Part shown: positions 1 to 64,000 of the stretch, in pieces
Numbering within the stretch: the stretch's first letter is position 1
How the letters are laid out: the number at the start of each line of letters is the position of its first letter
Source: Gammaproteobacteria bacterium
Lineage (GTDB): Bacteria; Pseudomonadota; Gammaproteobacteria; JACCXJ01
Direction of reading: 5' to 3'
Assembly (NCBI GenBank): GCA_050740435.1
Contig: JBOIDL010000001.1
Span: forward strand, 5,484-69,483
DNA length: 64,000 nt
Notes under the pieces: generated by a model
What the model saw: the letters and a program-made list of their open reading frames with translations, nothing else
Databases searched by the model: none
Told to the model about the DNA's origin: nothing
Program-made: the position numbers and the translations under genes

Positions 1-318
1 GCGTCCAGAACACTCTCAACCCACTCGTAAGGCACCTCGGCTCGATCAACAAACGCCACCCAAACGAGATGACGCCGAAGGGCATCACCAGAGCTTTGAG
101 GGCCAGCCAGTGACCACGTTGATCGAGCATCAGGATTCACGTCTGGATAAGATCGAACAGACGGCACGGATGATACGGCCGGAGAACGTCGATCGGGGAC
201 GCGCAGAGCTACCGGAGCCGATCGAGCGGACGGAAAGAACCGAACGGCCCGAGGTCGCGCGATTGGATCGGCCTGAGCGTAGCGAGCGGATAGAACGGGC
301 GGAACGACTCGAGCATAT

Positions 319-535
319 CGAGCGGATTGAACGACTGGTGCGACCCGAGCGGATTGAACGCCTAGTGCGACCCGAGCGGTTCGAGCGGATTGAACGCCTA
401 GTGCGACCCGAGCGGTTCGAGCGGATTGAACGCCTAGTGCGACCCGAGCGGTTCGAGCGGATTGAACGCCTAGTGCGACCCGAGCGGTTCGAGCGGATTG
501 AACGCCTATTGCGCTGAGCGGTTCGAGCGGGCGGA
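319..535. repeat. Tandem array of a 36-bp unit (gagcggattgaacgcctagtgcgacccgagcggttc), about 4 identical copies plus degenerate flanking copies
   Basis: Direct reading: identical 36-mers at about 346-381, 382-417, 418-453, 454-489, with degenerate copies either side. Both strands stay open through the array (ORFs 110..517+ and 130..552-), encoding ERIERLVRPERF x n or RSIRSNRSGRTR x n. No spacers, so not CRISPR. Confidence 0.8.
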
Positions 536-919
536 ACGCTGAGCGTAGACAATGAATCGCGCGAGCAGCGCTCAGAATAAGCCCTAGCGCCCGCAGGTAG
601 GTGTCGTCGCGCTGGCTAATGCCCAACAGCTTCGGCTTGCCCTCGCTCGAATCCTGCTAGGGGACCAGATCCAGCTAGGCCGCCCAGACTCGAAGGCTTT
701 ACCAGCGCCAAGTGAGGCCGCCATCGCACTCGCCGTGATCGGCCCAAAACCCCCGGCGCTTGACCTATCTTTCGGCACACCGCGCTGGCTTTAGGCTACG
801 AGTTCTGCCGTCACTTCTCCACTCGCGCCTCATGCGCGGCGAGCAGCTCCGCAATCTCGCGAAGCCCTGCCGTTCCGCGCCATTTTATTTGAGTTCTGAA
901 TCGTCAACCGCTAAAGTTA

Positions 920-1109
920 CCGCTCGAAGATCAACCGCAATCGCGAGCAGGCCCAGATGCGCGAAGCCGCGGAGCGAGTCGCGAGACATATCGGGTAGAT
1001 AGGCAAGCGACGAGCGAGCACGCGAAGACGCGGGGAGCGGCCCGGACGGCCGCGCTTTGAGGAGCGAGGAAAGCAGATGGGCTGCGCAGTAACTTTTGCA
1101 GAGCTTCCC
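920..1109 (+). mobile_element. MITE-like element, family A, longer copy with a 46-bp internal insertion and degenerate left end
   Basis: About 75 nt (951-1023) is near-identical to the reverse complement of 27485-27560. The right end ...AAGCAGATGGGCTGCGCAGTAACTTTTGCAGAGCTTCCC matches the ends of the copy at 27469-27611. It is followed by TAA, then the ATG of the AI-2E gene. Confidence 0.45.
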
Positions 1110-1111
1110 TA

Positions 1112-2263
1112 ATGTCTTCTGAACAAGTCATAAGCGCGCGTTCTTTTTTCTGGCTCGCGCTTGCCGTGGTCATTGCCGTTCTCATTTACCTCTTGAGCCC
1201 GATTCTGACGCCGTTTTTATTAGCTGCGATTCTGGCCTACATGGGCGACCCGCTGGTGGATGGGCTGGAAGCCAAAAAAATTCCTCGTACACTCAGCGTC
1301 TTGATAGTCATGACCTTGCTGATCGGCCTTATGATCCTGATCCTGGTCATTCTGGTGCCTTTGTTCGAACAGCAGGCGGCAACCTTGATGCAAAACTATC
1401 CGCAATATCTGGAAGCGTTAAGTTCTTACATAACGCCCTGGTTGCAGCGTTTCGGAATTGCTTTCGACTTTGATATCCAGGGAATCAAACAGGCGCTGAT
1501 GGAGAATCTCCCCGCCGCCAAAAGTTTCGCGGCCAAGCTGATACCTAGTTTGACAACCGGCGGTCTCGCATTAGCCGAACTCGTAATCAATCTGGTGCTC
1601 GTGCCGGTGGTGTTGTTTTACGTGTTGCGCGACTGGGACCTGATGATTGCGCAGATCGGCGAAACGATTCCAAGGCGCGCTCGAGAGGAAACCATTTCCA
1701 TGGCTCGCGATGTCGACAAAGTCTTGGGACAATTTTTACGCGGCCAATTGTCGGTCATGCTGTTGCAAAGCGTTTTTTACGTCACGGGCCTTTGGCTCGT
1801 GGGTCTGGACTTTGCGCTGCCGATCGGCATCCTGGCGGGGATGCTCACTTTTGTTCCTTATCTCGGCGCCATCGTCGGATTCGTGCTCGCAACCCTAGCC
1901 GGATTGATTCAATTCCAAAGTTTCGGAGGGTTGGTCCCGGTGTGGATCGTTTTCTTCCTCGGGCAATTACTGGAAGGAATGGTCGTCACACCTTGGTTGG
2001 TGGGAAACCGTATCGGGCTGCATCCGGTAGTGGTGATTTTTGCGTTGCTCGCTTTTGGCCAGTTGTTCGGGTTTTTCGGTGTGTTGCTGGCGCTGCCCGC
2101 GACTGCGGCGCTCGTGGTTGGGTTTAAGTATTTGCACCAGAAATACACCGACAGCGCACTTTACAGCGAACCGAAAGAGCGTCTCGTCATTTCTCCCCCT
2201 GAAGAACCGGAAAGGACGGCAAGAGGCCTCATCGATACGGGTCAGAAATCAGTTGAGAAATGA
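1112..2263 (+). CDS. AI-2E family transporter (PerM/YhhT-like, UPF0118) integral membrane protein
   Basis: 383 aa, 7-8 predicted TM helices, characteristic AI-2E motifs (…VPVVLFYVLRDWD…, …TFVPYLGAIVG…), C-terminal cytoplasmic tail. Confidence 0.85.
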   Translation: MSSEQVISARSFFWLALAVVIAVLIYLLSPILTPFLLAAILAYMGDPLVDGLEAKKIPRTLSVLIVMTLLIGLMILILVILVPLFEQQAATLMQNYPQYLEALSSYITPWLQRFGIAFDFDIQGIKQALMENLPAAKSFAAKLIPSLTTGGLALAELVINLVLVPVVLFYVLRDWDLMIAQIGETIPRRAREETISMARDVDKVLGQFLRGQLSVMLLQSVFYVTGLWLVGLDFALPIGILAGMLTFVPYLGAIVGFVLATLAGLIQFQSFGGLVPVWIVFFLGQLLEGMVVTPWLVGNRIGLHPVVVIFALLAFGQLFGFFGVLLALPATAALVVGFKYLHQKYTDSALYSEPKERLVISPPEEPERTARGLIDTGQKSVEK

Positions 2264-2365
2264 CACTGAATTTCGTATTCTGAAACGCAACTGAGCGAAT
2301 GCATCACCGGACGCCATCTCGCGAGCGCGCAACGATGGCATTCCAAACATCACTAGGAGAATAGA

Positions 2366-2647
2366 ATGGCAGCAAAGAAATCAAGCAAAGAAGCGTCTGC
2401 AAGCAAGCAGTCCGCGCGTAAGAAAGCCGGCACGAAGAAGGGCAGCGCTAGTTTAACCGCTAAGACGCAAATAAAGAAAACAGCGGCCAAAGTCCTGGCC
2501 GGAGCGGCTGCGGGCGCAGTTCGCGCAATCATCGGTCCGCTCCAAGAGGCTGCGGGTACGAGCGAAGAGGCTGCGGGTCTCAATAAGCAAGGCGGAAACA
2601 AGGGCGGGAAGTCTACCGGAAAGCCTGGCGGCAAATCTAGCAAGTAA
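2366..2647 (+). CDS. Small Lys/Ala-rich basic protein (histone H1-like or AlgP-like low-complexity protein)
   Basis: 93 aa, KKxxAKK/AAGAA low-complexity composition, good RBS (aggaga) 7 nt upstream of the ATG. Confidence 0.5.
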   Translation: MAAKKSSKEASASKQSARKKAGTKKGSASLTAKTQIKKTAAKVLAGAAAGAVRAIIGPLQEAAGTSEEAAGLNKQGGNKGGKSTGKPGGKSSK

Positions 2648-2709
2648 GCCTTCGGTCCTGACTCATGGTCGGGTGATAAAATATCGAATCCATAACGGAG
2701 GCATAAGGC

Positions 2710-3156
2710 ATGGCGGATATTAAAAGGCGCGCAGCCGGCGCGAACCCGGATGCGAGCGGCGAAAGCTTTGCCTCGCTGATTGGTCGCCTGGGCGAAGATA
2801 TAGTCGCTCTACTCGACACCAAACTCGGCCTGCTGAAGCTCGAGATCAAAGAAGATATAGACGCATATGTGCGCGGGCGCGTCTCTATCGGCGTGGGCGG
2901 TATAATCGCAGCCGTCGGATTATCGCTGCTGAACGTGGCCATAGCCTTCCTGGTTTCCGCGCTATTCGAAAAGACTCTGCTCAGCCAGCCGGTCAAGTAC
3001 GCGCTCGGCTTTATTATTACGGGCGTGATCTATCTGGTTATCGGAGCAGCCGTTATGATTAGAGCTAAGGACCGATTGGCGAAACAGAACCTCGTGCCCG
3101 AAAGGAGCATCGAAGAACTCGAAAAGGACAAGCGGTGGTTGAAGCGAGAGTCATAA
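2710..3156 (+). CDS. Putative holin-family/DUF1469-like (YqjE-like) inner-membrane protein
   Basis: 148 aa, two central TM helices (GVGGIIAAVGLSLLNVAIAFLV / ALGFIITGVIYLVIGAAV) flanked by charged termini; RBS ggagg upstream. Confidence 0.4.
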   Translation: MADIKRRAAGANPDASGESFASLIGRLGEDIVALLDTKLGLLKLEIKEDIDAYVRGRVSIGVGGIIAAVGLSLLNVAIAFLVSALFEKTLLSQPVKYALGFIITGVIYLVIGAAVMIRAKDRLAKQNLVPERSIEELEKDKRWLKRES

Positions 3157-4749
3157 CTCTTTCGTCTCATTACTCAGACTCTCTACGGTCTTCGCCGCCA
3201 TGCGCGCGCCGGTATCGAGGAGGATACGGCCGGCCTTCCGGGCCTGCTCTCGCAGGCGGTTCCAGTGATCCTCCCGCTTGAGCTCTCGCAGGCAGCGTAG
3301 ATATTTGACCCGTTGCGCGTGATCGAGCTTGCCGAGGATCGCCGGAATCACTCCTTCTTCGATATTGTATATCTGTTCAGGCAGCGGGTTGACCGCGATC
3401 ACATCGCTCGCATCGATCCCCAGGTCCTCGGCCGTTGCCTCCATGGCGCCTCGGATCGCCTGCTCCTTGGGCCGCTGGGGTTGGGCGATATTGTAGGGCG
3501 GATCCCATTCACGCAAGGGACGGAGCTGATCGACATGGGTCAGGACGCAGAGGAGCGGGGGCGCGATCAGGTCGGGACGGCGCTGAAACAGGGCATTGAT
3601 ATTATCAAGCAGCTGCCGGTCTGCGTGTCGGGCGGCGTTGGTGGCCGAGCACACGAGTAGGATCAGGTCGCTGCGCAAGAACTCGGCCTCTGCTTCATCG
3701 AATCCCTGATCTGCCGTCGGCCCGGCATAACCCGCGCTATCGAGGACGATCATCCGCCCCGTTTCCTGGCTCTCCAATACGTACGAGGTGATCCCGGAGG
3801 TTAGGGGTAGTACATCGGTCATGGCCCGAAGCTCACCGAAGAGGGCATTGATGAGGCTGGATTTACCGGCTTTGACCTGACCCAGCACGAGCACCCGCAA
3901 GGGTTCCTCAGCGGGCAGCTCGCGGCGCTCAAGATCTGTGCGGGAGTATCTAGTTATATATTCAGCCGTTGGCCGATCGCTCAAGGTCAAGGCCCCACTG
4001 TAAAGCTCGATCGCGTAGTAGGCGACCTGCTTCACATAGCTCTGCAATAACCAGCTCTTGATCTCGTCGGCGGGGTATCTCAGGGCCTGGTGCGCGGTCA
4101 GGTCGCGCAGCTCGCGCAGCACCGCTCCCACGGGATTGATGGCCAGGGAACCCAGCCGGTATACGTCGTAGCACTTGCCCGCGAAGCTCGCTAGGCTGTG
4201 CCCGCGCATGAGATCGTGGATGGTCAGCATATGACTGAAGGGGATGTTATCAAGGAGTATTCTCAGATCCTTGCTGACCAGCTCGATGATCATGAGGAAA
4301 TAGGGGATCGCGATCTCGAGCGGTGCATTTTTCGATTCCGGGTGATAATGCCGGGCGACGATCGTGATCGTCTCTCGGCCCAGCTCGATGAGTCTGGCGG
4401 GGTCGTCGAGCGGGTAGTCCGCGAGCGTGAGCTTCTTCGTGATCGCGGTGGCCTTATCCCAGGCGGCGCGATTGCGGTCCGGCCAGTGGGGGTCTGGCTG
4501 CACCTCGGGTTTGTCCGTGAGCGCGACCGTGTGCTTACGGTTCTGCCATACCAGCGCCAACCAAGCCGCCCCACCCAGGCACGCCAGTACCAGCAGCCAC
4601 TGCAGGATCAGCCCCTGTTGCCACAGCCACACGAGTCCCAGCGGCAGGAGGGTGATGGCAGGCAGCACGATCAGCGCAATCGCCACCAGCCAGCGGAGCG
4701 AGAACTTCATCGGTGAGGGCCGGGTGGTCATGACGGTGCGTTGATTCAA
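3151..4749 (-). CDS. Membrane-anchored P-loop GTPase of unknown function (N-terminal TM pair plus central G-domain; DUF2868/DUF3482-type neighbourhood)
   Basis: 532 aa; N-terminal hydrophobic hairpin; Walker A GQVKAGKSSLINALFG, DSAG (G3), THVD (G4-like). The start overlaps the stop of the upstream GTPase gene (ATGA), so likely an operon. Confidence 0.55.
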   Translation of the reverse strand: MNQRTVMTTRPSPMKFSLRWLVAIALIVLPAITLLPLGLVWLWQQGLILQWLLVLACLGGAAWLALVWQNRKHTVALTDKPEVQPDPHWPDRNRAAWDKATAITKKLTLADYPLDDPARLIELGRETITIVARHYHPESKNAPLEIAIPYFLMIIELVSKDLRILLDNIPFSHMLTIHDLMRGHSLASFAGKCYDVYRLGSLAINPVGAVLRELRDLTAHQALRYPADEIKSWLLQSYVKQVAYYAIELYSGALTLSDRPTAEYITRYSRTDLERRELPAEEPLRVLVLGQVKAGKSSLINALFGELRAMTDVLPLTSGITSYVLESQETGRMIVLDSAGYAGPTADQGFDEAEAEFLRSDLILLVCSATNAARHADRQLLDNINALFQRRPDLIAPPLLCVLTHVDQLRPLREWDPPYNIAQPQRPKEQAIRGAMEATAEDLGIDASDVIAVNPLPEQIYNIEEGVIPAILGKLDHAQRVKYLRCLRELKREDHWNRLREQARKAGRILLDTGARMAAKTVESLSNETKEL

Positions 4750-5945
4750 GACCGGAGCGCCTGCACGTAGCGCGCTAACAATTCTCGCCCCGCCCGCAAT
4801 TCCTCCGCGTAGATCCGCTCGAACACCGCCCTGTCAGGCACGTATCCCTTCTTTATCGAGCTGAAATACGCACACAGGGTTTTGCCCAGGGCATAGGTCA
4901 CGCCAGCGGTGTACACCGAGGCGACGGCTGTCCCGTACGCCGGGATGAACTTGATGATCTCCCTGCCGCCCCAGCGCAAAAGATAGCCCAGGCCCAGGGC
5001 GCTCGCGATCTCGGCAACGCGCTGGCGGTTGAGCTCCTGATTATAGATAGAGGCAATGGCCTGCAGCATCTTCGCCTGCAGTGACAATACGAACGGGACG
5101 CTGACTATCGGGATCGGAATCGCCTCCAGACCTCCGGCGAGGAAGGCATAGGTCAGGATGTGGGGGTGGGCGGTCCGGGCATAGATGTCGCGGAGCTGTT
5201 CCACGTGTTCAGTGCTCTGGAAGAGCGCCCGTAACCCCAAAGGCAGGGCGGCCTCGATCGCCGCCCATAATGCGTCGAGCCCGTAATGGACCGGCGCATA
5301 GCCGTCTTCGGGCAAGGTGAAATCTAGCGCCACAAAAGCCGCCTCGATATCGGCAAACCACTCCCGCTGCTTACCGAGCGAGCGTGCAAGATCCTTGGGC
5401 ACGGTCGGCGGCCAAGGAGTGCTGGCATAGGGATAGGGATCGAGATGCGGCGTAGCCCGGTTGGGATAGCCTTCATGCAGAGTGGTCTGAACCACGATCA
5501 CAGGCCACCTTGGGTGTTCCCTCAGGATCGCCCGCAAGGCCTGTAACACCTCCTGTTGCGCGTGATCCATCGCTCTCATCACGACCATCAAGAGATGCGC
5601 CTGCTGCCCGAATAAACGCATGTCCTCGGTCGGGTCGTAATGGACCTCGCCCAGACCCCGGGTGTCCAGGAAGCGGACGAAACAGTGCGTTGTGTCGGGG
5701 AAGTCGTAGTGGCGCGCGGTACGCGTGCAGGGTTGGAAGCCGTTGCCGATGGCGGCATCGTCGCGGCCCGTGAGCGCCCGGATCAGGGCGCTCTTGCCGG
5801 ACTGGGCCTTGCCGAGCACCCAGATCACCGGGACCGGCAGCGTCTGTTTGATGGCGTCGAGTTTTTCCGCCAGTTTTCTCTCGCTGATCTTGGGCGTGAA
5901 GATCGCCCTGGCCAGGGCATCGCGGAACTGTGTAGCTGTTGCCAT
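4746..5945 (-). CDS. P-loop GTPase with C-terminal membrane hairpin (DUF697/YcjF-like or DUF3482-like), unknown function
   Basis: 399 aa; N-terminal G-domain VIWVLGKAQSGKSALIRALTG, DTRG; C-terminal segment with two hydrophobic helices (…AIPIPIVSVPFVLSLQAKMLQAIASIY…). Confidence 0.55.
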   Translation of the reverse strand: MATATQFRDALARAIFTPKISERKLAEKLDAIKQTLPVPVIWVLGKAQSGKSALIRALTGRDDAAIGNGFQPCTRTARHYDFPDTTHCFVRFLDTRGLGEVHYDPTEDMRLFGQQAHLLMVVMRAMDHAQQEVLQALRAILREHPRWPVIVVQTTLHEGYPNRATPHLDPYPYASTPWPPTVPKDLARSLGKQREWFADIEAAFVALDFTLPEDGYAPVHYGLDALWAAIEAALPLGLRALFQSTEHVEQLRDIYARTAHPHILTYAFLAGGLEAIPIPIVSVPFVLSLQAKMLQAIASIYNQELNRQRVAEIASALGLGYLLRWGGREIIKFIPAYGTAVASVYTAGVTYALGKTLCAYFSSIKKGYVPDRAVFERIYAEELRAGRELLARYVQALRS

Positions 5946-6092
5946 TGCTGTTTCGTCGAATGTGCTTCGATGCTGCTCCGCCAGGGTGGCACTGCGGATC
6001 CGCCTTGCGACTCAGAGCAGACCACGAAACCACCCACCGGTGCAACAATAGGAAATCGAACGCGGTTTGTCGACTAAACAAAGAGTGACATC

Positions 6093-6116
6093 CGTCATAT
6101 ACAAGCGTATATTACG
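6093..6116 (+). promoter_or_regulatory. Candidate ModE operator (CGTCATATA-N6-TATATTACG palindrome) about 26 nt upstream of modA
   Basis: Imperfect inverted repeat resembling the E. coli ModE box CGnTATATA-N6-7-TATATAnCG. It lies in the divergent promoter region between the GTPase operon and modA, and modE is encoded in the same operon. Confidence 0.45.
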
Positions 6117-6141
6117 ATTTTCGACACAATGAAAGCGCCTC

Positions 6142-6885
6142 ATGTCGCACCTTCTCGTAGCTTTCTTTGGTTTACTTCTCAGTTGGCAGGTACTTGCCGC
6201 AGAACTAATCGTGTCGGCGGCAGCCAGCCTGACCAACGCCTTTCATGAATTGGCCCCACTCTTCGAGGCTCAAAATCCAGGGGTAAAACCGCAGTTCAAC
6301 TTCGGCGCTTCGGGGGCTCTGTTACAACAGATCGCCAAGGGCGCCCCTGCTGATGTATTTGCCAGCGCCGATCAAGAAACGATGAATCAAGCGCAAGCAC
6401 AGGGTCTTGTGAAAGCAGAAGAACGGCACAACTTCGTTTCCAACACGCTGGTCATTGTTGTGCCTGTGGATGGTGGCAACGCGCCGAAGGCGTTGAACGA
6501 CCTCTTGCAGGCGCATTACAAGCATATCGCCATTGGACTGCCGGCCAGTGTTCCGGTGGGCCGTTATACGAAAAGCGCCCTGGAGAAATCGGGGCTTTGG
6601 TCGGCCATCGAGCCGAAAATGATCGGCGCACAGACTGTGCGACAGGCCCTTGACTATGTGGCGCGCTCAGAGGTCGACGCCGGTTTTGTGTACGCGACCG
6701 ACGCCGCCATCATGCCCGACAAGGTTGAAGTGGCCCTTGCCGTAGCGACTGATATCCCGATTCTCTATCCCATTGCACCGGTCGCCGCCAGCGCCAACCA
6801 CGCAGTCGCAAAGAAATTCGTCGCCTTCGTCGATTCCCATCAAGCGCAAGCCGTGCTCGCGAAGTACGGTTTCGGAAAGCCTTGA
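6142..6885 (+). CDS. modA: Molybdate ABC transporter substrate-binding protein
   Basis: 247 aa with signal peptide; ModA family motifs (…SAAASLTNAF…FNFGASGAL…ADVFASAD…). Confidence 0.9.
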   Translation: MSHLLVAFFGLLLSWQVLAAELIVSAAASLTNAFHELAPLFEAQNPGVKPQFNFGASGALLQQIAKGAPADVFASADQETMNQAQAQGLVKAEERHNFVSNTLVIVVPVDGGNAPKALNDLLQAHYKHIAIGLPASVPVGRYTKSALEKSGLWSAIEPKMIGAQTVRQALDYVARSEVDAGFVYATDAAIMPDKVEVALAVATDIPILYPIAPVAASANHAVAKKFVAFVDSHQAQAVLAKYGFGKP

Positions 6886-6888
6886 TCT

Positions 6889-7569
6889 TTGTCGATGGAA
6901 AACGCTTGGGTCGCGTTGAGCCTGACACTCAAAGTCGCCGGTTGGGCCACTGCTCTCAACCTGGTCTTTGGTGTGTCCGTCGGTTTTTTGCTGGCGCGCA
7001 AGCGGTTTCCAGGTCGCGACCTGTTGGATGCGCTTCTGACGCTGCCCCTGGTCATGCCTCCCACTGTGCTCGGCTACTACCTGCTCGTGTTACTTGGGCG
7101 TCGCGGACCGATTGGCGGCTGGCTTCAGGAGAACTTCGGCATCAACCTCATTTTTACCTGGCAGGGAGCCGTAATTGCGGCCACCATCGTCGCCTTCCCG
7201 CTGGTTTTCAAGTCGGCGCGGGCGGCGTTTGAAGCCGTTGATCCTCAGTTTGAACAGGCTGCGCGCGTTCTCCGTATCAGCGAGGTCGCGGTTTTTTTTC
7301 GGGTGACTTTGCCCTTGGCATGGCGCGGCATTTTGGCTGGGGCATTGCTCGCCTTCGCCCGGGCGACCGGGGAGTTTGGTGCAACCTTGATGGTGGCAGG
7401 AAGCATTCCCGGGAAAACGCAAACCTTGTCCATCGCGGTTTACGAGGCGGCTCAAGCAGGGCAGGACAACGTTGCGAATTTTCTCGTGCTGGTGACATCG
7501 GTGACTTGCATCACGGTGCTGCTGGCCGCGGGGCGCCTCGCGCCGGGACGAATTGCAGGTCAGCCATGA
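6889..7569 (+). CDS. modB: Molybdate ABC transporter permease
   Basis: 226 aa, ABC permease EAA-type loop (…ARATGEFGATLMVAGSIPG…), 5 TM helices, immediately after modA. Confidence 0.9.
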   Translation: MSMENAWVALSLTLKVAGWATALNLVFGVSVGFLLARKRFPGRDLLDALLTLPLVMPPTVLGYYLLVLLGRRGPIGGWLQENFGINLIFTWQGAVIAATIVAFPLVFKSARAAFEAVDPQFEQAARVLRISEVAVFFRVTLPLAWRGILAGALLAFARATGEFGATLMVAGSIPGKTQTLSIAVYEAAQAGQDNVANFLVLVTSVTCITVLLAAGRLAPGRIAGQP

Positions 7570-8275
7570 GGATGACTCCATGATTTGGGATGTCGATGTG
7601 CGCAAGCATTTTGAGAACACCAAACGCAGCTTCAAGCTGGACGTGCGCTTTCGCAGTAATGCACGGCGGCTGGTTCTGTTTGGGCCATCAGGTGCAGGCA
7701 AGAGTCAGACGCTGAAGATGATCGCCGGTCTAAGCGCACCCGACGATGGGCATGTTCGACTGGAAGGGCTTTCTCTGTTTGATCATCGCGCACGCATCGA
7801 CCTGCCGCCACAGGAGCGTGAGCTTGCCTACGTATTTCAGGACTATGCGCTGTTCCCTCATCTTACAGTGCTACAGAACATTGCGTTCGCGCTGCATCCC
7901 GGACTGATGAATCCGAAACGCAATGTACGGCACGACTCCGTGACCCGCTGGCTCGAAGCATTCCGTCTTGCGCCCGTGGCGCATCAATACCCGGAGCAGC
8001 TGTCGGGTGGGCAACATCAGCGGGCCGCTTTGGCCCGTGCTCTTGTAGCCGAACCCCGCGCACTGCTGCTGGATGAACCGTTTGCCGCGCTTGATCGCGC
8101 GCTACGGGCGCATTTGCGCCAGGAACTGGCGGAGCTTCAAGCCCAGCTCAACATTCCACTGATTCTGATTTCTCACGACGAAGAGGATGTTGACTGCTTT
8201 GCAGGTGCCGTAATTCATATTCAAGACGGCCGAACGATTGAGAAAACAGTGGATCATAATGCGCTGGCAGCTTGA
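7553..8275 (+). CDS. modC: Molybdate ABC transporter ATP-binding protein (short form without C-terminal TOBE domain)
   Basis: 240 aa; Walker A GPSGAGKS, signature LSGGQHQRAALARAL, Walker B LLLDEPF; overlaps the modB stop. Confidence 0.8.
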   Translation: MQVSHEDDSMIWDVDVRKHFENTKRSFKLDVRFRSNARRLVLFGPSGAGKSQTLKMIAGLSAPDDGHVRLEGLSLFDHRARIDLPPQERELAYVFQDYALFPHLTVLQNIAFALHPGLMNPKRNVRHDSVTRWLEAFRLAPVAHQYPEQLSGGQHQRAALARALVAEPRALLLDEPFAALDRALRAHLRQELAELQAQLNIPLILISHDEEDVDCFAGAVIHIQDGRTIEKTVDHNALAA

Positions 8276-8337
8276 TAGCCTTGAGCGCCGCGCCATTGAT
8301 GCGCGACCGATACCCTAACAGTTTATCCGGAGTTCTC

Positions 8338-9162
8338 ATGGCCAAAACAGCCAACCAACCTAACGATCCGATCCATCTGGACGGCGCAGTCTGGATGAAA
8401 GTTGGTGACGAAAACCTAGGTGGCCGTGGTCGCGTGGGTTTGCTGCGCGCCATAGTCGAAAAAGGCTCGATCACCCAGGCGGCTAAGGCGATTGGCATGA
8501 GCTACAAGGCCGCCTGGGATGCGGTCGACACGATGAACAATCTGGCGGGTGAGCCGTTGGTTGAACGAAGCAGCGGCGGCCGAGGGGGAGGCTGGACGCA
8601 ATTGACACCACGAGGCCTTCAACTAATCGAGCGTTTCGACCAGATCGAAGCGGTCCATCGACGGTTCGTGAAACTGCTGAGCAATGAAGCCATCGATCTC
8701 ACGTCCGACCTTAATCTGCTGCGAACCTTGAATATGAAAAGCAGTGCCCGAAACCAGTTTTCCGGAGTCGTCACTGCCGTGAAGAGCGGTGCGGTCAACG
8801 ACGAAATCCAACTTACAGTGGGGAAGAACACTCGGATCGTGGCCGTTGTGACCCGAGAAAGCACGGAGTCGCTCGGAGTGAGAATCGGCAGCCAAGCGTT
8901 TGCACTAATCAAGGCATCTTCCATCATCATCGCCAGCGATTTTGATGGAGCCAAGCTTTCCGCCCGCAACCAACTCTATGGAACTGTTGCTTCTGTGATT
9001 CCCGGAGCGGTCAACGCGGAGGTGGTCTTAGAGATTGATGGCGGCGGGAGCATCGCAGCGATTGTGACCAATCCAAGTGTTCGGTCGCTTGGGCTTGAAG
9101 CCGGTAAACGGGCGGTTGCGATCTTCAAAGCATCCAGCGTCATTCTCGGAACGATGGCGTGA
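8338..9162 (+). CDS. modE: Molybdate-responsive transcriptional regulator ModE (N-terminal HTH plus two Mop/TOBE domains)
   Basis: N-terminal ModE-type HTH (…GSITQAAKAIGMSYKAAWDAVDTMNNL…) followed by two Mop repeats (…NQFSGVVTAV…, …NQLYGTVASV…). Start moved to the ATG at 8338 (MAKTANQ), which has an RBS. Confidence 0.8.
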   Translation: MAKTANQPNDPIHLDGAVWMKVGDENLGGRGRVGLLRAIVEKGSITQAAKAIGMSYKAAWDAVDTMNNLAGEPLVERSSGGRGGGWTQLTPRGLQLIERFDQIEAVHRRFVKLLSNEAIDLTSDLNLLRTLNMKSSARNQFSGVVTAVKSGAVNDEIQLTVGKNTRIVAVVTRESTESLGVRIGSQAFALIKASSIIIASDFDGAKLSARNQLYGTVASVIPGAVNAEVVLEIDGGGSIAAIVTNPSVRSLGLEAGKRAVAIFKASSVILGTMA

Positions 9163-9191
9163 TCTTGAGCGCGAAGTGCGAATCGAAAAAT

Positions 9192-9941
9192 ATGAAATGG
9201 AACTCATGTCTGTATGACCAAAAGCACTCTTTCGTATTCAAGTATGGAGAAGAGGTGCTTGCATTGCTCAACGCCAAGCGCGGGGAGCGGATCTTGGATG
9301 TCGGGTGTGGCACGGGTCATCTGACCAAGCTCATCGCCGAAATGGGAGCGGAGGTCGTAGGCATTGATAGCTCACCGGAGATGATTGAGGCGGCACGAAC
9401 AGCATGGCCGGATATTAACTTTGTTTTGGCCGACGCGGCGGATTTCTCGTTTACAGAGCCTTTCGATGCCGTTTTCTCAAACGCCGCGCTTCACTGGGTA
9501 ACCGAAGCGGAACGAGCTGTGGTTTGTATGGCCCAGTCCCTGAAGCAAGGCGGTAGGGTTGTCGTTGAGTTGGGTGGCAAAGGAAATATTGCCGCGATCA
9601 CGACGGCCGTTCGGGAGGCCATCTGGGAGGTGTTAGACGTCAAGGTTGAGCACGGCCGGTACTACCCTAGCATCTCGGAATACTCGGGATTGATCGAGCG
9701 GCATGGCCTCTTCGTAAGAAGTGCCGTCCTGTTTGACAGGCCGACAAAGCTCGAAGCCGGAGAGCAGGGCTTGCGGAACTGGATAGCGATGTTTGACCAG
9801 GGTGTGATGAGCCACGTCCCGGACCATAAAAAAGAGCAAGTACTACGAAAGGTAGAGGATAAGACGCGATGCAGCCTGTTTGCAGACGGGCATTGGTTCG
9901 CCGACTACAGGCGATTGCGAATCGTCGCGCATAAGGAATAA
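9192..9941 (+). CDS. Class I SAM-dependent methyltransferase (trans-aconitate methyltransferase-like)
   Basis: Motif I ILDVGCGTGHLT and the post-I acidic residue (VVGIDSSPEMI) are present. The longer ORF begins at 9159; 9192 (MKWNS) was chosen by alignment logic to Tam-like N-termini. Confidence 0.7.
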   Translation: MKWNSCLYDQKHSFVFKYGEEVLALLNAKRGERILDVGCGTGHLTKLIAEMGAEVVGIDSSPEMIEAARTAWPDINFVLADAADFSFTEPFDAVFSNAALHWVTEAERAVVCMAQSLKQGGRVVVELGGKGNIAAITTAVREAIWEVLDVKVEHGRYYPSISEYSGLIERHGLFVRSAVLFDRPTKLEAGEQGLRNWIAMFDQGVMSHVPDHKKEQVLRKVEDKTRCSLFADGHWFADYRRLRIVAHKE

Positions 9942-9952
9942 CCAAGCTCGGC

Positions 9953-10138
9953 TCATGCGGGTCTGGATGCGGCGCGCCTCGTGTGCCAGGTTTCGGTGCC
10001 GGGCCCCTTGACCCATCCGCATAGCCGTAGTCGTGATCCTGCAACAGCCGATCTATTCGCCAGACGGCCTGCGATATAGCCATCAAGACTCGTTGCGATG
10101 TACAGGATAACCTTGAGCAAGCCCGGAACGCTCCTCAA
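9953..10138 (-). pseudogene. N-terminal fragment of a dihydrofolate-reductase-family (RibD C-terminal-like) gene; remnant
   Basis: The translation begins …KVILYIATSLDGYIAG, the conserved start of RibD_C/DHFR-family proteins, then diverges into non-homologous sequence and stops after 61 aa. Confidence 0.25.
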
Positions 10139-10223
10139 GACGCTGAACGTGGCGGTTCACCCGCGCGAGGTACGAGCGTCGGCTGGAACGGCTGATTATG
10201 CAGCATGCTGACGCCCTCCTTTG

Positions 10224-11105
10224 TCAGTCTGAAGGCGCTGAATACTGCGCGAATACCTCGGCCCCGGTCAGGTTCTTCGTGTGGTTTGCGAACGAATAAA
10301 ACGATGGCTTCTCATCGATAAAAATCTGTTGATCAAAGACCCATTGTCCGTCATCGAGTAGACCAACAGGAACTGCGTAGTGCCCTTCTTTCTTTAGGCG
10401 GTAGAAAAGATGGCTTCCACACTTGCTACAGAAGCCACGCTCGGCCCAGTCGGAAGAGCTGAAGACAGATATACTGTCATTGTCTTCAAAATGAACGTCG
10501 CTACGGCACTCAATCGCGAGCAAGGGCCCACCTGTCCATTTTCTGCACATACCGCAATGGCAGGCGCCCACACTCTTGCTGATCGTCTTTATTAAAATCC
10601 GGACTGCGCCGCAAAGGCAACTTCCTCTTCGTTCGGTTTCGCCTGCCATATTCTTCCTCCTCAAATTGCGTAACGCCTGAATTAAGCCGAGCCGCGAACC
10701 GGGTTCGGCTTGAATGAATTGTTGGACGCCGTCCTTAACGCTGCCAGACGCTTGCTCTTTAAGTTCAGCGAGATATGAGGTCAAACGTTTGACTTTGGTA
10801 TTTTCCATTGCAAAAATATCGCAGAACACTGCGTTAAGAAAACCACCGTCTCTCCTCGCGCTGCGAACCGTGCCTTCGGCTATCACAACGTTATTCTCCT
10901 CGATCATGCGTGTGATCTTTATGGTTGGACTGCCTGTGAATGCATCATTCTCAATTTCTTTGTCAAAGGCGTCTTTTCCAACCAAATGAGATGCGCCCGG
11001 AATAAGCCACTCAATATCGTCAGCTAAGCAGGACAGAATTTGCTCATGATCGCTCTTATTAAAACCATCCATATATCTCTGTACAACCATTTTGTTCGGA
11101 CTCAT
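10224..11105 (-). CDS. Two-domain protein: N-terminal NTF2/SnoaL-like domain fused to C-terminal GFA (glutathione-dependent formaldehyde-activating / CENP-V-like) Cys-rich domain
   Basis: 293 aa; N-terminal …VVQRYMDGFNKSDHEQILSCLADDIEW… (SnoaL-like); C-terminal Cys ligand pattern CLCG…CHCGMCRK…CSKCGSHLFY typical of the GFA zinc domain. Confidence 0.55.
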   Translation of the reverse strand: MSPNKMVVQRYMDGFNKSDHEQILSCLADDIEWLIPGASHLVGKDAFDKEIENDAFTGSPTIKITRMIEENNVVIAEGTVRSARRDGGFLNAVFCDIFAMENTKVKRLTSYLAELKEQASGSVKDGVQQFIQAEPGSRLGLIQALRNLRRKNMAGETERRGSCLCGAVRILIKTISKSVGACHCGMCRKWTGGPLLAIECRSDVHFEDNDSISVFSSSDWAERGFCSKCGSHLFYRLKKEGHYAVPVGLLDDGQWVFDQQIFIDEKPSFYSFANHTKNLTGAEVFAQYSAPSD

Positions 11106-11252
11106 AGACTGGGCTCCTGTGGCAGTTAGTGATTGCGACGTATCGAATGCAAGGTGTCTAACGATGCGATTGACCGGGCCGAAAGAGCGGCGCGCAGCGG
11201 CACTGTTGAGGGTCCGGCTTTGTGTGCGCTTGGCTTGGTCAGATGTCAGTGG

Positions 11253-12001
11253 TCAGCCTCCGTCAAAGCGTTTCGGCGGCCCGGCCCTGCCTCTGCCTCC
11301 TACCAGTTCTCCCCAAAACGGTCTTGCTTCTATTTCGAAGGACCAGGCTGAGCGCTTTTGCCGTGTAAGCATGAAGGCGGTGTCGGCCAGTTCCTCGGGC
11401 TTGACGAAGAACTCGGCAGGCTTGTCAGGCATGCGCTCGCGGGTCTCGGGCAGATCGACTACACCATCGATGATGACTAGCGCCACATGGATGCCGAGCA
11501 GCCACAGATGACGAGCCATGGCTTCGGCAAGGCTGCGCTGAGCCGCCTTGGCCGGGGCGAATGCCGCCGTCTTGGCGCCGCCGCGGCGCGAGGCGGTGGC
11601 ACCGATGAAGAGGATCTTGCCCCCTCCCTTTTGTTTCATAGCCGGGATCACCTGTTGTGCCGCGATCAGCGCCCCCAGCGCATTGACCCGCCAGGACATA
11701 TCGAAATCATCAACGCTGATGTCCTCGACGGTACCCCAGGTGCCGAGCCGGCGTTGTAGATGAGCGCATCCACATCACCCAAATCCTGTCGGATACTGGC
11801 GACGGCGCGCTCCACCGAAGCTCGATCCGTGACATCGCATGCATAGGCGCGGGCATCGCCAATCTCGGCGGCGAGGTTACCGGTAAACTCGGTGGTGCGC
11901 GCGAGCAGCGCCACCGTGTAGCCTCCAGCGGCAAAGCGCCGGGCGAGCGGCGCACCGTTACCGGGACCGACCCCAATCACCGCGCAGATAGGTTTCGTCA
12001 T
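11253..12001 (-). pseudogene. Short-chain dehydrogenase/reductase disrupted by a frameshift (or sequencing error) near 11690-11760
   Basis: ORF 11666..12001 encodes the SDR N-terminus (ICAVIGVGPGNGAPLARRFAAGGYTV…DALIYNAGSA) and ORF 11253..11699 encodes the contiguous C-terminus (…VNALGALIAAQQVIPAMK…ATASRRGGAKTAAFAPAKAA…) in another frame. Confidence 0.6.
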
Positions 12002-12366
12002 GGTGCTCTCCTCACGCTGTTAAGATGAAGAACTCGCTAATTGGAACGTTTCCGGCCCAGAAGGCATCCAGAAAGCGGGCGATCTGGAAACGGCGAGGTG
12101 CACCAGGTACCGATCCGACGCTTTGCGTGCAAATTGCAGCTGTCACTTCGTTCACCCATCAATACTGACCAGGCTTTGAAACGATATGAATGATCGATGC
12201 CGGATTCGAGATCCAGAAGCCATCGAACCCTTCCGGCAGGGGTTCTATCTCATCGCAGCGCACGACACCCGCAGCCTTGAAATGAGTTGAAGCGGCCATG
12301 ACCTGACGATCTTCAAGTTGCACTTCGGCAAGCTGACTCTGAAGATGTATACCAAAGGCCGAGCGC

Positions 12367-12987
12367 GTGCTTCGTATCGAGGTCATTGTCCACAACACCC
12401 AAGCCCTTCGCTGCGGGCGGCCTCTAGAGCGCTTCCCGCAGATCGTCTTGCGGCTTCACCAGATCTTGGAGCAGTTCCTCGGCAACGTGTACTGCATGGA
12501 TGCGGCGTTCATCAGCGACGAGACGCTGAATCAGCTTCCCAACCCCTCTCGGGTCGGCAGGACCCGGCTCGGTGGCATCGATATCAATAAGCCGATAACC
12601 CGCCTCGTGCTGCGTGCGGTCCTCGCCTTGGCCTGTGCGCCCGATGGGTTTGCCGCAGGCCAATTGGCGCAGGCCGTATCCATGTTGGGGGCAACCCCCT
12701 CTACCTACGACACGCGTCGGGCCGCTTACGACCTCAAGAAGCTCCGCGGCAAAGACCTGGTGAGCAGGCGTGATAACTCTCGCCGATACTCCCTTACCCC
12801 GCAAGCCATCCGCACAATGGCGGCACTGGTAATCCTGCGAGAGAAAGTCCTACGCCCGATTCTGGCCGGTGTGGGCAAACCCCGGATGGGTCGCAAGCCG
12901 AAGACCTGGAGTCCCATCGACGAACACTATGAAGCCATTCGTCAAGACATGTTCACGCTCATGGAAGACCTGCGGATCGCCGCGTAG
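12367..12987 (+). CDS. Hypothetical protein, possibly a fragment of a larger (mobile-element-like?) gene; no assignable family
   Basis: 206-aa ORF with no convincing RBS; the N-terminus reads like an internal segment; sits in a patch of decayed genes. Confidence 0.25.
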   Translation: MLRIEVIVHNTQALRCGRPLERFPQIVLRLHQILEQFLGNVYCMDAAFISDETLNQLPNPSRVGRTRLGGIDINKPITRLVLRAVLALACAPDGFAAGQLAQAVSMLGATPSTYDTRRAAYDLKKLRGKDLVSRRDNSRRYSLTPQAIRTMAALVILREKVLRPILAGVGKPRMGRKPKTWSPIDEHYEAIRQDMFTLMEDLRIAA

Positions 12988-13029
12988 ATATCCACAACAT
13001 TTTGTCGATGTTACTTTTGTAAGCGCCTA

Positions 13030-13209
13030 ATGCAGGCCTATCGCGGCAGTGGTCTGCCGTTGGAACGCGCAATACTCGACCTGCATAGCGGTCGTATCGT
13101 GGGCCAATGGGGCATCTATGTGGTCGACGGCGCGGCGTTGCTGTTCTTGGCGCTGGTGATCACGGGGTTGTGGATGTGGGCCAAGCAGAGAAACAACGAC
13201 CTACGGTAG
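13030..13209 (+). pseudogene. C-terminal fragment (about 59 aa) of a PepSY-associated TM-helix (PiuB-like) protein gene
   Basis: Translation …ERAILDLHSGRIVGQWGIYVVDGAALLFLALVITGLWMWAKQRNN* matches the conserved LHxG…hydrophobic-helix…basic C-terminus of PepSY-TM proteins; no upstream body is present. Confidence 0.4.
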
Positions 13210-13911
13210 ACGACCCGCTGCAATCATTCGATTCTTCAGGATATGGGGTGAAATCCATACGACAAGGTCGTCAAATTCGCTGCCCGGATTTTGGCTGTAG
13301 CCTCTGGAAACAAAATCGATGTCATGTGGCGGCCGGTTCTCGGTTTCGTCTGCGGAGGTTAGGGCCAGATTTCCATTGGCTCCGTAGGAGACAACGATAG
13401 CCGGAATATTGGCTCCCACATTGCAGCCAACCGCATCGGTACTGCCTTTAACACAGATGGTACCGACCGAACACAACGCTATGGAGGTCGTCGGAGACGT
13501 CGAAATGCACCCCCCGCTGTTATTTTCGTCATTGTCGGCGAAATCGCCGGTTACTGCGTATGCGAACGGCTCGCCCCATGCGTCCGTCCCAGAAACTCCA
13601 AGGTCTGCTGATGGAAGGATGGATTTAGGGCTGGTAGAGGCCAAATTACCGGCAACTCCAACACACGCTTCGCCAGGCCCAGGATTTTGGGGATCTCCGT
13701 GACCATCATCATCGGTGTCCGGACATGGAAGTCGTCCGTTCGCCGCAGCGAAACCGTAAAGCGCCTCTTTGATATCATCGAGCAACTCTTGTGTTTTTTG
13801 CCGGTCTGCCTGTTCGATTCTTACCGATAACGGCCCGAGTAAACTACCCAGTAACAGTGCGATCACGACTACGGCGATCGCAACTTCGATCAGCGTAAAA
13901 CCGCGTTCCAT
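13201..13911 (-). CDS. Type IV pilin-like protein (prepilin N-terminal cleavage/methylation domain; MshO-like minor pilin)
   Basis: Starts MERG|FTLIEVAIAVVVIALLLG, a class III signal with G at -1 and the conserved TLIE motif; 236 aa, Cys-containing C-terminal region. Confidence 0.7.
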   Translation of the reverse strand: MERGFTLIEVAIAVVVIALLLGSLLGPLSVRIEQADRQKTQELLDDIKEALYGFAAANGRLPCPDTDDDGHGDPQNPGPGEACVGVAGNLASTSPKSILPSADLGVSGTDAWGEPFAYAVTGDFADNDENNSGGCISTSPTTSIALCSVGTICVKGSTDAVGCNVGANIPAIVVSYGANGNLALTSADETENRPPHDIDFVSRGYSQNPGSEFDDLVVWISPHILKNRMIAAGRLP

Positions 13912-13971
13912 ACGGCTCTGGTAGTGTCATCGGCTACTCCAGCAATGTGGATGCGGTAGGTAATCATGCCT

Positions 13972-15441
13972 TTATAGGCAACTCCCGTTAGTGCATACGA
14001 CGTCGTTAAACGTGGCGGTGGCGTTAACCGCTGTGAACGAATCGTCCATCGTCGGAGGGAGCGGCGTAGCATTATCATTTTCCAAGTAATTACTAACATT
14101 GCCCTTGTCAACAGCGGGATCGGTCCTAGGCTGGTCAACTGCTACGCCCGCGAGTCGTTTGCCCGCTGCGATAACGATGGTTTGTCTATTAGTGAGCGGA
14201 GCAAAGGGAGGCGGCCGATTAACGGTAAGGCAAGTGCTGGACGCGCAACTAGGTGGTGCAGAGCTAGTAGGCTTGTATGCGTCGGCCACTCCGTAAAAAA
14301 TTAACTCTTTCCAGTTAAGCCACCAATTGGTGCCCGCATCGACATTACAAGTGGTAGGCCAAGAACCGGTCATACCAGCGCTTTCGGTATCGTCAAGTTG
14401 TTCTGGTACGCGCCCGAAACGCGTATCGGTGGTGTCGTCGTAGTTCGGCGACGCCCCCCCTATCGGCACGGCCCACGGAGAGCGGCCTGAATTCGCGGGA
14501 TCCACAGCGTAATCTCTAAGGCACGTGAGCACTTCCGCCACGACTCGCTTTTCCAATAATGGCATTAGATCCTGATATGCTATCGGAAGCAATCTATCGT
14601 TAACAATCGCGTTACCGCTGCCATCAAAGACCTCGCCTTGGATAAATCCATTTGTCCTGCTTGAAATTGTATTTCCATCATAAAAGTTACCATTATCCTC
14701 CGTGAGCGTTGCATCAAGGTAGTTTTGCGGATCGCACCTCGGTGTCATAAATGGGAAAGGCGTGGTACAAACATCGCTTCCAGTCCGATCCTGATCGGTA
14801 CCAGATCCCCGCCTCAACACTGTTCCGGGTGCGAATAGGACGGCTATCGCACCGTTCCGCGCTAACGGATCTGAGTTGCTCGCGTCATATATCACAGTAT
14901 CGTTAGCGGTTCGGACGGTGATCCTTCCCTGTGCATCGCTGTTTAGACATCCAGATGAATCAGCATCAGGGTCGCTGGGATTGCAATTATACCGAGTGTT
15001 ATTTTTGAAATTTACTGAGATTGCGTACCACAAGCGTTCGCCGGCCCCATCGCGCAAATCTTGCAGTCCGAGTGTCTTCCAAGGCAAGCGCCCTAACCGT
15101 GTCCAGGAATCCGTTGCGACAGGGGGATAAGGCCCACAGGCTGATTCAGCAAAACCGTCGTTATTTCGATCAGGACAAGGCAAATCGCCGGGCCGCACAC
15201 AATCAATATCTGTTTGGTCTATGCAAGCGGGATTTAATAGTCCACTTACCGCATATCCAATTAAAGCCGCTTTCGCCTCCGCCAACGCACTCGCCGTCTG
15301 CGCGTCGCGGTAGGATTGAGTCGCCGCCGCGTTTAGCCCTCTAAGCAAAACAAATGCAGCCCCGGTTACAAGAATAAGGAGGAATGCGACGAGGGCAAAG
15401 CCGGAATGTTTTTTAATAGTGCGTCTTGCAAAACCGTTCAC
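13972..15441 (-). CDS. Pilus assembly protein with PilX-N-like N-terminus (MshP/PilX-like), large secreted/periplasmic domain
   Basis: 489 aa; N-terminal …KHSGFALVAFLLILVTGAAFVLL… (PilX_N-like hydrophobic segment) followed by a Gly/Asp/Thr-rich beta-type region. Confidence 0.45.
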   Translation of the reverse strand: MNGFARRTIKKHSGFALVAFLLILVTGAAFVLLRGLNAAATQSYRDAQTASALAEAKAALIGYAVSGLLNPACIDQTDIDCVRPGDLPCPDRNNDGFAESACGPYPPVATDSWTRLGRLPWKTLGLQDLRDGAGERLWYAISVNFKNNTRYNCNPSDPDADSSGCLNSDAQGRITVRTANDTVIYDASNSDPLARNGAIAVLFAPGTVLRRGSGTDQDRTGSDVCTTPFPFMTPRCDPQNYLDATLTEDNGNFYDGNTISSRTNGFIQGEVFDGSGNAIVNDRLLPIAYQDLMPLLEKRVVAEVLTCLRDYAVDPANSGRSPWAVPIGGASPNYDDTTDTRFGRVPEQLDDTESAGMTGSWPTTCNVDAGTNWWLNWKELIFYGVADAYKPTSSAPPSCASSTCLTVNRPPPFAPLTNRQTIVIAAGKRLAGVAVDQPRTDPAVDKGNVSNYLENDNATPLPPTMDDSFTAVNATATFNDVVCTNGSCL

Positions 15442-15455
15442 AATACCGATCCCAT

Positions 15456-15715
15456 CATGCCAGCGAAAGCTGGCATGCAGTCGTTATTAAAAACGCCCGG
15501 ATTCCAGCTCGCGCTGGAATGACAATGTGGCGATGGCCCCGCATCCACATAGGCTTCAATGTCATCATTCGTTTGAAACCGCGCGCCAGTTGTACCGCGA
15601 ACGGGCATAATTTTCCTAAGCATGGATATGACCCCCATATCACCGTCACCCCGGCGGACGCCGGGGTCCAGTGCGGCGCATGAAGGCTCGCCTGGATGCC
15701 GGTTTTCACCGGCAT
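15456..15715. repeat. Cluster of related short hairpins (REP-like) in a 410-bp intra-operon spacer of the pilus cluster
   Basis: CATGCCAGC-gaaa-GCTGGCATG (15456-15477), ATTCCAGC-tcgc-GCTGGAAT (15501-15520), CCCCGGCG-ga-CGCCGGGG (15649-15666), ATGCCGGT-tttc-ACCGGCAT (15696-15715). The first and last are reverse-orientation versions of one another with compensatory AGC/GCT to GGT/ACC changes. Confidence 0.45.
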
Positions 15716-15851
15716 GACGGAGGACAAAACGTAGATTATGACCGTTGCCTGTATACACAAGCCTGGACATGCGTATTGACCGATCTCGCTAACGTCTTGG
15801 TAGACGACCCGTCCTTAGTACCGGCGGTGGCCCGCGGAAAGCCCGCTCTAT

Positions 15852-16364
15852 CTACCGGGGCGACCCCGATGCCGGCGATGCGCTATCCGATGCCGCCTCG
15901 GCGTCGTTTGTCTCTTGATACAAATCAACCACGCGCGAAGCGGTCGGGTCGAACGTTTGACCGGGTTTCAAGCCAACTCCCACGGGAGAGTTCTGGACGC
16001 GAACCGGCACGGTTTGGCCGCGGATGCCTCGGACGTTAACATCGACCTGCTGCGATCCAAGGTCGCCCGTTAACGAATTGGTGCCGTTGATCCAAACGGT
16101 ATTGTCCCCGCGAGACCGCGATACGAAGCCGTCTACTCTGACACTTTGAACCGGGGGCGGCTCCGGTGCGAGGGCTTCAGGCTCCAGTGGCTCGGCCGGC
16201 GCTTCAGGGCTTGGGGGCTGATTCCGCAAGGCTTCGAGCCTCTGCCGCTCTTTCGGTGTCGTGAATAGGCGGCCGAGATCATCCGCGCGAATGCCGGGGC
16301 TCAGGAGCCCGAGCCCGACTAATGCAATGATTGTTTTCATGGCACGCCTCTTTTGCTTACCCAC
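15852..16364 (-). CDS. Secreted Pro/Ala-rich protein with signal peptide (MshK/PilP-like small pilus-biogenesis component, tentative)
   Basis: 170 aa, cleavable signal peptide (MKTIIALVGLGLLSPGIRA), proline-rich linker, beta-rich C-terminus; position within the msh-like operon. Confidence 0.4.
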   Translation of the reverse strand: MGKQKRRAMKTIIALVGLGLLSPGIRADDLGRLFTTPKERQRLEALRNQPPSPEAPAEPLEPEALAPEPPPVQSVRVDGFVSRSRGDNTVWINGTNSLTGDLGSQQVDVNVRGIRGQTVPVRVQNSPVGVGLKPGQTFDPTASRVVDLYQETNDAEAASDSASPASGSPR

Positions 16365-16406
16365 ACTTTACAAAAATTATCGCATTCAATGTAGGATGGG
16401 TTAGCG

Positions 16407-16523
16407 GCGTTGTTTGCGGCGTAACCCACCAACCTGACAAGCGTAGCTTGTCTCCTGACGCCTTTGCGGTATAACGAGTCGGCGTCCCGCCGACAGGATG
16501 GTGGGTTACGCCGCAAACAACGC
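16407..16523 (-). ncRNA. Structured RNA element in the 5' leader of the 15852..16364 gene: 24-bp perfect long-range stem enclosing nested hairpins
   Basis: Arms CGTTGTTTGCGGCGTAACCCACC (16408-16430) and its exact reverse complement (16500-16522) enclose GTCGGCG-gga-CGCCGAC and GACAAGC-tac-GCTTGTC hairpins. An AT-rich promoter-like stretch (16540-16640) lies upstream in the direction of transcription. Confidence 0.35.
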
Positions 16524-16656
16524 GGCTCTCAAGAAACACATTTTAAGTGATTGATTTTAAGTATATAACAAATTGATGTGTTTCTTTGTAAACGCCTTCC
16601 GTCACGGGCGGTTATTCAGCTAACCCGCCCTACATTTTGATACATTTTGCTAAGTT

Positions 16657-17277
16657 CTAAAGATCGATCCTCGCGCCGCTCGCGAGGCTTAGAGTAAACC
16701 AAAGCAAGTCACATTCCGCCTTGACGTTTTCCTCATCCGGATCCTCGGCGACTACATTTTGCGCCCGCTTGAGCGTACATTCCTTTACGGTATAGATCCC
16801 CGGCGCCTTCTCATCGAGATCTTGCAGCAAGGATGCAAGATCGGTCTCGTGTAACAACCCGAGGTCCAGTTTCATCGTGCTGGTACTGACTTGATAAGCC
16901 CCTGTAACAAGCGGAAACGCCGGGCTATAAGGTTCGCGGGAGGTGATCTCATAACGCAGGCCGGGAAGTTTAAGTGTCGCCGCGGCGTTTTTGAGGGTCT
17001 CCACCCAATCCAAGCGCATTTCATCTCCGACAATCCCGCGCCGGTATAGATTGACGAACCGCGGATACAGCTCTTTGATGATAAGCTCGTCCTGATCCAC
17101 CGACAGGTACTTGCGGCTTACCTCCAGAAACGTCTGGTTGTTGAGCCGATGGTCCTCCGCCATCTCGTCGCGGAAATAACCGCTGGCAATGATAAGCAAG
17201 GCGCTGATGATGAATGCTACCACCAGCGCCGCGAACGGCGCCCTCAACTGCGGCCATTCGATGTCAACCGTTCGCAT
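16657..17277 (-). CDS. PilO/MshJ-like bitopic pilus assembly protein
   Basis: 206 aa, single N-terminal TM (FAALVVAFIISALLIIASGYF) followed by a coiled-coil and periplasmic domain; start overlaps the upstream PilM/N-like gene. Confidence 0.5.
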   Translation of the reverse strand: MRTVDIEWPQLRAPFAALVVAFIISALLIIASGYFRDEMAEDHRLNNQTFLEVSRKYLSVDQDELIIKELYPRFVNLYRRGIVGDEMRLDWVETLKNAAATLKLPGLRYEITSREPYSPAFPLVTGAYQVSTSTMKLDLGLLHETDLASLLQDLDEKAPGIYTVKECTLKRAQNVVAEDPDEENVKAECDLLWFTLSLASGARIDL

Positions 17278-18856
17278 CTTCGGCTCCGAAAACGACCCGC
17301 AACGAGAACGCCGCTTTCTCGGGTATATTTAGGTCCTTGGTATCACCGCGCATTTGGCCGCTCGAGCGAGTATCGAGCGGGAGGTTCGCAGCCGTGACCG
17401 AATGGGCTTGGTACTTCGACCGCAACACGTCGCCGAAGCGGTTGATCTGATCTAAAGCGGCCCGGTAATTCCCGTCGAAGGGATAGACATTGGCGGTGAT
17501 CTCCGCGATTTCATAGTAACTGGGCGTTTGACCCGTGCGTGGAACGGGTGGCGCCTGCGGGGCGGCGGCGCCCGCGCTCGCTTGCGGGTCGGTGCTCACC
17601 GTCCACTGGATTTCTTCCAGCCGCAGGGTGGGGAAACCAGCGAGCGCCTGCCCGAGGACCCCCATCCGGCCGAGCGGCGCCGCTTTGTGTTGAGTAAGCG
17701 TATCGACGATGTCCACGGCGGCCTTGATATCGGCGGGGCTGACCGCGGTGGGAGGCAGCCGTCCTTTTTCCTTATCGTAGCGAGCTTGATAGAACGTGGC
17801 TTTTTGTGCCGCATCCCGAGCCAGTTGCCTGACCGACACGGCTTCTATCAGGTTGAACCAGCTCCACAGAGCGCTGCCGAGCAAGGCGATGACGCTCGCC
17901 GCATACAGACCGGCGCGGGTTTGGTGCAGCGTATAGTAACGGCGTTCTTCATTCGAGGCGAAATGGTTCTTCGGTTGGGTGCGCAGCAAGAGGTGCACGA
18001 AGATATGATCGCTAAACGGAGTGGTGAGCACTCCGTGGATCCCGAGACGCCTGGCGACATCGGCGACGTCCAGCAAGTGATAACGTACCGTTTCCGTGTT
18101 GCGGCACGCTTGCTCCAACTGGTCCAATGATTCGCCATGCGCGAGGATATAGGTATCGAGCGGCTCGCCTTTTAGGAGCTGCACGCTGGTGAGGTAGCGC
18201 TCGAACTTCCCCAGCTCCCCGAGGATATACGGGGCGAAGGGCACCGTGCCAAGCCTGGGCAGCTTGGCGAGCCGGCTCATCTTGAGTATCCGGTCGTTGA
18301 AAAAGGACTGCCGCAGCCCGCTCGACCCCTGCATGGTTACGAGCAGCACATGCCGAGACGGGACCTTCATCTTAGCGAGAAGTGACGCGCTTAGAATCGG
18401 CAAGGAGTAGATGCCCGCCAACGCAACCTTGTTTTGGGTGCAAAGCCGGACCCAGGGGATCACGATGTCCGGGTTGACGATGGCGGTGAACATAAGCTTG
18501 TCGTCGCGGCGGCCCTCCGCTTCACGCCCTTGCATCATGACGTGGCAATAAGGGGTGCCGCGGAAGAACCAGGCCTGCTTGCGCTCGATGACCGCTTGAC
18601 GGTCGGACCCGTAGAGATGCGGTATGTTTTCGTGACGGTATTCTTCTTCGACGACGTCGACCATCAGATAAATGGGAACCTTTGGCGTTTCCCTCAGATA
18701 GCGTTCAAAATTGGCCAGCCCGACATCATCGACATCAAACACGAAGGCGTCGGCAATGCCGCCCTTATCCCACTGATAGACCGACACGCCATCGGAGGCG
18801 ATGCAGAGGGCGCGCCGGCGCGCGGAGCTAAAACTTGATCTTAGTGATGAGATCAT
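17264..18856 (-). CDS. MshI-like protein (PilM-like actin-fold N-domain fused to PilN-like TM/periplasmic segment)
   Basis: 530 aa; central TM (LYAASVIALLGSALWSWFNLI) separates a cytoplasmic about 330-aa domain from a periplasmic coiled-coil domain; position and architecture as in msh/pil operons. Confidence 0.5.
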   Translation of the reverse strand: MISSLRSSFSSARRRALCIASDGVSVYQWDKGGIADAFVFDVDDVGLANFERYLRETPKVPIYLMVDVVEEEYRHENIPHLYGSDRQAVIERKQAWFFRGTPYCHVMMQGREAEGRRDDKLMFTAIVNPDIVIPWVRLCTQNKVALAGIYSLPILSASLLAKMKVPSRHVLLVTMQGSSGLRQSFFNDRILKMSRLAKLPRLGTVPFAPYILGELGKFERYLTSVQLLKGEPLDTYILAHGESLDQLEQACRNTETVRYHLLDVADVARRLGIHGVLTTPFSDHIFVHLLLRTQPKNHFASNEERRYYTLHQTRAGLYAASVIALLGSALWSWFNLIEAVSVRQLARDAAQKATFYQARYDKEKGRLPPTAVSPADIKAAVDIVDTLTQHKAAPLGRMGVLGQALAGFPTLRLEEIQWTVSTDPQASAGAAAPQAPPVPRTGQTPSYYEIAEITANVYPFDGNYRAALDQINRFGDVLRSKYQAHSVTAANLPLDTRSSGQMRGDTKDLNIPEKAAFSLRVVFGAEDANG

Positions 18857-20030
18857 AGATCGGGCCCAGTACCGATAAGGCCACCCAGCCTAAAAGCACT
18901 CCGAGCACCAGGGTCATCGCCGGTTGTATGACGGTCTGCAGGCGCTCGATCGACTCGCGTACGTCGCGCGTGTAAAAATAGCTTACGTTTTGCAACGCGG
19001 TCTCGAGCCCCCCGGTGTTCTCGCCCACCCGGAGCATCCGCAATACCAAGGCAGGAAACAAGCCGGTGGCCGCAAAACTGTTGCTTAGGCCGGCGCCGTC
19101 GCTGATGTGACGGGCGGCGCTCCGCAGCGCCTCTTCGATGGCTTTGTTGCCGGCGATCTCCTCGGCCACTTTCAAACACTCCAACACCGTTATCCCAGCA
19201 GCATACATGAGGGCAAAGTAACTGGCTATACGCGTCAGTATAAGTTTCTTGATGATCTGCCCGAATAACGGGATGCGCAGCACGGCGGCATCGAAGGCGA
19301 CATGAAACGCCGGGCTGCGCTTAATCCCGATCAGGATAAGGCTGATGATTAAGACAGGTACTGATACGAATACATACCAAAACTCGACCACGGCATTGGA
19401 GGTGAAGATCAGCACCCGCGTGTGCAGCGGCAGCTCCTGTCCCATTGTCTGAACGAATTTTAGCAGCTCGGGGACGACCAGAATCATCAAAAATACTAAA
19501 GCCGCCAGCGTGATCACGGCGACAAACGCCGGGTACATGAAAAGGCGCTTGGTATAGGCCGCTTGTTCGTCCTGCCACTTCAGGTTTTCGATAACGTTTC
19601 TTAGCACCTGGGTGATCTGGCCCGTGGTCTCGCCGGCTTTGATGAGATTGACGAACACCGCACTAAACACATAGGGAAAATCCCGCATGGCTTCCGAGAG
19701 ATTCTTGCCGCCTTGTATGGACTCGATCATGGCCGAGGTGATTTCCTGGAACCGCCGGTGATCGAGCGTATCGCGCAAATCCGTCAATGCATCGAGCATC
19801 GGCACCCCCGCCTCCAGGAGTTGTTCGAGGTGGAGGCAGAAGGTAATCAAGTCCTTGCGCTTGATACCCGCGCCCGCCGACAAACGAGTCGCTTGAACCT
19901 CCTTGCAATTAACCAGCTCCAATCCGAGGCGGCCGAGGCGCACTTCCAGATCGACCGGGTTGAGCGCATCAAGCTGCCCCTTGATGATGCGGCCGCCGGT
20001 GTCGACGGCTTTATATTGGAACAGATCCAC
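18828..20030 (-). CDS. Type II secretion/type IV pilus platform protein (GspF/PilC/MshG family)
   Basis: 400 aa; duplicated T2SSF domains with the characteristic conserved segments (…GLFPALVLRMLRVGENTGGLETAL…), 3 TM helices. Confidence 0.85.
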   Translation of the reverse strand: MDLFQYKAVDTGGRIIKGQLDALNPVDLEVRLGRLGLELVNCKEVQATRLSAGAGIKRKDLITFCLHLEQLLEAGVPMLDALTDLRDTLDHRRFQEITSAMIESIQGGKNLSEAMRDFPYVFSAVFVNLIKAGETTGQITQVLRNVIENLKWQDEQAAYTKRLFMYPAFVAVITLAALVFLMILVVPELLKFVQTMGQELPLHTRVLIFTSNAVVEFWYVFVSVPVLIISLILIGIKRSPAFHVAFDAAVLRIPLFGQIIKKLILTRIASYFALMYAAGITVLECLKVAEEIAGNKAIEEALRSAARHISDGAGLSNSFAATGLFPALVLRMLRVGENTGGLETALQNVSYFYTRDVRESIERLQTVIQPAMTLVLGVLLGWVALSVLGPIYDLITKIKF

Positions 20031-20032
20031 GA

Positions 20033-21733
20033 TTAGACGCGTTCGGTCAGGTCCACCACGCGCGACACCTCATCCAAGCTCGTCGTACCATCGACGATGC
20101 GGGCGATCCCCGCCTCGGCCAGCGGCTTGAAGCCGCGTTCCAACGCGCACCGGGCGATGTCGCGCATGGTCGCGCCCCGGGCCACGAGCTCGTCGAGGTC
20201 CGGATCGAATTTCAGGACCTCCATGATGGCGGTTCTGCCTTTGTACCCTTGCTGTTCGCAGTAGCCGCAACCGCTCGCGCGGTAGAGTAGAGGCCCCACG
20301 GCTTGCAATCCGAGCAAGCGGCGCTCGACATCGGTGGGGGCGTAAGGTTGCTTACATTTGGCGCAAAGTTTCCGCACCAGGCGCTGCGCCATGATACCGA
20401 TGATGTTTCCGGCCATGATATCGGGCCGGATCCCAAGATCGAGGAGCCTCGGTACGGCCCCGACCGATGAGTTTGTGTGCAAGGTCGAAAATACTTGGTG
20501 TCCGGTCATGGCCGCGCGAAAGGTCATGGAGGCCGTATCCTCGTCGCGGATCTCTCCGACCAGGATGATGTCCGGGTCTTGCCGCAGCATCGACCGTACC
20601 CCGGTCGCGAAATCGAGCCGCACCGATTCGTTCACCGAGGTTTGGCGGATCAAAACCATCGGATATTCCACCGGGTCTTCCAAGGTCATGATATTGGAGG
20701 ATTCGGTGTTGAGGTGATTCAACAACGAATAGAGTGTGGTGGTTTTCCCGCTTCCGGTCGGTCCGGTGATGAGTATAATGCCTTCGGGGCGCGCCACCAT
20801 CATGCGCAGGCGGTTCAACACCTCGGGATCCAGTCCGAGATCCTCCAAGGGAACGAGGCCCTTCTGACGGTCGAGGACTCGCAACACGATGTTCTCGCCG
20901 TGGACCGTGGGCATCGAGGAGACCCGAAAATCGATGGGCCGGCCGGATAAGGTCAAGGAAATGCGCCCGTCTTGGGGGGCGCGCGTCTCCGCGATATCGA
21001 GGTCCGCCATTACCTTTAGGCGCACGGCGATGGCGGACCAATAGTTTTTGTGCAGGCTCCTCACCTGGCGCAATACCCCGTCGATACGGTAACGAAAGCG
21101 TAAAAACCCTTGCTCGGGCTCGAAGTGGATGTCGGAAGCGCCGCGTTTGACCGCATCCGAGAGCAGCGCGTTGACCAAGCGCACGATGGGTTGACTGTAA
21201 GCCTCGCTTTCCGGGTCGAGGCTGTCATAGTCTATCTCCCCGGTTTCGATCTCCTGCAATATGCCATCGACGGATAGCTCGAAACCATAGAACTGATCGA
21301 TGGCCTTCTCGACTTCGTTTTCGCCCGCCAGTAGCGGGACGATCTCGACGTCCCCCCCCAGCAGCGCGTTCAATTGGTCCAGGGCGACGACATTAAAGGT
21401 GTCGGCCATCGCCACGGTTAAACGGTTTCGGTGGATATCGTAGGTGAGGGGAAGGACGCGGTAACGCCGCGCCATTTCCTTGGGAAGCAGCTTGATGGCT
21501 TCGCTTTCCACGACGACATTGGAGAGATCCGTGCTCTGCTGACCGAGCGCGCCGCCCACGACATCGCGAATGACGGCCTCGGTGGCGAAACCGAGACGTA
21601 CGAGAATCTTGCCGAGGTGCTCCTTGCGCTTTTTCTGCTCCGTTAACGCAATCCGTATTTGATCCGCACTGACAACACCCTTAAGTACCAGCAGTTCCCC
21701 GATGCGGCTTGGCGGCTCCTTGGTGAGATTCAC
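20033..21733 (-). CDS. MshE-type pilus assembly ATPase (GspE family) with N-terminal MshEN c-di-GMP-binding domain
   Basis: 566 aa; N-terminus has tandem MshEN motifs RIGELLVLKGVVSADQIRIALTEQ and HLGKILVRLGFATEAVIRDVV; C-terminal Walker A GPTGSGKT, Asp box, His box, and tetracysteine (CAKCK…CGYC). Confidence 0.9.
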   Translation of the reverse strand: MNLTKEPPSRIGELLVLKGVVSADQIRIALTEQKKRKEHLGKILVRLGFATEAVIRDVVGGALGQQSTDLSNVVVESEAIKLLPKEMARRYRVLPLTYDIHRNRLTVAMADTFNVVALDQLNALLGGDVEIVPLLAGENEVEKAIDQFYGFELSVDGILQEIETGEIDYDSLDPESEAYSQPIVRLVNALLSDAVKRGASDIHFEPEQGFLRFRYRIDGVLRQVRSLHKNYWSAIAVRLKVMADLDIAETRAPQDGRISLTLSGRPIDFRVSSMPTVHGENIVLRVLDRQKGLVPLEDLGLDPEVLNRLRMMVARPEGIILITGPTGSGKTTTLYSLLNHLNTESSNIMTLEDPVEYPMVLIRQTSVNESVRLDFATGVRSMLRQDPDIILVGEIRDEDTASMTFRAAMTGHQVFSTLHTNSSVGAVPRLLDLGIRPDIMAGNIIGIMAQRLVRKLCAKCKQPYAPTDVERRLLGLQAVGPLLYRASGCGYCEQQGYKGRTAIMEVLKFDPDLDELVARGATMRDIARCALERGFKPLAEAGIARIVDGTTSLDEVSRVVDLTERV

Positions 21734-21735
21734 AT

Positions 21736-23292
21736 TCAGTCACTGCTTGGCGGATGCGACAGGGTCTGTATTCTAGAGAGGACTTGGGAGGTATTGAAGT
21801 TAACCGATCGTCTGTCGGCCAGAACCAGCGCCTGGCGGTAATAATCCACGGCCGGCTTGGCCTGGCCCATCCGGTCCAGGCTGACCGCGAGATTGAATAC
21901 GTAATCGGGATTCCGGGATTCGGTGCCAAAGGCCTTAAAGTAGGCTTCCTGGGCTTCGGCCCAGCGTCCCTGCCGCGCATAAAGGTTGCCGAGGCTGAAA
22001 TGGATTTGTCCCGCCTGGGGGGCCTCGTCGAGCAAGAGTTTGAGCTTTGACTCGCTAAGCTCGTAGCCGGCCGCGCCTTGCAGTCCCGAAAGTGCGGCAT
22101 GCGCCACGCTATCGCGCGGGTTGATCTGAAGTAGCCGTCCGTAATAGCGCTGGGCTTGCGCGGTTTGGCCATGACGCGCGGCGACCGCGGCCATTCCCAA
22201 CAACGCATCGCGTTGTTCGGGTTGGCCGCTCAGCACGGTCCGATAGATGCGTTCGGCGCGGCGGTAGTCTCCGCGCTGGTAGGCCCGATAGGCATCGGTG
22301 ATATCGGAATCGACCAGATCACGGCGGCGGCTCTTGGTGATCTTGATCGCACTCGGTTCGGCAACCATTCCCGCCACGCTGGCCGGTAAGTCCGCTCGTA
22401 TTGGTAGCGGTTCAGGCTGCTGCTCCGGTGGTGCCATTGCGGAACGAGCGAGTGGCTCCTGTGAGCCTGCTGGAGCTTCTTGAGGCGGCGAACCTCGTTC
22501 CTGCGCCGGCTCGGCCAACCCGCCGCTGGCCTCCTCGGCCGGAGTAGATGAGATCGGGGGAGTAGCGGTGACAGGGTCGCTCACATCGGTCGGTGTAGAC
22601 ACCGGCCCTGCGGGCGGAGCCTGCTGCTCAGGTCTGGACGTGCTCATCGCGGTTTGGGGCGGCATAGATGTGCTGCTGTCGGGATCCGTAATCGAGCCGC
22701 CTTGCTCGATCTCGCCCCAGAACCACAACGCGCCTAATGACGCGCTCAGCACTAAAATCACCCCAAGACCTAGGCCGACCGTACTCGTAATCGGCGTACG
22801 CCGCGTCGCCGTGAATACGGTATCCGCGGAAACCCGGGCGATCGTGTCACCCGTCTTAAACGAGCCGCTCGTGGATAAGCCCGGTTCCGGACGCGAACGG
22901 TCGCCACTCTGCGAGGAGTCAAAATAATCCTTGAGCGACGCATTGATAGCGCGTTGCGACGGCAGGGTGGCTTCTTTATCGTAAGCGGTCGGGGGAATGT
23001 CACCGGAAATGCTTGGCGATGATCCCGAAAGGGGCAAGCTACTATCTAGCGAAACGTCCATCGGGTCGCCCATTAGCGTTAAATCGGACGCCTCTCCTGC
23101 CGGTATCTGTTCACCCTGACTCCTGTCGCCGGGCGGCTCGGCACCCGCCTCGGCAACGGGAATATCGAGGCTTGGCTCATCGTGCGTGCCGGCTCCGGCT
23201 TCCTCGCCGGCAGCGAGGTTCGCTTTTAAATCCTCCGCCGCCTTCTTTTTTTCTTGTTCGGCCCTTTTTAAGGCATCCATCAATAGGCTCAT
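21736..23292 (-). CDS. TPR-repeat pilus biogenesis protein (MshN-like) with long Pro/Ser-rich low-complexity linker and one TM
   Basis: 518 aa; begins MSLLMDALKRAEQ (MshN-like start), TM GLGLGVILVLSASLGALWFW, C-terminal TPRs (…AYRAYQRGDYRRAERIYRTVL…). Confidence 0.6.
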   Translation of the reverse strand: MSLLMDALKRAEQEKKKAAEDLKANLAAGEEAGAGTHDEPSLDIPVAEAGAEPPGDRSQGEQIPAGEASDLTLMGDPMDVSLDSSLPLSGSSPSISGDIPPTAYDKEATLPSQRAINASLKDYFDSSQSGDRSRPEPGLSTSGSFKTGDTIARVSADTVFTATRRTPITSTVGLGLGVILVLSASLGALWFWGEIEQGGSITDPDSSTSMPPQTAMSTSRPEQQAPPAGPVSTPTDVSDPVTATPPISSTPAEEASGGLAEPAQERGSPPQEAPAGSQEPLARSAMAPPEQQPEPLPIRADLPASVAGMVAEPSAIKITKSRRRDLVDSDITDAYRAYQRGDYRRAERIYRTVLSGQPEQRDALLGMAAVAARHGQTAQAQRYYGRLLQINPRDSVAHAALSGLQGAAGYELSESKLKLLLDEAPQAGQIHFSLGNLYARQGRWAEAQEAYFKAFGTESRNPDYVFNLAVSLDRMGQAKPAVDYYRQALVLADRRSVNFNTSQVLSRIQTLSHPPSSD

Positions 23293-23378
23293 ATGCTAGC
23301 CCCTTGTTTCTTACCGGCTCACGGAAACGATTCTATGAACGACTGGAATATACGACATTTCGCGTCACGTTAAACGGC

Positions 23379-25019
23379 TTAATACAGAGTATTCGATTCG
23401 ACGCGCTCCTCGAGGTACGAGCGGTAACCCGCGAGATCCCCCTCGAGGCTCGGATTCCGAATCACCAACGGCCGCAGGAAGATCACCAACTCGGACTTAT
23501 CGTAGTCGTTGGAGCGGCTGCGAAACAAACTGTCCCCGAGCAGCGGGATATCGGAAAGCAGCGGAATGCTGTTGGAAACCTGCTCCACCGTGTCCTGCAT
23601 CAAGCCGCCGAGCACGGCGATCTGGCCGTTATTGATCTGCAGCACCGATTCCATCTCCTGCACTTGAATCTCGGGAACTTGGTTTTGTATCGTGCCGAGC
23701 TCCGGGTTGGGATCGGGCACAAAACGCGATACCCTGGAGATCGTCGGTCTAACATTGAGCGTCACGGCATCGTTTTCGTTGATCTGCGGAGTCACCGTCA
23801 TCACTAATCCCACCGGTACGGTCTTCGCCGTGGTGTCTACGGCGGGGTCGGTCACGACCCCCAAGGATATCGCCCCAGCCTCGACATCCACCTCGAAATA
23901 GACGACGTTCTGGACCACCTTGAGCACGGCCGTCTGGTTGTTGAGGGTCATGATCTTGGGGCTCGAAAGCACCTTGATGTCGCCGAAGGTCCGCAGCAGT
24001 TGCACGGCGATACTGATGTTCTTCCCGCTGGCATCGCTATCCAAATAACCCAATATCAACGAAGCTGCAGCAGCCTGTGGAATAGCGCTGGACAGGGCTG
24101 TGAGGTTTGGATCAATCTGAATGCCAGAACCGCCCGGGGCGTTCTGTAACACCTGCCAATCGATTCCTTGTTGATACTGATCGTTCAAGGTCACCTCGAC
24201 GACCGTGGCTTCGACGAGAACCTGGCGCTGGGCATTCGCCAGCACCTTGTCTAGAAACGACTGCACGGCGGCATGCTGCTTCGACGTCGCGCGCACGGTC
24301 AGGATCCCGCTCTCCGGGTTGGGAATGACCGATCCGGTCACCGGTATATCGCCCTGGCCCGCGGCGCCCCCGGCGGCGGTCTCCCCGACCAGCGCTTGAA
24401 TATTGCGCGTCAGGGTCAGCCAAAACCGGTTGTTGGCGGTATTGGTGATCGAGCTCGTGGAGTTATTACTGCCCCCGCCCCCCCCGCCCCCACCACCGCC
24501 TCCGATGTCACTCGTCCCCGTGGTCGCGATCTGAGTGGCGACATCGATGGTGCCCTTGCTTTCGCGGGTGAGATTGACGTAATCCACCCGGTAGGTGCGG
24601 AGATAAGGCCGATCCGGGCTCACGATGATGTTCTTGCCCTGGATTTCAAACCGCACGTCCGCCTGGCGCGCGATGCGATCGAGGATCTGCGGCAGGGTCT
24701 GGTCGATTGCGTTCAGGGTCACGAACCCCTCGATCCCGGGATCGATATCGACATTCACTTGCGCGTCCCGCGCCAGTGCGAACAGCAACTCCTTGACCGG
24801 CACCTCATTCACCACGACCGTGTATTTCTCGAGATCGGGCGCCGGCTCGGGCCGAGGCAGCAACGGTACTTTGTCCACGACCGGTGGAATGTCTTGCGTT
24901 TGGCGGTTGTCCTCCACGCGCAGGTGCCCGGTCGACGGGACCGGAGGCGGCGGGACGAGGGCGCTGCAAGCCATGAGGCTCGCGAGGCCGGTGAGGGCGA
25001 CTATTCCCCGAATACTCAT
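23379..25019 (-). CDS. Secretin (GspD/PilQ/MshL family), probable lipoprotein
   Basis: 546 aa; lipobox LMAC; poly-Gly linker; C-terminal secretin domain (…IPLLSDIPLLGDSLFRSRSNDYDKSELVIFLRPLVI…). Confidence 0.85.
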   Translation of the reverse strand: MSIRGIVALTGLASLMACSALVPPPPVPSTGHLRVEDNRQTQDIPPVVDKVPLLPRPEPAPDLEKYTVVVNEVPVKELLFALARDAQVNVDIDPGIEGFVTLNAIDQTLPQILDRIARQADVRFEIQGKNIIVSPDRPYLRTYRVDYVNLTRESKGTIDVATQIATTGTSDIGGGGGGGGGGGSNNSTSSITNTANNRFWLTLTRNIQALVGETAAGGAAGQGDIPVTGSVIPNPESGILTVRATSKQHAAVQSFLDKVLANAQRQVLVEATVVEVTLNDQYQQGIDWQVLQNAPGGSGIQIDPNLTALSSAIPQAAAASLILGYLDSDASGKNISIAVQLLRTFGDIKVLSSPKIMTLNNQTAVLKVVQNVVYFEVDVEAGAISLGVVTDPAVDTTAKTVPVGLVMTVTPQINENDAVTLNVRPTISRVSRFVPDPNPELGTIQNQVPEIQVQEMESVLQINNGQIAVLGGLMQDTVEQVSNSIPLLSDIPLLGDSLFRSRSNDYDKSELVIFLRPLVIRNPSLEGDLAGYRSYLEERVESNTLY

Positions 25020-25197
25020 AATGTTATCCCCTCGAACCTGAGTTCGAGCTCTCGCTGAAGTTTAATAAACGAGAATCTTATTTATAAGCATAAAGTTAGT
25101 GTAATGTTTTTAGAACAAATATTAAATAGCACCGTCGCGCGCCCTTCGCGCCCGCGCCACGGGTGCGGGTAGCGCATGACGGGCGTGCCGTGCCTAA

Positions 25198-25680
25198 TTA
25201 ATCGTTACCGGCGAAGACTAAAGGCGCCAGTTCCGTTAGTGCCTTTTCGTAGACGGAGCGTTTAAAAAATACGACCTCTCGTAGGGGATGCCAATAATGC
25301 ACCCATTGCCAGCGATCGAATTCCGGCCGTGGGGCCACATCCAGGCGCACGTCCGTCTCCGTGCCAATGAGCCGTAACATGAACCAGATCTGTTTTTGGC
25401 CGATGCACACAGGCCTCTTATCGTAGCGGACATAGCGTTTAGGGAGCCGGTAGCGCAACCACGCGCGGGTGCATCCGGCGAGCTCCACGTGCTCGGGCTC
25501 GAGGCCCACCTCTTCCTTAAGCTCTCGAAACATCGCCATCTGGGGGGTTTCGTGGCGCTTTATGCCGCCTTGGGGAAACTGCCAGGCGTCCATGCCCACG
25601 CGCCGCGCCCAAAAGACCTGAGCGTCGCGATTGCTTAGAATGATTCCCACATTTAACCTAAAACCGTGACCGTCTATCAT
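25198..25680 (-). CDS. rppH: RNA pyrophosphohydrolase (Nudix)
   Basis: 160 aa; Nudix box [23 protein letters not shown]; N-terminus [15 protein letters not shown] typical of RppH/NudH. Confidence 0.85.
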
Positions 25681-25781
25681 GACTCACCGCCAGCATCCGA
25701 TTGAATTCGTCCGTAAATTCGCAAGCTTACACCTTGCTTGAAATTGTAACACACTTAATCCTTAGTCCTTAGTCGCAGGGA

Positions 25782-26435
25782 ATGACTTTAGCAATTTTCG
25801 ATCTTGATAACACGCTCATCGGCGGCGACAGCGACACACTCTGGGGAGAGTTCTTGACCGAGGAAGGTATCGTTCAAAAAGACGACTATGAGCGCCGCCA
25901 TGAACAGTATTACCGAGATTACTTGAACGGTGCGCTGGATATCTTCGCGTTTTTGGGTTTTCAGTTGGAAGTTTTAGCGCAGCATGATGCCGATACGCTG
26001 CGCGCGTGGCGCGGACAATATATCGAACGAAAAATCAAGCCGATCGTGCTTCCCAAAGCGCGAGCGTTATTGCACACGCATCGCGCCAAGGGCGACACGC
26101 TGCTCATCGTCACCGCCACCAATCGATTTCTCACCGAGCCCATCGCCGCATTACTGGACGTCGAGCATCTCATCGCGACCGAGCCTGAGATCATCGGCGG
26201 ACGCTACTCCGGTCGTGTGTGTGGAACGCCGGCATTTGCCGCCGGCAAGGTGGTGCGCTTATCCGACTGGCTGGTTAAACAGGGGACAAGCTATGCCGAG
26301 ACCTGGTTCTACAGCGATTCCCACAATGACTTGCCGCTGCTGCATGCGGTCACATATCCCGTCGCGGTGGATCCGGACGCGACGCTGGCGCAGGCCGCGA
26401 GCATCAATCGCTGGCCGGTGATTAGCCTGCGTTAA
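25782..26435 (+). CDS. HAD-IB family hydrolase
   Basis: 217 aa; motif I FDLDNTL, motif III/IV …YSDSHNDLPLL…; conserved neighbour of rppH in gammaproteobacteria. Confidence 0.75.
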   Translation: MTLAIFDLDNTLIGGDSDTLWGEFLTEEGIVQKDDYERRHEQYYRDYLNGALDIFAFLGFQLEVLAQHDADTLRAWRGQYIERKIKPIVLPKARALLHTHRAKGDTLLIVTATNRFLTEPIAALLDVEHLIATEPEIIGGRYSGRVCGTPAFAAGKVVRLSDWLVKQGTSYAETWFYSDSHNDLPLLHAVTYPVAVDPDATLAQAASINRWPVISLR

Positions 26436-26436
26436 G

Positions 26437-26467
26437 GCGTGCTCGCCACACTTTTGCAGAGCTTTCC
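26437..26467 (+). mobile_element. Solo right-end fragment of MITE family A (…GTGCTCGCCACACTTTTGCAGAGCTTTCC) between the HAD and mdh stops
   Basis: About 30 nt matching the right end of the 27469-27611 copy, followed by TAA. The mdh stop codon (TAG on the minus strand) overlaps its last base. Confidence 0.35.
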
Positions 26468-27450
26468 TAATGGCCTAAAAGCTTCTCGACCGCGTCCCGT
26501 TCTTCTTCCAGTTCCTTGCGGGTGATCTCCATGCGCGCGCGGCTAAACTCATCGATGCCGAGACCCTGGACAATGCTGTAGCCGCCGTCCCGCGTGGTCA
26601 CAGGGAATGAATAGATCAAACCGGGCGCAATGCCATAGCTCCCGTCACTCGCAACCGCCATGCTGGTCCAATCATCCGCCGGGGTTCCCATCACCCAATC
26701 GCGCATGTGCTCGATGGCCGCATTCGCGGCTGATGCCGCGCTCGAGGCGCCGCGCGCGGCGATAACCTCCGCTCCCCGTTTCGCGACCCGAGGAATGAAT
26801 TCATCCGCTAACCAGCGCTGCTCTATCGAGTCCTTGGCCGGCCGGCCGCGAATCAAGGCGTGGCTGATGTCGGGATACTGGGTGGTCGAGTGATTCCCCC
26901 AAATGGCTAGTTTCCTGATTTCCGTGACTTTGCAGCCGGCCTTTTGCGCCAACTGGGCGATGGCCCGATTGTGATCCAAGCGCGTCAGCGCCGAGAAGTT
27001 CGTCGCATTGATGTCCGGAGCGCTGCGCATTGCCGTTAAAGCATTGGTGTTCGCTGGATTGCCGACCACCAATACCTTGACCTCTCGCTGCGCGTGCTCA
27101 TTGAGGGCCCGGCCTTGTATCTGGAAGATCCCCCCGTTCGCGGCGAGTAGATCGCTGCGCTCCATGCCGGGACCACGGGGCCTGGCGCCCACGAGCAAGG
27201 CATAGGCGGTTCCCCGAAACGCGACCTTGAGATCGTCGGTAATGACGACGTCATCGAGAAGCGGAAACGCGCAGTCCATCAGCTCCATCGCGACGCCTTC
27301 CAGCACCTTCAAGGCGGGCGTTATGTCCAGTAACCGCAAGCATACCGGCTGGTTCGGTCCCAGCATCTCTCCGGCGGCGATGCGAAACAGCAATGCGTAA
27401 CCGATCTGGCCGGCGGCCCCAGTGACCGTAATTTGCACGGGTTGCTTCAT
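26467..27450 (-). CDS. mdh: Malate dehydrogenase (NAD-dependent, LDH-like 327-aa type)
   Basis: N-terminal Rossmann [17 protein letters not shown], catalytic …[12 protein letters not shown]…; full-length. Confidence 0.9.
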
Positions 27451-27468
27451 TGGCTCTCTCGCTTTTTA

Positions 27469-27611
27469 GGGAAGCTTACAAAAGTCACTGCGCAGCCCAT
27501 CTGCTTTGTCGCGTGCTCGCTCGTCGCTCGCCTATCTACCTGATATGTCTCGCGACTCGCTCCGCGGCTTCGCGCATCTGGGCTTGCTCGCGACACTTTT
27601 GCAGAGCTTCC
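27469..27611 (-). mobile_element. MITE-like element family A, full copy (about 143 bp) with imperfect terminal inverted repeats GGGAAGCTTACAAAAGT … ACTTTTGCAGAGCTTCC
   Basis: Its ends are inverted repeats of each other, and its core is the reverse complement of 951-1023. It is flanked by TTA on both sides (27466-68 and 27612-14), and the right TTA is the gltA stop codon (TAA, minus strand). Confidence 0.5.
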
Positions 27612-28913
27612 TTATTTTCTTTTTGCGACCGGCACATAGTCCCTGGTTTCGGAACCGATATAGATCTGGCGGGGACGTCCGATGCGGAAATCCGCATCCG
27701 TGATCATCTCCATCCACTGCGCCAGCCATCCGGCGGTCCGCGCTATGGCAAACAACACCGTGTACATACGGGTCGGTATTTCGAGCGCCTTGAGAATGAT
27801 CCCGGAATAAAAGTCCACGTTCGGGTAGAGTTTCCTCTCGATAAAATAGTCATCTTCCAGCGCGATGCGCTCCAGCTCCATGGCGATTTCGAGCATGGGC
27901 CGATGCGCGCCCGCGCCCATGGCGTCGAGGACGGCGTGACACGCCTTGCGGATAATCGCCGCGCGCGGGTCGTAATTTTTGTAGACGCGATGCCCGAATC
28001 CCATCAATCGATACGATCCATCCTTGTCCTTGGCGCGATCGACATACTTGCGTACGTTTTTAATATCCTGGATCTCTTCAAGCATATGCACGACCGCCTC
28101 GTTCGCGCCTCCATGTGCACGCCCCCACAAGGTCGCGATGCCCGCCGCGATACAGGTATAGGGGTTGCTCTCGGTGCTCCCCGCGAGCCGCACCGCGGAG
28201 GTGCTGGCGTTTTGCTCGTGATCGGCGTGCAGGATGAACAGCAGATCCAAGGCGTATACGGCGACCGGATTGGTGACAAAAGGTTGCGAAGGCTGCGCGA
28301 ACATCATCTGCATGAAGTTTTCTATGTACCCCAGGGCGTTGTTGGGATACACAAAAGGCTGGCCGACGCCATACTTGTAACACTTGGAAGCGATGTTCGG
28401 CATCTTCGCCAGAATACGGCGAGCGGTCGCATCGCGGTCACCCTGGTCGTAAATGTCAATCGAATCGTGGTAATACGAAGCCATCGCGCCGATCACGCCG
28501 ACCATGATGGACATCGGATGCGCGTCGTAGCGGTACCCGCCGTAGAATTTTATCAAGTGCTCGTGCACCATGCTGTGCTCTTTGACGGACGAATCGAATT
28601 CCGCCATTTGCCGGGCCGTCGGCAGTTCGCCATAAATCAGCAGGTACGCTACTTCCAGGTAGTGGCTGTGCTCGGCCAATTGCTCAATCGGGTAACCGCG
28701 GTACAACAAGATCCCCTTGTCGCCATCAAGGAAAGTAATGGCGCTACGGCAGCTTGCGGTCGTGACGAACCCGGGGTCCAAGGTAAACATCCCAAGCTCG
28801 CTGTAAAGGCGATTGGTATCGATGACGGCAGGCCCGTAAGTGCCGCGATAGACCGGACATTCGATCGTTTTACCGGTAGTATTGTCCCTAATCGTTACCG
28901 TGTCGGCTGTCAT
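27612..28913 (-). CDS. gltA: Citrate synthase (type II)
   Basis: Conserved citrate synthase motifs (…[14 protein letters not shown]…, …[19 protein letters not shown]…). Start set to the ATG at 28913 ([11 protein letters not shown]), which has an aggaga RBS; the longer ORF to 28985 is unlikely. Confidence 0.9.
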
Positions 28914-29244
28914 CGAACTCTCCTTGGGCCGCGGTCGTGTATTCGCGGTTGCGTTTCCAGGTTTCAACATAGCCTTATACCTCAATACACCCCCTGCGCG
29001 GTAAGCATAACGTTATTTTTCGCGCCGCAGCAAGTAGCGTCTCGGCGCCGCCGTGGCTGGACCGGATCATGGCAGCGGCTAAAACTCTTGGCCCATCCTT
29101 AGCTATTGGGTATTATTGCGGCGCACATTAAGGCTACCGTAATAACCGATCCCATGATCGCTTCGTTACCGTCATCATCGTGCGGCGCGGGCGCGCGGCG
29201 ATTCCCGTGTATGAGGAAACCGCCGCGTTTAATATTGATAAGTC

Positions 29245-32058
29245 ATGAAGCAGCGCAGAGCTACGGCCTTACATAGCGGAAACGCCGAGTTTATTGACTC
29301 GTTGTATGAGCAATTCATGCGCAGTCCGGAAACGATCGATGCGCATTGGCGATCGTTATTCGAAGATCTAACCCCCGGAGCGGAGCAAGCAGTGCCGGGA
29401 GGCGATGGGTCGGCCCTGGCGCTGGAGCGGACCGACGCCCTATCGGACGCCGGTCTCGACGCCCGGATCCAAAAACAAATCGCGGTCTTACAACTCATTA
29501 ACGCTTACCGGTTTCGAGGCCACCGGCAAGCCGATCTCGACCCCTTGCGCCAAATCGAGCGTCCGATCGTCGCGGAGCTCGATCCCGCCTTTCATGGGCT
29601 GAGCGAACGCGACTTCGGTGTCAGCTATAACACGGGATCGCTATTTGGCGCCGAGTACGCCGCCTTAGGCGAGATCCTGCGCCGGCTCCGGACAACGTAC
29701 TGCCGCACTATCGGCGCCGAATACATGCATATAAACGCCACCAATCAAAAACGCTGGCTGCAGCAACGCTTGGAACTGGACTGCGCCACGCCCGGTTGCG
29801 ACCTGCCAAAAAAGCGGAGGATCCTGGAACGGCTCGTGGCCGCCGTCACGCTAGAAGAATATTTGCACCGAAAATACGTGGGGCAGAAGCGCTTTTCCCT
29901 TGAGGGCGGCGAAAGCACGATCCCCTTACTCGACGAATTGGTACAGAGCAGCGGCGAGGGCGGGATCAAGGAAGTCGTCATCGGGATGGCGCATCGTGGG
30001 CGAATAAACGTGCTGGTCAACATCGTCGGCAAACATCCCGCGGAACTATTCGAGGAGTTCGAAGGCAAGGGCGGGAACGCCACCGGTTCGGGTGATGTTA
30101 AATACCATCTAGGCTACTCCTCCGATATCGCCACTCCGGGGGGGCCGGTTCATCTGACGCTGGCGTTTAATCCCTCACACCTGGAAATCATCAACCCGGT
30201 CGTTCAAGGATCGGTACGGGCACGCCAAGACCGGCGCCGCGATAGAAACCGGGACACGGTATTGCCCATCCTGATGCACGGGGATGCGGCGTTTGCAGGG
30301 CAAGGGGTGGTGATGGAGACGCTCAACCTATCGCAGACGCGCGGATATGCCACGGGCGGCACCATTCACATCATCATCAATAACCAAATCGGCTTCACCA
30401 CCAGTGATCCGCTGGATGCGCGCTCAACCTTGTATTGCACCGACGTGGCGAAGATGGTCCAAGCGCCGATCTTACATGTCAACGGCGATGATCCCGAGGC
30501 TGTCGTGATGATCGCGCGTCTGGCGCTCGATTACCGGATGGAATTCAACAAAGACATTGTCATCGATTTGGTCTGCTACCGCAGGCATGGCCATAGCGAA
30601 GCCGATGAGCCCCTGGCGACTCAGCCCATCATGTACCAAAAGATCCGGCAGCATCCTAGCGTCGTCAGCATCTATTCGGGAAAGCTGCAAAAGGAAGGTC
30701 TCATCCAAGAAAACGAAGCGGAGTCGATGGCCCGATCTTACATCGAGTCGCTTGAGGGCGATCAGATCGTTGCGGGGCCGGTCGTATACGACATCAGGAA
30801 CGAACTTAGGGTCAGTTTCACCGCGTACCACGGTACTCATTGGGATGCGCCTTGTGAAACCGCGCTCGCGCTGGAACGCGTTCAGGCGCTTAGCGAACGC
30901 TTCACGAGCATCCCCAAGGATATCGAGTTGCACCGCAGTGTAGAGCGCATCATCGAGCAACGCCGCCAGATGGGGCAGGGGCATTCGCCGATCGACTGGG
31001 GATACGCGGAAACCCTCGCCTACGCCAGTTTAGTCGATGAAGGTTATCCCATCCGGCTCGCGGGGCAGGACAGCGAGCGCGGGACGTTTTTTCACCGGCA
31101 TGCGGTCTTGCACGATCAAAACACCGGTGAAGGCTACGTTCCCCTGCATCATGTCAAAGAGGATCAGGCGCGATTCATGGTGATCAATTCGATCTTGTCC
31201 GAGGAGGCGGTTTTGGGCTTCGAATACGGGTACAGCAGTTCGGAACCCGATGCCCTGGTGATCTGGGAGGCGCAATTCGGCGATTTCGCCAATGGCGCTC
31301 AAGTCGTCATCGATCAATTCATCACCTCCTGCGAGTCCAAGTGGAGCCGTTACAGTGGCCTAGTCATGTTGTTGCCCCATGGATACGACGGACAAGGCCC
31401 CGAGCATTCCTCGGCACGCCTCGAACGGTACTTACAGCTCTGCGCGGAGGAAAATATACAGGTATGCGTTCCGAGCACGCCCGCGCAGATGTTTCATATG
31501 TTAAGAAGGCAGGCGCGCCGCCCCTACAAGAAACCCTTGGTCGTCATGAGTCCAAAAAGTCTACTCAGGCATAAGCTCTCGACTTCGACCCTGACGGATA
31601 TCACCGAAGGTGGCTTTCAGGTCGTTATCGACGAGATCGATCCCATCGATGGGCGGGCGGTAGATCGTGTTCTGATATGTGGCGGAAAGATTTATTTTGA
31701 TCTTTTGGAAGCCCGGCGCGCGAACAAAATCAAAGACATCGCCATCGTCCGACTAGAGCAATTGTATCCGTTCCCAACCCAAGAAATGGACGCCGTGCTG
31801 GCGCGCTGTCCGAACGCGCTCGAAATCATTTGGGTGCAGGAAGAGCCGCGCAACCAAGGGGCCTGGATCTACTTGCTGTCACGCCTGCATCTCTTCGGCC
31901 GCTTGCACGAACCGCAGCAACTGAGGCTGGTGGCGCGCCCGTACTCCGCCTCGCCGGCGGTGGGTTATACCTCGAAACATCTCGAGCAGCAACAGGCTTT
32001 GGTGAGCGAAGCTTTGAGGTTGAATCAGACCGCCGTCGCACACCAGAAGACTGCGTAA
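29245..32058 (+). CDS. sucA: 2-oxoglutarate dehydrogenase E1 component
   Basis: 937 aa; ThDP-binding and E1 transketolase-like domains (…GQDSERGTFFHRHAVL…), followed by sucB. Confidence 0.95.
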   Translation: MKQRRATALHSGNAEFIDSLYEQFMRSPETIDAHWRSLFEDLTPGAEQAVPGGDGSALALERTDALSDAGLDARIQKQIAVLQLINAYRFRGHRQADLDPLRQIERPIVAELDPAFHGLSERDFGVSYNTGSLFGAEYAALGEILRRLRTTYCRTIGAEYMHINATNQKRWLQQRLELDCATPGCDLPKKRRILERLVAAVTLEEYLHRKYVGQKRFSLEGGESTIPLLDELVQSSGEGGIKEVVIGMAHRGRINVLVNIVGKHPAELFEEFEGKGGNATGSGDVKYHLGYSSDIATPGGPVHLTLAFNPSHLEIINPVVQGSVRARQDRRRDRNRDTVLPILMHGDAAFAGQGVVMETLNLSQTRGYATGGTIHIIINNQIGFTTSDPLDARSTLYCTDVAKMVQAPILHVNGDDPEAVVMIARLALDYRMEFNKDIVIDLVCYRRHGHSEADEPLATQPIMYQKIRQHPSVVSIYSGKLQKEGLIQENEAESMARSYIESLEGDQIVAGPVVYDIRNELRVSFTAYHGTHWDAPCETALALERVQALSERFTSIPKDIELHRSVERIIEQRRQMGQGHSPIDWGYAETLAYASLVDEGYPIRLAGQDSERGTFFHRHAVLHDQNTGEGYVPLHHVKEDQARFMVINSILSEEAVLGFEYGYSSSEPDALVIWEAQFGDFANGAQVVIDQFITSCESKWSRYSGLVMLLPHGYDGQGPEHSSARLERYLQLCAEENIQVCVPSTPAQMFHMLRRQARRPYKKPLVVMSPKSLLRHKLSTSTLTDITEGGFQVVIDEIDPIDGRAVDRVLICGGKIYFDLLEARRANKIKDIAIVRLEQLYPFPTQEMDAVLARCPNALEIIWVQEEPRNQGAWIYLLSRLHLFGRLHEPQQLRLVARPYSASPAVGYTSKHLEQQQALVSEALRLNQTAVAHQKTA

Positions 32059-32072
32059 AGCATTAGCCCCTT

Positions 32073-33293
32073 ATGCTCCTAGAGGTCAAGGTTCCGATAC
32101 TTGCCGAATCGATCGCCGATGCGCGCGTGCTCGAGTGGCACAAGCAACCGGGCGATCGGATCGGCCGCGGCGAGCACCTGACCGATCTTGAGACGGACAA
32201 GGTGACATTGGAGATCACCGCCCCGGAAGCGGGAATGCTCAAGGAGGTCCACAAAAAAGCAGGTGAGACGGCATTGAGTCAAGAAGTCTTGGCGGTCATC
32301 GATACCGCTCACCAAGCTGAGCAGCCCGCGGATAAGGAGTCGAGCACGCCCAAACCGGCTACCGTGCCTAGGCGCCTAAGCGCGGAGGCGCCTTCCGAGG
32401 ACGTGACTCCGCTCAGCCCGGCCGTCCGCAGGCTGGTCACGGAGCACGCTCTCGATCCTAAGATCATTCCGGCGCGCGGGAAAAGCGGCCGAATCACCAA
32501 GCAAGACGTGCTCACTTATATTGAAGCCAAAGATACCGGTCTGGTTCCACCGCTGGCCCAGCAGAAGGATCTCGCGGACTCCGACACGGGTCAGCGTCCC
32601 GCGAAGCGCCTCGCCATGAGCCGCTTGCGCTTGCGCGTTGCCGAGCGCCTCTTGGCGGCGCAACGCGAGAACGCGATCCTGACCACGTTCAATGAAATCA
32701 ACATGCAGCCGGTCATGGCGCTTCGGGAGCGTTATCGCTCGGTGTTCGAGGCGCGCCATGGCGCGCGCTTGGGGTACATGGGCTTTTTCTGCAAGGCCGC
32801 GGTGTCGGCGTTGAAAAAGTTTCCGATTGTCAATGCTTCCATCGACGGTTCCGATGTCGTGTACCATGACTACTATGACCTCGGAATCGCGGTCAGCTCG
32901 GAGCGTGGGCTCGTGGTCCCCGTGCTTCGCGACGTTGACCGGATGGGCTTCGGCCAAATAGAAATCTCGGTCAAGGAATTCGCTGAAAAAGCGCGGGATG
33001 CGAAGCTCGGCATCGAAGAGCTTAGCGGCGGCACCTTCACCATCACCAACGGCGGCGTGTTCGGTTCGCTCTTATCGACGCCCATTATCAACCCGCCCCA
33101 GAGCGCGATCCTCGGCATGCACCGGATCCAAGACCGGCCCGTGGCGGAAGAGGGGCAAGTGGTGATCCGTCCGATGATGTACGTCGCATTGTCCTACGAT
33201 CACCGCCTCATCGACGGACGCGAAGCCGTGCAGTTTCTGGTCACGATCAAACAACACATCGAAGATCCGGCGCGGATCCTGATCGAGGTCTAG
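32073..33293 (+). CDS. sucB: Dihydrolipoyllysine-residue succinyltransferase (E2 of 2-oxoglutarate dehydrogenase)
   Basis: 406 aa; N-terminal lipoyl domain (…[13 protein letters not shown]…), Ala/Pro linker, C-terminal catalytic domain with DHRLIDG. Confidence 0.9.
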
Positions 33294-33296
33294 GGC

Positions 33297-34715
33297 GTGG
33301 ACCGCTACGACGTCGTGGTGGTGGGCGGCGGGCCAGGCGGTTATGTCGCGGCTATCCGCGCCGCCCAACTCGGTTTTACAACCGCTTGCATCGACGCATG
33401 GGTCGATGCCGCCGGTAAACCCGCCTTGGGCGGGGTGTGCCTGAATGTCGGTTGTATTCCTTCCAAGGCGCTGCTGGATTCCTCCCACCTCTACGAGACG
33501 ATCGGCCGCCATGCCAAGGATCACGGGATCGCGGTCAGCGGGCTCAGCCTCGACCTCCCGTCGATGATGCTCCGCAAGGATAAAGTCGTACGCACCCTGA
33601 CCCAGGGCATCGCCGGATTATTTAAGAAGAACAATATAACGTGGCTCGCGGGAGGAGCGCGCCTGTTGGGCGACATGCGCGTCTCGGTGACCGAACGCAC
33701 GCGCACCGATGCGTCCGTGATCACGGCCTCGCATATCATCATCGCCACCGGTTCGGTACCTGCCGCGCTGCCCGGCATCGAGATCGATAACGAGTTGATT
33801 TGCGATTCGACGGCGGCGCTAGCATTTTCGGAAGTCCCGAGGCGCTTGGGCATCATCGGCGCCGGCGCGATCGGGCTTGAGCTTGGAAGCGTGTGGCGGC
33901 GTCTTGGCTCGGAGGTCGTTATTTTGGAGGCATTGAGCGAGTTTCTGCCGGGCACGGATTTCGAGATCGCGCAAGCCACGGCGAAAGAACTGGCGCGGCA
34001 AGATCTGGCGATCCGCTTAGGCTGCACCGTGACCGGCGTGAGCGTGAACGGGACGGAGCTCCGCGTTGAGTACCAAAAGGATCAAGGGCAACACGATCTG
34101 GCCGTGGACAGACTGATCGTCGCGGTCGGACGGCGCCCGAATACCGAGGGGCTCGGTCTCGCGGAATGCGGAATTAATCTCGATGGGCGCGGCTTCGTCG
34201 AGGTTGACGATCGGTGCCGCACAAACCTGAGAGACGTGTTCGCCATCGGCGATGTCATTGGCGGGCCGATGCTGGCCCATAAGGCCTCCGAGGAGGGTAT
34301 GGCGGTGGCGGAAACCATCGCCGGTCACGCCACCGAGGTGAATTACGCTTGTGTCCCATCGATCATTTATACCTGGCCGGAGGTGGCTTGGGTGGGTCAA
34401 ACAGAACAGTCGTTGAAGTCGAATGGCACGCTGTTTCGGCGCGGGGTGTTTCCGTTCCTAGCGAGCGGACGGGCGCGCGCCATGGGCGAGACCGCGGGAC
34501 TCGTCAAAATCCTGGGCGATGCCGAAAGCGATGCCTTGCTTGGGGTGCATATCTTCGGCCCGAACGCCTCGGAATTAATCAGCGAAGCGGTGATCGCGAT
34601 GGAATTCGGCGCCAGCACCGAAGATCTAGCGCGCGCTATCCACGCCCATCCGACGCTCGCGGAAGCCATGCACGAAGCCGCGCTCGCCGTGGATAACCGC
34701 ACGATAAATCTATAA
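33297..34715 (+). CDS. lpdA: Dihydrolipoyl dehydrogenase (E3)
   Basis: 472 aa; FAD motif VVVGGGPGGYVAAI, redox-active disulfide GGVCLNVGCIPSK, C-terminal HAHPT(L/M)AEA interface motif. Confidence 0.9.
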   Translation: MDRYDVVVVGGGPGGYVAAIRAAQLGFTTACIDAWVDAAGKPALGGVCLNVGCIPSKALLDSSHLYETIGRHAKDHGIAVSGLSLDLPSMMLRKDKVVRTLTQGIAGLFKKNNITWLAGGARLLGDMRVSVTERTRTDASVITASHIIIATGSVPAALPGIEIDNELICDSTAALAFSEVPRRLGIIGAGAIGLELGSVWRRLGSEVVILEALSEFLPGTDFEIAQATAKELARQDLAIRLGCTVTGVSVNGTELRVEYQKDQGQHDLAVDRLIVAVGRRPNTEGLGLAECGINLDGRGFVEVDDRCRTNLRDVFAIGDVIGGPMLAHKASEEGMAVAETIAGHATEVNYACVPSIIYTWPEVAWVGQTEQSLKSNGTLFRRGVFPFLASGRARAMGETAGLVKILGDAESDALLGVHIFGPNASELISEAVIAMEFGASTEDLARAIHAHPTLAEAMHEAALAVDNRTINL

Positions 34716-34893
34716 ACCCCCGGGCCGCGGGTTGAACCTGGCGGCCCGCCCTCCGTGCATTGACACACTGCACAAAACCTGTAGACTCGGACGCTATGAA
34801 AGGATGAGCCGGGGGTAGGGAAGCGCGGTTCATGTTCGTGGATCCATCCCGGCGGGACATCCCGCGGTTGTAGCCTTCTTAGCGGGGTCCATC

Positions 34894-37800
34894 ATGGTAA
34901 AACGGCGCACAAAGAAACCACCGGCCGATCGACCGAGGCCCGGTGGGGATGAGGCACGCCCTGTGGCGGACGCATCTACCGATGCGGATGGGGCCGGGGA
35001 AGACTACCCAAGGGACTTCCCGGTGGTCGCGATCGGTGCCTCGGCCGGGGGGCTCGAGGCCTTGAAGAGGTTCTTCAGCGCCATGCCGGCCCAGAGCGGC
35101 CTCGGTTTCGTGGTGATCCCGCATCTCGATCCCACCCATGTGAGCCACCTGCCGGAGTTGCTGCGCCGGCATACCCCCATGCCGGTCGAACAGGCGCACG
35201 ATGGGGCGCCGGTCCAGGCCGAGCACGTCCACATCATCCCGCCGAACGCGTTGCTGACGATCAAGGGGGGCGTCCTGCATCTCGCGGCGGCGGTGGCTCG
35301 TCCCGGCATACCGCGGCCCATCGACGGCTTCTTGCGGAGCCTGGCGGAGTACCAACAGGAGCGGGCCATCTGCATCATCGTCTCGGGCACCGGCAGCGAC
35401 GGCACGCTCGGTCTCAAGGCGATCAAGGCGGAGGGCGGCCTGGTGATGGTCCAGAGCCCGGTCACCGCGGAGCACGACGGGATGCCCCGCAGCGCCATCG
35501 CCACCGGGCTCGTGGATTACGTGCTCCCTGTGGAACAGATGCCCGCGGCGCTGCTCGAGTATGTCGAGCATGCCCATCTGCGTGGCGGTCCGATCCCGGT
35601 CCCCGCCGGCACGCGGCACGACCCTCTGCACCCCATATTAGCCCTGTTGTGCACTCGGGAAGGGCATGACTTTCGCTGTTACAAGAAGGCCATGCTGTTG
35701 CGCCGTATCCAGCGGCGCATGGGCCTCAATCATATCGCCGCGATCAGCGACTACGGCCAGTACCTCGGGGACACCCCGGCCGAGCTCAAGGCCCTGGCCA
35801 AGGACCTCCTGATCGGCGTGACCGAGTTCTTCCGCGAGCCCGAGGCCTGGGCGGTCCTCGAAGCGGAGGTGATCCCAGCGCTCGTGGCGGCCAAGCACCC
35901 CGAGGCGCCCCTGCGCGCGTGGGTCACCGGTTGCGCCACCGGCGAGGAGGCGTACTCCATCGGCATGTGCTTCCTCGAACGTGTGGCGGAGAGCGAGCGC
36001 AACGGCAAGCTCCAGATCTTCGCGACCGACATCGATAGCCACGCGCTCGAGATCGCCCGCCTGGGGACCTACCCGGAGGGCATGGCCTCGTCGCTCGCTC
36101 CGGAGCGTCTTACTCGGTTCTTCACCAAGTCCGACCACAGCTATCGGGTCAAAAAAGAGCTGCGCGAAGCGGTGGTGTTTGCACCGCAGAACCTGATCAC
36201 CGATGCCCCCTTTTCGCGCCTGGACCTCATCATCTGCCGCAATCTGCTCATCTATCTCGAGCCCGAGTTGCAGCAGAAGGTCATCGCGCTGTTTCATTTC
36301 GCCCTCAACCGCAACGGCTATCTATTCCTGGGCAAGTCCGAGACCGTCGGCCAGCAACTGAGCCTGTTCGAGCCGCTCTCGAAGAAGTGGCGCATCTACC
36401 GGCGCAGCGGGCCGGTCCGGCACGTGCCGGCGGACTTTCCGCTCATTCCGGAGGCCCTGCCCGGCGAGCGCCCGGGCGGGCCGCGGCCACACAAGCCCAG
36501 GCCCGGCGACCATGGCGAGGTGATCCGGGCGCTCCTGCTGGCGCGCTATGCCCCGGCCGCCGTGCTGGTCAACCGTGACTGCCAGACCCTCTATTTCCAT
36601 GGCCAGACCGACGACTATTTGGTGCACCCGGCCGGGGAACCGACCGGCGACCTCTTGGCCATGGCCCGCGAAGGTCTGCGCCTCAAGCTGCGCGCCGCCC
36701 TGCATAGGGCCATGCGGGAGGAGCAGCCGGCGATGGTGGTGACCCAGGTGAAACGGGGCGGGACCTCCCTTCCGGTACAGGTGACGGTGACGCCCGTGGA
36801 GGACCAGAGGCAGGGCGTGGGGCTGTGGCTCGTGACCTTTTCGGCGCCACCGGCGGCCGAGGCCGAGCCGGCGCCCCGCGCCATCGAGGAGTCGGCGGCG
36901 GTGGGCCACCTGGAAGACGAGCTCGCCAGCGTCAAGAAAGAGCTGGAAAGCGTGGTCGCGGACCTGGAGAGCGCCAACGAAGAGCTGAAGGTCTCGAACG
37001 AAGAGGCCATGTCGATGAACGAGGAGCTGCAATCCACCAATGAGGAATTGGAGACCTCGAAGGAGGAGCTGCAGTCCCTCAATGAAGAGCTCACCACGGT
37101 CAACGCCCAACTCGAGGAGAAGGTCGCCGATCTGGAACGCACCAACAACGACCTAGACAACCTGCTCGCCAGCACCCACATCGCGACCCTGTTTTTCGAC
37201 CGCGAGTTCCGCATCAAGCGCTACACGCCCGCCTCCACCCGCTTGTTCAACCTGATCCCCTCGGACCTCAACCGGCCGGTGGCCGATATCGCCAATAAGT
37301 TTTCCGAGGGTCACCTATTATTCGACGCCCAGCAGGTCCTCGATACCCTCACCCCGATCGAGCGCGAGGTGCGCACGCTGGGGGGCGAGTGGTACATCCA
37401 GCGGGTGCTGCCTTATCGGACCCACGAGGACCGCATCGAGGGCGTGGTGGTGATCTACACCGAGATCACCGAGCTCAAGCGCGGCGAGGAGGCGCTACGA
37501 GAGAGCGAGGAGCGGTTCCGCACGCTGGCCGAGACGGTGCCGGACATCATCTTCACCCACCGGCCCGACGGCTTCAGTGATTACACCAATCCGAGGTTCT
37601 ACGATCTCACGGGACTTCCGCCCGGTGCGGCGGACGGCTTCGGCTGGACGCAGGCCCTGCACCCCGAGGACTGGGCGCGGGATCAATCCCGCTGGCGGCA
37701 AGCGCTTGCGGCGGAGCAGTCCTACGAGATCAAATACCGCCTGCAGAGCGCGGCCGGCGGCTACCGCTGGCACCTGACCCGTGTCCGCCCGATAGCCGAC

Positions 37801-39021
37801 GCGAGCGGCCGAGTGATCAAGTGGTTTGGCGTGTCTTCCGACATCGACGATCTGGTGCACGCGCAGGAGGCCCTGGCGCAGGCCCAGAAGATGGAGGCGG
37901 TAGGCCAACTGACCGGCGGTATTGCGCATGATTTCAATAACCTCCTCACCGTCATCGCGGGTAATCTTCAGTTGCTCGAGGCGCGGCTCCAGGACGACGC
38001 GGCCGGGCAAAAGCTGCGGGACGCGGCGGCGCGGGCGGCCGAGCGCGGGGCGGAGCGGGTGCACCGGCTCCTGGCCTTTGCCCGCCGGCAGGTCTTGCAA
38101 CCGCAAGCGGTCGATTTGAATGAAATCGTCGCCGGGATGATGCCGGTCCTGCGCCAGACCCTGGGGGAGCCCATCGAGATCGCGCTAGCGCCGGGCCTGG
38201 ATCTATGGGCGGCGCTCGCCGATCCCGGGCAGGTCGAGGCGGCGCTCCTCAATCTCGCCTTGAACGCGCGCGACGCCATGCCCGACGGCGGCCGGCTCGT
38301 CCTCGAGACCGCCAACGGCACCCTCGGCCAGGACGCCACGGCGCCGGAGACCGAGCTCGCGCCGGGTGACTACGTGCTGCTCTGCGTGAGCGATACCGGC
38401 GAGGGGATGTCGGAGGAGACCAAGAGACAGGCCTTCGAGCCGTTCTTCACGACCAAGACGACGGGAAGGGGGAGCGGGCTGGGACTCTCCATGGTCTACG
38501 GCTTTGCCAAGCAATCAGGCGGGCAGGTGAAGGTCCAGAGCGAGCGCGGAAAGGGCACCACCGTCCAGCTCTACCTGCCGCGGGCCAAGGACGCCCCGGC
38601 CGCTGCCGTCGCCCAGGACCCCCTGCCCCTGGAAGACTTGCGGGGCCGGGAGGCCATCCTGGTGGTCGAGGATGATGCGGACGTGCGGGCGCTCGCCGTC
38701 ACCTACCTGTCCGAGCTCGGCTACCGCGTGCTGGAGGCCGCCGAGGCCCAGGCGGCCCTCGCCCTCTTCGAGGACGGTGAGGCCATCGATCTGCTGTTTG
38801 TCGATCTGGTGCTGCCGGGGACCCTGGATGGGCATGCGCTCGCGCTGGAAGCCAACAGGCGCCGGCCGGCTCTCCAGGTGCTTTACACCTCGGGCTATCC
38901 CAGGACTACCATCCAGCGTGCAGACAAGCTCGACAAGGGCGCGCGGCTGCTGATGAAACCCTACCGGCGCGAAGACCTGGCGCGGGCGGTGCGCGGGATC
39001 TTGGATGCCCCACCGGACTGA
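34894..39021 (+). CDS. Multidomain signalling protein: CheB methylesterase + CheR methyltransferase + PAS + coiled-coil + PAS + HisKA/HATPase_c histidine kinase + C-terminal receiver
   Basis: 1375 aa. Domains in order: CheB_methylest (VVAIGASAGGLEAL…), CheR (…RAWVTGCATGEEAYSIGM…IFATDID…), heptad coiled-coil (LESANEELKVSNEEAMSMNEELQSTNEELETSKEEL…), PAS, H-box AHDFNNLLTVIAGN, G-boxes (…DTGEGM…GRGSGLGLSMV…), REC (ILVVEDDADVRAL…DLLFVDLVLPG). Confidence 0.85.
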   Translation: MVKRRTKKPPADRPRPGGDEARPVADASTDADGAGEDYPRDFPVVAIGASAGGLEALKRFFSAMPAQSGLGFVVIPHLDPTHVSHLPELLRRHTPMPVEQAHDGAPVQAEHVHIIPPNALLTIKGGVLHLAAAVARPGIPRPIDGFLRSLAEYQQERAICIIVSGTGSDGTLGLKAIKAEGGLVMVQSPVTAEHDGMPRSAIATGLVDYVLPVEQMPAALLEYVEHAHLRGGPIPVPAGTRHDPLHPILALLCTREGHDFRCYKKAMLLRRIQRRMGLNHIAAISDYGQYLGDTPAELKALAKDLLIGVTEFFREPEAWAVLEAEVIPALVAAKHPEAPLRAWVTGCATGEEAYSIGMCFLERVAESERNGKLQIFATDIDSHALEIARLGTYPEGMASSLAPERLTRFFTKSDHSYRVKKELREAVVFAPQNLITDAPFSRLDLIICRNLLIYLEPELQQKVIALFHFALNRNGYLFLGKSETVGQQLSLFEPLSKKWRIYRRSGPVRHVPADFPLIPEALPGERPGGPRPHKPRPGDHGEVIRALLLARYAPAAVLVNRDCQTLYFHGQTDDYLVHPAGEPTGDLLAMAREGLRLKLRAALHRAMREEQPAMVVTQVKRGGTSLPVQVTVTPVEDQRQGVGLWLVTFSAPPAAEAEPAPRAIEESAAVGHLEDELASVKKELESVVADLESANEELKVSNEEAMSMNEELQSTNEELETSKEELQSLNEELTTVNAQLEEKVADLERTNNDLDNLLASTHIATLFFDREFRIKRYTPASTRLFNLIPSDLNRPVADIANKFSEGHLLFDAQQVLDTLTPIEREVRTLGGEWYIQRVLPYRTHEDRIEGVVVIYTEITELKRGEEALRESEERFRTLAETVPDIIFTHRPDGFSDYTNPRFYDLTGLPPGAADGFGWTQALHPEDWARDQSRWRQALAAEQSYEIKYRLQSAAGGYRWHLTRVRPIADASGRVIKWFGVSSDIDDLVHAQEALAQAQKMEAVGQLTGGIAHDFNNLLTVIAGNLQLLEARLQDDAAGQKLRDAAARAAERGAERVHRLLAFARRQVLQPQAVDLNEIVAGMMPVLRQTLGEPIEIALAPGLDLWAALADPGQVEAALLNLALNARDAMPDGGRLVLETANGTLGQDATAPETELAPGDYVLLCVSDTGEGMSEETKRQAFEPFFTTKTTGRGSGLGLSMVYGFAKQSGGQVKVQSERGKGTTVQLYLPRAKDAPAAAVAQDPLPLEDLRGREAILVVEDDADVRALAVTYLSELGYRVLEAAEAQAALALFEDGEAIDLLFVDLVLPGTLDGHALALEANRRRPALQVLYTSGYPRTTIQRADKLDKGARLLMKPYRREDLARAVRGILDAPPD

Positions 39022-39070
39022 TGCCGGCTCGGCCCTACGGGTGCGCGGTAATCTACTGCGTGATCGCCCG

Positions 39071-39556
39071 TTACAAGTCGCTAAAAATTGGCTGGAAGGC
39101 GGCGCCGTGGTCACGCTGCCGGGTGCCGGCTCTGTCCTTGGCCGGTACATTTGGCCCGACCAACTCGAGTATGCGACCCAACAACGCCTCGATCTCGAAC
39201 GGTTTTGGAAAAAAATCGACGATGCCGAGCTTGAGCCCCTGGACCACTGTCGCGCTCTCGGCGCGGCCGCTCATCAGCAGCACCGGGAGGCGAACCCCTT
39301 GCGCGTTGAGCTCCTTCAGAAGATCGAGACCGCTCATTCCCGGTAAACAAAAGTCCAGCACCAGGCAACGGGCCCCGATAGGCTCGCAGCGGTAGGCGCT
39401 CAAGAACGACTCGGCGGAGTCATAGGCCTCGGCGGCCAGCCCAGCCGACTCGCACAGCGTAGAGAGCAGCTCGCGCACCCCGGGTTCGTCATCGACGACG
39501 CACACGGGGCAGCCGCGGGCCCGGGGGTGATCCGGATAAACCGTCGAAACGGTCAC
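39071..39556 (-). CDS. Stand-alone receiver-domain response regulator (CheY-like)
   Basis: Receiver fold: VCVVDDEPGVRELL…LVLDFCLPGMSGLDLL…PVLLMSGRAE…; no output domain. Confidence 0.7.
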   Translation of the reverse strand: MTVSTVYPDHPRARGCPVCVVDDEPGVRELLSTLCESAGLAAEAYDSAESFLSAYRCEPIGARCLVLDFCLPGMSGLDLLKELNAQGVRLPVLLMSGRAESATVVQGLKLGIVDFFPKPFEIEALLGRILELVGPNVPAKDRAGTRQRDHGAAFQPIFSDL

Positions 39557-39833
39557 GACGAGACGCGGCCCGCGGGCACGCCTCCCTCCGCATGCCCCCT
39601 GCGGGCGCCCTTTGCGAGAAGCCGGATCACAGTTCCCATCGTGGTATATATACCTCGCGCGTTTGTATTCACAGGGACCTCGTGTTGCGGCACAATGCCT
39701 CCGCGTCGCAGGCGCGGGATCGTCAAACGCCGGGCTTTCGCCCGACTCACCGGGGACGCGCCGGGTCTAGCAGTCCCATCGCAGATAGGCTAACCCGCGG
39801 GTGTAACGGCTTTGAAGTCCCGGCGTCGCCATT

Positions 39834-39862
39834 GCGTAACGGTGGGTAACAGTGTGTAACTC
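39834..39862 (+). promoter_or_regulatory. Three GTAAC direct repeats at 10-bp spacing upstream of the OmpR-type regulator gene (candidate response-regulator binding site)
   Basis: GTAACggtggGTAACagtgtGTAAC at 39836-39860, plus a fourth GTAAC at 39803; 60 nt upstream of the 39919 start. Confidence 0.25.
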
Positions 39863-39918
39863 CATCCTACAGAGCCGGATCAATTGAAAATCGGAAGCGA
39901 TAGCACCCCGTGTGAACG

Positions 39919-40650
39919 ATGATGAGCGTTGCGCCGCATATCCTGGTCGTCGACGATGAACCGGACGTCCGGGAATTGATACGAACCTACCTGGCGCAAG
40001 AGGGTTATCGTATCAGCACCCTCGGAGACGGACAGGCCTTGCGCCGCGTGCTGGCCGGCCAGTCCGTGGACCTCGTCATTCTCGATCTCGGCCTGCCGGG
40101 CGAGGACGGGCTCTCCCTCGCGCGCTACCTGCGCGAGCATTACGAGGTCGGGGTGATCATCGTAACCGGTAAAGGGCAGACCCTCGATCGGATCATCGGT
40201 CTCGAGATCGGCGCGGATGATTATCTAGCAAAGCCTTTCGATCTCCGGGAGCTGCTGGCGCGGGTGCGCAGCGTGCTTCGGCGCACCCGTGGCCCCGCGC
40301 GGCAGGAGGCGGGCGAGCTGGGTACAGCACGTTTCGCGGGATGGCAGCTCGATCTCGCGAGCCGCCGTCTGTTGGCCCCGGATGGCAAAGAGGTGCCGCT
40401 GACCACGGGCGAGTTCGATCTGCTCGCGGTCTTCGCGCAGCATCCCAATCGCGTGCTCTCCCGCGACCAGTTGCTGGCGCTTACCCGCCATCGTGAGGCG
40501 GGTCCGTTCGACCGCAGCATCGACGCGCAGGTCGGGCGGCTGCGCCGGAAGATCGAGTCGGATCCGGAACGGCCGGTGCTCATTAAATCCGTGCGTGCTG
40601 TGGGTTACGTCTTCACGTCGTCCGTAAAACGCGACGCGGACCTTGATTAA
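39919..40650 (+). CDS. OmpR/PhoB-family DNA-binding response regulator
   Basis: 243 aa; receiver (ILVVDDEPDVRELI…DLVILDLGLPGEDG…) plus winged-helix trans_reg_C (…VLSRDQLLALT…VGRLRRKIE…IKSVRAVGYVF). Confidence 0.85.
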   Translation: MMSVAPHILVVDDEPDVRELIRTYLAQEGYRISTLGDGQALRRVLAGQSVDLVILDLGLPGEDGLSLARYLREHYEVGVIIVTGKGQTLDRIIGLEIGADDYLAKPFDLRELLARVRSVLRRTRGPARQEAGELGTARFAGWQLDLASRRLLAPDGKEVPLTTGEFDLLAVFAQHPNRVLSRDQLLALTRHREAGPFDRSIDAQVGRLRRKIESDPERPVLIKSVRAVGYVFTSSVKRDADLD

Positions 40651-40911
40651 AGGGCCCAGGCGCCAGAGTAAGGTACGGTATTTTTCAATCCAAAAATGAG
40701 TCTGAGGGGGTTCCACTAGATTCTCCGAGCGTACTTTGCTACGCTGTTTATTGCATCGCAGCGATCCTCCTGCTTAGCGGATAGACAGCAGGGTCTAACC
40801 AAGGTCTAAACTTGCTGTACGGCTGCACCTCGTTCGAGCATCGTGGCTGACTGAGCGCCCGAGCAACAGGTTGGGTCAGTACCCGAACGCAGTGTCAGTA
40901 CGGAGAACTAG

Positions 40912-42093
40912 ATGGCTGAAAACGTAGTTATCGTGGCCGCCGGCCGGACGGCCATAGGAACCTTTGGGGGAACGCTCGCGACTATTCCGGCGGCGATGCT
41001 GGGCGCGAAGGTGATCTCCGCGCTCTTGTCCAAGACCGGGATTAAACCCGAGGATATCGAGGAAGTGATCTTGGGCCAGGTCCTGACCGCGGGCGTCGGC
41101 ATGAACCCGGCGCGGCAGGCGGCGCTGGGCGCGGGTCTGCCGCACTCGGTGCCGTGTATGACCATCAACAAGGTCTGCGGCAGCGGGCTCAAAGCGGTGG
41201 CTTTGGCCGCGCAATCGATTCGTGCCGGTGATGCCGAGCTGGTGGTGGCCGGCGGTCAAGAAAGTATGAGTCTAACGCCGCACGTGCTCCCCGCTTCGCG
41301 CATTGGCCAGAAGATGGGCGAATGGAAGTTAGTAGATACGATGATCAACGACGGCTTATGGGATGTTTTTAATAATTATCACATGGGCATGACCGCCGAA
41401 AACATCGTCAAGAAGTACGCTATCTCGCGCGAGGAGCAGGACGCGTTCGCGGCGCTCTCGCAGCAAAAAGTCGAGGCTGCGCAAAAGGCCGGGCATTTCA
41501 AGAAGGAAATCATCCCCATCGAAATTCCGCAAAAGAAAGGTAACCCGATCATCTTTGACACCGATGAATTTCCCCGTCACGGCACGACCGCCGAAGCCCT
41601 GGGCAAACTGAAACCCGCCTTCGACCGGGAGGGCTCGGTCACGGCAGGCAATGCTTCCGGAATCAATGACGGCGCGGCGGGCGTGATCGTCACCACCGAA
41701 AGCAAGGCCAAGGCCCTGGGCCTGTCACCGCTGGCACGCATTGTTGCTTATGGCACGGCCGGCGTCGATCCCGCCATCATGGGGACAGGTCCGACGCCGG
41801 CGACGCAACGGTGCTTGCGGAAAGCCGGATGGAAGGTTCAGGATATAGATCTTATCGAGGCGAACGAGGCCTTTGCTGCCCAGGCGATTTCGGTGAACCG
41901 CGATATCGGGTGGGATGTGGCCAAGGTGAATGTCAACGGCGGCGCGATTGCGCTCGGCCACCCCATCGGCGCCTCCGGGGCGCGTGTCTTGGTGTCGCTG
42001 GTGCACGAGATGATCCGCCGCGACGTGCGCAAGGGCCTTGCGACCCTATGCATCGGCGGCGGCCAAGGCGTGGCTCTAGCGGTGGAGCGATGA
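40912..42093 (+). CDS. phaA: Acetyl-CoA acetyltransferase (beta-ketothiolase)
   Basis: 393 aa; thiolase motifs (…[12 protein letters not shown]…, …[19 protein letters not shown]…, C-terminal CIGGGQGVA). Confidence 0.9.
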
Positions 42094-42106
42094 AAGAGAG
42101 CGAATA

Positions 42107-42856
42107 ATGAAGACAGATCTCAGCGGGCGCGTAGCGCTGATCACCGGGGGAACGAGCGGGATCGGCGCAGCCATTTGCAAACAACTTGCTACGTCCGGCG
42201 CCAAGGTCGCCACCAATTACCGCAACGAACGAAAAGCGCAGCAGTGGTTGGCGGAGATGCGTGCCGAAAGCTACGAATTTAAGACTTACCGTGTCGATGC
42301 AACGGACTTCAATGCCTGCGGCCGGATGATCGGCGAGATCGAAAAAGGCCTGGGCCCCATCGATATCCTCGTCAACAATGCGGGCATCACGCTGGATGTG
42401 ACGCTACGCAAGATGAGCAAAGAGCAATGGGACACGGTCCTGCGGACCAACCTCGACAGTGTCTTCAACGTCACGCGGCACGTTATTTCGGGAATGATCG
42501 AGCGTGGCTACGGGCGGATCATCAATATCTCGTCCATCAACGGCCAGAAAGGTCAGATCGGGCAAACGAACTACACGGCTTCCAAGGCCGGCATGCATGG
42601 TTTCACCATGTCCTTGGCGCAGGAAGTCGCGCGCAAGGCGATCACGGTGAACACTGTCTCACCTGGGTATATCGCCACTGAGATGGTGATGGCGGTCCCG
42701 GAAAATATTCGCAATCAAATAATCGCCCAGATCCCCGTGGGACGTTTAGGAACTTCCGAAGAAGTGGCTTACTTAGTCGATTTTCTGGTGTCCGAGCGCG
42801 CCAACTTTATTACCGGCGCCGATCTCACCATCAACGGCGGGCAGCACATGATGTGA
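42107..42856 (+). CDS. phaB: Acetoacetyl-CoA reductase (NADPH-dependent SDR)
   Basis: 249 aa; intact [13 protein letters not shown]…YTASK motifs; follows phaA. Confidence 0.85.
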
Positions 42857-43392
42857 TGGCGACGCATCCAAGTTCCATCGGCGATACCGGTGGCGCCGCG
42901 AAGGGTGACATGCGTGTCATCAAAAAGTACCCGAATCGCCGCCTGTACGATACCGTCGAGAGCAAGTACATCACCCTCGCGGATGTGCGGACGCTGGTGT
43001 TGGCCGGGATTGAATTCTATGTCACCGACCAAAAAACCGGCGAAGACATCACCCGCAGCATCTTGCTCCAAATCATCACCGAAGAAGAGGACCATGGGGA
43101 ACCGTTATTCACCACCCATGCTCTCCTCCGAATTATCCGTTTCTACGGAGACGCGGTCCAAGGCTTGGCGGGCAATTTTATCGAACGCAGCTTAGGGATG
43201 CTTACCGAACAGCAGAAGCTATTCCACACGCAGATTAGCGACGCTGTTAAAAGCAATCCCCTTACGGCCTTGACCGAGATCACCCAGCGAAACCTGGAAA
43301 TCTTCAAGAAAATGCAAGACAGCTTGTTCCGGGCCGCCGGTATGACTAATCCCACGCAGAGCGAAGGCGAGGCGGGTAAGAAGCAAGAGTAA
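42853..43392 (+). CDS. phaR: Polyhydroxyalkanoate synthesis repressor PhaR
   Basis: PHB/PHA_accumulation regulator N-terminal motif IKKYPNRRLYDTVESKYITLADV plus C-terminal PHB_acc domain. The true start may be the internal Met preceding RVIKKYPN. Confidence 0.8.
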   Translation: MMATHPSSIGDTGGAAKGDMRVIKKYPNRRLYDTVESKYITLADVRTLVLAGIEFYVTDQKTGEDITRSILLQIITEEEDHGEPLFTTHALLRIIRFYGDAVQGLAGNFIERSLGMLTEQQKLFHTQISDAVKSNPLTALTEITQRNLEIFKKMQDSLFRAAGMTNPTQSEGEAGKKQE

Positions 43393-43438
43393 TCAACCTC
43401 AACTACCGGCGCAGAAAACTAACGAAAAATCGGGAGGC

Positions 43439-44452
43439 GTGATAGCGATGTTTCTCGACACGATGCCACTGAGAGTCTTCGAATATTGGAGTCGAGCCTG
43501 GACCACGGCCTTCACCTCGAGCGTCCAGGCCGCCACGGTGCTCGGGCAATCGCTCGATGCTTTAGCAATACATCAGCGGGACGAATGGAATCGGATCGTT
43601 TCCGCGGCCGCCGCGGAGCTTCGCCACACCTGGACGCAGTTCCGCCCGTACCACCGGTTGCAGCACGGCGCGCGAGTGGCTTTAGTCACCTGCGGAACCG
43701 GCAACATCGGAACGGCGATTTGTCTGCGGCTTGCGGACGCGGGTTTTTTAGTCATCGCCACGTATCCTCGCCACGAATCGGCTGCCGCGCGCCAATGGCA
43801 AGCGGCGAGACGCCGGGCCGCCTATGAACTTGGTATCGTCGCGTGTGATGTCGCGCGATGCGATGACTGCGCCAGTATGGCGAGATGGATCGAAGGTCAC
43901 TACGGTCACGTCGATATCCTGGTCAACTGCGTCGGCATCACCCGCGGCGACGGAAAACAAGAGAACTGGCAGACAGTTCTGGACACCAACCTCGACAGTG
44001 TATTCAATGTTACGCGTACCGTGATCGCGGCGATGACGGAGCGGCACTTCGGCCGGATAATCAATATCTGCTCGGTTAACGGGCCTCCTGGGCAATTCGC
44101 GCAAACCGATGTTGCGGCCGCCAAGGCGGGTATGCTGGGTTTTACCAAGTCCTTGGCTCGGCAGCTCGCGGATCAGGGGATCACCGTCAATACCGTATCA
44201 GCGGGATACGGGGCGGGCATGGTGGCGGAAATCCCGGATGAAATCCGCAAAGCGATTAAGGCGAAGCTTGCCAAAGGGCGATGGGGTGAGCCTGAAGAGA
44301 TCGCCGCCGCGGTCGACTTTCTCGCGGCGGACGCCAGCGGGTACATCACCGGAACCGACATCGCGGTCAACGGCCTACGGTTGACCTTGGATCCTGGCGA
44401 AGACAAAGGCGGCCTAAGGCCCCCCTGGCGGGGATTATCTCGGCCATCATGA
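43439..44452 (+). CDS. PhaB-like SDR paralogue with N-terminal 85-aa extension and degenerate catalytic motifs (predicted non-catalytic)
   Basis: Residues 90-330 align colinearly with the adjacent PhaB. However TGGTSGIG is replaced by TCGTGNIG, NNAG by NCVG, and NYTASK by DVAAAK (catalytic Tyr to Val). The unique N-terminal extension MFLDTMPLRVFEYWSRAWTTAFTSSVQAATVLGQSL… has no obvious family. Confidence 0.7.
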   Translation: MIAMFLDTMPLRVFEYWSRAWTTAFTSSVQAATVLGQSLDALAIHQRDEWNRIVSAAAAELRHTWTQFRPYHRLQHGARVALVTCGTGNIGTAICLRLADAGFLVIATYPRHESAAARQWQAARRRAAYELGIVACDVARCDDCASMARWIEGHYGHVDILVNCVGITRGDGKQENWQTVLDTNLDSVFNVTRTVIAAMTERHFGRIINICSVNGPPGQFAQTDVAAAKAGMLGFTKSLARQLADQGITVNTVSAGYGAGMVAEIPDEIRKAIKAKLAKGRWGEPEEIAAAVDFLAADASGYITGTDIAVNGLRLTLDPGEDKGGLRPPWRGLSRPS

Positions 44453-44504
44453 CGGCGATGATGTTTACGTAGACGATTGCTGGCCGCCGAAGGGCGCTCT
44501 CGCG

Positions 44505-44726
44505 CTAGCCATCCGTGATCTCGAGCCGCCGCTCAATGCGCTCTATGCGCGACTCGATTACACGAAAGCGATCGTTGCTCGCCGGAATCATGGCTACCAG
44601 CGCCGCAAGATGCTGCTCGACAGCAATCAGCCGGCTATCCATAAAACCGAGCTTCTCATTGACGCGATCGAGGCGGCCGCGGATCGCGCGGAGCTGCTCC
44701 AGCACCAAGTTTTCGGTTTCGGTCAT
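44505..44726 (-). CDS. Small coiled-coil protein, unknown function
   Basis: 73 aa, heptad-rich (…LEQLRAIRGRLDRVNEKLGFMDSRL…IESRIERIERRLE…); the MITE-B copy lies 30 bp upstream of its start. Confidence 0.35.
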   Translation of the reverse strand: MTETENLVLEQLRAIRGRLDRVNEKLGFMDSRLIAVEQHLAALVAMIPASNDRFRVIESRIERIERRLEITDG

Positions 44727-44759
44727 AACGATAGCAGGCCTCCTTTTACGGTCCGCTGA

Positions 44760-44902
44760 GAGTTTGCGAAAAAACCGTCGCGAGCGAAGGGAGGTCGCGT
44801 TCCGCCGGAGCGCAGGAACCGGAGTGTATGTTGGAATACATGAGGATTCCGAGCACCGCCGGAATGCGAGATCCCGAGTGCAGTAGGTTTTTTCACAAAC
44901 GC
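44760..44902 (+). mobile_element. MITE-like element family B (143 bp) with about 17-bp terminal inverted repeats GAGTTTG(C/T)GAAAAAACC and 3-bp target duplication TGA
   Basis: About 93% identical to the reverse complement of 51492-51634; perfect-ish TIRs; TGA at 44757-59 and 44903-05. Sits between the pckG stop and the small coiled-coil gene start. Confidence 0.65.
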
Positions 44903-44916
44903 TGATGTCCGTCCTG

Positions 44917-46767
44917 CTACGTAGCGCTAGCGAAGCTCAAGTCCCAAACGGTAGGTGAGTGATGGAGGCGGGATAGCAGTAACTCTCTCTCGATTTCCAT
45001 CTCGCGCGGGAGATGATCTCCGAAACGCGTGAATAGCTCCTCTTGATCGTTCGCTTCCTGCCGCGCCCGCTCCCGGTCGATGTTCATGATCTCGTAGAAG
45101 CGATCTCTTGAAAACTCGATGCCGTCCAAGACTAATTCCTCGAACGGCGGCACCCAACCGAGGGGGCTCTCGACACCACGCGCCCGCCCGCGACAGCGGT
45201 CGACCACCCATTTCAGCGCCCGCATGTTTTCACCGTAGCCCGGCCAGATGAACTTGCCCTTGTCGTCTTTACGGAACCAGTTGACGCGGAACACCAAGGG
45301 CGGGGTAGCGACGCGCTGACGGCCGATACGCAGCCAATGCTTCCAGTAATCCGCCATGTTGTAACCGCAGAACGGGAGCATCGCCATCGGATCGCGCCGC
45401 ATCCCGGCCTGGCCCACGGCGGCGGCGGTCGCTTCCGATCCCATGGTCGCCGCGAGATAAACCCCATGTTCCCAGTCGTAGGCCTGCAGAACCAGTGGGA
45501 AGTTCTTACTGATACGCCCGCCGAAGATAAAGGCGCTGATGGGTACGCCGTTCGGGTCCTCCCAATTCGGATCGATCGACGGGCACTGATGGGCCGGCGC
45601 CGTGAAGCGCGCGTTCGGATGCGCCGCCGACGTGCCACTACCGGGTGTCCAGTCGTTCCCTTTCCAATCGATGAGATGCGCGGGCGGCTCCTTCGTCATC
45701 CCTTCCCACCACACGTCGCCGTCGTCGGTTAACGCGACGTTACTGTAAATGCAGTTCTCTTTCAGGGTTAGCATGGCATTGGGATTCGAATCCATGTTGG
45801 TGCCGGGCGCCACGCCGAAATACCCCGCTTCGGGGTTAATGGCATAGAAGCGGCCGTCCGCCCCGGGTTTGATCCACGCGATATCATCCCCGATGGTCGT
45901 TACTTTCCATCCATCCAAGGCCTTGGGCGGGATCAGCATCGCAAAGTTTGTCTTGCCGCAGGCGCTCGGAAAGGCCGCCGACACGTAGGTCTTCTCGCCG
46001 GCCGGGGATTCGACGCCGAGGATCAGCATGTGCTCGGCCAGCCAGCCTTGGTCGCGCGCCATCACCGATGCGATGCGCAGCGCGAAACACTTCTTACCGA
46101 GTAAAGCATTTCCGCCGTAGCCGCTCCCGAATGACCAGATTTCACGCGTCTCTGGAAAGTGCGTGATGTATTTGGTGTTATTACACGGCCACACGGCATC
46201 TTCCTGATGCGGCTGCAAGGGTGCGCCGATCGAATGCAAGCACGGTACGAAGTCGCCGTCCGGCCCCAGCACATCGAGAGCGGCCTGACCCATGCGGGTC
46301 ATGATGCGCTGATTCACCGCGACATAGGCGGAATCGCTGATCTCGACCCCGATATGGGAAATGTGCGATCCGATGGGTCCCATGCTGAAGGGAATCACAT
46401 ACAGCGTGCGGCCGCGCATACAACCCTGGAACAACTCAAGGAGTATGCCGCGCATCTTTTGCGGCTCCATCCAGTTATTCGTGGGGCCGGCATATTCCTG
46501 CTTTTCGCTACAGATGTAGGTTCGGTCCTCGACGCGCGCGACATCGGTCGGGTGAGAGCGCGCCAGAAAGCTATTCGGCCTCTTCTTCGGGTTTAAGCGG
46601 ATAAAGGTTCCTTTTTGCACCATCTCTTCGCATAAGCGATCGTATTCCGCCTGAGAACCATCACACCAATAGATGCGCTCGGGATTGCAAAGGCCGGCAA
46701 TCTCTTCCACCCATTGCAACAGCCGTTTGTTTTTTGTCCTCTTTGCTCCGTCGTGTGTCATCGTCAT
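44917..46767 (-). CDS. pckG: Phosphoenolpyruvate carboxykinase (GTP)
   Basis: 616 aa; GTP-PEPCK signatures (…FPSACGKTN…, kinase-1a motif, …WMAEHMLIL…). Confidence 0.9.
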
Positions 46768-46965
46768 GAATGCAACCTCTAATCTTCAGTTACGTAAAAG
46801 ATAATTTCCTGTTGTCACCGCAAACGCGTATTTTTTTTTGCATTTTACCGCGCCGGTCTCGCCTACGTCACGCGCTTCCTTGTCGTCTCGTGTTGACCGG
46901 CACGCCGCCTCACAGTAAGCTGCTTTTGATCCCCCGGCTTTTTACTTATCCACCGTCAACGACGA

Positions 46966-47352
46966 TTGATACCAGGAGATAAGTGTATGCAGCGAGAAAT
47001 GATCGACCAATGGGCCGCCTTGAGCAGAAGCGCCCTCGATTCCATGAAAGAGCTTGGTGCAATCAATGCCAAGCTATTGGAGAAAATGACGGCGCAGCAG
47101 GAAGCAATCCTCAGCACTTGTCTCGAGGCAAGCGCCAAGGAGGTGAATTTGATTAGCGTTGCTAAGGACCCGAAGGAATTACTGGCGCATCAAGCCGCTC
47201 TGGCCTCCGAATACGGCGCCAAGTTCGTCGAGATCGTCCGCGGCACCAACGATCTCCTCAGCGAGTGCAAGAATGAACTGAGCGCTTGGGCGGAACGGGG
47301 CATGGAGAAAACCGTCGCGCCGTTTGCCGACAAACCCGCGAAGGGCAAATAG
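46966..47352 (+). CDS. phaP: Phasin-family PHA granule-associated protein
   Basis: 128 aa, all-helical, phasin_2-like pattern (…LEKMTAQQEAILSTCLEA…); location in the PHA locus. Confidence 0.7.
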   Translation: MIPGDKCMQREMIDQWAALSRSALDSMKELGAINAKLLEKMTAQQEAILSTCLEASAKEVNLISVAKDPKELLAHQAALASEYGAKFVEIVRGTNDLLSECKNELSAWAERGMEKTVAPFADKPAKGK

Positions 47353-47539
47353 ACTCGCGATAAAAAATTCAATCATTGGCGTTACGCGACGTCATGCTCA
47401 CGGTCGTGGAGCAAGGGTTTCGTAGCTTGAACGGCTACGTTCTGTTACCGACTTGACAGTGAGATTTAGCCATAGTATGGTGCAGAGCAGCATTGCGATG
47501 TGCAATGCACAACGTCGGTAAATTTCGTGAGGTAACGTT

Positions 47540-47917
47540 ATGCAATTTGAAACTATGGAGCCTTGGGCTCAGTTTGGCAGCACCTGCTTTGCTTCTCTAA
47601 AGGAACTAGGCGAGATCAGCACCAAGACGTTCGAGAAGTTGGGCGAACAGCAACTCGGCCTGGTAAGCACCTATGTTGATACCGGTATCAAGGCCGTAAC
47701 CTTGATGACCGAATCGAAGGGTTATAAGGATCTCTTGGCGGGCCAAACCAAGCTCATGACCGAATACAATGAAAAGGTGCTTGACGCCGTGCGTAAAACC
47801 ACCGAGATCATGACAGATTCCAAGGATGAAATGGCGGCTTGGTTCGAGAAGACCCAGGAGAACGGGACCGCGCCGGTAAAGAAAGCCGCGCTCGCGGTAA
47901 AGAAAGCAACCGCTTAG
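47540..47917 (+). CDS. phaP: Phasin-family PHA granule-associated protein (second paralogue)
   Basis: 125 aa, same architecture as 46966..47352 (…FEKLGEQQLGLVSTYVDTGIKAV…). Confidence 0.7.
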   Translation: MQFETMEPWAQFGSTCFASLKELGEISTKTFEKLGEQQLGLVSTYVDTGIKAVTLMTESKGYKDLLAGQTKLMTEYNEKVLDAVRKTTEIMTDSKDEMAAWFEKTQENGTAPVKKAALAVKKATA

Positions 47918-47944
47918 CCTTTTCCCGATCACCTTTTTAGACCC

Positions 47945-47974
47945 GATCCACCCCGGAGGTGGATCCGGTTTTTT
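47945..47974. terminator. Rho-independent terminator (likely bidirectional) between the phasin gene and convergent phaC
   Basis: GATCCACC-ccgga-GGTGGATC stem-loop followed by cgg TTTTTT. Confidence 0.5.
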
Positions 47975-47998
47975 GCGAATAGCGTTCTTGGCGCGGTC

Positions 47999-49060
47999 TT
48001 ACCGGGCGGCGAGCCAGGATTTGACCGCGGGAGGGATCATCTGCTGCGCTTTGCCGCTCACATAGATCCCGATGTGTCCGCCGGGAAATTCGATCTCCGA
48101 ATAATCCGCGTTTCCCACGTATTTCCTTAACGCCTTCGAGGCAGCGGGTGGGACCAGGTGGTCGTCAGTGGCGAAGATGTTGAGCACCGGCATGGTGATG
48201 TTTTCGAGATCGACGTTTTTCTCACCGATCATCACCTCGCCTTTAATCAGCTCGTTATTCTGATAAAAATGTTTGATGAACTCCCGGAATGCTTCCCCCG
48301 CTTGATCGGGGCTGTCGAAGATCCACTTCTCCATGCGGATGAAATTCTTGCACAACACCGGATCGTCCAGGGTGTTGACCATATCGAGGTATTTTTGTCC
48401 CGAGAGCCGGAACGGTTTGAGCGATAGAAAGGTCCAGTTCAGCATCTCGCCCGGGATATTACCCATGGTCTCCGCCAGCAGATCGATGTTCACCTTCCGG
48501 ACCCAATGGCTGAGCAAATCCTGGGGCGTGTGGAAATCGACCGGTGTCACAGTGGTTATGAGATTCCGCACTTTATCGGCATGCATCGCGCTATAGCAAA
48601 GGCTAAACGTTCCCCCCTGGCAGATCCCCAAGAGATTAATCTTGTCCAGGCTATACCGTTTCCTGAGCACCTCCACGCAGCGATCGATGTAACCGTTGAT
48701 GTAATCGTTTAGTGATAAAAACCGATCGGCGCTGTCGGGATAACCCCAGTCGATCAAATACACATCGAGGCCGCCCGCCAGCAGTCCGCGCACGAGCGAA
48801 CGGTTCTTCTGTAAATCCGCCATGTAAGGGCGGTTAACAAGTGCGTATACGATCAGCACCGGCACCGGGTTCAGCTTCTCCACGAGCGGCTTAAACCGGT
48901 AGAGCGTGAGCTTGTCTTCGGTGTACACGGACTCTTTGTCCGTACACCCGACGTCGATATCACCGATTTCGTTCAGCGTCTGTAAACCTCGGCTGAGCTT
49001 AGCCCCGAACTCTCGGATTTCGAATAGGGCTTGATCCGGACGTATTTGAAATGGAAACAT
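47999..49060 (-). CDS. phaC: Class III PHA synthase catalytic subunit PhaC
   Basis: 353 aa; very close in sequence and length to the Allochromatium-type PhaC (MFP…RPD…; lipase box GICQGG; …DHLVPP…; …GGHIGIYVSGKAQ…). Confidence 0.9.
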   Translation of the reverse strand: MFPFQIRPDQALFEIREFGAKLSRGLQTLNEIGDIDVGCTDKESVYTEDKLTLYRFKPLVEKLNPVPVLIVYALVNRPYMADLQKNRSLVRGLLAGGLDVYLIDWGYPDSADRFLSLNDYINGYIDRCVEVLRKRYSLDKINLLGICQGGTFSLCYSAMHADKVRNLITTVTPVDFHTPQDLLSHWVRKVNIDLLAETMGNIPGEMLNWTFLSLKPFRLSGQKYLDMVNTLDDPVLCKNFIRMEKWIFDSPDQAGEAFREFIKHFYQNNELIKGEVMIGEKNVDLENITMPVLNIFATDDHLVPPAASKALRKYVGNADYSEIEFPGGHIGIYVSGKAQQMIPPAVKSWLAAR

Positions 49061-49063
49061 GAG

Positions 49064-50359
49064 CTATGCCCCCTTGCCGCGCTTTTGTGCGGTTTCGGCG
49101 CGCGCCGCCTGCTTGGGCCTAGGTCCGGCCACGGCAACCACGCCCACGGCGGACGCCGTTCTCTTCGCCGGGATTCGCTCGCCGCGGCCTTCGCGCCCCG
49201 TACCGTTGCGAAGCGCCGCCAGATCCTTCCGCAACCGGGCGACGTCGCGTTCCAGCACCGTGACCTTCTCTCTCATGTCCTCGATGCTTTCGGCTTGGGT
49301 GCGCTCCTTTTGCGTGAGGCCGTTCAGCGCCTCTGCCTGAGATCTTAACCGCGCCTGCATTCCTTCCATCACGCTCGGATCGAATAGCGATCGAAACCCC
49401 GCGATCTCGCGCCGCAATTCCTGCTGCCGCCGCTGTACGGTCGTGATCCCTTGGTGGGTCGGCAAATTCAATGATCCCGCGACTTCATCAACGGCGGTTT
49501 GGTTGTGATGCTTCAACGCCATTAGCGCGTTGACCAGCCGTGCGTAAATGTCGGCGTATTCTTCCGTGAACACAAAAGCGCTGTACGCCTCTTCGCCACA
49601 ATCGACCCACAGATCATAGACCTCTCGCAGGGTATTGATTTCCTTGCCTTGCTCCGCGCGTTCGATGATCTTGGCGGCCAGCCGTTCGAGTGCATCGACC
49701 CCGAGCCGTCCGTGCGCATGCAAGTATTCCTGAAGCGCCTTTTGGTAACCCATGGTGAGACGCACGCCTCCCTGAGTTTGCTCTTGCCATTCGCGCATAT
49801 AGCCGACCGCGGGGACCGACAAGACCTGATCCATGCGTTCGCGGATCTGGCCCGCGACGCCGCCCAAACCCTCGGGTTTCACCGACCGTAAGAAATCACC
49901 GGGCAGCAACGAGCTGCTCGAGAACATGCGCGACCAGGTGTCCATCGGCATTTCGAAAAACGGTAGCAGGCCGCGCAAGGCGCTGGTCACGTCCGAAGCG
50001 CTGCCGTGAGTGAAACCCGCTTTCAGTTCATTGAGCTTGGCCGCGAACAGATCCTTCCAGTTCGATCCGGCCTGCGCGCCTTCGGCCAGGTTGCGTGTCA
50101 GCTTGCTGAACTCCTCTCCTAGGCGCAGAAAGGTCTTTCCTTGCCGCACGATACTTTGAAAAAAGTCCTCTCCAGCTGCCGGGGCGGCAGGCGCCGCGGT
50201 TTTTGCCCACAGATCCAAAGCCGCCGTCCACGGAACCGCGAACGCTTGGGAGCTAGTCGATGGCTCCATGGAGTGCCTTAAAATATGTGACCAGGCGTCC
50301 CAAAAATTTTTCTGCGATGCCATCCAATCGTCTTTCGAGACGGGGCTACTATCAGTCAT
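49064..50359 (-). CDS. phaE: Class III PHA synthase subunit PhaE, with extended Arg/Ala-rich C-terminal tail
   Basis: 431 aa; N-terminus MTDSS…DDWMASQKNFWDAWS parallels the PhaE N-terminus; sits directly upstream of and co-oriented with phaC. Confidence 0.85.
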   Translation of the reverse strand: MTDSSPVSKDDWMASQKNFWDAWSHILRHSMEPSTSSQAFAVPWTAALDLWAKTAAPAAPAAGEDFFQSIVRQGKTFLRLGEEFSKLTRNLAEGAQAGSNWKDLFAAKLNELKAGFTHGSASDVTSALRGLLPFFEMPMDTWSRMFSSSSLLPGDFLRSVKPEGLGGVAGQIRERMDQVLSVPAVGYMREWQEQTQGGVRLTMGYQKALQEYLHAHGRLGVDALERLAAKIIERAEQGKEINTLREVYDLWVDCGEEAYSAFVFTEEYADIYARLVNALMALKHHNQTAVDEVAGSLNLPTHQGITTVQRRQQELRREIAGFRSLFDPSVMEGMQARLRSQAEALNGLTQKERTQAESIEDMREKVTVLERDVARLRKDLAALRNGTGREGRGERIPAKRTASAVGVVAVAGPRPKQAARAETAQKRGKGA

Positions 50360-50582
50360 GGTTCACGCAACCTCGGCTTGTTCAAAAACATTCTCCGATT
50401 CCTCGCCACACTTGGCTATTATTGCATTGCACCATGGGCGAAGCAATGTTTACCGGATAAACGGCCGCGCTTCGCATCTCGATGGCCTGAACCATGCCGG
50501 TCACGGTAGGCGCGCATTGTCTCGCTCGCGCGATGCACGGTTATAATGCCAAGAAAATCTTACCTTAAGGACGGACACGCCC

Positions 50583-51491
50583 ATGCAAGTAGAACGCGCG
50601 ACGGTCACGGCGATCGAAACAGCGCCGTGGGCCCGTAACTGGCTTAACTGCTTGCCGCTGTACCTGTTGCCTCACCACGCCTTGTCGCGCTTGATGCTGG
50701 TTGCGACACGCCTGCGTTTTCGACCGTGGAAAGATTGGCAAATTCGGTGGTTTATCCGCCGTTACGGGGTCGATATGGACAGCGTGGCCGAATCCGATCC
50801 GCGCGTCTACCCGGAATTCAATAGCTTCTTTACCCGCGCGCTCCGAGCCGATGCGCGCCCGATCGCGCCCGACCCTTGCTCATTGGCGTGCCCCGTCGAC
50901 GGTAGCGTGTCCCAACTCGGCGATCTCCGAGACGGGTCGTTGCTCCAGGCCAAAGGACAGCACTACAGTGTGTCCGGTCTGCTGGCAAGCATGGAGGCGG
51001 GAGCGTTCTTGGGGGGGCATTTCATCACCTTGTATTTAGCCCCGAGAGACTACCATCGAGTGCACATGCCAGTCACCGGGCGCCTGGTCCGATCGGTTCA
51101 TGTGCCGGGGCGCTTGTTTCCGGTGAAACCCAGCACGGTCCTGGGAATAAACGATCTCTTTAGCCGCAACGAGCGCATCGTTTGCCTGTTCGAAACCCAC
51201 GCAGGCCCGCTTGCGCTCATCATGATAGGCGCCATGTTCGTGGGCGCGATGGACCTTGTGTGGCGCCACGGTGGTGCGATGCACACGGCCGCGCGTCGTA
51301 TCTGCGTCTACGAACAACCCGAATCCTGCCCGGTGATCCTAAATCAGGGCGAGGAGATGGGCCGCTTTAACATGGGATCAACGGTCATCCTGCTGCTCGG
51401 GCCGGGCGCGATCCGCTGGTCGAAAACACTGCAACCCGGTACGCCCGTGACGATGGGGCAATCCATCGGAACCCTCGCCGGCCTGGGCTAA
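50583..51491 (+). CDS. psd: Phosphatidylserine decarboxylase proenzyme
   Basis: 302 aa; PSD motifs (…FFTRALR…, LGST cleavage/pyruvoyl site GSTV in …FNMGSTVILL…). The TAA stop at 51489-91 doubles as the left flank of MITE-B copy 2. Confidence 0.85.
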   Translation: MQVERATVTAIETAPWARNWLNCLPLYLLPHHALSRLMLVATRLRFRPWKDWQIRWFIRRYGVDMDSVAESDPRVYPEFNSFFTRALRADARPIAPDPCSLACPVDGSVSQLGDLRDGSLLQAKGQHYSVSGLLASMEAGAFLGGHFITLYLAPRDYHRVHMPVTGRLVRSVHVPGRLFPVKPSTVLGINDLFSRNERIVCLFETHAGPLALIMIGAMFVGAMDLVWRHGGAMHTAARRICVYEQPESCPVILNQGEEMGRFNMGSTVILLLGPGAIRWSKTLQPGTPVTMGQSIGTLAGLG

Positions 51492-51634
51492 GAGTTTGTG
51501 AAAAAACCTACTGCGCTCGGGATCTCGCGTTCCGGCGGTGCTCGGAATCCTCATGTATTTCAACATACACTGCGGTTCCTGTGCTCCGGCGGAACACGAA
51601 CTCCCTTCGCTCGCGACGGTTTTTCCACAAACTC
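51492..51634 (-). mobile_element. MITE-like element family B, second copy (143 bp), inverted relative to the 44760-44902 copy; 3-bp target duplication TAA
   Basis: TIRs GAGTTTGTGAAAAAACC / GGTTTTTCCACAAACTC; flanked by TAA (51489-91, the psd stop) and TAA (51635-37). The lptF stop codon (TAG, minus strand) spans the junction at 51634-36. Confidence 0.65.
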
Positions 51635-52731
51635 TAAGCCAACGCCTCGCGCCGGAACTGCCGCGCCCACCGCTTGCGCAAGAGCGGATAACCAAGGAGT
51701 GCAAGGATCACAAGGCCTAAGAGCGCATGCACCCACCATAAACCCAGATACACAGGCACGGCGCCCTGCTCGGCCAAGGTCTTCGCGATCCCCAAGAGAT
51801 TGCTGTAAGTGAAATAAATCAAGACCGCGCTCAAGAGCCCGAGGATCCGGTTCTGGTCAGATGCCGCTCGCACCAGCGCCACCGCGAGGAGCGTCAACAG
51901 CACGGTACTGATCGGCATTGCGATTCGCCACTGCAACTCAGCGGCCGCCTCCGGCGTGTTAGCCGACCACAAGCTTGCGGTGCTCGCCGCGCTCGCGCGC
52001 TCGCTCCCGTCCGCCGCCTCACTGCGGTCGATACGCACGCCGTATTTCTCGTACTCGACAATGGAATAATCGAGCCGTCCCGGGGAGCCCATATAGCGGC
52101 GCCCGGCGTAAAAGTTCACATAGCGAGATCCGGTTTTCTGGTCGAGCTCGATTTCCGCTCGGTCAGCGGCAAGCACCCCGAGGTGGCTGTCTTGCCGCCC
52201 TTGCAGGAACACATTGGACATGCTGCGCTTGTCGGGAGACAGCCGCTCCACATAGAGGATGCGGTTACCCTCATTGAAATCCTTGAATTGCCCCGGCGTG
52301 ATCCCGGTCAGGTCGGATTCCGATTTGGCCCGGTTTTCCACCTCAATCAAGCGCGCTTCCGCCCACGGCGCGACCGCGAGCGCGAGGATCGCGACGAGGA
52401 GCGCCACGGCGAAAGCAAGTCTGGCCGCCGTATCGAAAAGAAACCGCGAGCCCAAGCCCAAGCTTGCGATGGCGATAAGCTCGTTGTCGCGCGACAGCCG
52501 GTTCAAGGCGACATAGACGCTAATGTAGTGGCACAAGGGCAGCATCAGTACCAAGGAGTTCGCTATCTTTAAGGCCAGCAGCTCGAAGATCAGTCCGCTG
52601 TCGATCTTTCCGGCGGCAGCCGTCGCCAGGTACTGCGCGAAGCGGCTGCTGGCGTAGGTGAGTAATAGCAGGAGTTGCACGGCCCCGAACCACAATAAGA
52701 TCTCCCGGATGAGGTAGCGGTTTAACAGCAT
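51634..52731 (-). CDS. lptF: LPS export ABC transporter permease LptF (YjgP/YjgQ family)
   Basis: N-terminus MLLNRYLIREIL… (LptF/LptG-type start), 6 TM helices with a large periplasmic loop, divergent from pepA as in E. coli and Pseudomonas. Start trimmed to the ATG at 52729-31; the longer ORF begins at a GTG. Confidence 0.75.
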   Translation of the reverse strand: MLLNRYLIREILLWFGAVQLLLLLTYASSRFAQYLATAAAGKIDSGLIFELLALKIANSLVLMLPLCHYISVYVALNRLSRDNELIAIASLGLGSRFLFDTAARLAFAVALLVAILALAVAPWAEARLIEVENRAKSESDLTGITPGQFKDFNEGNRILYVERLSPDKRSMSNVFLQGRQDSHLGVLAADRAEIELDQKTGSRYVNFYAGRRYMGSPGRLDYSIVEYEKYGVRIDRSEAADGSERASAASTASLWSANTPEAAAELQWRIAMPISTVLLTLLAVALVRAASDQNRILGLLSAVLIYFTYSNLLGIAKTLAEQGAVPVYLGLWWVHALLGLVILALLGYPLLRKRWARQFRREALA

Positions 52732-52872
52732 GAGGATGCCCGTGCGCTTTGCTTTGCGGTATCGATAACAATACACTTGCTCGCCAAGACGCGATTCACC
52801 TTGATAATACGCGCGTTACCATTGAATTGCCGATTTCGCTTCGAGCGTTAACTATAACAGCATAGGGGGGCT

Positions 52873-54387
52873 ATGGAGTTCGCCATCATAAGCGGTGCGC
52901 CGGATAAACAGCGGGTTCCTTGCGTGGTAGCCGGGGTGTTCATTAAGCGCAAGCTTGCGGAGACGGCGGCGCAACTGGACCAAGCCAGTCACCATTACAT
53001 CAGCCGCATCATGAAGCGCGGTGATCTCGAAGGGCGATGCGGCCAAACCTTGATGCTGCATCAGATACCGGGCACGGCGGCCGAGCGCATATTACTCATA
53101 GGATGCGGGCCGGAGAACGAGCTGTCCGACAACAAGTATCGCGAGATCCTCGCCAAGGCGGTGACGACATTAAACGACGCGCGGGTGATCGAAGCCGTGA
53201 GCTACCTCGCGGAGATCCCGATCCCGGATCGCGGCCTCGACTGGAAGGTGAGGCAACTGGTGGAGGCCGCCGAGAGCACCCTCTACCGCTTCGATCGGCT
53301 GAAAAGCAAGCCTGACGCGTCCGCGGCGGCCCTTCGCTCGCTGCGGATCGCGATCGCAAAACCGCGCGCCGCGGCGGCCGCCGAAGAGGCTTTAAGAGAT
53401 GGCCGAGCCATCGCCGAGGGGGTCCGTTTGGCGAAGGATCTCGCCAATCTGCCGAGCAACCACTGCACCCCGGCCTATCTCGCGGATGAGGCGCGGCGGA
53501 TGCAGAAACGCTACCCGGCGTTAAAGGTTGCGGTCTTGGGGGTAGCGCAGATCAAGAGGCTCAGGATGGGAGCCTTCCTGGCGGTAGCTCGCGGCAGCCG
53601 CGAGCCTCCGGCGCTTATCATCGTGCAGTATCGGGGAGCGCGCGCGGCGCAAGCCCCGGTGGCCTTGGTCGGCAAGGGGATCACCTTTGATTCGGGTGGC
53701 ATTTCGATCAAGCCGGCCGCCGCCATGGATGAGATGAAATACGACATGTGCGGCGCGGCCAGCGTCCTCGGGACACTGCGGGCCGTTGCCGAGCTGCAAT
53801 TGCCGATCAACCTCGTCGGCCTCATTCCGGCGACGGAAAACATGCCCGGCGGTAACGCAGTGAAGCCTGGGGATATTGTGACTAGCCTCTCAGGCCAGAC
53901 GATCGAAATCCTTAACACCGACGCCGAAGGGCGGCTCGTTCTTTGTGATACCTTGACCTATGCCCGACGCTTCAAGCCCGCGGTGGTCATCGATATCGCG
54001 ACTCTGACGGGCGCCTGCGTGGTCGCCTTGGGTCAGCACGCCTCGGGGCTCTGGAGCAATCACGAGCCCTTGGCCGCGGCCTTGCTCGCCGCGGGCGGAC
54101 AGAGCGGCGATCGGGCTTGGCAACTGCCGCTTTGGGAGGACTATCAGAAACAGCTCGACAGTTCCTTCGCGGACTTCGCCAACGTCGGCGGCCGCGAGGC
54201 GGGTAGCATTACCGCCGCGTGCTTTCTCGCGCGCTTTGCCAAGGATTTGAAATGGGCGCATTTAGACATTGCCGGAACCGCGTGGCGTACGGGAAACAAG
54301 AAGGGGGCGACAGGCCGTCCGGTGCCGCTGCTCGTTCAATACCTGCTTGACCGGGTACGCAAGCCCGACGACCATGCCCCGGGTTGA
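52873..54387 (+). CDS. pepA: Leucyl aminopeptidase
   Basis: 504 aa; M17 peptidase signature NTDAEGRL, begins MEFAIISGAPDKQRVPCVVAGVF. Confidence 0.9.
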   Translation: MEFAIISGAPDKQRVPCVVAGVFIKRKLAETAAQLDQASHHYISRIMKRGDLEGRCGQTLMLHQIPGTAAERILLIGCGPENELSDNKYREILAKAVTTLNDARVIEAVSYLAEIPIPDRGLDWKVRQLVEAAESTLYRFDRLKSKPDASAAALRSLRIAIAKPRAAAAAEEALRDGRAIAEGVRLAKDLANLPSNHCTPAYLADEARRMQKRYPALKVAVLGVAQIKRLRMGAFLAVARGSREPPALIIVQYRGARAAQAPVALVGKGITFDSGGISIKPAAAMDEMKYDMCGAASVLGTLRAVAELQLPINLVGLIPATENMPGGNAVKPGDIVTSLSGQTIEILNTDAEGRLVLCDTLTYARRFKPAVVIDIATLTGACVVALGQHASGLWSNHEPLAAALLAAGGQSGDRAWQLPLWEDYQKQLDSSFADFANVGGREAGSITAACFLARFAKDLKWAHLDIAGTAWRTGNKKGATGRPVPLLVQYLLDRVRKPDDHAPG

Positions 54388-54820
54388 TTTCTACCTTCTG
54401 GAGGAGGCCGATGGTCGTACCCGCTGCCAAGTCGTGTGCACTCTCGTCGGCAAGGCCTTCGCGAGTGGCCGGCGGGTGTGCATTCTTGCGGAGTCCGCGC
54501 AGCAAGCGGAGCAGATCGATGACTTGCTTTGGACCCATAAAGACATCAGTTTTCTGCCGCATCAACGCTGGGATGAAGATCCCGATCCCGAAACCCCCAT
54601 CTTGATTGGATGGCAAGGCGAGCGGCCGGCCGCCGAGATCGTGGTCAATATGAGCGCTGCCGCGCCCAGCGGGCCATTCGAGCGCCTCATCGAGGTGGTT
54701 GATTGCGATCCCGCGCAACGTGAGGAGGCGCGAGGGCGTTATCGAACCTATCGGCAGGCCGGTTATACGCTGGAAACGCATCGCCTTAACGCTCCCCATG
54801 AGCGATCCGGCGCGTCCTGA
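54374..54820 (+). CDS. holC: DNA polymerase III subunit chi
   Basis: 148 aa from the ATG at 54374 ([13 protein letters not shown]…); chi-subunit family pattern; overlaps the pepA stop, in the conserved pepA-holC-valS context. Confidence 0.85.
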
Positions 54821-55175
54821 TGCTTCCCTGCCGGGGGCGGCCGGGGATGACGACCCACCACCCGATCGCCTAGCTGCGGAGTCGGCGCCAACCGACGGCG
54901 AGGCCGAGATCCCGGTGCTTAAGGATGTGGTGGTTCAAGATCGCGTTTCGGCTTTGCCAGCGATGCCGCCGTTGGACTCGCCGCAGCTCGAGGCGCTCGC
55001 GGTGCGCATTACCGGCCATATGCAGCGCATTGTTTCGGTTCAGATCGCGCACGCCACCCATCGCATTCTGACCGAGATCAGAGCCTTGCGCGGCCTGCCC
55101 GCCGCCGCGCCGGCGAGTGGCTCGGCACAAACCCGATCGATAGCACGAAATCCGCCCGCGATCCCGGCGATCACC

Positions 55176-57932
55176 ATGGACAAGACCTACGATCCCAAGG
55201 ATATCGAACAGCATTGGTACGACACCTGGGAAAGCCGCGGTTATTTCGCGCCGCACGGCTCCGGGTCCGCGTACTGCATCATGCTTCCACCGCCCAATGT
55301 CACCGGCAGCCTGCATATGGGGCATGCGTTCTCAGACACGCTTATGGACTGCTTGATCCGCTATCACAGCATGCGGGGTTACAGCACACTCTGGCAATGC
55401 GGCACCGACCACGCCGGGATCGCCACCCAGATGGTGGTCGAGCGCCAGATAGCCGAGCAAGGACGCACACGCCAGGAGATGGGGCGAGAAGCGTTCACGC
55501 AGGCGGTGTGGAGCTGGAAGGAGCGGTCGGGAGACACGATTACCCGTCAGCTTCGGCGTTTGGGCGCCGCGATGGACTGGTCGCGGGAGCGCTTCACCTT
55601 GGATCCCGGTTTATCCGCGACGGTGACGGAGGTATTCGTGCGCCTCTATGAAGAGGGGCTTATTTACCGCGGGCAGCGGCTCGTGAACTGGGATCCGGTG
55701 TTATTGACGGCCCTTTCAGATCTCGAGGTGATAGCCACCGAGGAGCAAGGTCATCTCTGGCACATCCGTTACCCGCTGGCCCATGGGAAAGGGCATCTGG
55801 TCGTGGCCACCACCCGGCCCGAGACGATGTTGGGTGATGTCGCGGTTGCGGTCCATCCGGAGGATGCGCGTTACCAGCCGTACATCGGTCAAGAGGTGCA
55901 ATTACCGCTCGCCGGCCGGAACATTCCAGTGATCGGCGATCCCTATGTCGATAAGGAGTTCGGGTCGGGGTGCTTGAAGATCACCCCGGCGCATGATTTT
56001 AACGACTATGAAGTCGGTCGTAGACACAATCTCCCGTTAATCAATATTCTCACTGATCGCGCTGTAATTAATGCTGAGGCGCCTCCCGACTATCGCGATC
56101 TTGATCGCTTCGAAGCGCGCACGCGCATCGTGCACGATTTGGAGCAACAAGGGCTGCTCGAAAAGGTCGAGGATCACAAGCTCACCATCCCGCGCGGGGA
56201 TCGCTCGAACGCGGTCCTTGAACCTTATCTCACCGACCAATGGTTCGTGCGCGTAGCACCTCTCGCCGAGCCCGCAATTCGCGCGGTCGAAGAGGGCGCC
56301 ATCCGCTTCGTCCCGGACGTTTGGGCCAAGACCTACTTCGAATGGATGCGCAACATCAAGGACTGGTGCATCTCGCGGCAGCTTTGGTGGGGACACCGGA
56401 TCCCTGCCTGGTATGACGATCAAGGCCATGTCTATGTAGGCCGCACCGAGGCCGAGGCACGCGCCCGCCATGGGATCCCCGACGGGCAAGCTCTGGCCCA
56501 GGATCCCGACGTGCTCGATACCTGGTTTTCATCGGCGCTCTGGCCGTTTTCGACCTTGGGCTGGCCCGAGGAGACCGATGAGTTGCGGCGCTTTTACCCG
56601 ACCGCTGTCTTGGTGACCGGGTTTGACATCATTTTCTTCTGGGTGGCCAGAATGATCATGATGGGGCTCAAGTTTACGCAGCAGGTCCCGTTCAAGGAGG
56701 TTTATATCCATGGACTGGTGCGCGACGCCGAGGGCAACAAGATGTCGAAATCCAAAGGCAACATCCTCGATCCGCTCGATCTCATCGACGGCATCGAGCT
56801 TGACGCTTTGGTCGCGAAACGTACAACGGGTCTGATGCGGCCCCAAGACGCCGCTAAGATCGAGCGCGCCACGCGCAAGCAATTTCCGCGGGGTATCGGG
56901 GCTTACGGCGCCGATGCCCTCCGCTTTACTTTCGCGGCGCTGGCCACTCAGGGCCGGGACATCCGTTTCGATCTCGGCCGTATCGAAGGCTACAGGAACT
57001 TTTGCAATAAGCTCTGGAACGCCGCACGCTACGTGCTGCTCGCCACCGGGGGCGAAGCGGCCTCTAGCGCGGACGGATCCTATGGTTTGGGGGAGCGCTG
57101 GATCCGATCGCGTTTGCTCCAGGCGCAACAGGCTGTCATCGAGGCCTTCGGGAGCTACCGCTTCGACCTCGCGGCCCAGGCGATCTACGAGTTTACCTGG
57201 GACGAGTATTGTGACTGGTACCTCGAATGGTCCAAGGTTCTGCTGAACCACGCTACTGACGAGCGGATGCGGCGCGGATGTTTAAGCACCCTGATCGAGG
57301 TGCTTGAGACCTTGTTGAGGCTGGCGCATCCGATCATTCCCTTCGTCACCGAGGAGATCTGGCAACGAGTCGCGCCGCTCGCGAGCTCTAGCGGCGATTC
57401 GATCCTATTGCAAGCTTACCCGGCGCCCGGGGCGCTCGAAATCGACACCGCCGCGGTAGAGGAATTCAATTGGGTGAGGACTTTTGTTCTCGCTGTGCGG
57501 CGTGTACGCGCGGAGATGGACATTGCGCCGGCGAAGCCCTTGGCGGTGCTGACGGAGCATGGATCCGGCACCGAGCATCAATGGCTGGAAAACAATCGCC
57601 TGTTTCTCATGCATCTTGGCCATATCTCATCACTGCAAACCCTCACGGGCACGCCTTCCGCGGATATGGCCGCGGCTTTAGCGGGAGGGCTGAGCCTTTT
57701 CATACCCTTAGCGGGCCTCATCGATCGCGAGGCGGAGGTGCGGCGGCTCAATGCCGAGGTCGAAAAGCTGGAACACGATCACACGCGGGCGACGCAAAAA
57801 CTCGAGAATCAGGAGTTTCTCGAACGCGCGCCGAGTGCGGTCGTAGCCAAGGAGCAACAACGCTGCGAAGAGTTGACGCGCGCCCTCACGCGGCTGCGGG
57901 AGCAACGCAGGCGCGTCGAGTCGTTGCGCTGA
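55176..57932 (+). CDS. valS: Valine--tRNA ligase
   Basis: Canonical start [19 protein letters not shown]…; HIGH ([15 protein letters not shown]) and KMSKS motifs, C-terminal coiled-coil. The same frame stays open for another 159 codons upstream; see the finding on 54798-55175. Confidence 0.95.
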
Positions 57933-57944
57933 CCAGCAAGTTGC

Positions 57945-57976
57945 TGCACTGGTGAGGTAACTTTTGCAGAGCTTCC
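57945..57976 (+). mobile_element. Solo right-end fragment of MITE family A (…GGTAACTTTTGCAGAGCTTCC) followed by TTA, between valS and tRNA-Leu
   Basis: About 30-nt match to the right ends of the copies at 1075-1109 and 27580-27611. Confidence 0.3.
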
Positions 57977-58031
57977 TTAGATGCTATCCTGGCCGGCGAT
58001 TCACTTTGGATGCGTGGACTTCTTGATGTCC

Positions 58032-58116
<85 letters not shown>

Positions 58117-58158
58117 GTTGCGTAAATCACGCCCCCGCTTCGTGACAGGTAGATATCA

Positions 58159-59490
58159 ATGCAGGTTTCATTGGAAACCACCGGAGCGCTCGAGCGCCGC
58201 ATCACCGTCGAGATCCCCGAGGAGAACATCGCCTCGGAGCTACAGCAGCGGCTCGTGAAGTTAACACGAACCGCCAGGATCGACGGCTTCCGCGTCGGCA
58301 AGGTGCCCATGAAGCTGGTGCAGCGCCGTTACGGCGAACAACTGCGTCAAGAGGTACTGGACGATATCCTGCGGTCCAGCTATGCGGAGGCGATTCGCAA
58401 GGAGAACGTTCGGCCGGTGGGAGATCCCGCCATCGAGCCGCTCGCTGCCGCACCCGGCCAGGGATTGATCTACAAGGCGACCTTCGAGATCTACCCCGAT
58501 GTCAAGCTGGTTCCGGCGGAAGATCTTCAGGTCACAAGACCGGTTTGCGACATTACCGATGAGGATGTGGATAGTGCGATCCATGCGCTGCAACAGCGCT
58601 ATCGCGCTTGGGAAAAAGTAGAGCGGCCGGCGCGACGCGGAGACCGTTTGGAGATTGATTTTCAGGGTAGCATCGCAGGCCTGCCTTTCGCAGGCAGCCA
58701 CGCGTCCGGTTTCACGTTAGAACTGGGCGCATCGAGTCTATTGCCTGGATTCGAGGACGCGCTGGTAGGGATTGAACCCGGCACGGAACGCAGCGTGGAT
58801 CTCACCTTTCCGGCGGATTTCCAGAATTCCGATCTCGCCGGGAAGCCGGCCCGGTTCCTGATCCAGTGCTTGAGTGTCTCAAAACCCGTGTTGCCTTCGT
58901 TGGATGAGGGGCTGCCCGAGCGTCTAGGAATCGACCCGGGTGGAGCGGAAGAGGTGCGCGCACGGGTGCGCGCGAGCCTCGAAAGCGAGCGCAATGAACG
59001 CCTGCAAACGCGGGTGAAAACTTGTGTCATGCAGGCGCTGCTCGAAGCCAACCCGATGGAATTGCCAAAGGCGTTAGTCCACGCCGAAGCCCGAAGTCTC
59101 CGAGATGAAGCCTACCGTGCTCTGGTGCTGCGAAGCGGCAAACAAGAACGGATTGAGATTCCCCCTGTCGAGCCTTTTGAGGAGCGTGCCCGGTGGCGGG
59201 TTGCGGTGGGCCTCATTATAGGCGAGTTCGTTAGAACTATCGGATTCGTGGTGAGCTCATCGATGCTGAGATCCGCCGTCGAAAGCATGGCCGCGGGTTT
59301 CGGAGACGCCGCGGCCGTGGTTAAATGGTATTACGAGGATCGCAAGCGCCTCGCTGGCGTCGAAGCCCTGATCCTTGAAAACCAGGTGGTAAACTGGGTG
59401 CTTAGCAGAGCCAAAATCAAGGAACAAGCGTTGACGTTTGACGCGCTGATGAATCCACGGCAGACTGACGACCAAGCGAAGAAAAGCTGA
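58159..59490 (+). CDS. tig: Trigger factor
   Basis: 443 aa; begins MQVSLETTGALERRITVEIP; PPIase domain in the middle; upstream of clpP-clpX-lon. Confidence 0.95.
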   Translation: MQVSLETTGALERRITVEIPEENIASELQQRLVKLTRTARIDGFRVGKVPMKLVQRRYGEQLRQEVLDDILRSSYAEAIRKENVRPVGDPAIEPLAAAPGQGLIYKATFEIYPDVKLVPAEDLQVTRPVCDITDEDVDSAIHALQQRYRAWEKVERPARRGDRLEIDFQGSIAGLPFAGSHASGFTLELGASSLLPGFEDALVGIEPGTERSVDLTFPADFQNSDLAGKPARFLIQCLSVSKPVLPSLDEGLPERLGIDPGGAEEVRARVRASLESERNERLQTRVKTCVMQALLEANPMELPKALVHAEARSLRDEAYRALVLRSGKQERIEIPPVEPFEERARWRVAVGLIIGEFVRTIGFVVSSSMLRSAVESMAAGFGDAAAVVKWYYEDRKRLAGVEALILENQVVNWVLSRAKIKEQALTFDALMNPRQTDDQAKKS

Positions 59491-59496
59491 TTAACT

Positions 59497-60135
59497 ATGT
59501 ACGAGAGTGAGAAATCCACCCTAAGAGGGCTCAATCTGGTGCCGATTGTTGTTGAACAGTCGGCGCGGGGCGAGCGCGCCTACGATATTTACTCCCGGCT
59601 TCTTAAGGAGCGGGTGGTGTTTCTCGTCGGGCCGGTGGTGGATGAAGTTGCCAACCTAATCGTGGCCCAGTTGTTGTTTCTGGAGTCGGAGAACCCGGAC
59701 AAGGATGTGCATCTGTATATTAATTCGCCTGGGGGTTCCGTTAGCGCGGGTCTCGCAGTCTATGACACCATGCAGTTTATCAAGCCCAGCGTCAATACCA
59801 TGTGCGTCGGGCAGGCAGCGAGCATGGGAGCGCTGCTGCTCGCCGGCGGCGCGAAAGGCAAGCGCCACTGTTTACCGCACTCGCGCCTCATGATTCATCA
59901 ACCGCTCGGCGGCTTTCAGGGCCAGGCATCCGATATCGACATCCACGCGCGCGAGATATTGAAAGCGCGAGAACGCTTGAATCAGATACTCGCGCGGCAT
60001 ACGGGGCAAACGCTGAAGAAAATCGAAGCAGACACTGAGCGGGATAATTTCATGGGGGCCGAGGAAGCCAAGGAGTATGGGTTGATAGATGATGTACTCT
60101 ATCAACGCGCGCTACGTCCGGTGGGTGGCTTATAG
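59497..60135 (+). CDS. clpP: ATP-dependent Clp protease proteolytic subunit
   Basis: 212 aa; catalytic Ser/His/Asp context (…[11 protein letters not shown]…, …IHQPLGG…). Confidence 0.95.
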
Positions 60136-60194
60136 ATTGCTATGGTTAACGATCAGCCCGGCAAGGTTAAATCCCAAATGCCTAGAGGTGGCCA

Positions 60195-61475
60195 ATGAAC
60201 GACGGCAAACAGTCTAGAAGCGGTGACGGAGAACGGCTCCTGTATTGTTCATTCTGCGGTAAGAGTCAGCACGAGGTGCGCAAGCTTATCGCCGGTCCGT
60301 CGGTGTTCATCTGTGATGAGTGCGTGGAGCTTTGCAACGATATCATCCGCGAGGAGATGCACGGTAAATCCGCCGCGGGAGGAAACAAAAAGCTGCCGGC
60401 CCCGCAGCAGATCCGGCACATACTAAACGAATACGTTATCGGTCAGGACCGGGCGAAGAAAATCCTGTCGGTTGCCGTGTACAATCATTACAAGCGACTG
60501 ACCTCACGCATCAAGCAAAACGATGTCGAGCTCGCCAAGAGCAACGTGCTGTTGGTCGGTCCAACCGGCAGCGGAAAGACTCTTTTGGCCGAGACCTTGG
60601 CGCGGCTTCTCAACGTCCCTTTTACGATTGCCGACGCGACGACCTTAACCGAAGCGGGTTATGTGGGCGAGGATGTAGAGAACATCATCCAGAAGCTCCT
60701 GCAAAAATGCGACTACGATGTCGAGAAGGCGCAAACCGGGATCGTTTATATCGACGAGATCGATAAGATTTCCCGCAAGTCCGACAATCCCTCGATTACG
60801 CGGGACGTATCGGGGGAAGGCGTACAGCAAGCGCTGCTGAAACTCATCGAAGGTACGATCGCCTCGGTACCTCCGCAGGGCGGCCGCAAGCACCCACAGC
60901 AAGAATTCCTGCAGGTCAATACGAGCAATATCCTGTTTATTTGCGGCGGAGCCTTCTCGGGCTTGGAAAAGATCATTCGCGCGCGTTCCGAACGGGGCGG
61001 CATCGGTTTCTCCGCGGAAGTCAAGAGTAAGGACGACAAGAAAAGCATGAGCGAGCTTTTGCACCAAGTCGAACCGGAGGATCTCATGAAGTATGGGCTG
61101 ATTCCCGAGTTCGTCGGACGGCTCCCCGTCATAGCCGTGCTGGACGAATTGGACGAAACGCAGCTTATCCAGATTCTTACGGAGCCGAAGAACGCGATTA
61201 CCAAACAGTATGCGAAGCTGTTTGAGATGGAGGGTTGCGCCTTGGAGTTCCGGGACGAGTCCTTGCGTGCCGTCGCCCGTAAAGCGGTTGAGCGCAAAAC
61301 CGGGGCGCGCGGATTGCGTTCGATCCTTGAGCACAACTTACTCGACACCATGTTTGAGTTGCCTTCGCTTGAAAATGTGGTCAAGGTGGTGGTCGACGAT
61401 GCGGTCATCAAAGGGGAATCGAAGCCTCTGTATATTTACGAGAATGCCGAGATCTCCAAAGCGGCATCGGATTGA
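60195..61475 (+). CDS. clpX: ATP-dependent Clp protease ATP-binding subunit ClpX
   Basis: 426 aa; N-terminal C4 zinc finger (CSFCGKS…CDEC), Walker A GPTGSGKT, sensor motifs. Confidence 0.95.
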
Positions 61476-61538
61476 GAGCGCAGCTTATTGTGAACGGTCC
61501 GAACTGCATCGTATCTAGGTGACGGAAGGCGAGACAAG

Positions 61539-63947
61539 ATGACTGAACAGACCATTGTTTCCGTATTGCCGCTGCGCGATGTGGTGGTCTACCCGCATAT
61601 GGTGATACCGCTGTTCGTGGGCAGGCAGAAATCGGTCAAGGCGCTTGAACAAGCGATGGATGGGGGCAAGCAAATCTTGCTCGTCGCCCAAAAGAGCGCG
61701 GCCGACGATAACCCGGATGCCGGCGATCTCCATTGGGTAGGAACCTTATCGAACATCTTGCAACTGTTGAAGTTACCAGACGGCACGATCAAGGTGCTGG
61801 TGGAAGGAGTTCGCCGCGCGCGGATCGTCGCTTTTATGGAGACCGAGCGTTTGTTCAACGCGAAGGTTGATTTTCCGATCTCCGAAGAGATCGACCCGCG
61901 CGAGGCGGAGGTGTTTTGCCGGACGCTGCTCGAGCAGTTCGATCAATACGTCAAGCTTAACAAGAGAATCCCCGCGGAGATCCTTGCGACCTTATCGTCT
62001 ATCGACGATCCGGAGCGGTTGGGAGACACCATCGCCGCACACCTGTCGATTAAGCTCGAGCAAAAACAAAAGCTCCTCGAGATCACCGATCTTTCCAATC
62101 GTCTGGAGCAGTTGGTCGGCGTCCTTGAGAGCGAGCTCGATCTCCTGCAAGTGGAAAAGCGCTTGCGAGGGCGGGTGAAACGGCAAATGGAGAAGAGCCA
62201 ACGCGAATACTACTTAAACGAACAAATGAAGGCCATCCAAAAGGAGCTTGGGGATATCGAAGAGGGCGGCAGCGAGCTCGATGAGCTGGCCAGAACGATC
62301 GGGAAGGCCGGAATGCCTAAGGAAGCCAAGGATCGGGCGCTGGCGGAGCTAAAGAAGCTCAAGATGATGTCGCCCATGTCCGCGGAAGCGACCGTGGTTC
62401 GGAATTACGTCGACTGGATGGTGAGCGTGCCCTGGAAAAAGCGCACGAAAATCAGCCGCGATCTGTCCCAGGCCGGGTCTATTCTCGAGGAGGACCACTA
62501 CGGGCTGGAAAAGGTGAAGGAACGGATCCTGGAATACCTTGCCGTACAGCAGCGGGTCAAGAAATCCAAGGGCCCCATCCTATGCTTGGTGGGTCCGCCG
62601 GGCGTGGGCAAGACTTCGCTAGGGCGATCGATCGCGCGCGCGACCAACCGCACCTTCGTGCGCATGTCGCTGGGCGGTGTGCGCGACGAGGCGGAGATCC
62701 GCGGCCACCGGCGCACCTATGTCGGTTCGATGCCGGGTAAGATCCTGCAGGTCATGGCCAAGGGGGGGGCCAAGAATCCGCTGTTGTTATTGGATGAGAT
62801 CGACAAGATCTCCGCGGATTTTCGCGGCGACCCCGCGTCCGCGTTGTTGGAGGTCCTCGATCCGGAGCAGAACCATACGTTCAACGACCATTATCTGGAG
62901 GTCGATTACGATTTGTCGGAGGTGATGTTCGTCACGACGGCGAACACTCTCAACATCTCTCCGCCCTTGCTCGACCGCATGGAGGTCATCCGCATCCCGG
63001 GCTACACCGAGGACGAAAAGGTCAATATCGCCGATCGATACCTCATTCCCAAGCAGAAGAAGAACAACGGGCTGCGTGATAACGAGATCTTGATTACCGA
63101 GCCGGCCGTCCGGGAGATGATCCGCTATTACACGCGTGAAGCGGGCGTGCGGAATTTGGAACGCGAGATCGCCAACATATGCCGCAAAGTCGTGAAGCGC
63201 GTGCTCTTGAAGCCCACCGAGAAGATGGTCGTCGTTACGCCGAAAAGCTTGCATAAATATCTTGGTGTAAAGCGCTTCCGCTACGGTTTGGCGGAAGAAG
63301 AGGATCGCGTCGGCCAGGTCACGGGACTGGCGTGGACCGAGGCCGGAGGGGATTTGTTGACGATCGAAGCCGCGGTCGTTCCGGGCAAGGGCAAGGAGAC
63401 CTATACCGGGCAGCTAGGCGAGGTGATGCAGGAATCCATCAAGGCCGCCATGACCGTGGTGCGCAGCCGCGCGGCGAATCTAGGCATCGATCCAGCCTTT
63501 TATCGCCAGCATGACGTTCACTTCCATGTACCGGAAGGCGCAACGCCCAAGGACGGCCCGAGCGCCGGTGTGGCCATGTGCGCGGCGCTGGTCTCGGCGT
63601 TGACGGGGATCCGCGTACGCTCGAGTGTCGCCATGACCGGGGAGATCACCTTACGCGGTGAAGTGCTGCCGATCGGCGGCTTGAAAGAAAAGCTGCTCGC
63701 CGCGTTGCGCGGCGGGATCAAGGTGGTCCTCATTCCCGCCGAGAACGAGAGGGAACTGGAAGATGTGCCGAAGAATATCAAGCAGAACCTCGATATAAAA
63801 CCCGTGACCTGGATCGACGAAGTCCTGACGCTAGCCTTGCAGCATATGCCGGAACCCGTGGCCTCGACGAGCGAGAATCTCGACGCCGCCATCACCCCGG
63901 AGTCAGCAGGCGCCGAGCCGGGCAAGGATGTCATCAGACCGCATTAA
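61539..63947 (+). CDS. lon: Lon protease
   Basis: 802 aa; LON N-domain, Walker [10 protein letters not shown], catalytic Ser-Lys dyad context (…[11 protein letters not shown]…). Confidence 0.95.
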
Positions 63948-64000
63948 ACTCAGACCAGCGAACCGGCAGCGGGGTGGCCGGGCCGCAAATTGCCTGCTTG

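Follow-up and report, generated by a model that had tools for sequence, protein, structure and literature searches.

The window analysed here is a 64,000-nucleotide (64-kb) stretch of a gammaproteobacterial genome (GenBank assembly GCA_050740435.1, contig JBOIDL010000001.1, positions 5,484 to 69,483). Short, related repeats adjoin genes at four places in it: the start of a permease gene, the junction of a HAD-type hydrolase ORF with the malate dehydrogenase gene, the spacer between malate dehydrogenase and citrate synthase, and the region between valS and a tRNA gene. The two ends of the repeat are called A and B, and its terminal inverted repeats TIRs. The features at these loci are as follows.

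941-1108, minus strand: long-form copy with one end missing; A-end TIR (1092-1108) and core kept, B-end TIR absent
1026-1069, minus strand: GC-rich 44-nt insert that defines the long-form subfamily, from pairwise alignment with 27470-27611
1109-1112: target site CTAA, its final A doubling as the A of the permease ATG
1112-1114: ATG of the AI-2E/PerM-type permease gene, the start overlapping CTAA
26432-26435: TTAA flank of the B-end remnant, containing the TAA stop (26433-26435) of the HAD-type hydrolase ORF (25782-26435)
26436-26466, plus strand: B-end remnant of 31 nt, made up of the TIR (26450-26466) and 14 subterminal nt
26467-26470: CTAA flank of the B-end remnant, whose complement supplies the TAG stop (26467-26469) of malate dehydrogenase
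26467-27450, minus strand: malate dehydrogenase gene (mdh), convergent with the HAD-type hydrolase ORF
27466-27469: target-site duplication TTAG, left of the full-length copy
27470-27611, plus strand: full-length MITE of 142 bp (consensus, 143 bp), A-end left; nhmmer match to the entire model with E = 1.3e-50
27612-27615: target-site duplication TTAT, one base diverged, whose complement contains the citrate synthase TAA stop
27612-28985, minus strand: citrate synthase gene (gltA), with its stop (27612-27614) in the duplication
57954-57976, minus strand: A-end remnant of about 23 nt, with TIR 57960-57976, between the valS stop and tRNA-Leu
57977-57980: target site TTAG, flanking the A-end remnant

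The 17-mer ACTTTTGCAGAGCTTCC occurs four times in the window, always on the plus strand (1092-1108, 26450-26466 with one mismatch, 27595-27611, and 57960-57976), against a chance expectation of 0.11; none of 100 shuffles gave four or more matches. When the 64-kb window was searched with an HMM of 51 family copies, these four loci and no others were returned. A repeat finder paired 941-1025 with 27509-27593 as inverted repeats (85 nt, 96% complementary) and 1070-1098 with 27479-27507 likewise (29 nt, 97% complementary). The family in the window consists of one full-length copy, one long-form, one-ended copy, and two short, one-ended remnants. No transposase was detected in the 64 kb by tblastn with the candidate partner transposases described below.

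An initial annotation of this DNA had proposed a pair of long, mutually inverted copies and two fragments with a solo end each; the HMM gives just these four loci, and the alignment confirms the inverted pair. The 17-mer search likewise agrees that the right end recurs at four sites. The core had been described as nearly the reverse complement of 951-1023; this holds, over a slightly wider extent (941-1025 plus 1070-1098). Some boundaries moved. Family homology begins at 941 and not at 920, and the copy placed at 27469-27611 does have inverted ends, but position 27469 is the last base of the TTAG duplication. The "solo ends" are indeed two fragments, now refined to remnants of opposite element ends.

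Two further repeats were seen in the window. Another MITE-like pair, unrelated to the first family and with members of about 150 bp, lies at 44755-44907 and 51487-51640; its members are inverted, 93% identical and both intergenic, and have inverted ends of their own, approximately AGAGTTTG(C/T)GAAAAAACC ... GGTTTTTTCACAAAC(G/T)CT. A tandem array at 242-538, in which spacings of 27 and 9 nt alternate to give a 36-nt period, lies within the putative ORF 110-517; translated in that frame, it yields a series of ERIERLVRPERF peptide units.

The full-length copy occupies the gltA-mdh spacer. Its right TIR (27595-27611) is an exact ACTTTTGCAGAGCTTCC, and its left TIR (27470-27485), GGAAGCTTACAAAAGT, is a degenerate 16-nt version of the consensus GGAAGCTCTGCAAAAGT. 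The copy folds as a single long hairpin on both strands (-60 and -64 kcal/mol, z = -4.7). In two relatives represented by metagenome contigs (L102 and L152), whose Mdh is 93 to 94% identical to that of the window, the spacer lacks the element and measures about 20 bp, and the empty site reads CTAA in L102 and ATAA in L152. The sequence of L102 is GAAACTAAAGGGCGAG, whereas the window at the same place reads GAAAATAA[142 bp]CTAAAAAGCGAG. The difference between the two corresponds to the element together with a 4-bp duplication of the tetranucleotide that holds the gltA stop codon.

At the permease start, three relatives (L184, L185, and L187; 89 to 95% protein identity) lack the element, and the empty site of L187 is CCTAATG. 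The window carries the element at the CTAA that overlaps the ATG, and has since lost its distal TIR plus about 16 to 19 bp of upstream flank. Inserts of 44 to 46 nt are found at the position equivalent to 1026-1069 in 187- to 188-bp elements at three other loci (L033, L039, and L057), so the copy at 941-1108 belongs to a recurrent long-form subfamily.

The 31-nt remnant at the HAD/mdh junction is likewise an insertion relative to L102 and L152. The window mdh stops at the TAG provided by the flank of this remnant, with a 1-nt indel just upstream. The protein ends in …EKLLGH in the window, …KKLLAP in L102, and …EKLLAVNAS in L152, each followed by the stop (window 26467-26480 versus 3950-4000). 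The A-end remnant, whose end motif lies 55 nt upstream of tRNA-Leu, is common to the window and L188 (Tig 92% identical) and is unrecognisable in L189; homology among all three restarts exactly at the TTAG beside it. Because the full-length copy has a damaged TIR and an imperfect TTAG/TTAT duplication, the long-form copy lacks a TIR, and the other two loci are short remnants, the window copies look old and are probably immobile.

The family is dispersed far beyond the window. We scanned one genome per species (596 Gb) for the 20-nt pattern ACTTTTGCAGAGCTTYCYTA, for which our own arithmetic predicts about 4 chance matches; at least 100 loci were listed. Most of these are in MAGs labelled Gammaproteobacteria or Chromatiales, and none of the 100 listed genome loci is an orthologue of the window. 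Among the matches listed, SD8037_metabat2.bin.6 (JBOIDF01) has the most MITE loci (at least 22); USCg_Taylor (MUGK01) has at least 12, and further MAGs include MFD06229, SD8032, Frasassi bins, and Lehman Caves bins. When the listed loci were searched by blastn with the window element, at least about 50 full-length copies were recovered, typically 93 to 97% identical to the window copy, and the mean pairwise identity in a 51-copy alignment was 93%. The elements are non-coding, with a standard length of about 143 bp and a long form of 187 to 188 bp. Distances between inverted ends cluster tightly: 39 TIR pairs are exactly 149 bp apart, flanking bases counted. The initial annotation had proposed a genome-wide copy count, in which confinement of the motif to the window loci would have spoken for a regulatory signal; the count instead gave at least 100 loci, with about 50 full-length copies.

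Several matches were set aside. Those in Anaerococcus, Clostridium, and Desulforamulus (L044, L080, L087, and L072) consist of the 20-mer only, with no second TIR or core, and lie under long open reading frames; we treated them as unrelated because their number fits the expected chance matches. Widely spaced TIR pairs at L033, L040, L064, L067, and L091 proved to be neighbouring independent elements and not single large ones. Mis-binning appears to account for matches to the family core in Planctomycetia (L024) and Saccharimonadales (L032) bins, where the contigs concerned are short and of low coverage. In the Gemmatimonadaceae MAG JBGPGH01, three k141 contigs (L030, L031, and L055) share an element end at 121-140 with CTAG directly after it, and all three are also identical over the 60 bases that lead up to this end; here the repeat seems to break the assembly.

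The ends of the element are well defined. In 71 paired elements, the ends are 17-bp TIRs; the element itself extends from GGAAGCTCTGCAAAAGT to ACTTTTGCAGAGCTTCC, and the four bases outside it are duplicated. The 4-bp flanks are identical in 44 of the 71 pairs (TTAG, 20; CTAA, 14; TTAA, 5; CTAG, 5) and conform to YTAR on both sides in 55; identical duplications are absent from 27 pairs, which suggests that many copies are old. Since IS5 makes 4-bp YTAR target duplications (PMC5009759), the duplication points to IS5 as the superfamily.

The same tetranucleotide bears on where copies are found. Among the 142 element sides, 39 (27%) abut an ORF of at least 100 codons whose stop lies inside the duplication, compared with 8% for all YTAR sites at the same loci. 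YTAR contains TAA or TAG on both strands, and copies therefore cluster at stop codons; this stop-codon content would also explain why the motif abuts the gltA, mdh, and HAD stops and the permease ATG in the window. In a genome of 59% GC, many of the YTAR targets at which insertion is tolerated would be stop codons, and insertion there would be nearly harmless, the target duplication regenerating the stop on the gene side.

The initial annotation had also suggested a search for a complete IS bounded by these TIRs, and such elements were found in related MAGs. They are IS5-group insertion sequences, 1158 to 1191 bp long, whose ends are nearly identical to those of the MITE and whose target duplications are TTAA or CTAA. 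The first (L181, 1439-2596) is 1158 bp long, has TTAA on both sides and TIRs GGAACCTCTGCAAAAGT and ACTTGTTCAGAGGTTCC (1 of 17 mismatches to the MITE TIR on the left, about 4 of 17 on the right), and encodes an intact 319-aa transposase, P0016; its contig, JBOIDF010000020, belongs to JBOIDF01, the MAG with at least 22 MITE loci. The second (L060, 3416-4606), from a groundwater gammaproteobacterial MAG, is 1191 bp long and lies between two CTAA sites; its left TIR, at 3416, is exact, its right end, at 4606, reads GCTTTTCAGACCTTCC, and its transposase gene has a 1-nt frameshift. A third relative (L182) starts GGAAACTCTGCAAAAGT and ends in CAGACCTTCC followed directly by TTAG.

The transposase has the Pfam domains DUF772 and DDE_Tnp_1 and scores 320 bits against NCBIfam NF033581 (IS5 family transposase; cutoff, 140). 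In a plasmid collection, an annotated IS5-family element whose transposase is 57.6% identical to it in amino acid sequence has the same architecture, a TTAA duplication, and the TIRs GGCAATGCTGATCAAGG / GGCAATGCTGAACAAGT (GGCAATGCTGA.CAAG-type). Only the 17-nt TIR is common to the MITE and the candidate partner ISs; the core of the MITE is unlike the IS interior. A simple internal deletion of the IS is therefore rejected as the origin of the MITE, which is instead of "type II", its core being unrelated. Two other loci were considered as IS candidates and rejected: a solo TIR (L100) has no transposase beside it but a flavoprotein-like ORF, and a TIR pair 1304 bp apart in a Gallionella MAG (L077) consists of two separate MITEs around ordinary genes.

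The two Gallionella elements (L077, 5790-5972, 183 bp; 6959-7087, 129 bp) are part of a wider observation in Betaproteobacteria, where the same 17-nt ends and YTAR duplications surround unrelated cores. A Burkholderiales MAG (L006, L040, and L048) has the same TIRs around an unrelated core of 122 bp, and cores of 131 to 133 bp occur in other MAGs. The TIR is thus the only determinant shared by these elements, which points to it as the functional one, and the IS clade thus carries several independent, non-autonomous passengers. A 51-bp minimal element at L054 (1255-1305), flanked by CTAA and CTAC, contains little beyond two TIRs back to back (GGAAGCTCTGCAAAAGTGTCGCGAGCGCGCAGTAACTTTTGCAGCGCTTCC) and may be an extreme internal deletion.

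Taken together, these data argue strongly that the repeats are a type II MITE family, that is, non-autonomous elements of about 143 bp that are probably mobilised in trans by an IS5-group transposase. As expected of MITEs, they are non-coding and well below about 500 bp, have TIRs and target duplications, occur in many dispersed copies, and are polymorphic for presence and absence: three window loci out of four (gltA-mdh, HAD-mdh, and the permease start) are unoccupied in close relatives. The assignment to the IS5 group follows from the 4-bp YTAR duplication and from the full-length ISs in related MAGs, which combine matching TIRs with an IS5-type DDE transposase. The suggestion of a MITE-like family made in the initial annotation is in this way borne out by dispersal, YTAR duplications, empty sites, and IS5-group elements with matching ends. 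In the proposed mechanism, an IS5-group DDE transposase (DUF772 plus DDE_Tnp_1), encoded elsewhere in the genome, would bind both TIRs and integrate the element at a YTAR tetranucleotide through 4-nt staggered cuts, and repair would then duplicate YTAR on either side of the element. Presumed side effects in the window would be a hairpin of -60 kcal/mol between the normally adjacent gltA and mdh, a new stop codon for mdh, and a replaced leader for the permease gene.

We considered whether the element has since been domesticated, its transcribed hairpin being kept by selection as a cis-acting mRNA stabiliser, processing site, or attenuator, for example at gltA/mdh. This reading builds on a MITE origin and does not replace it. 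The long hairpin that forms on either strand fits it, as do the location of the element in what is a spacer of about 20 bp in relatives and the existence of insertions common to species-level MAGs (L082/L049, L013/L005, and L001/L018). However, a strong hairpin is expected from the inverted ends and near-palindromic core typical of MITEs, and close relatives manage without the gltA-mdh insert. Orientation relative to the flanking ORF is unbiased (18 versus 13), and the three orthologous copy pairs have diverged to 92 to 97% identity, against 93 to 97% for their flanks. No terminator-like or sigma-70-like promoter site was detected at the three sites scanned (both long copies and the remnant beside tRNA-Leu), and the sole Rfam match at gathering score in the whole window was tRNA-Leu itself (58032-58113). 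None of these results points to selection for a role in the host, and we regard domestication as improbable, although the element may have side effects at the RNA level, for instance on the gltA-mdh transcript. The narrower proposal of partial co-option in a USC-gamma-like lineage, in which hairpins placed at stop codons would tune the expression of neighbours through RNA processing or stability, as perhaps at gltA-mdh, seems to us just as unlikely.

A conserved regulatory signal, such as a protein-binding site or promoter element beside particular genes, is far less probable still and is already contradicted by the data. The motif does adjoin gene starts and stops, lies upstream of tRNA-Leu, and contains a TTGCA-like string within the TIR. 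Yet its loci, at least 100 of them, are beside unrelated genes, target duplications bound the elements, and orthologous sites in close relatives lack them. A sigma-70-like promoter was found at none of the three scanned sites and no GG/GC sigma-54 spacing on inspection, and the gene-adjacent position is explained by the stop codons in YTAR. The idea of a MITE from another superfamily, either of IS630/Tc1-mariner type (Correia-like, with a TA duplication) or of the REP/BIME kind handled by RAYT (IS200/IS605-like), is suggested by the size of about 150 bp, intergenic location, and hairpin potential shared with Correia, ERIC, and REP elements and by the TA in every flank, but it is most unlikely, given that the duplication is the four bases YTAR and not TA, that the TIR starts GGAA as in IS5-group ISs and matches ISs of that group with the same duplications, and that REP elements are palindromes of about 35 nt, not known to have a TIR-plus-duplication structure.

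Under the preferred reading of an IS5-group MITE family, the recurrent 17- to 20-nt motif at gene boundaries, which could be mistaken for a regulatory site in annotation, is explained. The family also flags remodelled gene ends (at the mdh stop, in the gltA-mdh spacer, and in the leader of the permease gene) and draws attention to contig breaks, and to contigs that are probably mis-binned, in MAGs of an uncultured lineage to which the USC-gamma MAG USCg_Taylor belongs. It offers a clean natural example of how, in a GC-rich genome, a preference for YTAR directs insertions to stop codons. Otherwise the family is selfish DNA of an ordinary sort, common among uncultured Gammaproteobacteria from soil and caves, and leaves knowledge of how such elements work unchanged. 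The TIR string GGAAGCTCTGCAAAAGT was absent from the literature searched, and the MITE family and its candidate IS both appear to be undescribed, yet of a familiar kind.

Among known systems, the nearest is the IS5 group. Like the window family, IS5 of Escherichia coli and the plasmid IS5-family relative have TIRs of 16 to 17 bp with GGAA or GGCA at the start. The candidate partner ISs resemble the group in their length of about 1.16 to 1.19 kb and in a single DUF772 plus DDE_Tnp_1 transposase that scores above the NF033581 cutoff, and no IS5-family transposase in the plasmid collection is more than about 58% identical to this one. The window elements differ from such ISs in being non-coding and only 142 to 168 bp long, with nothing but the 17-nt TIR in common. 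Like the window family, IS5 and its group have a 4-bp YTAR duplication (PMC5009759).

IS5-family MITEs are known from Porphyromonas gingivalis (BrickBuilt, MITEPgRS/464, MITE239, and MITE700) and from Neisseria meningitidis (ATR, with ISNme1 as its parent); these are short and non-coding, with TIRs that match resident IS5-family ISs and an unrelated interior (PMC4596501). The window family is like them in its TIR-only kinship to an IS and in its tens of copies per genome, and its TIR has the string TGCAAAA in common with that of ISNme1, GAGACCTTTGCAAAA. It differs in TIR sequence, host phylum, and core. Whereas the duplications of BrickBuilt are irregular (PMC4596501), those of the window family are clean 4-bp YTAR sites. 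Unlike the P. gingivalis and N. meningitidis comparison group, the window family has no internal tandem repeats.

Correia elements of Neisseria and ERIC/IRU elements of Enterobacteria are intergenic, near-palindromic sequences of about 100 to 160 bp that are present in many copies and form hairpins when transcribed. The window family resembles both in size, intergenic location, hairpin, and copy number. Correia elements, however, have 26-bp TIRs of unrelated sequence, and ERIC elements are not known to have a partner transposase. Neither kind has YTAR duplications or the GGAAGCTCTGCAAAAGT end, and since Correia elements duplicate TA where the window family duplicates YTAR, the family is not Correia-like.

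Follow-up and report, generated by a model that had tools for sequence, protein, structure and literature searches.

The closest described counterparts of the repeats reported here come from Neisseria. The NTS (Neisseria Transformation Sequence), a sequence of 28 nt (CGTCATTCCCGCGMAVGCGGGAATCYRG), contains the classical dRS3 unit ATTCCC-N8-GGGAAT, and diverged versions of it, the Ssn-related motifs (SRM), are found across Pseudomonadati and beyond (Chenal et al., Nat Commun 2025, PMC11893778; our statements on this system follow portions of that paper). As described in those portions, SsnA is a GIY-YIG protein of 94 amino acids that binds the hairpin as single-stranded DNA only, cuts a few nucleotides upstream of it and is inactive on RNA and on double-stranded DNA (PMC11893778). 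The GTC before the palindrome governs cleavage, the C after it is the key binding base, and a palindrome changed in sequence with its structure kept abolishes SsnA activity; SsnA and the NTS modulate transformation in Neisseria (PMC11893778). In Neisseria, genes for diverged surface proteins have dRS3/NIME arrays at their sides, pilS is embedded in such arrays, and the end points of recombination have been mapped to them; NIMEs are stated to be absent from other genera (Bentley et al. 2007, PMC1797815). The neisserial sequence ATTCCCGCGCAGGCGGGAATC has, in addition, been treated as a REPIN with a Group 2 RAYT (Bertels and Rainey, bioRxiv 10.1101/2021.07.10.451892).

Here, we compare with these systems an array of four hairpins in an uncultured soil gammaproteobacterium, found in a window of 64 kb (the whole stretch of DNA that was analysed). 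The array occupies an intra-operon spacer of 410 bp, delimited from the ORF map and the sequence (15442-15851; the operon sense is the minus strand). A gene for a protein of 170 amino acids lies upstream (15852-16364, minus strand) and a pilin-like gene for a protein of 489 amino acids lies downstream (13972-15441, minus strand, with a GTG start at 15441), and the same operon includes a GspF/PilC-like gene (18828-20030, minus strand) and an N_methyl pseudopilin gene (13201-13911, minus strand). Neither of the two proteins flanking the spacer has a match in a Pfam and NCBIfam scan; only the hydrophobic prepilin-like N-terminus of the 489-aa product, which the earlier note called PilX-like, and its operon context suggest that it may be a minor pseudopilin. 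Two ORFs run through the spacer itself. One, of 110 amino acids, crosses the repeats (15438-15770, minus strand) and ends in ...CMPAFAGMMGSVL; on Logan contig L001, it is nevertheless predicted by a gene caller. The other is on the plus strand (15426-15683), and no Pfam or NCBIfam match was found for either. The 110-aa ORF is most likely spurious, since it spans a mobile element (described below) that is missing from relatives and since it has no Pfam or NCBIfam match.

The earlier note on this DNA, made from its letters, had described a 410-bp gap with at least four strong hairpins of 8-9 bp, and four perfect hairpins of that size are indeed located there: h1, CATGCCAGC-gaaa-GCTGGCATG (15456-15477); h2, ATTCCAGC-tcgc-GCTGGAAT (15501-15520); h3, ACCCCGGC-ggac-GCCGGGGT (15648-15667); and h4, ATGCCGGT-tttc-ACCGGCAT (15696-15715). 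When hairpins with stems of at least 8 bp and loops of 3-6 nt are counted against first-order Markov shuffles, about 0.02 are expected in a spacer of 410 bp, as against the four observed, and the 64-kb window as a whole contains 11 distinct hairpins, as against a mean of 5.15 per 64 kb in the shuffles. Four hairpins within 260 bp are thus far beyond chance. Each is stable when folded singly as RNA (-13.8 to -19.5 kcal/mol; h1 reaches -16.8 kcal/mol as RNA and -11.2 kcal/mol as DNA), and the spacer folds better than its shuffled versions (z = -3.1), a score that reflects the palindromes.

The resemblance among the four copies extends beyond their stems. With flanks included, the units are CCATCATGCCAGCgaaaGCTGGCATGCAGTCGTT for h1 (15452-15485, plus strand; NTS-like, degenerate), TTGTCATTCCAGCgcgaGCTGGAATCCGGGCGTT for h2 (15492-15525, minus strand), CCGTCACCCCGGCggacGCCGGGGTCCAGTGCGG for h3 (15643-15676, plus strand) and CCGTCATGCCGGTgaaaACCGGCATCCAGGCGAG for h4 (15687-15720, minus strand), the last three likewise NTS-like. 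Once turned so that their flanks agree, all four copies share one layout, (C)GTCAY followed by a stem of 8 bp, a GNNN loop, the returning stem and RT-C-CAG, the 3' flank after the returning stem being C-CAG(G)CG in the oriented alignment. All 32 stem cells of the four copies are paired, and both sides change in four of the eight pairs; when the partner columns are slid by one to three positions, pairing falls to 16-38%. Several observations of the earlier note hold up in this alignment. The two hairpins that it took for one element in opposite orientation, h1 (plus) and h4 (minus), align over 32 nt, non-palindromic flanks included, at 78% identity; the AGC/GCT to GGT/ACC changes are compensatory, as it had stated; and the third hairpin that it recognised by a CCAGC...GCTGG core is h2. 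A covariance model built from the window's four copies scores h1 at 45.5 bits, h3 at 42.4 bits and h4 at 47.6 bits. No further copies occur in the 64-kb window by blastn-short, by a degenerate pattern or by the covariance model run with its filters off (nothing else above about 15 bits), so that copy number in this genome may be low, and blastn of the spacer against a plasmid collection returned no match.

From h1 to h4, the orientations alternate (+, -, +, -), so that the array consists of two convergent doublets. Doublet 1 (h1 plus, h2 minus; 15450-15528, assigned to neither strand) has a start offset of 40 nt, is REPIN-like and can fold as one long hairpin (-35.2 kcal/mol as RNA); it forms an imperfect inverted repeat (15455-15488 and 15489-15522) with arms of 34 nt that are 76% complementary, and 14 nt separate its h1 side from the GTG start codon (15441). 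Doublet 2 (h3 plus, h4 minus) has an offset of 44 nt and likewise forms an imperfect inverted repeat (15643-15671 and 15692-15720). As RNA, the doublets fold at -35 and -51 kcal/mol, respectively. Both are inverted pairs spaced at less than 130 bp, as REPIN pairs are defined.

Measured against the 28-nt NTS, the four copies carry four to seven mismatches, mostly in compensated stem pairs: h2 has four, two of which make up a single compensated pair, and h1 has six. Both polarity determinants, the 5' GTC and the 3' C, are present in h2, h3 and h4, and neither is present in h1, which has ATC upstream and G after the palindrome. The published SRM regular expression is satisfied by h4 only, and h1 to h3 fail it only at compensated stem positions. 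In the window, the expression has one match, as against 0.5 expected in shuffles, which is barely above chance; as it is too weak at this scale, we set it aside as a detector and used a flank-anchored pattern and a covariance model instead. On sequence and architecture together, the hairpins belong to the NTS/SRM/dRS3 family, and the suggestion of the earlier note that they might be REP-type elements is to that extent sound: the family is one of DNA repeats scattered among genomes, and a MITE carries two of the four copies.

The dispersal of the family is evident from a scan of one genome per species with the pattern GTCATKCCRGYNNNNRCYGGMATCC, which matched at least 120 genome loci, as against an estimated 17 or so expected by chance. 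The taxa among the matches listed include Dyella, Rhodanobacter, Allosphingosinicella, Sphingomonas, Dehalococcoidia and deltaproteobacteria. The pattern permits 64 combinations of arms, eight of which pair, and perfect palindromes make up 143 of the 148 matches listed, as against one in eight by chance. Loops among these matches are mostly GNAN (GAAA, GAAG, GCAG and GCAA). At flanking positions that the pattern leaves unconstrained, the matches listed have C at -1 in 84% of cases and, after ATCC, A in 95% followed by G in 66%, so that their flank consensus, C-GTCAT...ATCC-AG, is that of the NTS. Within 99 loci from other genomes, drawn from the matches listed, the covariance model found 192 copies, of which 116 are arranged as convergent pairs whose offsets range from 27 to 133 nt and are commonly about 39-49 nt, and only four pairs are divergent; judged by this sample, the offsets of 40 and 44 nt in the window are typical for the family. 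Across the same 99 loci, 99.7% of stem cells are paired, and seven of the eight pairs covary, at the same positions as in the window.

Doublet 2 lies at the centre of an element of 161 bp (15593-15753, minus strand), delimited by an alignment of eight copies and by empty sites. Its left terminal inverted repeat, which in the sense reading begins TACAGGCAACGGTCATAAT... (15733-15753, minus strand), and its right one, ...ATTATGCCCGTTCGCGGTA (15593-15613, minus strand), have sharp ends in the eight-copy alignment and inverted arms of 19-21 nt. When metagenomes were scanned with 21 nt of the left arm, seven contigs representing six unrelated JGI metagenome contexts were recovered, with 87-96% identity to the element; in these contexts, homology to the window ends exactly at the ends of the element, with no homology in the flanks. 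Copies read TA-TACAGGCAACGGTCATAAT...ATTATGCCCGTTCGCGGTA-TA. In the window, the TA on the 5' side persists (15754-15755, minus strand), and its 3' duplicate (15591-15592) is now CA.

At the orthologous site, the element is present in the window and in the relative L128 and is missing from both copies of the locus in L004 and from L126, whose empty sites carry a single TA (gtgcTAac(c/t)tgg). A further filled site, in L136, reads caggTA[element]TAgatagg and interrupts another repeat, of which the window has an uninterrupted copy with a single TA, cgggTAgatagg, at about 993-1004. Inverted ends, copies in unrelated contexts, TA flanks and empty sites with one TA together identify the 161-bp element, from its sequence, as a TA-duplicating MITE with an NTS doublet as its core, and they attest to its mobility. 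Within this MITE, h4 is identical in all eight copies, and the stem of h3 is conserved in all eight, only its loop varying. Outside the lineage, relatives were found by the doublet core only. The TA at which the MITE inserted lies between two segments of the leader that are conserved, namely an A-box downstream of the 170-aa gene (15757-15791, minus strand), which is repeated three times in L004, and a B-box (15527-15591, minus strand), which in L004, together with an h2-type hairpin, twice precedes a pilin-like cassette.

The closest homologues of the 489-aa protein share no more than 62% identity with it, yet the DNA of the contigs that bear them matches that of the window at 93-96% identity over the upstream operon. 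Their spacers differ widely. In L128, where the DNA of the pilus operon shows 93% identity, the same 410-bp spacer is present with all four hairpins; L002 and L003, contigs that begin just upstream of the doublet, retain the h2-h1 doublet immediately ahead of the start codon; in L004 and L126, h2 and h1 are decayed and h3 and h4 are missing; and L005 and L127 have an unrelated, hairpin-free spacer of 51-56 bp. The array is polymorphic for presence and absence, and the doublet h1/h2 is an older resident directly upstream of the 489-aa gene. A check for covariation across these orthologous spacers, which the earlier note had proposed along with an RNA fold, found stems that are either identical or decaying and no compensatory changes. 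The h1 and h2 stems are identical in three relatives in which the downstream gene has diverged to 48-62% identity, and this could reflect some constraint.

Further copies lie elsewhere in the lineage. In L128, an exact canonical NTS, CGTCATTCCCGCGAAAGCGGGAATCCAG, is located downstream of rpmE, and an NTS doublet is located inside an insertion of about 175 bp between bfd and a ferritin gene, an insertion absent from L002, L004, L005 and L126. With these, L128 has three separate hairpin clusters in 11.7 kb, from which it follows that the family is dispersed in the lineage and that its copies differ between close genomes.

We therefore consider it very probable that the spacer contains an array of NTS/SRM type to which a MITE contributed one doublet, and that its members are tolerated insertions in a permissive spacer rather than evolved regulators. 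As to how such units act, the comparison with Neisseria suggests that each would do so as single-stranded DNA, folding into an 8-bp hairpin to which the 5' GTC and the 3' C give polarity. A cognate GIY-YIG nuclease of the Ssn type, where one is encoded, would bind the hairpin and cut the strand a few nucleotides upstream; alternatively, an enzyme of the RAYT type could mobilise the doublets. As for the 161-bp element, its inverted ends and the duplicated TA suggest that a DDE transposase, probably of the IS630/Tc1-like class, moves it in trans. Candidates for the first two enzymes were sought among about 9,400 ORFs, comprising those of the window and of about 1 Mb of relatives' and family loci. 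Neither two motif regular expressions nor phmmer revealed a GIY-YIG or Ssn protein in this set, and phmmer with an E. coli RAYT probe revealed no RAYT, the small GIY-YIG and RAYT probes being approximate sequences. Where the elements are co-transcribed, they probably form RNA hairpins and could incidentally slow 3'-5' decay; such an incidental effect on the mRNA is possible, and nothing indicates selection for it.

A different reading would make the array functional at the DNA level, as a NIME-like array outside Neisseria that modulates recombination of the adjacent hypervariable pilin-like genes: hairpins in incoming or displaced single-stranded DNA would be cleaved by a nuclease of the Ssn type or serve a site-specific recombinase, and would so shape the limits within which the 489-aa gene and the neighbouring gene for 236 amino acids are replaced. 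Between relatives whose flanks are 93-96% identical, the identity of those two genes is no more than 63-70% for DNA and 48-62% for protein, and the array lies in this mosaic zone, at the 5' edge of the variable region. L004 carries two tandem cassettes, each preceded by the conserved leader and an h2-type hairpin, and in L002 a foreign element, whose 206-aa ORF (12367-12987) has no Pfam or NCBIfam match, abuts h2. In Neisseria, NIME arrays accompany diverged surface-protein genes and pilS (PMC1797815), and the SsnA/NTS pair bears on transformation according to portions of Chenal et al. (PMC11893778); the parallel between these arrays and that of the window is suggestive only.

Against recombination as the function of the array, the similarity breakpoints fall away from the hairpins, at about 15887 in L005 and L127 and at about 15249, inside the gene, in L128, whereas the apparent break at about 15757 in L004 and L126 is only the gap left by the MITE. 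The 3' side of the variable genes is free of hairpins, neither an Ssn gene nor a recombinase gene came to light in the sequences searched, and hairpin-free alleles are equally variable. Moreover, pilin-type genes typically vary beyond the N-terminal helix without such repeats. We accordingly regard a role in recombination as unlikely. The same doubt attaches to a more specific proposal, that an NTS array delivered in part by a MITE, together with a putative Ssn-type nuclease, tunes the replacement of pilus-tip genes in natural transformation. Improbable as this proposal appears, if it were true, the link between repeat, pilin and variable gene would be a general bacterial strategy and not the peculiarity of one genus, with MITEs acting as carriers that disseminate the target sites of nucleases.

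The earlier note had also offered a reading as RNA, proposing that the hairpins may act as transcript stabilisers or attenuators that set the stoichiometry of the downstream pilin genes. Stated fully, this reading makes them cis-regulatory RNA (a stabiliser, a processing site or an attenuator) that adjusts the ratio of the 170-aa protein to the pilin-like protein. The spacer is probably co-transcribed, the stability of each hairpin as RNA and the fold score of the spacer given above are in keeping with such a role, and h1 comes within 14 nt of the start codon; REPs in E. coli and Correia elements in Neisseria do affect mRNA decay, as a side effect. Yet among operons that are 93-96% identical, the hairpins may be present in full, present in part, decayed (L004, L126) or absent (L005, L127), and these sequences are also found in taxa and settings that are unrelated. 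Alternating orientation and conserved polarity flanks are irrelevant to an RNA hairpin and essential for a single-stranded DNA family, and compensatory changes between orthologous copies are lacking.

Nor does the spacer resemble an attenuator. A terminator and promoter scan found nothing within 15442-15851, and an intrinsic terminator or attenuator was rejected as a candidate because no GC-rich stem is directly followed by a T-run, the sole T-run, after h2, beginning 8 nt past the stem. Rfam 15 at gathering score likewise has no match in the spacer, its only match in the whole window being a tRNA-Leu (58032-58113). We consider regulation by RNA quite improbable, and the proposal on pilin stoichiometry is not sustained. 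The covariation offered as a sign of functional RNA is real as regards the pairing changes, but these separate paralogous repeat copies, not orthologous spacers. Absence from orthologous spacers and absence from all other sites had together been named in the earlier note as what would tell against it; the hairpins are indeed not consistently conserved in orthologous spacers, but they do occur elsewhere, as REP-type elements would.

A reading of the hairpins as attC-like sites of integrons, or as site-specific recombination sites of another kind that delimit cassettes, is scarcely credible: they are imperfect palindromes with structure conserved over sequence, they adjoin cassette-like variable genes and each tandem cassette of L004 has its leader copy, but the reading is disfavoured because the RYYYAAC/GTTRRRY core pair is absent from the palindrome ends, because the hairpins stand 5' and not 3' of the gene and because no integrase occurs among the neighbouring ORFs scanned, and the same hairpins are found, singly or in doublets, at ordinary intergenic sites of many taxa.

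Taking the array as insertions of an NTS/SRM-type family has several consequences. What looked like covariation is paralogous variation within a DNA repeat family and no evidence for regulatory RNA, so that a false lead is removed. The NTS/dRS3 family, including the exact consensus of Neisseria, reaches an uncultured lineage of soil gammaproteobacteria and is there again found beside hypervariable pilin-like genes. One route of spread is documented, the TA-inserting 161-bp MITE with an NTS doublet as its core, and this route is useful for cataloguing Ssn target sites and for studying the movement of REP-like repeats.

Compared with the NTS and SRM as characterised in the portions of PMC11893778 on which we draw, the repeats of the window share a length of about 28 nt, an 8-bp palindrome and a 4-nt loop with G first. 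Also shared are conserved flanks from which the unit takes its polarity, CGTCAT on the 5' side and C-CAG on the 3' side, as well as an intergenic and clustered position adjoining genes for variable envelope proteins, and the exact NTS consensus occurs in a genome whose pilus operon is 93% identical. They differ in their stems, which are ATGCCAGC, ATTCCAGC, ACCCCGGC and ATGCCGGT in the window and ATTCCCGC in the NTS; since a changed palindrome abolishes SsnA activity according to the same portions of the report, any cognate enzyme would need a different specificity. Further differences are the host (an uncultured soil gammaproteobacterium), the lack of polarity determinants in h1, the lack of an ssn gene in the sequences searched and the location of two copies inside a TA-duplicating MITE, an arrangement that those portions of PMC11893778 do not mention.

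With dRS3/NIME arrays, the window shares inverted-repeat units of 20 bp, ATTCCC-N8-GGGAAT in the NIME and ATTCCA-N8-TGGAAT in h2 (PMC1797815). Common to both, too, are spacers of 20-120 bp between units and neighbouring genes of unusually low identity between strains, pilin loci among them. The differences are that the spacer has four units, as against the long arrays of Neisseria, and that it gives no sign of recombination end points mapping to the repeats. Shared with REP and REPIN sequences are short palindromes set in inverted pairs at distances below 130 bp, each pair being able to fold into one long hairpin. The classical REP has a 5' GTAG, whereas the hairpins of the window have a 5' GTCA, and no RAYT was seen in the sequences searched.

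The MITE itself finds its nearest analogue in the Correia elements (CREE). Identity with these was rejected, as the ends of the MITE read TATACAGGCAACGGTCATAAT and not the Correia inverted repeat TATAGTGGATTAACAAAAATCAGGACAA, and there is no sequence similarity between the two. Correia elements have a TA target and a link to IS630/Tc1. The 161-bp element has in common with them the duplication of its TA target, an intergenic position, co-transcription with neighbouring genes and the ability to form a long hairpin. A size of about 160 bp and terminal inverted repeats starting TATA- are likewise shared (PMC1797815), and what sets the 161-bp element apart is its core, which is an NTS doublet.

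The two pilin-like genes at 13201–15441 (encoding proteins of 489 aa and 236 aa, the latter with an N_methyl domain) are hypervariable when the window is compared with the homologous pilus loci of relatives (contigs L002, L004, L005, L126, L127, and L128). Between contigs, these genes share 63–70% identity at the DNA level and 48–62% at the protein level, compared with 93–96% identity for the upstream operon. Similarity returns at approximately 13033–13286 in the contig comparison. To judge from the sequences, the variability of these pilus-tip proteins looks like the product of allelic replacement or diversifying selection.

Synteny with all relatives stops at 13030, at the junction of the regions 12367–13030 and 13030–13209. 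Here, a PepSY_TM gene, of which only the last 59 codons remain, borders on a foreign element that ends in ...ttttgtcgatgttacttttgtaagcgcctaa and whose 206-aa open reading frame (ORF; within 12367–13030) is without a family match. This end of the element recurs in L002 (positions 1–141), where it instead adjoins, at a distance of approximately 20 nt, h2, one of the four hairpins (h1–h4) of the spacer upstream of the 489-aa gene. The corresponding spacer of L004 contains a PepSY_TM fragment with a breakpoint identical to that of the window.

In L004 (5070–7961), that spacer is enlarged relative to the window. A gene for a MazE-type antitoxin and a small neighbouring ORF are inserted after the A-box (the conserved leader segment downstream of the 170-aa gene), followed by a second pilin-like cassette in tandem, which consists of a 29-aa N_methyl fragment and genes encoding 400 aa and 225 aa. 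This second cassette comes with a separate leader copy, and an h2-type hairpin is located 6 nt ahead of its ATG. Short-read assemblies of the pilus locus break within or close to the hairpin spacer: contig L001 stops 181 bp upstream of the 489-aa gene, and L002 and L003 both start approximately 230–240 bp upstream of it, as expected of repeated sequence.

The next spacer upstream, between the genes encoding 206 aa and 170 aa (16365–16656), contains a repeat family distinct from the h1–h4 hairpins. It comprises two GTAG-type REP-like units, GTAGGATGGGTTAGC (16391–16405, forward strand) and GTAGGGCGGGTTAGC (16619–16633, reverse strand), together with a palindrome of 125 bp, whose 34-nt arms (16403–16436 and 16494–16527) show 94% complementarity. 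The L004 spacer has a related copy, and no further repeats resembling this family are found elsewhere in the window. A third intergenic repeat family (...gagacatatcgggtagataggcaagcgacgagcgagc...) is represented in the window by two copies in opposite orientation (approximately 941–1100 and 27470–27610), and in the metagenome contig L136 the 161-bp MITE that carries h3 and h4 in the window has inserted into a copy of this family.

At 11253–12001 (reverse strand), a short-chain dehydrogenase gene appears to be divided between overlapping ORFs of 111 aa and 148 aa, which suggests a frameshift or a pseudogene.

Further copies of the Neisseria Transformation Sequence (NTS), the hairpin type to which h1–h4 belong, are present in L128. 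In the region 8573–8861, one near-canonical NTS and one variant form a doublet within an insertion of approximately 175 bp between bfd and the ferritin gene; this insertion is flanked by CTAGTGC and CTAGCAC and is missing from four relatives. At 11680–11728, another, exact NTS follows rpmE at the end of the L128 stretch compared.

Follow-up and report, generated by a model that had tools for sequence, protein, structure and literature searches.

A long-stem element within a type IV pilus-like gene cluster is most probably a composite copy of a dispersed GTAG-tagged REP doublet

Introduction

Does a long, perfectly paired stem immediately ahead of a gene in a type IV pilus / T2SS-like cluster belong to a regulatory leader of that gene, or is it a copy of a mobile repeat? 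The question is raised by a 316-nt gap on the minus strand of the window (the whole 64-kb stretch of gammaproteobacterial DNA that was analysed), which separates an ORF of 206 amino acids (16657-17277) from one of 162 amino acids (ATG at 16340). A sequence-only reading of this gap had listed four possible roles for the stem, namely an RNase III processing site, a transcription attenuator, a ligand-sensing leader and a miniature inverted-repeat insertion. The last of these is the one borne out here, as many copies of the element lie elsewhere and the gap is polymorphic in relatives. The best explanation, to which a probability of roughly 85% is given, is that the gap contains one copy of a non-coding repeat that is dispersed in related genomes, a head-head dimer of GTAG-tagged REPs that resembles the miniature mobile elements known as REPINs.

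The genes of the cluster lie on the minus strand. Ahead of the element come a secretin, a TPR protein, a T2SSE ATPase that bears an MshEN domain, T2SSF and two proteins without an assigned family; after it follow a small secreted protein and prepilin-like proteins. Neither flanking protein matches a Pfam or NCBIfam family even at E ≤ 5; the pilus context is drawn from the neighbours (Secretin, MshEN-T2SSE, T2SSF and N_methyl).

The signature of a GTAG REP, as given by Di Nocera et al. (2013; PMC3733652), is an unpaired terminal GTAG beside a palindromic stem-loop of 20-40 nt. Two such REPs with their GTAG termini on the outside are termed a head-head dimer, and the same paper describes homodimers, heterodimers and structured spacers. 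The REPIN of Bertels and Rainey (2011; PMC3116915) is the same object as the GTAG head-head dimer.

Anatomy of the element

The long-stem structure is real and far exceeds what chance would produce. The 24-bp perfect long-range stem and the 117-nt element that had been seen by eye were recovered by a repeat finder, which placed inverted arms of 34 nt at 16403-16436 and 16494-16527 with 94% complementarity. The perfect core of these arms is 25 bp (GCGTTGTTTGCGGCGTAACCCACCA), with 16523-16499 pairing with 16431-16407, and it delimits the 117-nt element on the minus strand (16523-16407). The two nested perfect hairpins were likewise recovered inside the long stem, at 16494-16478 and 16452-16436 with 7 bp each. 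Folded as RNA, the 117-nt element has a minimum free energy of -83.4 kcal/mol, as against -45.8 ± 3.9 kcal/mol in 200 shuffled sequences (z = -9.66), and none of the 200 shuffles folds as well. A 22-mer from the arm occurs at two sites in the 64-kb window, both of them the arms themselves, where zero are expected by chance, and neither a pattern search allowing three mismatches nor word-7 blastn found a further copy of the family within the window.

The true unit is larger than 117 nt. It spans 247 nt from ATGTAGGG (16635) to CCTACAT (16389), limits that follow from the conserved flanks in an orthologous locus (L046, see below) and from an outer inverted repeat. The unit starts 21 nt past the stop codon of the upstream gene (16657-16659) and ends 48 nt short of the ATG of the downstream gene. 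Folded as single-stranded DNA, it reaches -72.5 kcal/mol (z = -11.1) with its outer ends paired. The GTAG-REP motif is found near both ends, as GTAGGATGGGTTAG at 16391-16404 on the plus strand and as GTAGGGCGGGTTAG at 16620-16633 on the minus strand. The component parts of the unit and the flanking genes are collected in Table 1.

Table 1. Coordinates of the repeat unit, its component parts and the flanking genes in the window
Feature	Position	Strand	Evidence or remark
Upstream gene, 206 aa, without Pfam domain	16657..17277	-	in type IV pilus / T2SS-like cluster
Whole repeat unit, composite GTAG-REP cluster, 247 nt, ATGTAGGGCGGGTTAGC ... GCTAACCCATCCTACAT	16389..16635	-	outer inverted repeat 16388-16405 / 16619-16636; GTAG-REP motifs; flanks in L046 orthologous exactly to the boundaries
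REP-1, GTAG tag plus palindrome GTAGGGCGGGTTA-GCTGAA-TAACCGCCC	16606..16633	-	recurs with identical following sequence at the unrelated locus L013
Inner hairpin AAGAAACACAT / ATGTGTTTCTT with AT-rich loop 16542-16575 (the earlier 'promoter-like' stretch)	16531..16586	-	repeat finder; alignment with L013, 37 nt extra in the window
Left arm, 3' two-thirds of REP type A (GCCGCGTTGTTTGCGGCGTAACCCACC); GTAGGGTGGGTTA half missing or displaced	16494..16527	-	repeat finder; family alignment
Spacer hairpin 1, GTCGGCG-GGA-CGCCGAC; family form GTCGGC-N5-GCCGAC conserved	16478..16494	-	folding; family alignment
Spacer hairpin 2, GACAAGC-TAC-GCTTGTC; family position GGCCCGC-TGCG-CGGGCC, stem kept, sequence different	16436..16452	-	helix 4: 3 pairs changed on both sides
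Right arm, complete inverted REP type A, plus-strand reading GTAGGATGGGTTAGCGGCGTTGTTTGCGGCGTAACCCACC	16391..16430	+	orthologous to right REP of L046 and L051
Downstream gene, 162 aa, signal-peptide-like N-terminus, AAGAGG ribosome-binding site 8 nt before ATG	15852..16340	-	ORF and sequence

Other repeats are present in the window. The next intergenic region downstream (15441-15852) looks like another REP-like cluster, different from the first: it contains four or more small GC-rich palindromes (GCCGGTGAAAACCGGC, CCCCGGCGTCCGCCGGGG, TTCCAGCGCGAGCTGGAA and GCCAGCTTTCGCTGGC), and spurious ORFs across it read 'IPARAGI'-type motifs. At 27467-27634 (with a partial copy at 941-1025) lies an element of about 165 nt that folds upon itself as a single long hairpin (27440-27660, -74 kcal/mol); copies that are 94-96% identical occur in both orientations at locus L035 and a partial one at L031, and this is apparently another MITE-like family. 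A long-hairpin element of about 145 nt with the ends GAGTTTGCGAAAAAACC...GGTTTTTTCACAAAC is present in opposite orientations at 44759-44898 and 51491-51635, and has copies about 95% identical at L003 and L008. At 242-538, units such as CGACCCGAGCGGTTCGAGCGGATTGAACGCCTAGTG are repeated in tandem at spacings that alternate between 27 and 9 nt; this is probably a repetitive coding segment. The presence of these other dispersed hairpin repeats implies that the genome is simply rich in such elements.

A dispersed repeat family in related genomes

Copies outside the window were sought with an 18-mer from the arm, used as an exact word against one genome per species; because the MAGs are fragmented, the copy numbers per genome are lower bounds. 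The word matched 47 loci, about 36 of which lie in about nine related MAGs of uncultured Gammaproteobacteria, with 1-6 loci per MAG. The 11 matches in other groups (Streptomyces, Chloroflexota, Myxococcales and others) were set aside as chance words, since about 17 would be expected by an estimate from the size of the collection and the family profile fails beyond the word itself. One locus that shares the 18-mer by chance (L047, Xanthobacteraceae) carries GTAG-tagged palindromes (GTAGGATGGATTAGC...) at about 4780-4900, apparently of a different REP family.

With an nhmmer profile of the family, 37 copies were recognised among the fetched loci in addition to the copy in the window. They are 140-163 nt long (about 150), end in ATGTAGGGTGGGTTAG...AACCCACCCTACAT, and have flanks that are unrelated from locus to locus. 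Of the 37, about 30 comprise the full doublet and 6-7 break off after the first spacer hairpin; the GTAG tag with its palindrome (GTAGGGTGGGTTAGCCGCGCTGTTTGCGGCGTAACCCACC) is present in about 30 copies. The layout begins with REP A (ATGTAGGGTGGGTTAG-CCGCGCTGTTTGCGGCG-TAACCCACC), followed by AACCC, hairpin 1 (GTCGGCC-GCAG-GCCGAC), a spacer of about 25 nt and hairpin 2 (GGCCCGC-TGCG-CGGGCC), and closes with GAGTC and an inverted REP B (GGTGGGTT-GCGGCATAAACAGCATGCCG-AACCCACCCTACAT). In each REP a structured loop (GCCGCGCTGTTTGCGGCG or GCGGCATAAACAGCATGCCG) is closed by a stem (GGTGGGTTA / TAACCCACC), the two REPs face each other over about 75 nt of spacer that bears the two small hairpins, and the terminal inverted repeats of the element measure 14-16 nt. 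As for an extragenic location, 16 of the 37 copies are spanned by no stop-free frame of at least 100 amino acids; the others are spanned by frames of 108-276 amino acids (825 at L011), which may be spurious in DNA this rich in GC. The copies in the window, in L046 and in L051 and L052 all sit between called ORFs.

Evidence that the fold itself is maintained comes from an alignment of 20 sequences. The RNAalifold consensus consists of four local hairpins that correspond to REP A, hairpin 1, hairpin 2 and REP B, and 95.9% of the cells at consensus pairs are paired, a proportion that drops to 37-46% once partners are displaced by 1-3 columns. Both partners have changed in seven pairs, compared with 2.0 ± 1.1 in shuffles (none of 500 shuffles reaches seven), and these compensatory changes are concentrated in hairpin 2 and REP B. 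The pairing and the compensatory changes together indicate that the ability to form hairpins has been maintained, a signal that would be the same whether the hairpins act in single-stranded DNA or in RNA.

Judged from these sequences, the repeats are probably a new family of a well-known kind, the likeness to the published GTAG families being one of described anatomy.

The orthologous gap in relatives

Sequence conservation across orthologous pilus clusters, as would be looked for in a leader, is contradicted in seven relatives. The closest is a Chromatiales MAG from Frasassi (L046), which retains the same gene order and is 92.6% identical to the window over 16620-19530 (2.9 kb of flanking genes) and 86% identical over 15776-16434. 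Its gap holds a canonical 147-nt heterodimer whose junctions (ATCAAA|ATGTAGGG and CCTACAT|TGAA) and right-hand REP match the window while the interior is different. Homologues of the upstream protein that are 87-89% identical were found on six metagenome contigs (L048-L053). Two of these, L051 and L052, carry a 122-nt version that shares the right junction and is inverted relative to its flanks, the spacer aligning to that of the window with 54 identities in reverse complement as against 38 in the same orientation.

In the remaining four (L048, L049, L050 and L053) the profile finds no family element in the gap; the surrounding sequence also differs, and so there is no clean 'empty site'. In these four contigs the downstream ORF apparently begins about 27 nt past the upstream stop codon, and about 15-150 nt beyond the end of the match there is a longer downstream N-terminus with other GC-rich palindromes of the CCCCTCGCCCC / GGGGCGAGGGGG type. 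On the sequences compared, palindromic insertions seem to recur in this gap, as at a hot spot.

The signs of mobility are thus twofold: presence or absence at an orthologous site at similar divergence, with the caveat that no clean empty site is available, and copies at unrelated loci. The conserved junctions (ATCAAA|ATGTAGGG ... CCTACAT|TGAA) show no evident target-site duplication. By this comparison of sequences the site is polymorphic among close relatives in the presence, orientation and content of the element, as expected of a REP or REPIN insertion and the opposite of what a functional leader would display. Absence from orthologs also argues against a required role as RNA.

Why the copy in the window forms so long a stem

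Most copies of the family are heterodimers in which a type-A REP and a type-B REP have different loops, so that the ends can pair over long range only in blocks of about 14 and 9 bp. The window copy has type A on both arms, and it is this homodimeric state that gives rise to the perfect 25-bp and near-perfect 34-bp long-range stem. The only other homodimer in the family is the copy at L042. The window copy has also gained material between its outer GTAG and the type-A loop, in the form of an extra REP-like hairpin (16633-16606) and a second hairpin with an AT-rich loop. This composite left part (REP-1 plus the inner hairpin) recurs in another MAG at L013, an unrelated locus, minus 37 nt of the AT-rich loop.

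The search for a mobilising transposase

REPs of the published kind are associated with Y1 (HUH) tyrosine transposases, termed RAYTs. No cognate RAYT flanked by REPs of the present family (GTAGGGTGGGTTAG) came to light in the window and the roughly 330 kb of loci retrieved. A search for the HUH...Y..NP pattern in six-frame ORFs of all the fetched DNA yielded one Y1 transposase gene, at L043, which belongs to the same MAG as L046; an HMM built from the best 120 of its 2581 homologues (E ≤ 1e-20 in a database search) recovered no further Y1 gene in the window or the same 330 kb or so. The L043 gene is frameshifted, and hairpin 1 with an inverted REP A lies 60 nt downstream of it, a single REP on one side only. 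Its product matches Pfam Y1_Tnp with 50 bits, and the best NCBIfam match is REP_Tyr_transpos with 43 bits, under the cut-off of 80. Homologues in three neighbourhoods of three other genomes (L054-L056) have inverted repeats of their own (TAAAGGGGCCAGGCTCG) and no REP of the family, which suggests that the adjacency at L043 may be incidental.

Flanking inverted repeats of their own, here a GGGG-containing one (TAAAGGGGCCAGGCTCG) just before the start codon, are a feature that the L043 gene and its homologues share with the TIRYT or 'TIRtron' Y1 transposases described in PMC3733652. As this repeat is unrelated to the REP of the window, the transposase is probably not the mobiliser of the family, and it is not put forward as such in view of a REP on one side only, a RAYT score below the cut-off, and homologues with unrelated inverted repeats. 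At L043 (6940-7780) and at about 1940-2010 in L054, L055 and L056, a conserved TAAAGGGGCCAGGCTCGATATATTTG stands right before the start codon and an inverted copy past the gene. At L043 an upstream reading frame runs straight into the TAAAGGGGCCAGGCTCGATATATTTG motif, and the element may interrupt a gene.

Weighing the alternatives

The transposase results bear on whether the element could be a MITE of another transposon class, or a palindrome derived from the ends of an IS200/IS605-type element, with the GTAG tags a coincidence. The missing REP-flanked RAYT in the fetched DNA, the 14-16-nt terminal inverted repeats and the fact that the one Y1 transposase beside a copy is of the TIR-flanked type would all be in keeping with such an origin. 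Nevertheless, it is improbable, because no target-site duplication is evident at the junctions and the L043-type terminal repeat TAAAGGGGCCAGGCTCG is unrelated to the ends of the element, both of which consist of GTAG plus a palindrome, the REP signature given in PMC3733652.

With regard to regulation, a dedicated cis-regulatory RNA leader (a GEMM-like riboswitch or an attenuator) governing the downstream pilus gene is suggested by the position of the element, which lies between two pilus / T2SS-like genes and 48 nt before a start codon, and by the great stability of the predicted RNA structure. The further evidence speaks against it and makes it very improbable indeed. The suggestion of a ligand-sensing leader or GEMM riboswitch found no footing, as Rfam returned no match at E ≤ 10 in the 1.5 kb from 15800 to 17300, leaving GEMM-I/II and all other curated cis-regulators unmatched, and a scan of the whole window at gathering thresholds returned one tRNA only. 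An attenuator finds no support in a stem with no T-run after it; a terminator scan called none at the element, the closest T5 run being about 28 nt past the base of the stem. The sequence recurs at about 37 unrelated loci, and in orthologous leaders the gap is without the element in four relatives and rearranged or inverted in three, which tells against a regulatory leader in general. As for cyclic di-GMP, the T2SSE ATPase of the cluster (20033-21733, minus strand) has an N-terminal MshEN domain that scores 60 bits. The MshEN domain is a c-di-GMP receptor, and an input of c-di-GMP to the pilus is therefore more plausible through this protein than through a riboswitch.

The sequence-only reading had also placed the stem behind an AT-rich, promoter-like stretch at 16540-16640. 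The AT-richness is confirmed, although over a shorter interval (about 16531-16590, inside the larger repeat unit), but the promoter is not: a scan of 15700-17400 for sigma-70-type consensus promoters called none, where about one would be expected by chance. The label 'promoter-proximal' is thus without support, the AT-rich part being a 37-nt insert in the repeat that is specific to the window and has no second copy in any fetched locus. It is improbable that the downstream genes are transcribed from an internal promoter in this insert. The insert is AT-rich at 16542-16578 and holds TATACT and TTAAAAT, with the ATG about 200 nt downstream of it; against this stand the lack of a sigma-70-type match in a region where chance alone would give about one, and the absence of the insert from L013, L046 and all the other orthologs.

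A different matter is exaptation, that is, an element of mobile-DNA origin whose 25-34-bp duplex now serves as an RNase III site or a 3'-exonuclease barrier and uncouples the upstream from the downstream genes of the operon. RNase III needs roughly two helical turns, and the perfect duplex of 25 bp is at or above that length. The element lies 21 nt past a stop codon with genes on the same strand to either side, and homo- and heterodimers of REPs have been proposed to differ in their sensitivity to endoribonucleases (PMC3733652). However, the long perfect duplex is specific to the window genome, the closest ortholog (L046) having a heterodimer and four relatives nothing, and a duplex that is private to one genome gives no sign of a conserved requirement. 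Exaptation is compatible with the REP-doublet explanation and is a possibility of fairly low likelihood.

Relationship to known systems and a possible mechanism

The REP-doublet explanation can be set against several described systems. The BIMEs of E. coli, which are pairs of Y and Z REPs, bind IHF or gyrase and confer stability on the mRNA upstream of them, and E. coli REPs have been reported to act as RNase III substrates or as barriers to 3'-exonucleases. The present family shares with BIMEs the alternation of inverted REPs, the existence of two types, the defined linkers and the location in operons just past stop codons; it differs in having no sequence similarity to them.

The closest likeness is to the GTAG head-head dimers of Di Nocera et al. 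(2013; PMC3733652), such as the SMAG elements of Stenotrophomonas and GTAG-1 of Pseudomonas. The features held in common are outer GTAG tags, a GC-rich stem of 9 bp and a structured loop, inverted units 20-100 bp apart with a conserved spacer, the occurrence of both homo- and heterodimers, a distribution mainly in Gammaproteobacteria and a location downstream of coding regions. The two conserved spacer hairpins of the present family set it apart to some degree, since that paper describes hairpins of this kind for the CGTC-3 dimers of Agrobacterium and not for GTAG dimers. The REPINs of Pseudomonas fluorescens SBW25 (PMC3116915) are likewise inverted REP doublets which, with their spacer, form one long hairpin in single-stranded DNA or mRNA, and as in SBW25, doublets outnumber singlets in the sample and copies are found at unrelated loci. 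Unlike the SBW25 REPINs, the present family has no flanking RAYT in the DNA searched, a longer unit (about 150 nt) and spacer hairpins that are kept by compensatory changes.

By analogy with the characterised REP and REPIN systems, units of the family would be copied or excised as hairpins of single-stranded DNA by a Y1 (HUH) tyrosine transposase, and could then be remodelled as inverted arms recombine and gene conversion takes place from copy to copy. Excision in the manner of the SBW25 REPINs would join ATCAAA directly to TGAATGCG. If the flanking genes are co-transcribed, their RNA would carry a very stable hairpin with a perfect duplex of 25 bp, and this hairpin could serve as a barrier to 3'-exonucleases or as a substrate for RNase III. 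Such an effect on the mRNA, if there is one, would most likely be incidental, and the existence of the element would not be owed to it. A more elaborate scenario, in which an undescribed REPIN-type family of an uncultured gammaproteobacterial clade has spacer hairpins, and not REPs alone, that are selected for their structure and required for mobilisation by a further enzyme, and in which the homodimer in the pilus cluster has been co-opted as an RNase III site with its own inserted promoter so as to uncouple the downstream pilus genes, is decidedly doubtful as a whole.

Significance

The chief value of the analysis lies in correct annotation, in that a stable hairpin before a pilus gene, which could easily be mistaken for a riboswitch or an attenuator, is most probably a REP doublet. 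The locus also provides a small, clear example of how a repeat evolves in place, a single insertion site being occupied by a heterodimer in one relative, by an inverted copy in two others and by a homodimer with nested additions in the window, while four relatives lack the element there. A consensus of the family could aid repeat masking and the binning of MAGs in this clade, and the family would lend itself to testing whether REPIN mobilisation depends on structured spacers.

Follow-up and report, generated by a model that had tools for sequence, protein, structure and literature searches.

The spacer between gltA (citrate synthase) and mdh in the 64,000-nucleotide stretch of DNA analysed here (the window; 59% GC) carries a short repeat whose flanks coincide to the nucleotide with translational signals, which raises the question of what kind of element this repeat is and how it can lie so close to genes without damaging them. 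The first-pass annotation had regarded the repeat, called family A, as a transposable element with a 3-bp TNA/TWA target-site duplication, as in the IS1031/ISL2 group of the IS5 family or in PIF/Harbinger. In our view, the repeat is very probably a 143-bp MITE that belongs to the IS5 group within the IS5 family, mobilised in trans by a DDE transposase and flanked by a duplicated 4-bp YTAR target.

Family A copies in the window and in related genomes

The consensus family A element is 143 bp long, with 17-nt terminal inverted repeats (GGAAGCTCTGCAAAAGT), and has no coding capacity, as there is no room for an ORF. Family A is represented by four copies or fragments in the 64 kb of the window, which are listed here with their flanks.

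941-1108, plus strand: family A copy found by nhmmer, without its first 18 nt, with a 44-nt insert at about 1026-1069 and an intact right end
1109-1112: YTAR flank CTAA, overlapping by one base the ATG of the AI-2E transporter gene (1112-1114)
26437-26466, minus strand: about 30 nt from one end of the element (model positions about 3-38), where the histidinol-phosphatase-like (HAD) gene and mdh converge
26467-26470, CTAA on the plus strand, TTAG on the minus strand: YTAR flank of this fragment; 26467-26469 is the mdh stop codon TAG
27466-27469, TTAG on the plus strand, CTAA on the minus strand: mdh-proximal target-site duplication, before the left end of the element; it matches the single CTAA of the empty site in relatives L001 and L003
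27470-27611, minus strand (consensus orientation): the only two-ended copy in the window, 142 bp, in the spacer between the gltA stop codon and the mdh ribosome-binding site
27612-27615, TTAT on the plus strand, ATAA on the minus strand: gltA-proximal target-site duplication; 27612-27614 is the gltA stop codon TAA
about 57958-57976, plus strand: terminal fragment of about 19 nt, between valS (stop codon 57930-57932) and tRNA-Leu (58032-58116)
57977-57980: YTAR flank TTAG of this fragment, overlapping no translational signal

The two-ended copy spans model positions 1-143 in an nhmmer search with a 14-copy profile (E 4.5e-46). Its ends are GGAAGCTCTGCAAAAGT and GGAAGCTTACAAAAGT, the subterminal sequences of the family being GGAAGCTCTGCAAAAGTGTCGCGAGCAAGCC and GGAAGCTCTGCAAAAGTTACTGCGCAGCCCATCTGC, and as RNA it forms a long hairpin with a folding energy of -64 kcal/mol (z -4.9), within the range of -64 to -71 kcal/mol found for family A RNAs. 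The copy at 941-1108, in which model positions 19-104 were placed at 941-1026 and 91-143 at 1063-1108, is tied to it by the inverted repeats I2 and I4. Three of the four copies in the window are decayed or shortened. The 16-mer CACTTTTGCAGAGCTT gave four matches with up to three mismatches, where 0.45 were expected, so that the repeats are not due to chance. All five family A ends in the window read GCTT(C/T)C followed by Y-T-A.

An Rfam search of the whole window returned the tRNA-Leu only and no family matching family A, and no site resembling a promoter or a terminator turned up when positions 26300-27800, with the window copy and its surroundings, were scanned. On visual inspection, the CTTTTGCA core was rejected as a sigma-54 promoter because its GG/GC spacing is unsuitable. 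A second MITE family, with a 3-bp TNA duplication, occurs in the window at 44760-44903 and 51491-51634.

Genome contigs scanned with a 17-mer contained at least 14 elements with two perfect ends, all of exactly 143 bp. The hosts of these perfect-ended copies are MAGs of Chromatiales/Gammaproteobacteria, including USCg_Taylor, Frasassi, Lehman Caves, SD8037 and SD8032, and at least 13 family A loci were found in SD8037 bin.6. The same scan of viral contigs gave 13 matches, which we attribute to chance because none has a YTAR flank.

The coincidences with translational signals pointed out in the first-pass annotation were upheld. The stop codon of gltA (ORF 27612-28985, minus strand) at 27612-27614 lies in a family A flank, and the stop codon of mdh (ORF 26467-27450), a TAG on the minus strand at 26467-26469, overlaps another. 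The CTAA at 1109-1112 shares A1112 with the AI-2E start codon, and this start is confirmed by an alignment of nine homologues that all begin with MSSEQ or MPSEQ.

Empty sites and the 4-bp target duplication

Relatives of the window genome provided the empty sites. In L001 and L003, whose Mdh is 94% identical, the gltA-mdh spacer is 16 nt long without the element and reads GAAAC-TAA-AAAAGCGAGAG, whereas the filled site in the window reads GAAAA-TAA, element, C-TAA-AAAGCGAGAG; the two sites differ by one A in a homopolymer run. In L111, whose AI-2E protein is 94% identical, the site reads GTAAC-CTAA-TGTCT, and none of the relatives L111 to L114 has an element upstream of the AI-2E start. A single CTAA is thus found in relatives both at the gltA stop codon (L001 and L003) and at the AI-2E start codon (L111). 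The fragment at 26437-26466 is also present in L001 and L002, the L001 version reading GCTTCC followed by CTAA, and is absent from L004, in which the stop codons of the HAD gene and mdh are 6 nt apart.

This presence or absence between relatives, together with the duplicated target, bears out the view of family A as a transposable element. That it might instead be a conserved regulatory or structural repeat of the host, comparable to REP and not mobile, would agree with its intergenic positions, its hairpin and the lack of a matching Rfam family, but the precise differences between close relatives at duplicated targets already refute such a reading. Its terminal inverted repeats are moreover identical to those of transposase-encoding IS elements, and its copies occupy unrelated genomic contexts in several MAG species, so that a chance of it being right is practically nil.

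The length of the duplication was determined from 33 distinct sites, obtained from 37 full copies that a profile search found in related MAGs. Among these, the identity between the flanks of the two sides was 38% for an assumed length of 3 bp, 73% for 4 bp and 30% for 5 bp, and perfect direct repeats numbered 4 at 3 bp and 14 at 4 bp, with no such repeat of 5 bp or longer. Left and right flanks alike have the composition Y, T, A, R; in the right flank, Y was found at 33, T at 32, A at 32 and R at 33 of the 33 sites, and no extended motif was evident beyond YTAR. The remaining copies, in which the duplication is imperfect, have one mismatch or a 1-nt indel, which we take as decay. A constant element boundary at GGAAGC...GCTTCC gives a flank of 4 bp, YTAR.

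A short, T-A-centred target duplication was correctly recognised in the first-pass annotation, but its length was not. The T-A core does follow every family A end, as had been stated, but the register of 3 bp (TAA or TTA) is disfavoured, since it would move the element boundary by one base between ends (GCTTCCC then TAA against GCTTCC then TTA). The window's two-ended copy is the case that speaks for 3 bp: TTA stands on both sides (27466-27468 and 27612-27614) as a perfect direct repeat, and the 4-bp duplication is imperfect (TTAG...TTAT), with the mismatch at position 27615; each empty site also has one TAA. The gltA stop reads AAC-TAA in L001 and AAA-TAA in the window, however, which indicates that the fourth base either changed after insertion or differed in the ancestor. 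A 3-bp TWA/TNA duplication of the kind made by the IS1031/ISL2 groups or PIF/Harbinger-like elements is very improbable, given the 33-site comparison above, the restriction of the outer positions to Y and R, which it does not predict, the InsH-like transposases of the autonomous relatives, which are those of the IS5 group, and the fact that PIF/Harbinger is a eukaryotic superfamily.

A duplication of TA only, as in MITEs of the IS630/Tc1-mariner type such as Correia, was also considered, the adjoining R and Y then being the ends of a 145-bp element. The TA core is invariant in every flank, and a single comparison of a filled with an empty site cannot separate TA from a 4-bp duplication. Were the inner R and Y part of the inverted repeat, however, the two flanks would be complementary, with CTAA on the left and TTAG on the right. 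This combination was not observed and its converse, TTAG/CTAA, was observed once, against nine CTAA/CTAA, three TTAG/TTAG and two CTAG/CTAG pairs; direct pairs thus outnumber complementary ones, which indicates a direct repeat outside the inverted repeat. As the outer Y and R are conserved too, and elements with the same terminus encode a DDE_Tnp_1 transposase of the IS5 type and not of the IS630 type, we give the TA-only duplication very little credence.

Assignment to the IS5 group

The 4-bp YTAR duplication leads to the IS5 group itself. Metagenome elements of 1031-1230 bp have the same 18-nt terminus as family A, several of them with perfect TTAA, TTAG or CTAA duplications, and in five InsH-like IS (L177, L202, L226, L232 and L172) the left repeat is identical to the family A terminus over 18 nt. 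Full-length metagenome elements encode proteins with DDE_Tnp_1 and DUF772 domains, and the 327-aa transposase of one of them is 53% identical to InsH of E. coli IS5 over 321 residues (E 4e-124). These superseded a BLASTP match between a 22-aa N-terminal peptide of the IS end L070 and InsH, which was suggestive (E 0.11). Of 17 positions compared, the family A terminus and the left terminal repeat of E. coli IS5, GGAAGGTGCGAACAAGT, agree at 12. The motif duplicated by IS5 has been given as 5'-YTAR-3', from E. coli insertions with reconstructed duplications that include 220 IS5A events (PMC5009759).

Family A thus resembles E. coli IS5 in its 4-bp YTAR duplication and in a terminus starting with GGAAG, and differs from it in being a 143-bp, ORF-less, non-autonomous derivative whose interior bears no relation to the full-length elements recovered. 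The first-pass annotation's assignment to the IS5 family, taken broadly, is well supported. The IS1031/ISL2 subgroup has to be replaced by the IS5 group in view of the YTAR duplication and the InsH-like transposases, the error in the subgroup following from that in the duplication length, and PIF/Harbinger, which also has a second, Myb-like protein, does not agree with a 4-bp duplication in a host that is bacterial by gene content and MAG names. The IS1031/ISL2 and PIF/Harbinger elements share with family A a short, T-A-centred target and a distantly related DDE transposase superfamily; the former, PIF/Harbinger and the Tourist MITEs have 3-bp TNA/TWA duplications, in contrast to the 4 bp of family A. 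Other bacterial MITEs (Correia of Neisseria, RUP, ERIC/IRU, Nezha) are likewise small, intergenic, present in high copy number and bounded by terminal inverted repeats and a target duplication, and their transcripts form hairpins and are often co-transcribed with flanking genes. Correia-type elements, however, duplicate TA and depend on other transposase families, whereas family A is IS5-derived and duplicates YTAR.

Neither the window nor the examined contigs of the host clade yielded an autonomous IS with the family A subterminal sequence. A second end in inverted orientation, sought up to 2.5 kb away at the genome-contig loci, gave two matches, neither with a transposase, the ORFs inward of single family A ends were all host genes, and a blastn search of the L070 IS end against plasmids gave no match. 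MAG assemblies usually break at IS copies. From the shared termini and duplications, we infer that family A is mobilised in trans by an IS5-group transposase in this host.

Insertion at stop codons

The mechanism that we propose would account for the position of these elements relative to genes. A DDE transposase of the IS5 group would mobilise family A in trans and make staggered cuts at the tetranucleotide YTAR (CTAA/TTAG, CTAG or TTAA), and gap repair would leave the element with a YTAR copy at either end. TAA or TAG is present in every YTAR, on both strands, so that a stop codon preceded by a pyrimidine is itself a target. An element landing on such a stop would have it regenerated by the gene-proximal copy of the duplication; the protein would remain unchanged and the element would be placed exactly outside the reading frame. 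By the same logic the ATG in CTAA-TG would be preserved. Selection would then remove insertions within genes or in divergent spacers, which carry promoters, and the survivors would be concentrated at the 3' ends of genes in compact genomes. The earlier remark that insertions spare coding sequence to the single nucleotide proved right, and it is the duplication that rebuilds the stop.

According to crude ORF-based gene calls, on which all stop-codon counts rest, one copy of the duplication is the stop codon of a called gene at 18 of the 33 family A sites, whereas the YTAR sites available at the same loci comprise 97 at stops and 549 in intergenic positions (p 1.6e-7). When only co-directional and convergent spacers were taken, 17 of 26 insertions were at stops, compared with 24% of the available sites (p 7e-6). 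Overall, 55-69% of the insertions are at stops against 15-24% of available YTAR sites, an excess beyond what the availability of the motif explains. Divergent spacers, which make up 46 of the 327 background spacers, contain no family A site. We infer that the excess results from the target motif together with purifying selection in compact, GC-rich genomes. A literature search for IS5-type MITEs that target stop codons found nothing directly relevant.

Alternatively, the transposase might prefer gene ends, or the hairpin might be kept for mRNA stability or processing, as with REP/BIME and Correia. The size of the enrichment and the strength of the RNA hairpin would fit such explanations, as would the 10 of 18 stop-codon sites that are flanked by co-directional gene pairs; where such a pair forms an operon, the element is co-transcribed. 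The element is also oriented with transcription at 13 of these sites and against it at five, but this bias is not significant. That only 2 of 21 further MITEs and insertion sequences which share this terminus but come from different hosts are at stops speaks against a preference of the transposase, and no extended motif is evident. The absence from divergent spacers is a prediction of purifying selection, and many copies are decayed or truncated, as in the window. Taken together, these alternatives are unlikely. Somewhat less likely still is the specific proposal that family A is preferentially retained or inserted at cistron boundaries because its 143-nt hairpin works between cistrons, as an RNA element, to give operon transcripts (gltA-mdh, for instance) differential stability or processing; if true, family A would be an IS5-type MITE domesticated by uncultured USC-gamma-like bacteria.

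Family A is an ordinary IS5-type non-autonomous transposon, many surviving copies of which lie exactly on stop codons and leave the gene undamaged. Its classification is corrected from a 3-bp TWA to the 4-bp YTAR duplication of the IS5 group, and the single-nucleotide precision of its insertions has a mechanical reason, as the stop codon lies within the target motif and is rebuilt by the duplication. In practice this bears on the annotation and assembly of USC-gamma-like Chromatiales MAGs, in which the 143-bp repeat is abundant, lies inside operons and can mislead the calling of gene ends and intergenic regions. A new biological question would arise only if family A proves to have a function at the RNA level; the stop-codon excess is a small but clean illustration of the way in which the target specificity of a MITE, together with selection, determines where it survives in a compact, GC-rich genome.

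Family A copies and their flanking duplications

The repeat designated family A occurs four times in the window, where its 16-mer core has 4 matches against 0.45 expected by chance. No family matching it was found in Rfam. The copies and the neighbouring genes are as follows.

941-1108: family A copy upstream of the AI-2E transporter gene, with its first 18 nt missing and a GC-rich 44-nt insert at about 1026-1069
25782-26435, plus strand: histidinol-phosphatase-like HAD gene, convergent with mdh
26437-26466: family A terminal fragment of ~30 nt
26467-27450, minus strand: mdh, in tandem with gltA
27470-27611: two-ended family A copy between gltA and mdh
27612-28985, minus strand: gltA, in tandem with mdh
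about 57958-57976: family A terminal fragment of ~19 nt

The first-pass annotation had noted that family A ends coincide with translational signals, and this coincidence is real: the stop codons of gltA (27612-27614) and mdh (26467-26469) lie at such ends, and the AI-2E ATG has one base in common with the CTAA at 1109-1112, the same methionine opening 9 homologues. GCTT(C/T)C followed by Y-T-A was found at 5/5 ends in the window, and the TAA or TTA triplet claimed for every end is obtained only by shifting the boundary by one base between ends.

The 17-nt family A terminus (GGAAGCTCTGCAAAAGT) was searched in 185,579 species-representative genomes. Among the matches listed, many were in Chromatiales/Gammaproteobacteria MAGs, and the terminus was present in USCg_Taylor, Frasassi PCtopBin12, Lehman Caves 20pBin3, SD8037 bin.6, SD8032 bin.28 and MFD06229. 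Two perfect ends were found in 14 of the listed elements, each exactly 143 bp long with little interior variation, and a profile built from them yielded, among the same matches, 37 full copies, which represent 33 distinct sites. With the boundary set at GGAAGC...GCTTCC, both flanks have the consensus Y-T-A-R. Instead of the 3-bp TWA duplication proposed earlier, the flanks indicate a 4-bp YTAR duplication: left and right flanks are 73% identical for an assumed length of 4 bp, and identity drops to 38% when 3 bp and to 30% when 5 bp are assumed, with perfect 4-bp repeats at 14 sites and repeats of at least 5 bp at none. The repeats are direct, as the pairs CTAA/CTAA (9 sites) and TTAG/TTAG (3) outnumber TTAG/CTAA (1) and CTAA/TTAG (0). 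Because of this orientation, the outer flank bases are not part of the inverted repeat, which also excludes a 2-bp TA duplication.

A second MITE (miniature inverted-repeat transposable element) family, 144 bp long and bounded by the terminal repeats GAG(T/G)TTG(C/T)G...C(A/G)CAAACTC, is located at 44760-44903 and 51491-51634 and in a locus from outside the window (L038:1042-1181). Perfect 3-bp TNA duplications (TGA, TTA, TGA) flank 3/3 copies, which is the IS1031-like pattern that had been suggested for family A. The duplication at 51489-51491 is the stop codon of a plus-strand gene (50583-51491), and the other boundary is spanned by the TAG stop of a minus-strand gene (51634-52776). Two further repeats were observed in the window. 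Eleven overlapping 99-nt units, with a spacing alternating between 27 nt and 9 nt, form a tandem array at 242-538 within overlapping ORFs (110-517, plus; 130-552, minus), neither of which had a match in NCBIfam. A 34-nt inverted repeat (16403-16527), with 94% complementary arms 57 nt apart, is intergenic between ORFs 15852-16364 and 16657-17277.

Empty sites in related genomes

The comparison with empty sites suggested in the first-pass annotation was carried out in close relatives (about 87-95% nucleotide identity), and a single CTAA without the element was found at both the gltA-mdh and the AI-2E junction. L001 and L003 (Mdh 94% identical) have a 16-nt gltA-mdh spacer, and their minus strand reads GAAAC-TAA-AAAAGCGAGAGAGCCAATG, compared to GAAAA-TAA-(142-bp element)-C-TAA-AAAGCGAGAGAGCCAATG in the window. 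The target was one CTAA, formed by the stop codon and the third base of the Asn codon before it; the change from AAC to AAA at its first base may reflect either mutation of one duplication copy after insertion or a different ancestral sequence. The same junction in L004 (Mdh 92% identical; L004:2039-2173, orthologous to window 27451-27611) carries an unrelated 135-nt insert, in which the alignment showed two self-complementary stretches (CCAAAGGGGAGAG...CTCCCCTTTGG and CCCGCCGC...GCGGCGGG). The gltA-mdh junction seems to have received small elements more than once.

The AI-2E locus of L111 (94% identical) reads ...GATTGTAAC-CTAA-TGTCT, and in the window family A ends in GCTTCC followed by CTAA-TG. 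Upstream (window 930-941 versus L111:90-115), the window has lost both a 16-nt piece of the native leader (CGCCGCCGATTGTAAC) and the initial 18 nt of the family A copy. The mdh-HAD fragment is common to the window, L001 and L002 and is absent from L004, where the two stop codons are 6 nt apart. The last two mdh codons differ between carriers (...LLGH-stop, ...LLGR-stop) and non-carriers (...LLAG-stop, ...ILGAG-stop; window 26467-26480 versus L004:3140-3165 and L005). This difference is a compensated frameshift beside the junction, so that insertion of the fragment or a later deletion remodelled the extreme C-terminus of mdh; given these codon differences, the history of the junction includes a deletion and is only partly reconstructable.

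Stop codons as insertion sites

Whichever strand is read, every YTAR (CTAA/TTAG, CTAG or TTAA) includes TAA or TAG, so that a stop codon with a pyrimidine directly before it can serve as a target. Upon insertion, the duplication restores the stop codon beside the gene, and target motif and rebuilt stop together explain the single-nucleotide precision without a special mechanism. The stop of a called gene was a duplication copy at 18/33 sites, with open frames mostly of 150-700 codons. YTAR sites in the same loci comprise 97 at stop codons, 549 intergenic and 1026 coding, indicating enrichment at stops (binomial p 1.6e-7, odds ratio 6.8), and co-directional and convergent spacers alone gave 17/26 at stops versus a 24% background (p 7e-6); genes were called by our own ORF and GC3 heuristic, and these percentages are approximate. 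Co-directional spacers contain 18 copies, convergent spacers 8 and divergent spacers none. MITEs and insertion sequences of other hosts with the family A terminus are at stops in 2/21 cases. In compact, GC-rich genomes whose operons have short spacers, we read the excess as the product of the target motif and purifying selection, rather than of stop-codon targeting by the transposase, which we do not favour.

Family assignment and possible effects

The family A terminus agrees at 12/17 positions with the left end of E. coli K-12 IS5 (GGAAGGTGCGAACAAGT). A metagenome scan with the family A terminus plus one base detected many YTAR-flanked elements, including full-length ones of 1031-1230 bp (L172, L177, L202, L226, L232, L245, L146), several of them within perfect TTAA, TTAG or CTAA duplications. 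Their ORFs contain DDE_Tnp_1 and DUF772 domains, and one protein is 53% identical over 321 residues to InsH, the E. coli IS5 transposase (E 4e-124). IS5 duplications have the YTAR motif, according to insertions reconstructed in E. coli mutation-accumulation lines, including 220 IS5A events (PMC5009759). Based on the terminus, these full-length elements and the shared motif, family A is, as judged from sequence, a MITE of the IS5 group. The proposed transposon of the broad IS5 family is thereby upheld, and an IS1031/ISL2 or PIF/Harbinger kind is not borne out. A cognate insertion sequence was not found in the window or in the host-clade contigs searched, and family A is probably mobilised in trans in this host.

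Other short elements have their own internal sequences and the 17-18-nt terminus of family A, with YTAR flanks on those examined. They measure 92-172 bp in metagenome loci, and a 122-bp variant is found in a Burkholderiales MAG (L017, L055, L133, L137, L141, L154, L159, L175, L183, L197, L207, L221, L229, L231, L234, L237, L243, L250; also L015, L078, L090, L103). Many MITE families of various bacteria seem to derive from a single IS5-type terminus.

A scan of 26300-27800, which includes the two-ended copy, revealed no promoter-like or terminator-like site, and the orientation bias of family A (13 versus 5) is not significant. The two-ended copy folds as a long hairpin (-64 kcal/mol, z -4.9; consensus, -71 kcal/mol), for which a role at the RNA level is only possible. 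In the case of a gltA-mdh operon, the element would be co-transcribed between the two genes.

Follow-up and report, generated by a model that had tools for sequence, protein, structure and literature searches.

A long PhaB homologue without the catalytic tyrosine in a PHA operon, a putative granule-associated pseudoenzyme descended from phasin-PhaB fusions

The gene that follows phaR in the PHA operon of a close relative of USC-gamma, bacteria that oxidise atmospheric methane, encodes a PhaB homologue with an additional N-terminal module and a valine in place of the catalytic tyrosine. The interpretation that we favour, and hold to be somewhat more probable than its negation, is that this protein descends from a phasin-PhaB fusion and is now a pseudoenzyme, maintained for an inferred function at the granule as a structural or scaffold component. 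Judged from its sequence, it is the orthologue in this organism of a family of long PhaB proteins, most of which have a canonical active site. The window referred to below is the whole stretch of DNA that was analysed, 64,000 nucleotides in length.

The operon begins with phaA (beta-ketothiolase, 40912-42093, + strand; Pfam Thiolase_N/C), followed by phaB, encoding a short acetoacetyl-CoA reductase of canonical type in which every motif is intact (42107-42856, + strand; TIGR01829, 366.3 bits against a cutoff of 302.1), and by phaR, encoding the PHA synthesis repressor (42853-43392, + strand; TIGR01848, 142 bits against a cutoff of 109; Pfam PHB_acc_N/PHB_acc), the start of which overlaps the phaB stop. 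Directly after phaR, where a preliminary description had placed it, lies the mechanically called ORF 43439-44452 (+ strand), which is intact and contains the coding sequence of the long PhaB-like pseudo-reductase (43448-44452, + strand; 334 aa and a stop codon), starting 55 nt downstream of phaR. The ATG at 43448 is the likely start, rather than the GTG at 43439 with which the mechanical ORF begins, because an SD-like GGGAGG (43432-43437) lies 10 nt upstream of the former and just 1 nt from the latter, and because the orthologues begin with MFLDT or a near variant, which matches a start at this ATG. A scan for promoters and terminators, compared with shuffled sequence, gave no signal in excess of expectation by which the gene could be set apart from phaR. 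The window also contains two stand-alone Phasin_2 phasin genes (46966-47352 and 47540-47917, + strand; PF09361, E 1e-14 and 7e-17) and, on the - strand, genes for the class III synthase PhaC (47999-49060; Pfam Abhydrolase_1/PhaC_N) and for PhaE (49064-50359; Pfam PHA_synth_III_E).

The N-terminal extension (residues 1-75; 43448-43672, + strand) is predicted by AlphaFold (AF2) to consist of two helices (residues 6-31 and 36-65), and profile comparisons argue strongly that it and the N-terminal part (~56 residues) of the Phasin_2 phasins are homologous. Alignment by HHalign with Phasin_2 phasins chosen only by genomic context, including the two from the window, gave 95.8% (E 7.6e-9), with residues 4-61 of the extension matching phasin residues 1-56. 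The clade lacking the tyrosine gave 92% (E 6e-7) when used alone, and the controls (30 shuffled and one reversed) gave 1% or less. An HMM of the extension, run over 1.84e9 sequences, retrieved stand-alone proteins of 107-131 aa (E 7e-6 to 1e-3), and all 10 of the 10 tested proved to be Pfam Phasin_2; three of the extensions also give weak direct matches to Pfam Phasin_2 in the same register. For the window's own extension only profile methods worked, with no Pfam or NCBIfam match even at E up to 10. The same HMM matches orthologues L001-L007 at E 1e-11 to 1e-17, and its matches to P0121 (1307 aa, 13 stretches) and P0128 (982 aa, 10 stretches) were judged from their sequences to be repeat or composition artefacts. 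The extension corresponds to no more than about half of the phasin domain, which has ~100 residues. It had been described as a unique domain of 85 aa; counted from the ATG at 43448 it comprises ~75 aa, and homologous extensions occur in over 100 protein clusters. The granule-associated role suggested in the same description now appears better founded, because the extension is probably homologous to the N-terminal half of phasins.

Around 110 clusters of PhaB homologues of 310-345 aa carry such an N-terminal extension (65-99 aa), and they form a conserved, so far undescribed family, whose membership and evolutionary state are well supported. About 95% of the members are fully canonical, with the motifs TGGxGGIG / NCAG / NISSVNG / NYSAAK, and databases label them ‘acetoacetyl-CoA reductase’. 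In alignments, the window protein shares the homologous extension of 65-99 aa and its W-x2-S...S...E core. An NJ tree recovers the long family as monophyletic with respect to short PhaB (bootstrap 100/100) and places the window protein within it. Long PhaBs are always encoded by gene four of a phaA-phaB-phaR-X operon, adjacent to genes for a class III PHA synthase. The window protein has this position, in coexistence with a short PhaB, as have those of five further loci (L081, L083, L084, L085 and L166), and the synteny sucAB-lpd / phaA / phaB / phaR / long PhaB recurs both in distant genomes and in orthologues L001-L007. The known hosts are uncultured Gammaproteobacteria / USC-gamma, and at least three MAG loci (L086-L088) have a long PhaB among the genome-contig matches listed, which otherwise are mostly short PhaB or FabG. 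A recent local duplication of phaB is rejected, since the long PhaBs form an ancient, monophyletic family that has the same place in the operon in distant Gammaproteobacteria. Thus the gene is not a recently inactivated duplicate of the neighbouring phaB, and the extension, earlier thought to have been gained by a local duplicate as it lost activity, is ancestral to a large and mostly canonical family. Full-text literature searches retrieved no description of a natural phasin-enzyme (phasin-PhaB) fusion or of a dead PhaB.

The extension is followed by a PhaB-type SDR Rossmann domain with a degraded active site (residues 76-310; 43673-44377, + strand; Pfam adh_short / adh_short_C2, E 2e-41 for adh_short). 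The SDR fold is retained: the AlphaFold model has a core with pLDDT >90 and superposes on PhaB structures with TM 0.81-0.85 (Foldseek), and PhaB structures are also the best PDB matches of the domain. The close alignment with the adjacent PhaB noted earlier was confirmed (50% identity across 239 aa, E 1e-70, interrupted by just three short gaps), and the TIGR01829 score, 267.1 bits, lies below the 302.1 cutoff for acetoacetyl-CoA reductases. The catalytic tetrad Asn-Ser-Tyr-Lys (YxxxK) is incomplete: when aligned with the crystallised PhaBs 4k6c and 3gk3, the active-site region has no gaps, and Val222 (codon GTT, 44111-44113, + strand) sits exactly on the tyrosine of YxxxK. A shifted alignment that would rescue this motif is discounted, since the Ser-to-Lys stretch is gapless against the PDB PhaBs and no Tyr or His occurs within ~10 residues of the YxxxK position (GQFAQTDVAAAKAGM). 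The preliminary description held all three SDR hallmarks to be lost, which is correct for the tyrosine and for the glycine motif, now degenerate, but not for the catalytic serine (S209 in NICSVNG, codon 44072-44074, where the altered residue is the preceding Ser), Lys226 (44123-44125) or Asn181, all of which are kept in the window. The NNAG motif reads NCVG, and its N-to-C change, previously counted among the losses, is the norm in catalytically canonical long relatives (mostly NCAG), only the A-to-V change being clade-specific. The Tyr-to-Val substitution is conserved in all 8 of the 8 intact orthologues (P0001-P0008), seven of whose lineages were also recovered as loci L001-L007. As first proposed, the protein is very probably non-catalytic, to judge from these substitutions.

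All Tyr-less forms group together in an NJ tree built with the motif columns excluded (bootstrap 93/100), a monophyly that could be inflated by long-branch attraction. They include P0025 (Ser-to-Ala, Tyr-to-Arg and Lys-to-Ala) and a second Tyr-less lineage, P0103/P0115 (Ser-to-Ala and Tyr-to-Cys), and even among close orthologues of the window protein the tetrad has drifted, with Ser-to-Pro in L001 and Lys-to-Arg in L001 and L004. In 70 active long PhaBs, 109 positions reach a conservation of 90% or more, and the consensus of the dead clade retains 93 of these. The other 16 cluster at G86, the NCAG motif, the loop after beta4 (shortened by 4 aa), K214, N221-Y222-S223, Y254, I274-P275 and the C-terminal GL; departures from residues invariant in the family thus fall mainly where cofactor and substrate bind and where catalysis takes place. 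Seven further changes at family-invariant positions are private to the window: G82C, G125A, D167G, S208C, G218A, E239Q and P252A.

Whole-gene dN/dS is 0.41 (bootstrap CI 0.31-0.54), compared with 0.07-0.14 for phaA, phaB, phaR and PEPCK in the same genomes, a constraint approximately four-fold weaker than on neighbouring genes. The N-terminal extension alone gives 0.50 (CI 0.30-0.87) and the SDR domain 0.37; the confidence interval lies below 1 in each domain as well as in the entire gene. The P0103/P0115 lineage gives 0.18 at dS 0.59. Selection is therefore relaxed, but still purifying. Loss of the essential tyrosine, its fixation among orthologues and purifying selection thereafter are thus found together, the combination by which a pseudoenzyme is operationally recognised.

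Relaxed selection also raises the alternative that the gene is simply decaying, which we regard as unlikely: a redundant long PhaB would have become functionless upon loss of the tyrosine, and its open reading frame and omega below 1 would reflect incomplete decay or a residual constraint, e.g. avoidance of misfolded products or of polar effects on the operon. This would account for the four-fold elevated dN/dS, the seven private changes at invariant positions and the drift of the catalytic Ser and Lys in close relatives, and also for the sister lineage L166, in which the gene is broken by a TAG nonsense codon together with a frameshift from a 1-nt deletion and is therefore dispensable at least there. 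The same could be said of the C-terminal tail (residues 311-334; 44378-44452, + strand), which is unconstrained, replaces the family's conserved NGGLxxG end and reads through a terminator-like hairpin, AGGCGGCC-TAA-GGCCCCCC, at 44407-44425. A DNA alignment with orthologues shows TTG in the window where L002 has its TAG stop, so that the stop was lost and translation continues into terminator DNA; the tails vary in length and frame between orthologues, with dN/dS 0.6 and pLDDT <50 in the AF2 model. Decay does not, however, readily explain an omega interval that excludes 1 in both domains, a reading frame that has stayed open in the window and across 8 clusters of orthologues at dS ~0.15, changes that spare the fold core and gather at the active site, a second and much older dead lineage under clearly purifying selection, or a dead clade that spans 43-47% identity with its synteny kept.

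A role as ligand sensor or PhaR partner, in which the dead reductase would bind NADP(H) or an acyl-CoA (acetoacetyl-CoA or 3HB-CoA) and signal to PhaR or to the granule-surface synthase, appears improbable. In its favour, phaR always precedes the gene in the operon, the Rossmann core has been conserved, and some Rossmann-fold proteins that bind NAD(P) serve as sensors and not as enzymes. However, in SDRs the third Gly of TGxxxGxG contacts the cofactor pyrophosphate, and the window has the degenerate motif TCGTGNIG (residues 81-88; 43688-43711, + strand; C82 at 43691-43693, N86 at 43703-43705), which departs from TGxxxGxG, against TGGTSGIG in the adjacent PhaB and TGGTG(D/G)IG in the orthologues. 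At the third Gly (G86) close orthologues have D, N or G, and G82C is private to the window; the cofactor site is therefore not conserved. The substrate-lid residues K214, Y254 and P275 are also changed, in a region modelled with low confidence. That the protein is instead an active oxidoreductase with a non-canonical catalytic arrangement or a different substrate is highly improbable, since, although Ser209, Lys226, Asn181 and the overall PhaB fold are kept, no Tyr or His is available near the YxxxK position, the rest of the tetrad varies among close orthologues and is altered in P0025 too, the cofactor motif has degenerated and the C-terminal end typical of the family is missing.

The favoured interpretation, a pseudoenzyme kept at the granule, would start from an ancestor in which a phasin-derived two-helix module (~75-95 aa) was fused to a PhaB-type reductase. 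PhaB is an NADPH-dependent acetoacetyl-CoA reductase, and in most members of the family the phasin module presumably tethers the active reductase to the PHB granule or to the phasin layer. In one clade, which includes the window, the catalytic tyrosine was lost, and the Gly motif for the cofactor, residues of the substrate loop and the C-terminus degenerated as well, while the Rossmann core, the alphaE/alphaF helices, which form the SDR tetramer interface, and the phasin-like module stayed under purifying selection. Acetoacetyl-CoA reduction was probably left to the adjacent short PhaB, and the dead protein was probably retained as a structural or scaffold subunit of the granule, either as an oligomer of its own or in mixed tetramers with PhaB. 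A suggestive trend in the sequences concerns the alphaE helix, in which identity between the long and short proteins is 0.62-0.77 for dead forms versus 0.36-0.49 elsewhere, in a comparison of six genomes in all, three per class. More tentatively, in Gammaproteobacteria that have class III PHA synthases the fusion of half a phasin to a second PhaB might hold the monomer-supplying reductase at the granule surface as a natural carbonosome metabolon. The lineage to which USC-gamma belongs would have turned this tethered enzyme into a selected dead granule protein that scaffolds or regulates PHB synthesis; such a protein may, for instance, recruit the soluble short PhaB via mixed tetramers, or modulate PhaR or PhaEC.

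The label ‘acetoacetyl-CoA reductase’ is very probably wrong for the Tyr-less clade, including its members in USC-gamma genomes, and metabolic reconstructions should count the short PhaB alone. The dead clade offers a clean case of the transition from enzyme to pseudoenzyme, in which the operon still contains an intact paralogue and the lineages range from canonical, through Tyr-less but selected, to interrupted by nonsense codon and frameshift. With the long PhaBs it can be tested directly whether the granule surface is where the supply of monomers is organised. PhaP-enzyme fusions have been built by engineers to immobilise enzymes on granules (PMC5658603), and the long PhaB family would be their natural counterpart. 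A lineage-specific extra granule protein would be relevant to USC-gamma physiology, because PHB storage is thought to aid survival of these bacteria on trace methane (PMC13333085).

Among known systems, the window protein resembles characterised PhaBs (TIGR01829; 3VZP, 4N5M, 4K6F and 3GK3) in its classical SDR fold (42-50% identity), its place in a pha operon and the alphaE/alphaF sequence blocks in common. It differs from them in the replacement of Tyr by Val, the degenerate Gly motif, the 4-aa deletion after beta4, the replaced C-terminal NGGxxM, a TIGR01829 score below cutoff (267 versus 302) and the 75-aa N-terminal module, which characterised PhaBs lack. With Phasin_2 (PF09361) it shares a PHA locus and an N-terminal region, predicted to be helical, that aligns with the first ~56 phasin residues; unlike these phasins, it has about half of the phasin domain, fused to an SDR domain. 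HSD17B8, a component of the human mitochondrial HSD17B8-CBR4 ketoacyl reductase heterotetramer, provides a functional analogy only: HSD17B8 is itself an active enzyme, the human complex contains no phasin module, and a heterotetramer of the window protein is hypothetical. It also resembles the canonical long PhaBs of uncultured Gammaproteobacteria (such as P0095, P0013 and P0019), which share the homologous extension and the place after phaR at 43-52% identity, but which keep TGGxGGIG, NCAG, the catalytic Ser, Tyr and Lys, PGY and the NGGL C-terminus, whereas the window protein and its clade do not.

The PHB locus is complete within the window and runs in the order sucA, sucB and lpd (29245-34715), an inserted sensor-kinase block, phaA (40912-42093), a canonical short phaB (42107-42856; short PhaBs lack an N-terminal extension), phaR (42853-43392), the target ORF (43439-44452, plus strand), a small ORF and a GTP-dependent PEPCK gene on the opposite strand, two Phasin_2 genes (46966-47917), and phaC and phaE of a class III synthase (47999-50359). 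Mechanically, the target ORF begins at GTG 43439, but translation probably starts at ATG 43448, because a GGGAGG box lies 10 nt 5' of it and just 1 nt from the GTG, and because orthologues start with MFLDT or a close variant, giving a predicted protein of 334 aa with ~75 residues before the Rossmann fold. The block between lpd and phaA (34894-40650) encodes a 1375-aa hybrid protein (CheB methylesterase, CheR methyltransferase, PAS domains, HisKA/HATPase and receiver) and two response regulators (39071-39556, minus strand; 39919-40650, OmpR-type). In the related loci L081, L083, L084, L085 and L166, phaA is immediately preceded by 2-oxoglutarate dehydrogenase genes, so the block looks like a lineage-specific insertion beside the pha operon. 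The ~460-nt gap between the target and the convergent PEPCK gene (44453-44916) holds a 73-aa ORF (44505-44726, minus strand; weak, sub-threshold family matches to MtrG and HalX), which is 97% conserved in the orthologue locus L001 and missing from L002 and L004, where PEPCK lies within ~60 nt of the target.

Aligned over 239 residues with three short gaps, the target and the adjacent PhaB are 50% identical; crystallised PhaBs are the target's best matches in both sequence and fold. In HMMER alignments to 4k6c and 3gk3, which contain no gaps between the catalytic Ser and Lys, Val222 aligns with the Tyr of the YxxxK motif. The preliminary description is confirmed in its core: directly after phaR lies the gene for a PhaB-like protein with an N-terminal extension and no catalytic Tyr. 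Its claim that all three SDR hallmarks had been lost stands for the Tyr and for the Gly-rich motif, which is changed to TCGTGNIG, with NCVG at the NNAG position; it does not stand for the other catalytic residues, since Ser209, Lys226 and Asn181 are kept, the altered residue in NICSVNG being the one before Ser209. The TIGR01829 score of the target is 267 bits, below the cutoff of 302 (neighbouring PhaB, 366).

A search of 5.8 billion proteins revealed two groups of homologues. The first comprises eight intact orthologue clusters (82-90% identity), one of them from the USC-gamma methanotroph ‘Chromatiales bacterium USCg_Taylor’; the second, with over 100 clusters, consists of proteins 310-345 aa long (43-58% identity) that carry the plain database annotation acetoacetyl-CoA reductase. 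In a motif table over the 120 sequences found, nearly all of these long PhaBs are fully canonical (TGGxGGIG, mostly NCAG, NISSVNG, NYSAAK, PGY and C-terminal NGGLxxG), and their 65-99 aa extensions align mutually around a common core, W-x2-S-(L/M/V)-(E/D)...S...(A/T)-E...(I/V)-(D/E). The extension, initially described as a unique 85-aa domain, is ~75 residues long in the target and common to more than 100 clusters. The order sucAB-lpd, phaA, short phaB, phaR, long phaB recurs in all four neighbourhoods compared (three active members and one degenerate), with phasin, phaC and phaE genes close by in most. This identical gene order indicates that the target is not a recent duplicate of the adjacent phaB; judged from these comparisons, it belongs to an old family of paralogues, every member of which occurs alongside a short PhaB. 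Probable methylotrophs are present among the long-PhaB genomes: the gene for formaldehyde-activating enzyme (Fae) is found close to an active long PhaB (L085, 11470-12018), and the dead copies P0103 and P0115 have PqqD-family genes downstream (L084, 9246-9530; L167, 2787-3074).

Three extensions gave weak, sub-threshold matches to Pfam Phasin_2 in a common register (profile positions 2-52). A profile built from 40 diverse extensions only (A1) was searched against 1.84 billion representative proteins, and beyond long PhaBs it matched stand-alone proteins of 107-131 aa (E 7e-6 to 1e-3), of which all ten put to the test proved to be genuine Phasin_2 proteins (Pfam E 1e-11 to 1e-21). Tandem-repeat proteins P0121 (1307 aa) and P0128 (982 aa) also scored highest or high, through 10-13 repeated short stretches, and were taken to be composition/repeat artefacts. 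An independent test used an alignment of five phasins picked solely for being encoded in long-PhaB PHA loci (A4): HHalign matched it to A1 with 95.8% probability (E 7.6e-9; phasin residues 1-56 to window residues 4-61). Among the controls, thirty column-shuffled versions of the phasin alignment reached no more than 0.5% and a reversed one 1%. With only the extensions from the Tyr-less clade, the probability was 92% (E 6e-7). In the AlphaFold2 model of the target, the extension forms two long helices (6-31 and 36-65), followed by a confident Rossmann core. Together, these results indicate that long PhaBs are natural fusions of half a phasin to PhaB. The extension did not arise with the dead copy: it marks out a widespread and uncharacterised family, as a tag of probable phasin origin. 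No description of phasin-PhaB fusion proteins was found in the searchable literature. In two unrelated MAGs (L127, a Hydrogenophilales bacterium, and L094, labelled just ‘bacterium’), a segment resembling the N-extension or a phasin lies immediately 3' of a short phaB, at residues 213-268 of stop-to-stop ORFs starting at 6730, suggesting that such adjacency could have supplied raw material for the fusion.

Val stands in place of the Tyr in the window protein and in each of the eight intact orthologues. Another four long PhaBs, more distantly related, lack the Tyr as well: P0025 (Ser-to-Ala, Tyr-to-Arg, Lys-to-Ala), P0103 and P0115 (both Ser-to-Ala, Tyr-to-Cys) and P0111 (small deletion). In a neighbour-joining tree of the SDR core, the Tyr-less sequences form a single clade (bootstrap 93/100 with all motif columns excluded, long-branch attraction being a caveat). 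The dead state marks one long-PhaB clade, USC-gamma included. Across 70 active long PhaBs, 109 positions show conservation of 90% or more; 93 of these are unaltered in the USC-gamma consensus, and the 16 changes are clustered: the third Gly of the cofactor motif (D, N or G), NCAG to NCVG, a four-residue deletion after ITRD, K214P, N221D, Y222V, S223A, Y254H, I274L, P275A and C-terminal GL to RR. These changed parts line the active site. The essentially unaltered blocks are a 17-letter alphaE segment, GRIIN, AAKAGMLGFTKSLARELADQGITVNT (alphaF/betaF) and EEIAxAVxFLA...YITGxDI. In SDR tetramers the main dimer interface is formed by alphaE and alphaF, and the kept parts thus correspond to the fold and probably the oligomerisation surface. 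A still-active, non-canonical reductase is unlikely, since the other tetrad residues drift too.

The seven metagenomic orthologue loci (L001-L007) have the common synteny phaA-phaB-phaR-target-PEPCK; selection was compared by the Nei-Gojobori method. The dN/dS of the target is 0.42 (0.41 without the C-tail), compared with 0.11 for phaA and phaB, 0.14 for phaR and 0.07 for PEPCK; codon bootstrap gave 0.41 overall (95% CI 0.31-0.54), 0.50 for the extension (0.30-0.87) and 0.37 for the SDR domain (0.26-0.52). Constraint is thus relaxed approximately four-fold, yet clearly present, and it postdates the Tyr loss. Slow decay of the gene is a minority possibility, suggested by the raised omega, by seven private changes of the window copy at family-invariant positions, and by the split orthologue in the sister genome L166 (one USC-gamma-like genome, 245-kb contig; 6864-8014), with a putative TAC-to-TAG nonsense lesion (about codon 64) and a putative 1-nt deletion in the Gly motif. 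Against it, the omega confidence intervals lie below 1, the changes are not randomly distributed, and in the second dead lineage L084 versus L167 gives a dN/dS of 0.18 at dS 0.59 (0.04-0.18 for three downstream neighbour genes). Downstream of the L166 copy, a DAO-like gene replaces PEPCK. Erosion elsewhere includes catalytic Ser to Pro in L001 and Lys to Arg in L001 and L004. A further sign of it is the C-tail of the target (~residues 311-334, ‘...EDKGGLRPP...’), which is a read-through, the TAG stop of L002 being TTG in the window. The ORF thereby crosses a terminator-like hairpin common to the orthologues (window 44407-44425; L002 about 6960-6985), a GC-rich AGGCGGCC-TAA-GGCCGCCT in the orthologues, with one arm mutated in the window. 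The hairpin appears to be an intrinsic terminator serving the convergent PEPCK gene, and several orthologues of the target include it in their translated C-terminal tail.

On sequence evidence, the best-supported reading is that the target is a pseudoenzyme derived from a phasin-tagged reductase, which would have lost catalysis and been kept for a non-catalytic role that depends on the phasin-like module as well as on the Rossmann fold with its helical interface. A cofactor or acyl-CoA sensor acting with PhaR is somewhat less probable still than slow decay: gene order, and nothing else, points to it, and the cofactor motif is unconserved. For the pseudoenzyme, we infer loss of activity, granule binding and the identity of the partner. 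Most economically, the N-terminal helices would attach the protein to the PHB granule or phasin layer, and it would assemble as an SDR oligomer that might take in the co-expressed short PhaB, placing reductase activity at the granule. A hint comes from three genomes with dead forms, where long/short identity is 0.62-0.77 in alphaE versus 0.36-0.49 elsewhere in the protein. The finding holds up and goes beyond a single defective paralogue, though in another way than the preliminary description proposed: it corrects the annotation of a Tyr-less clade filed as acetoacetyl-CoA reductase, points to a natural phasin-enzyme fusion, and offers a tractable case of an enzyme becoming a pseudoenzyme inside one operon. 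The HSD17B8-CBR4 heterotetramer, in which an SDR subunit serves as a scaffold, offers a functional precedent to which the target may be analogous.
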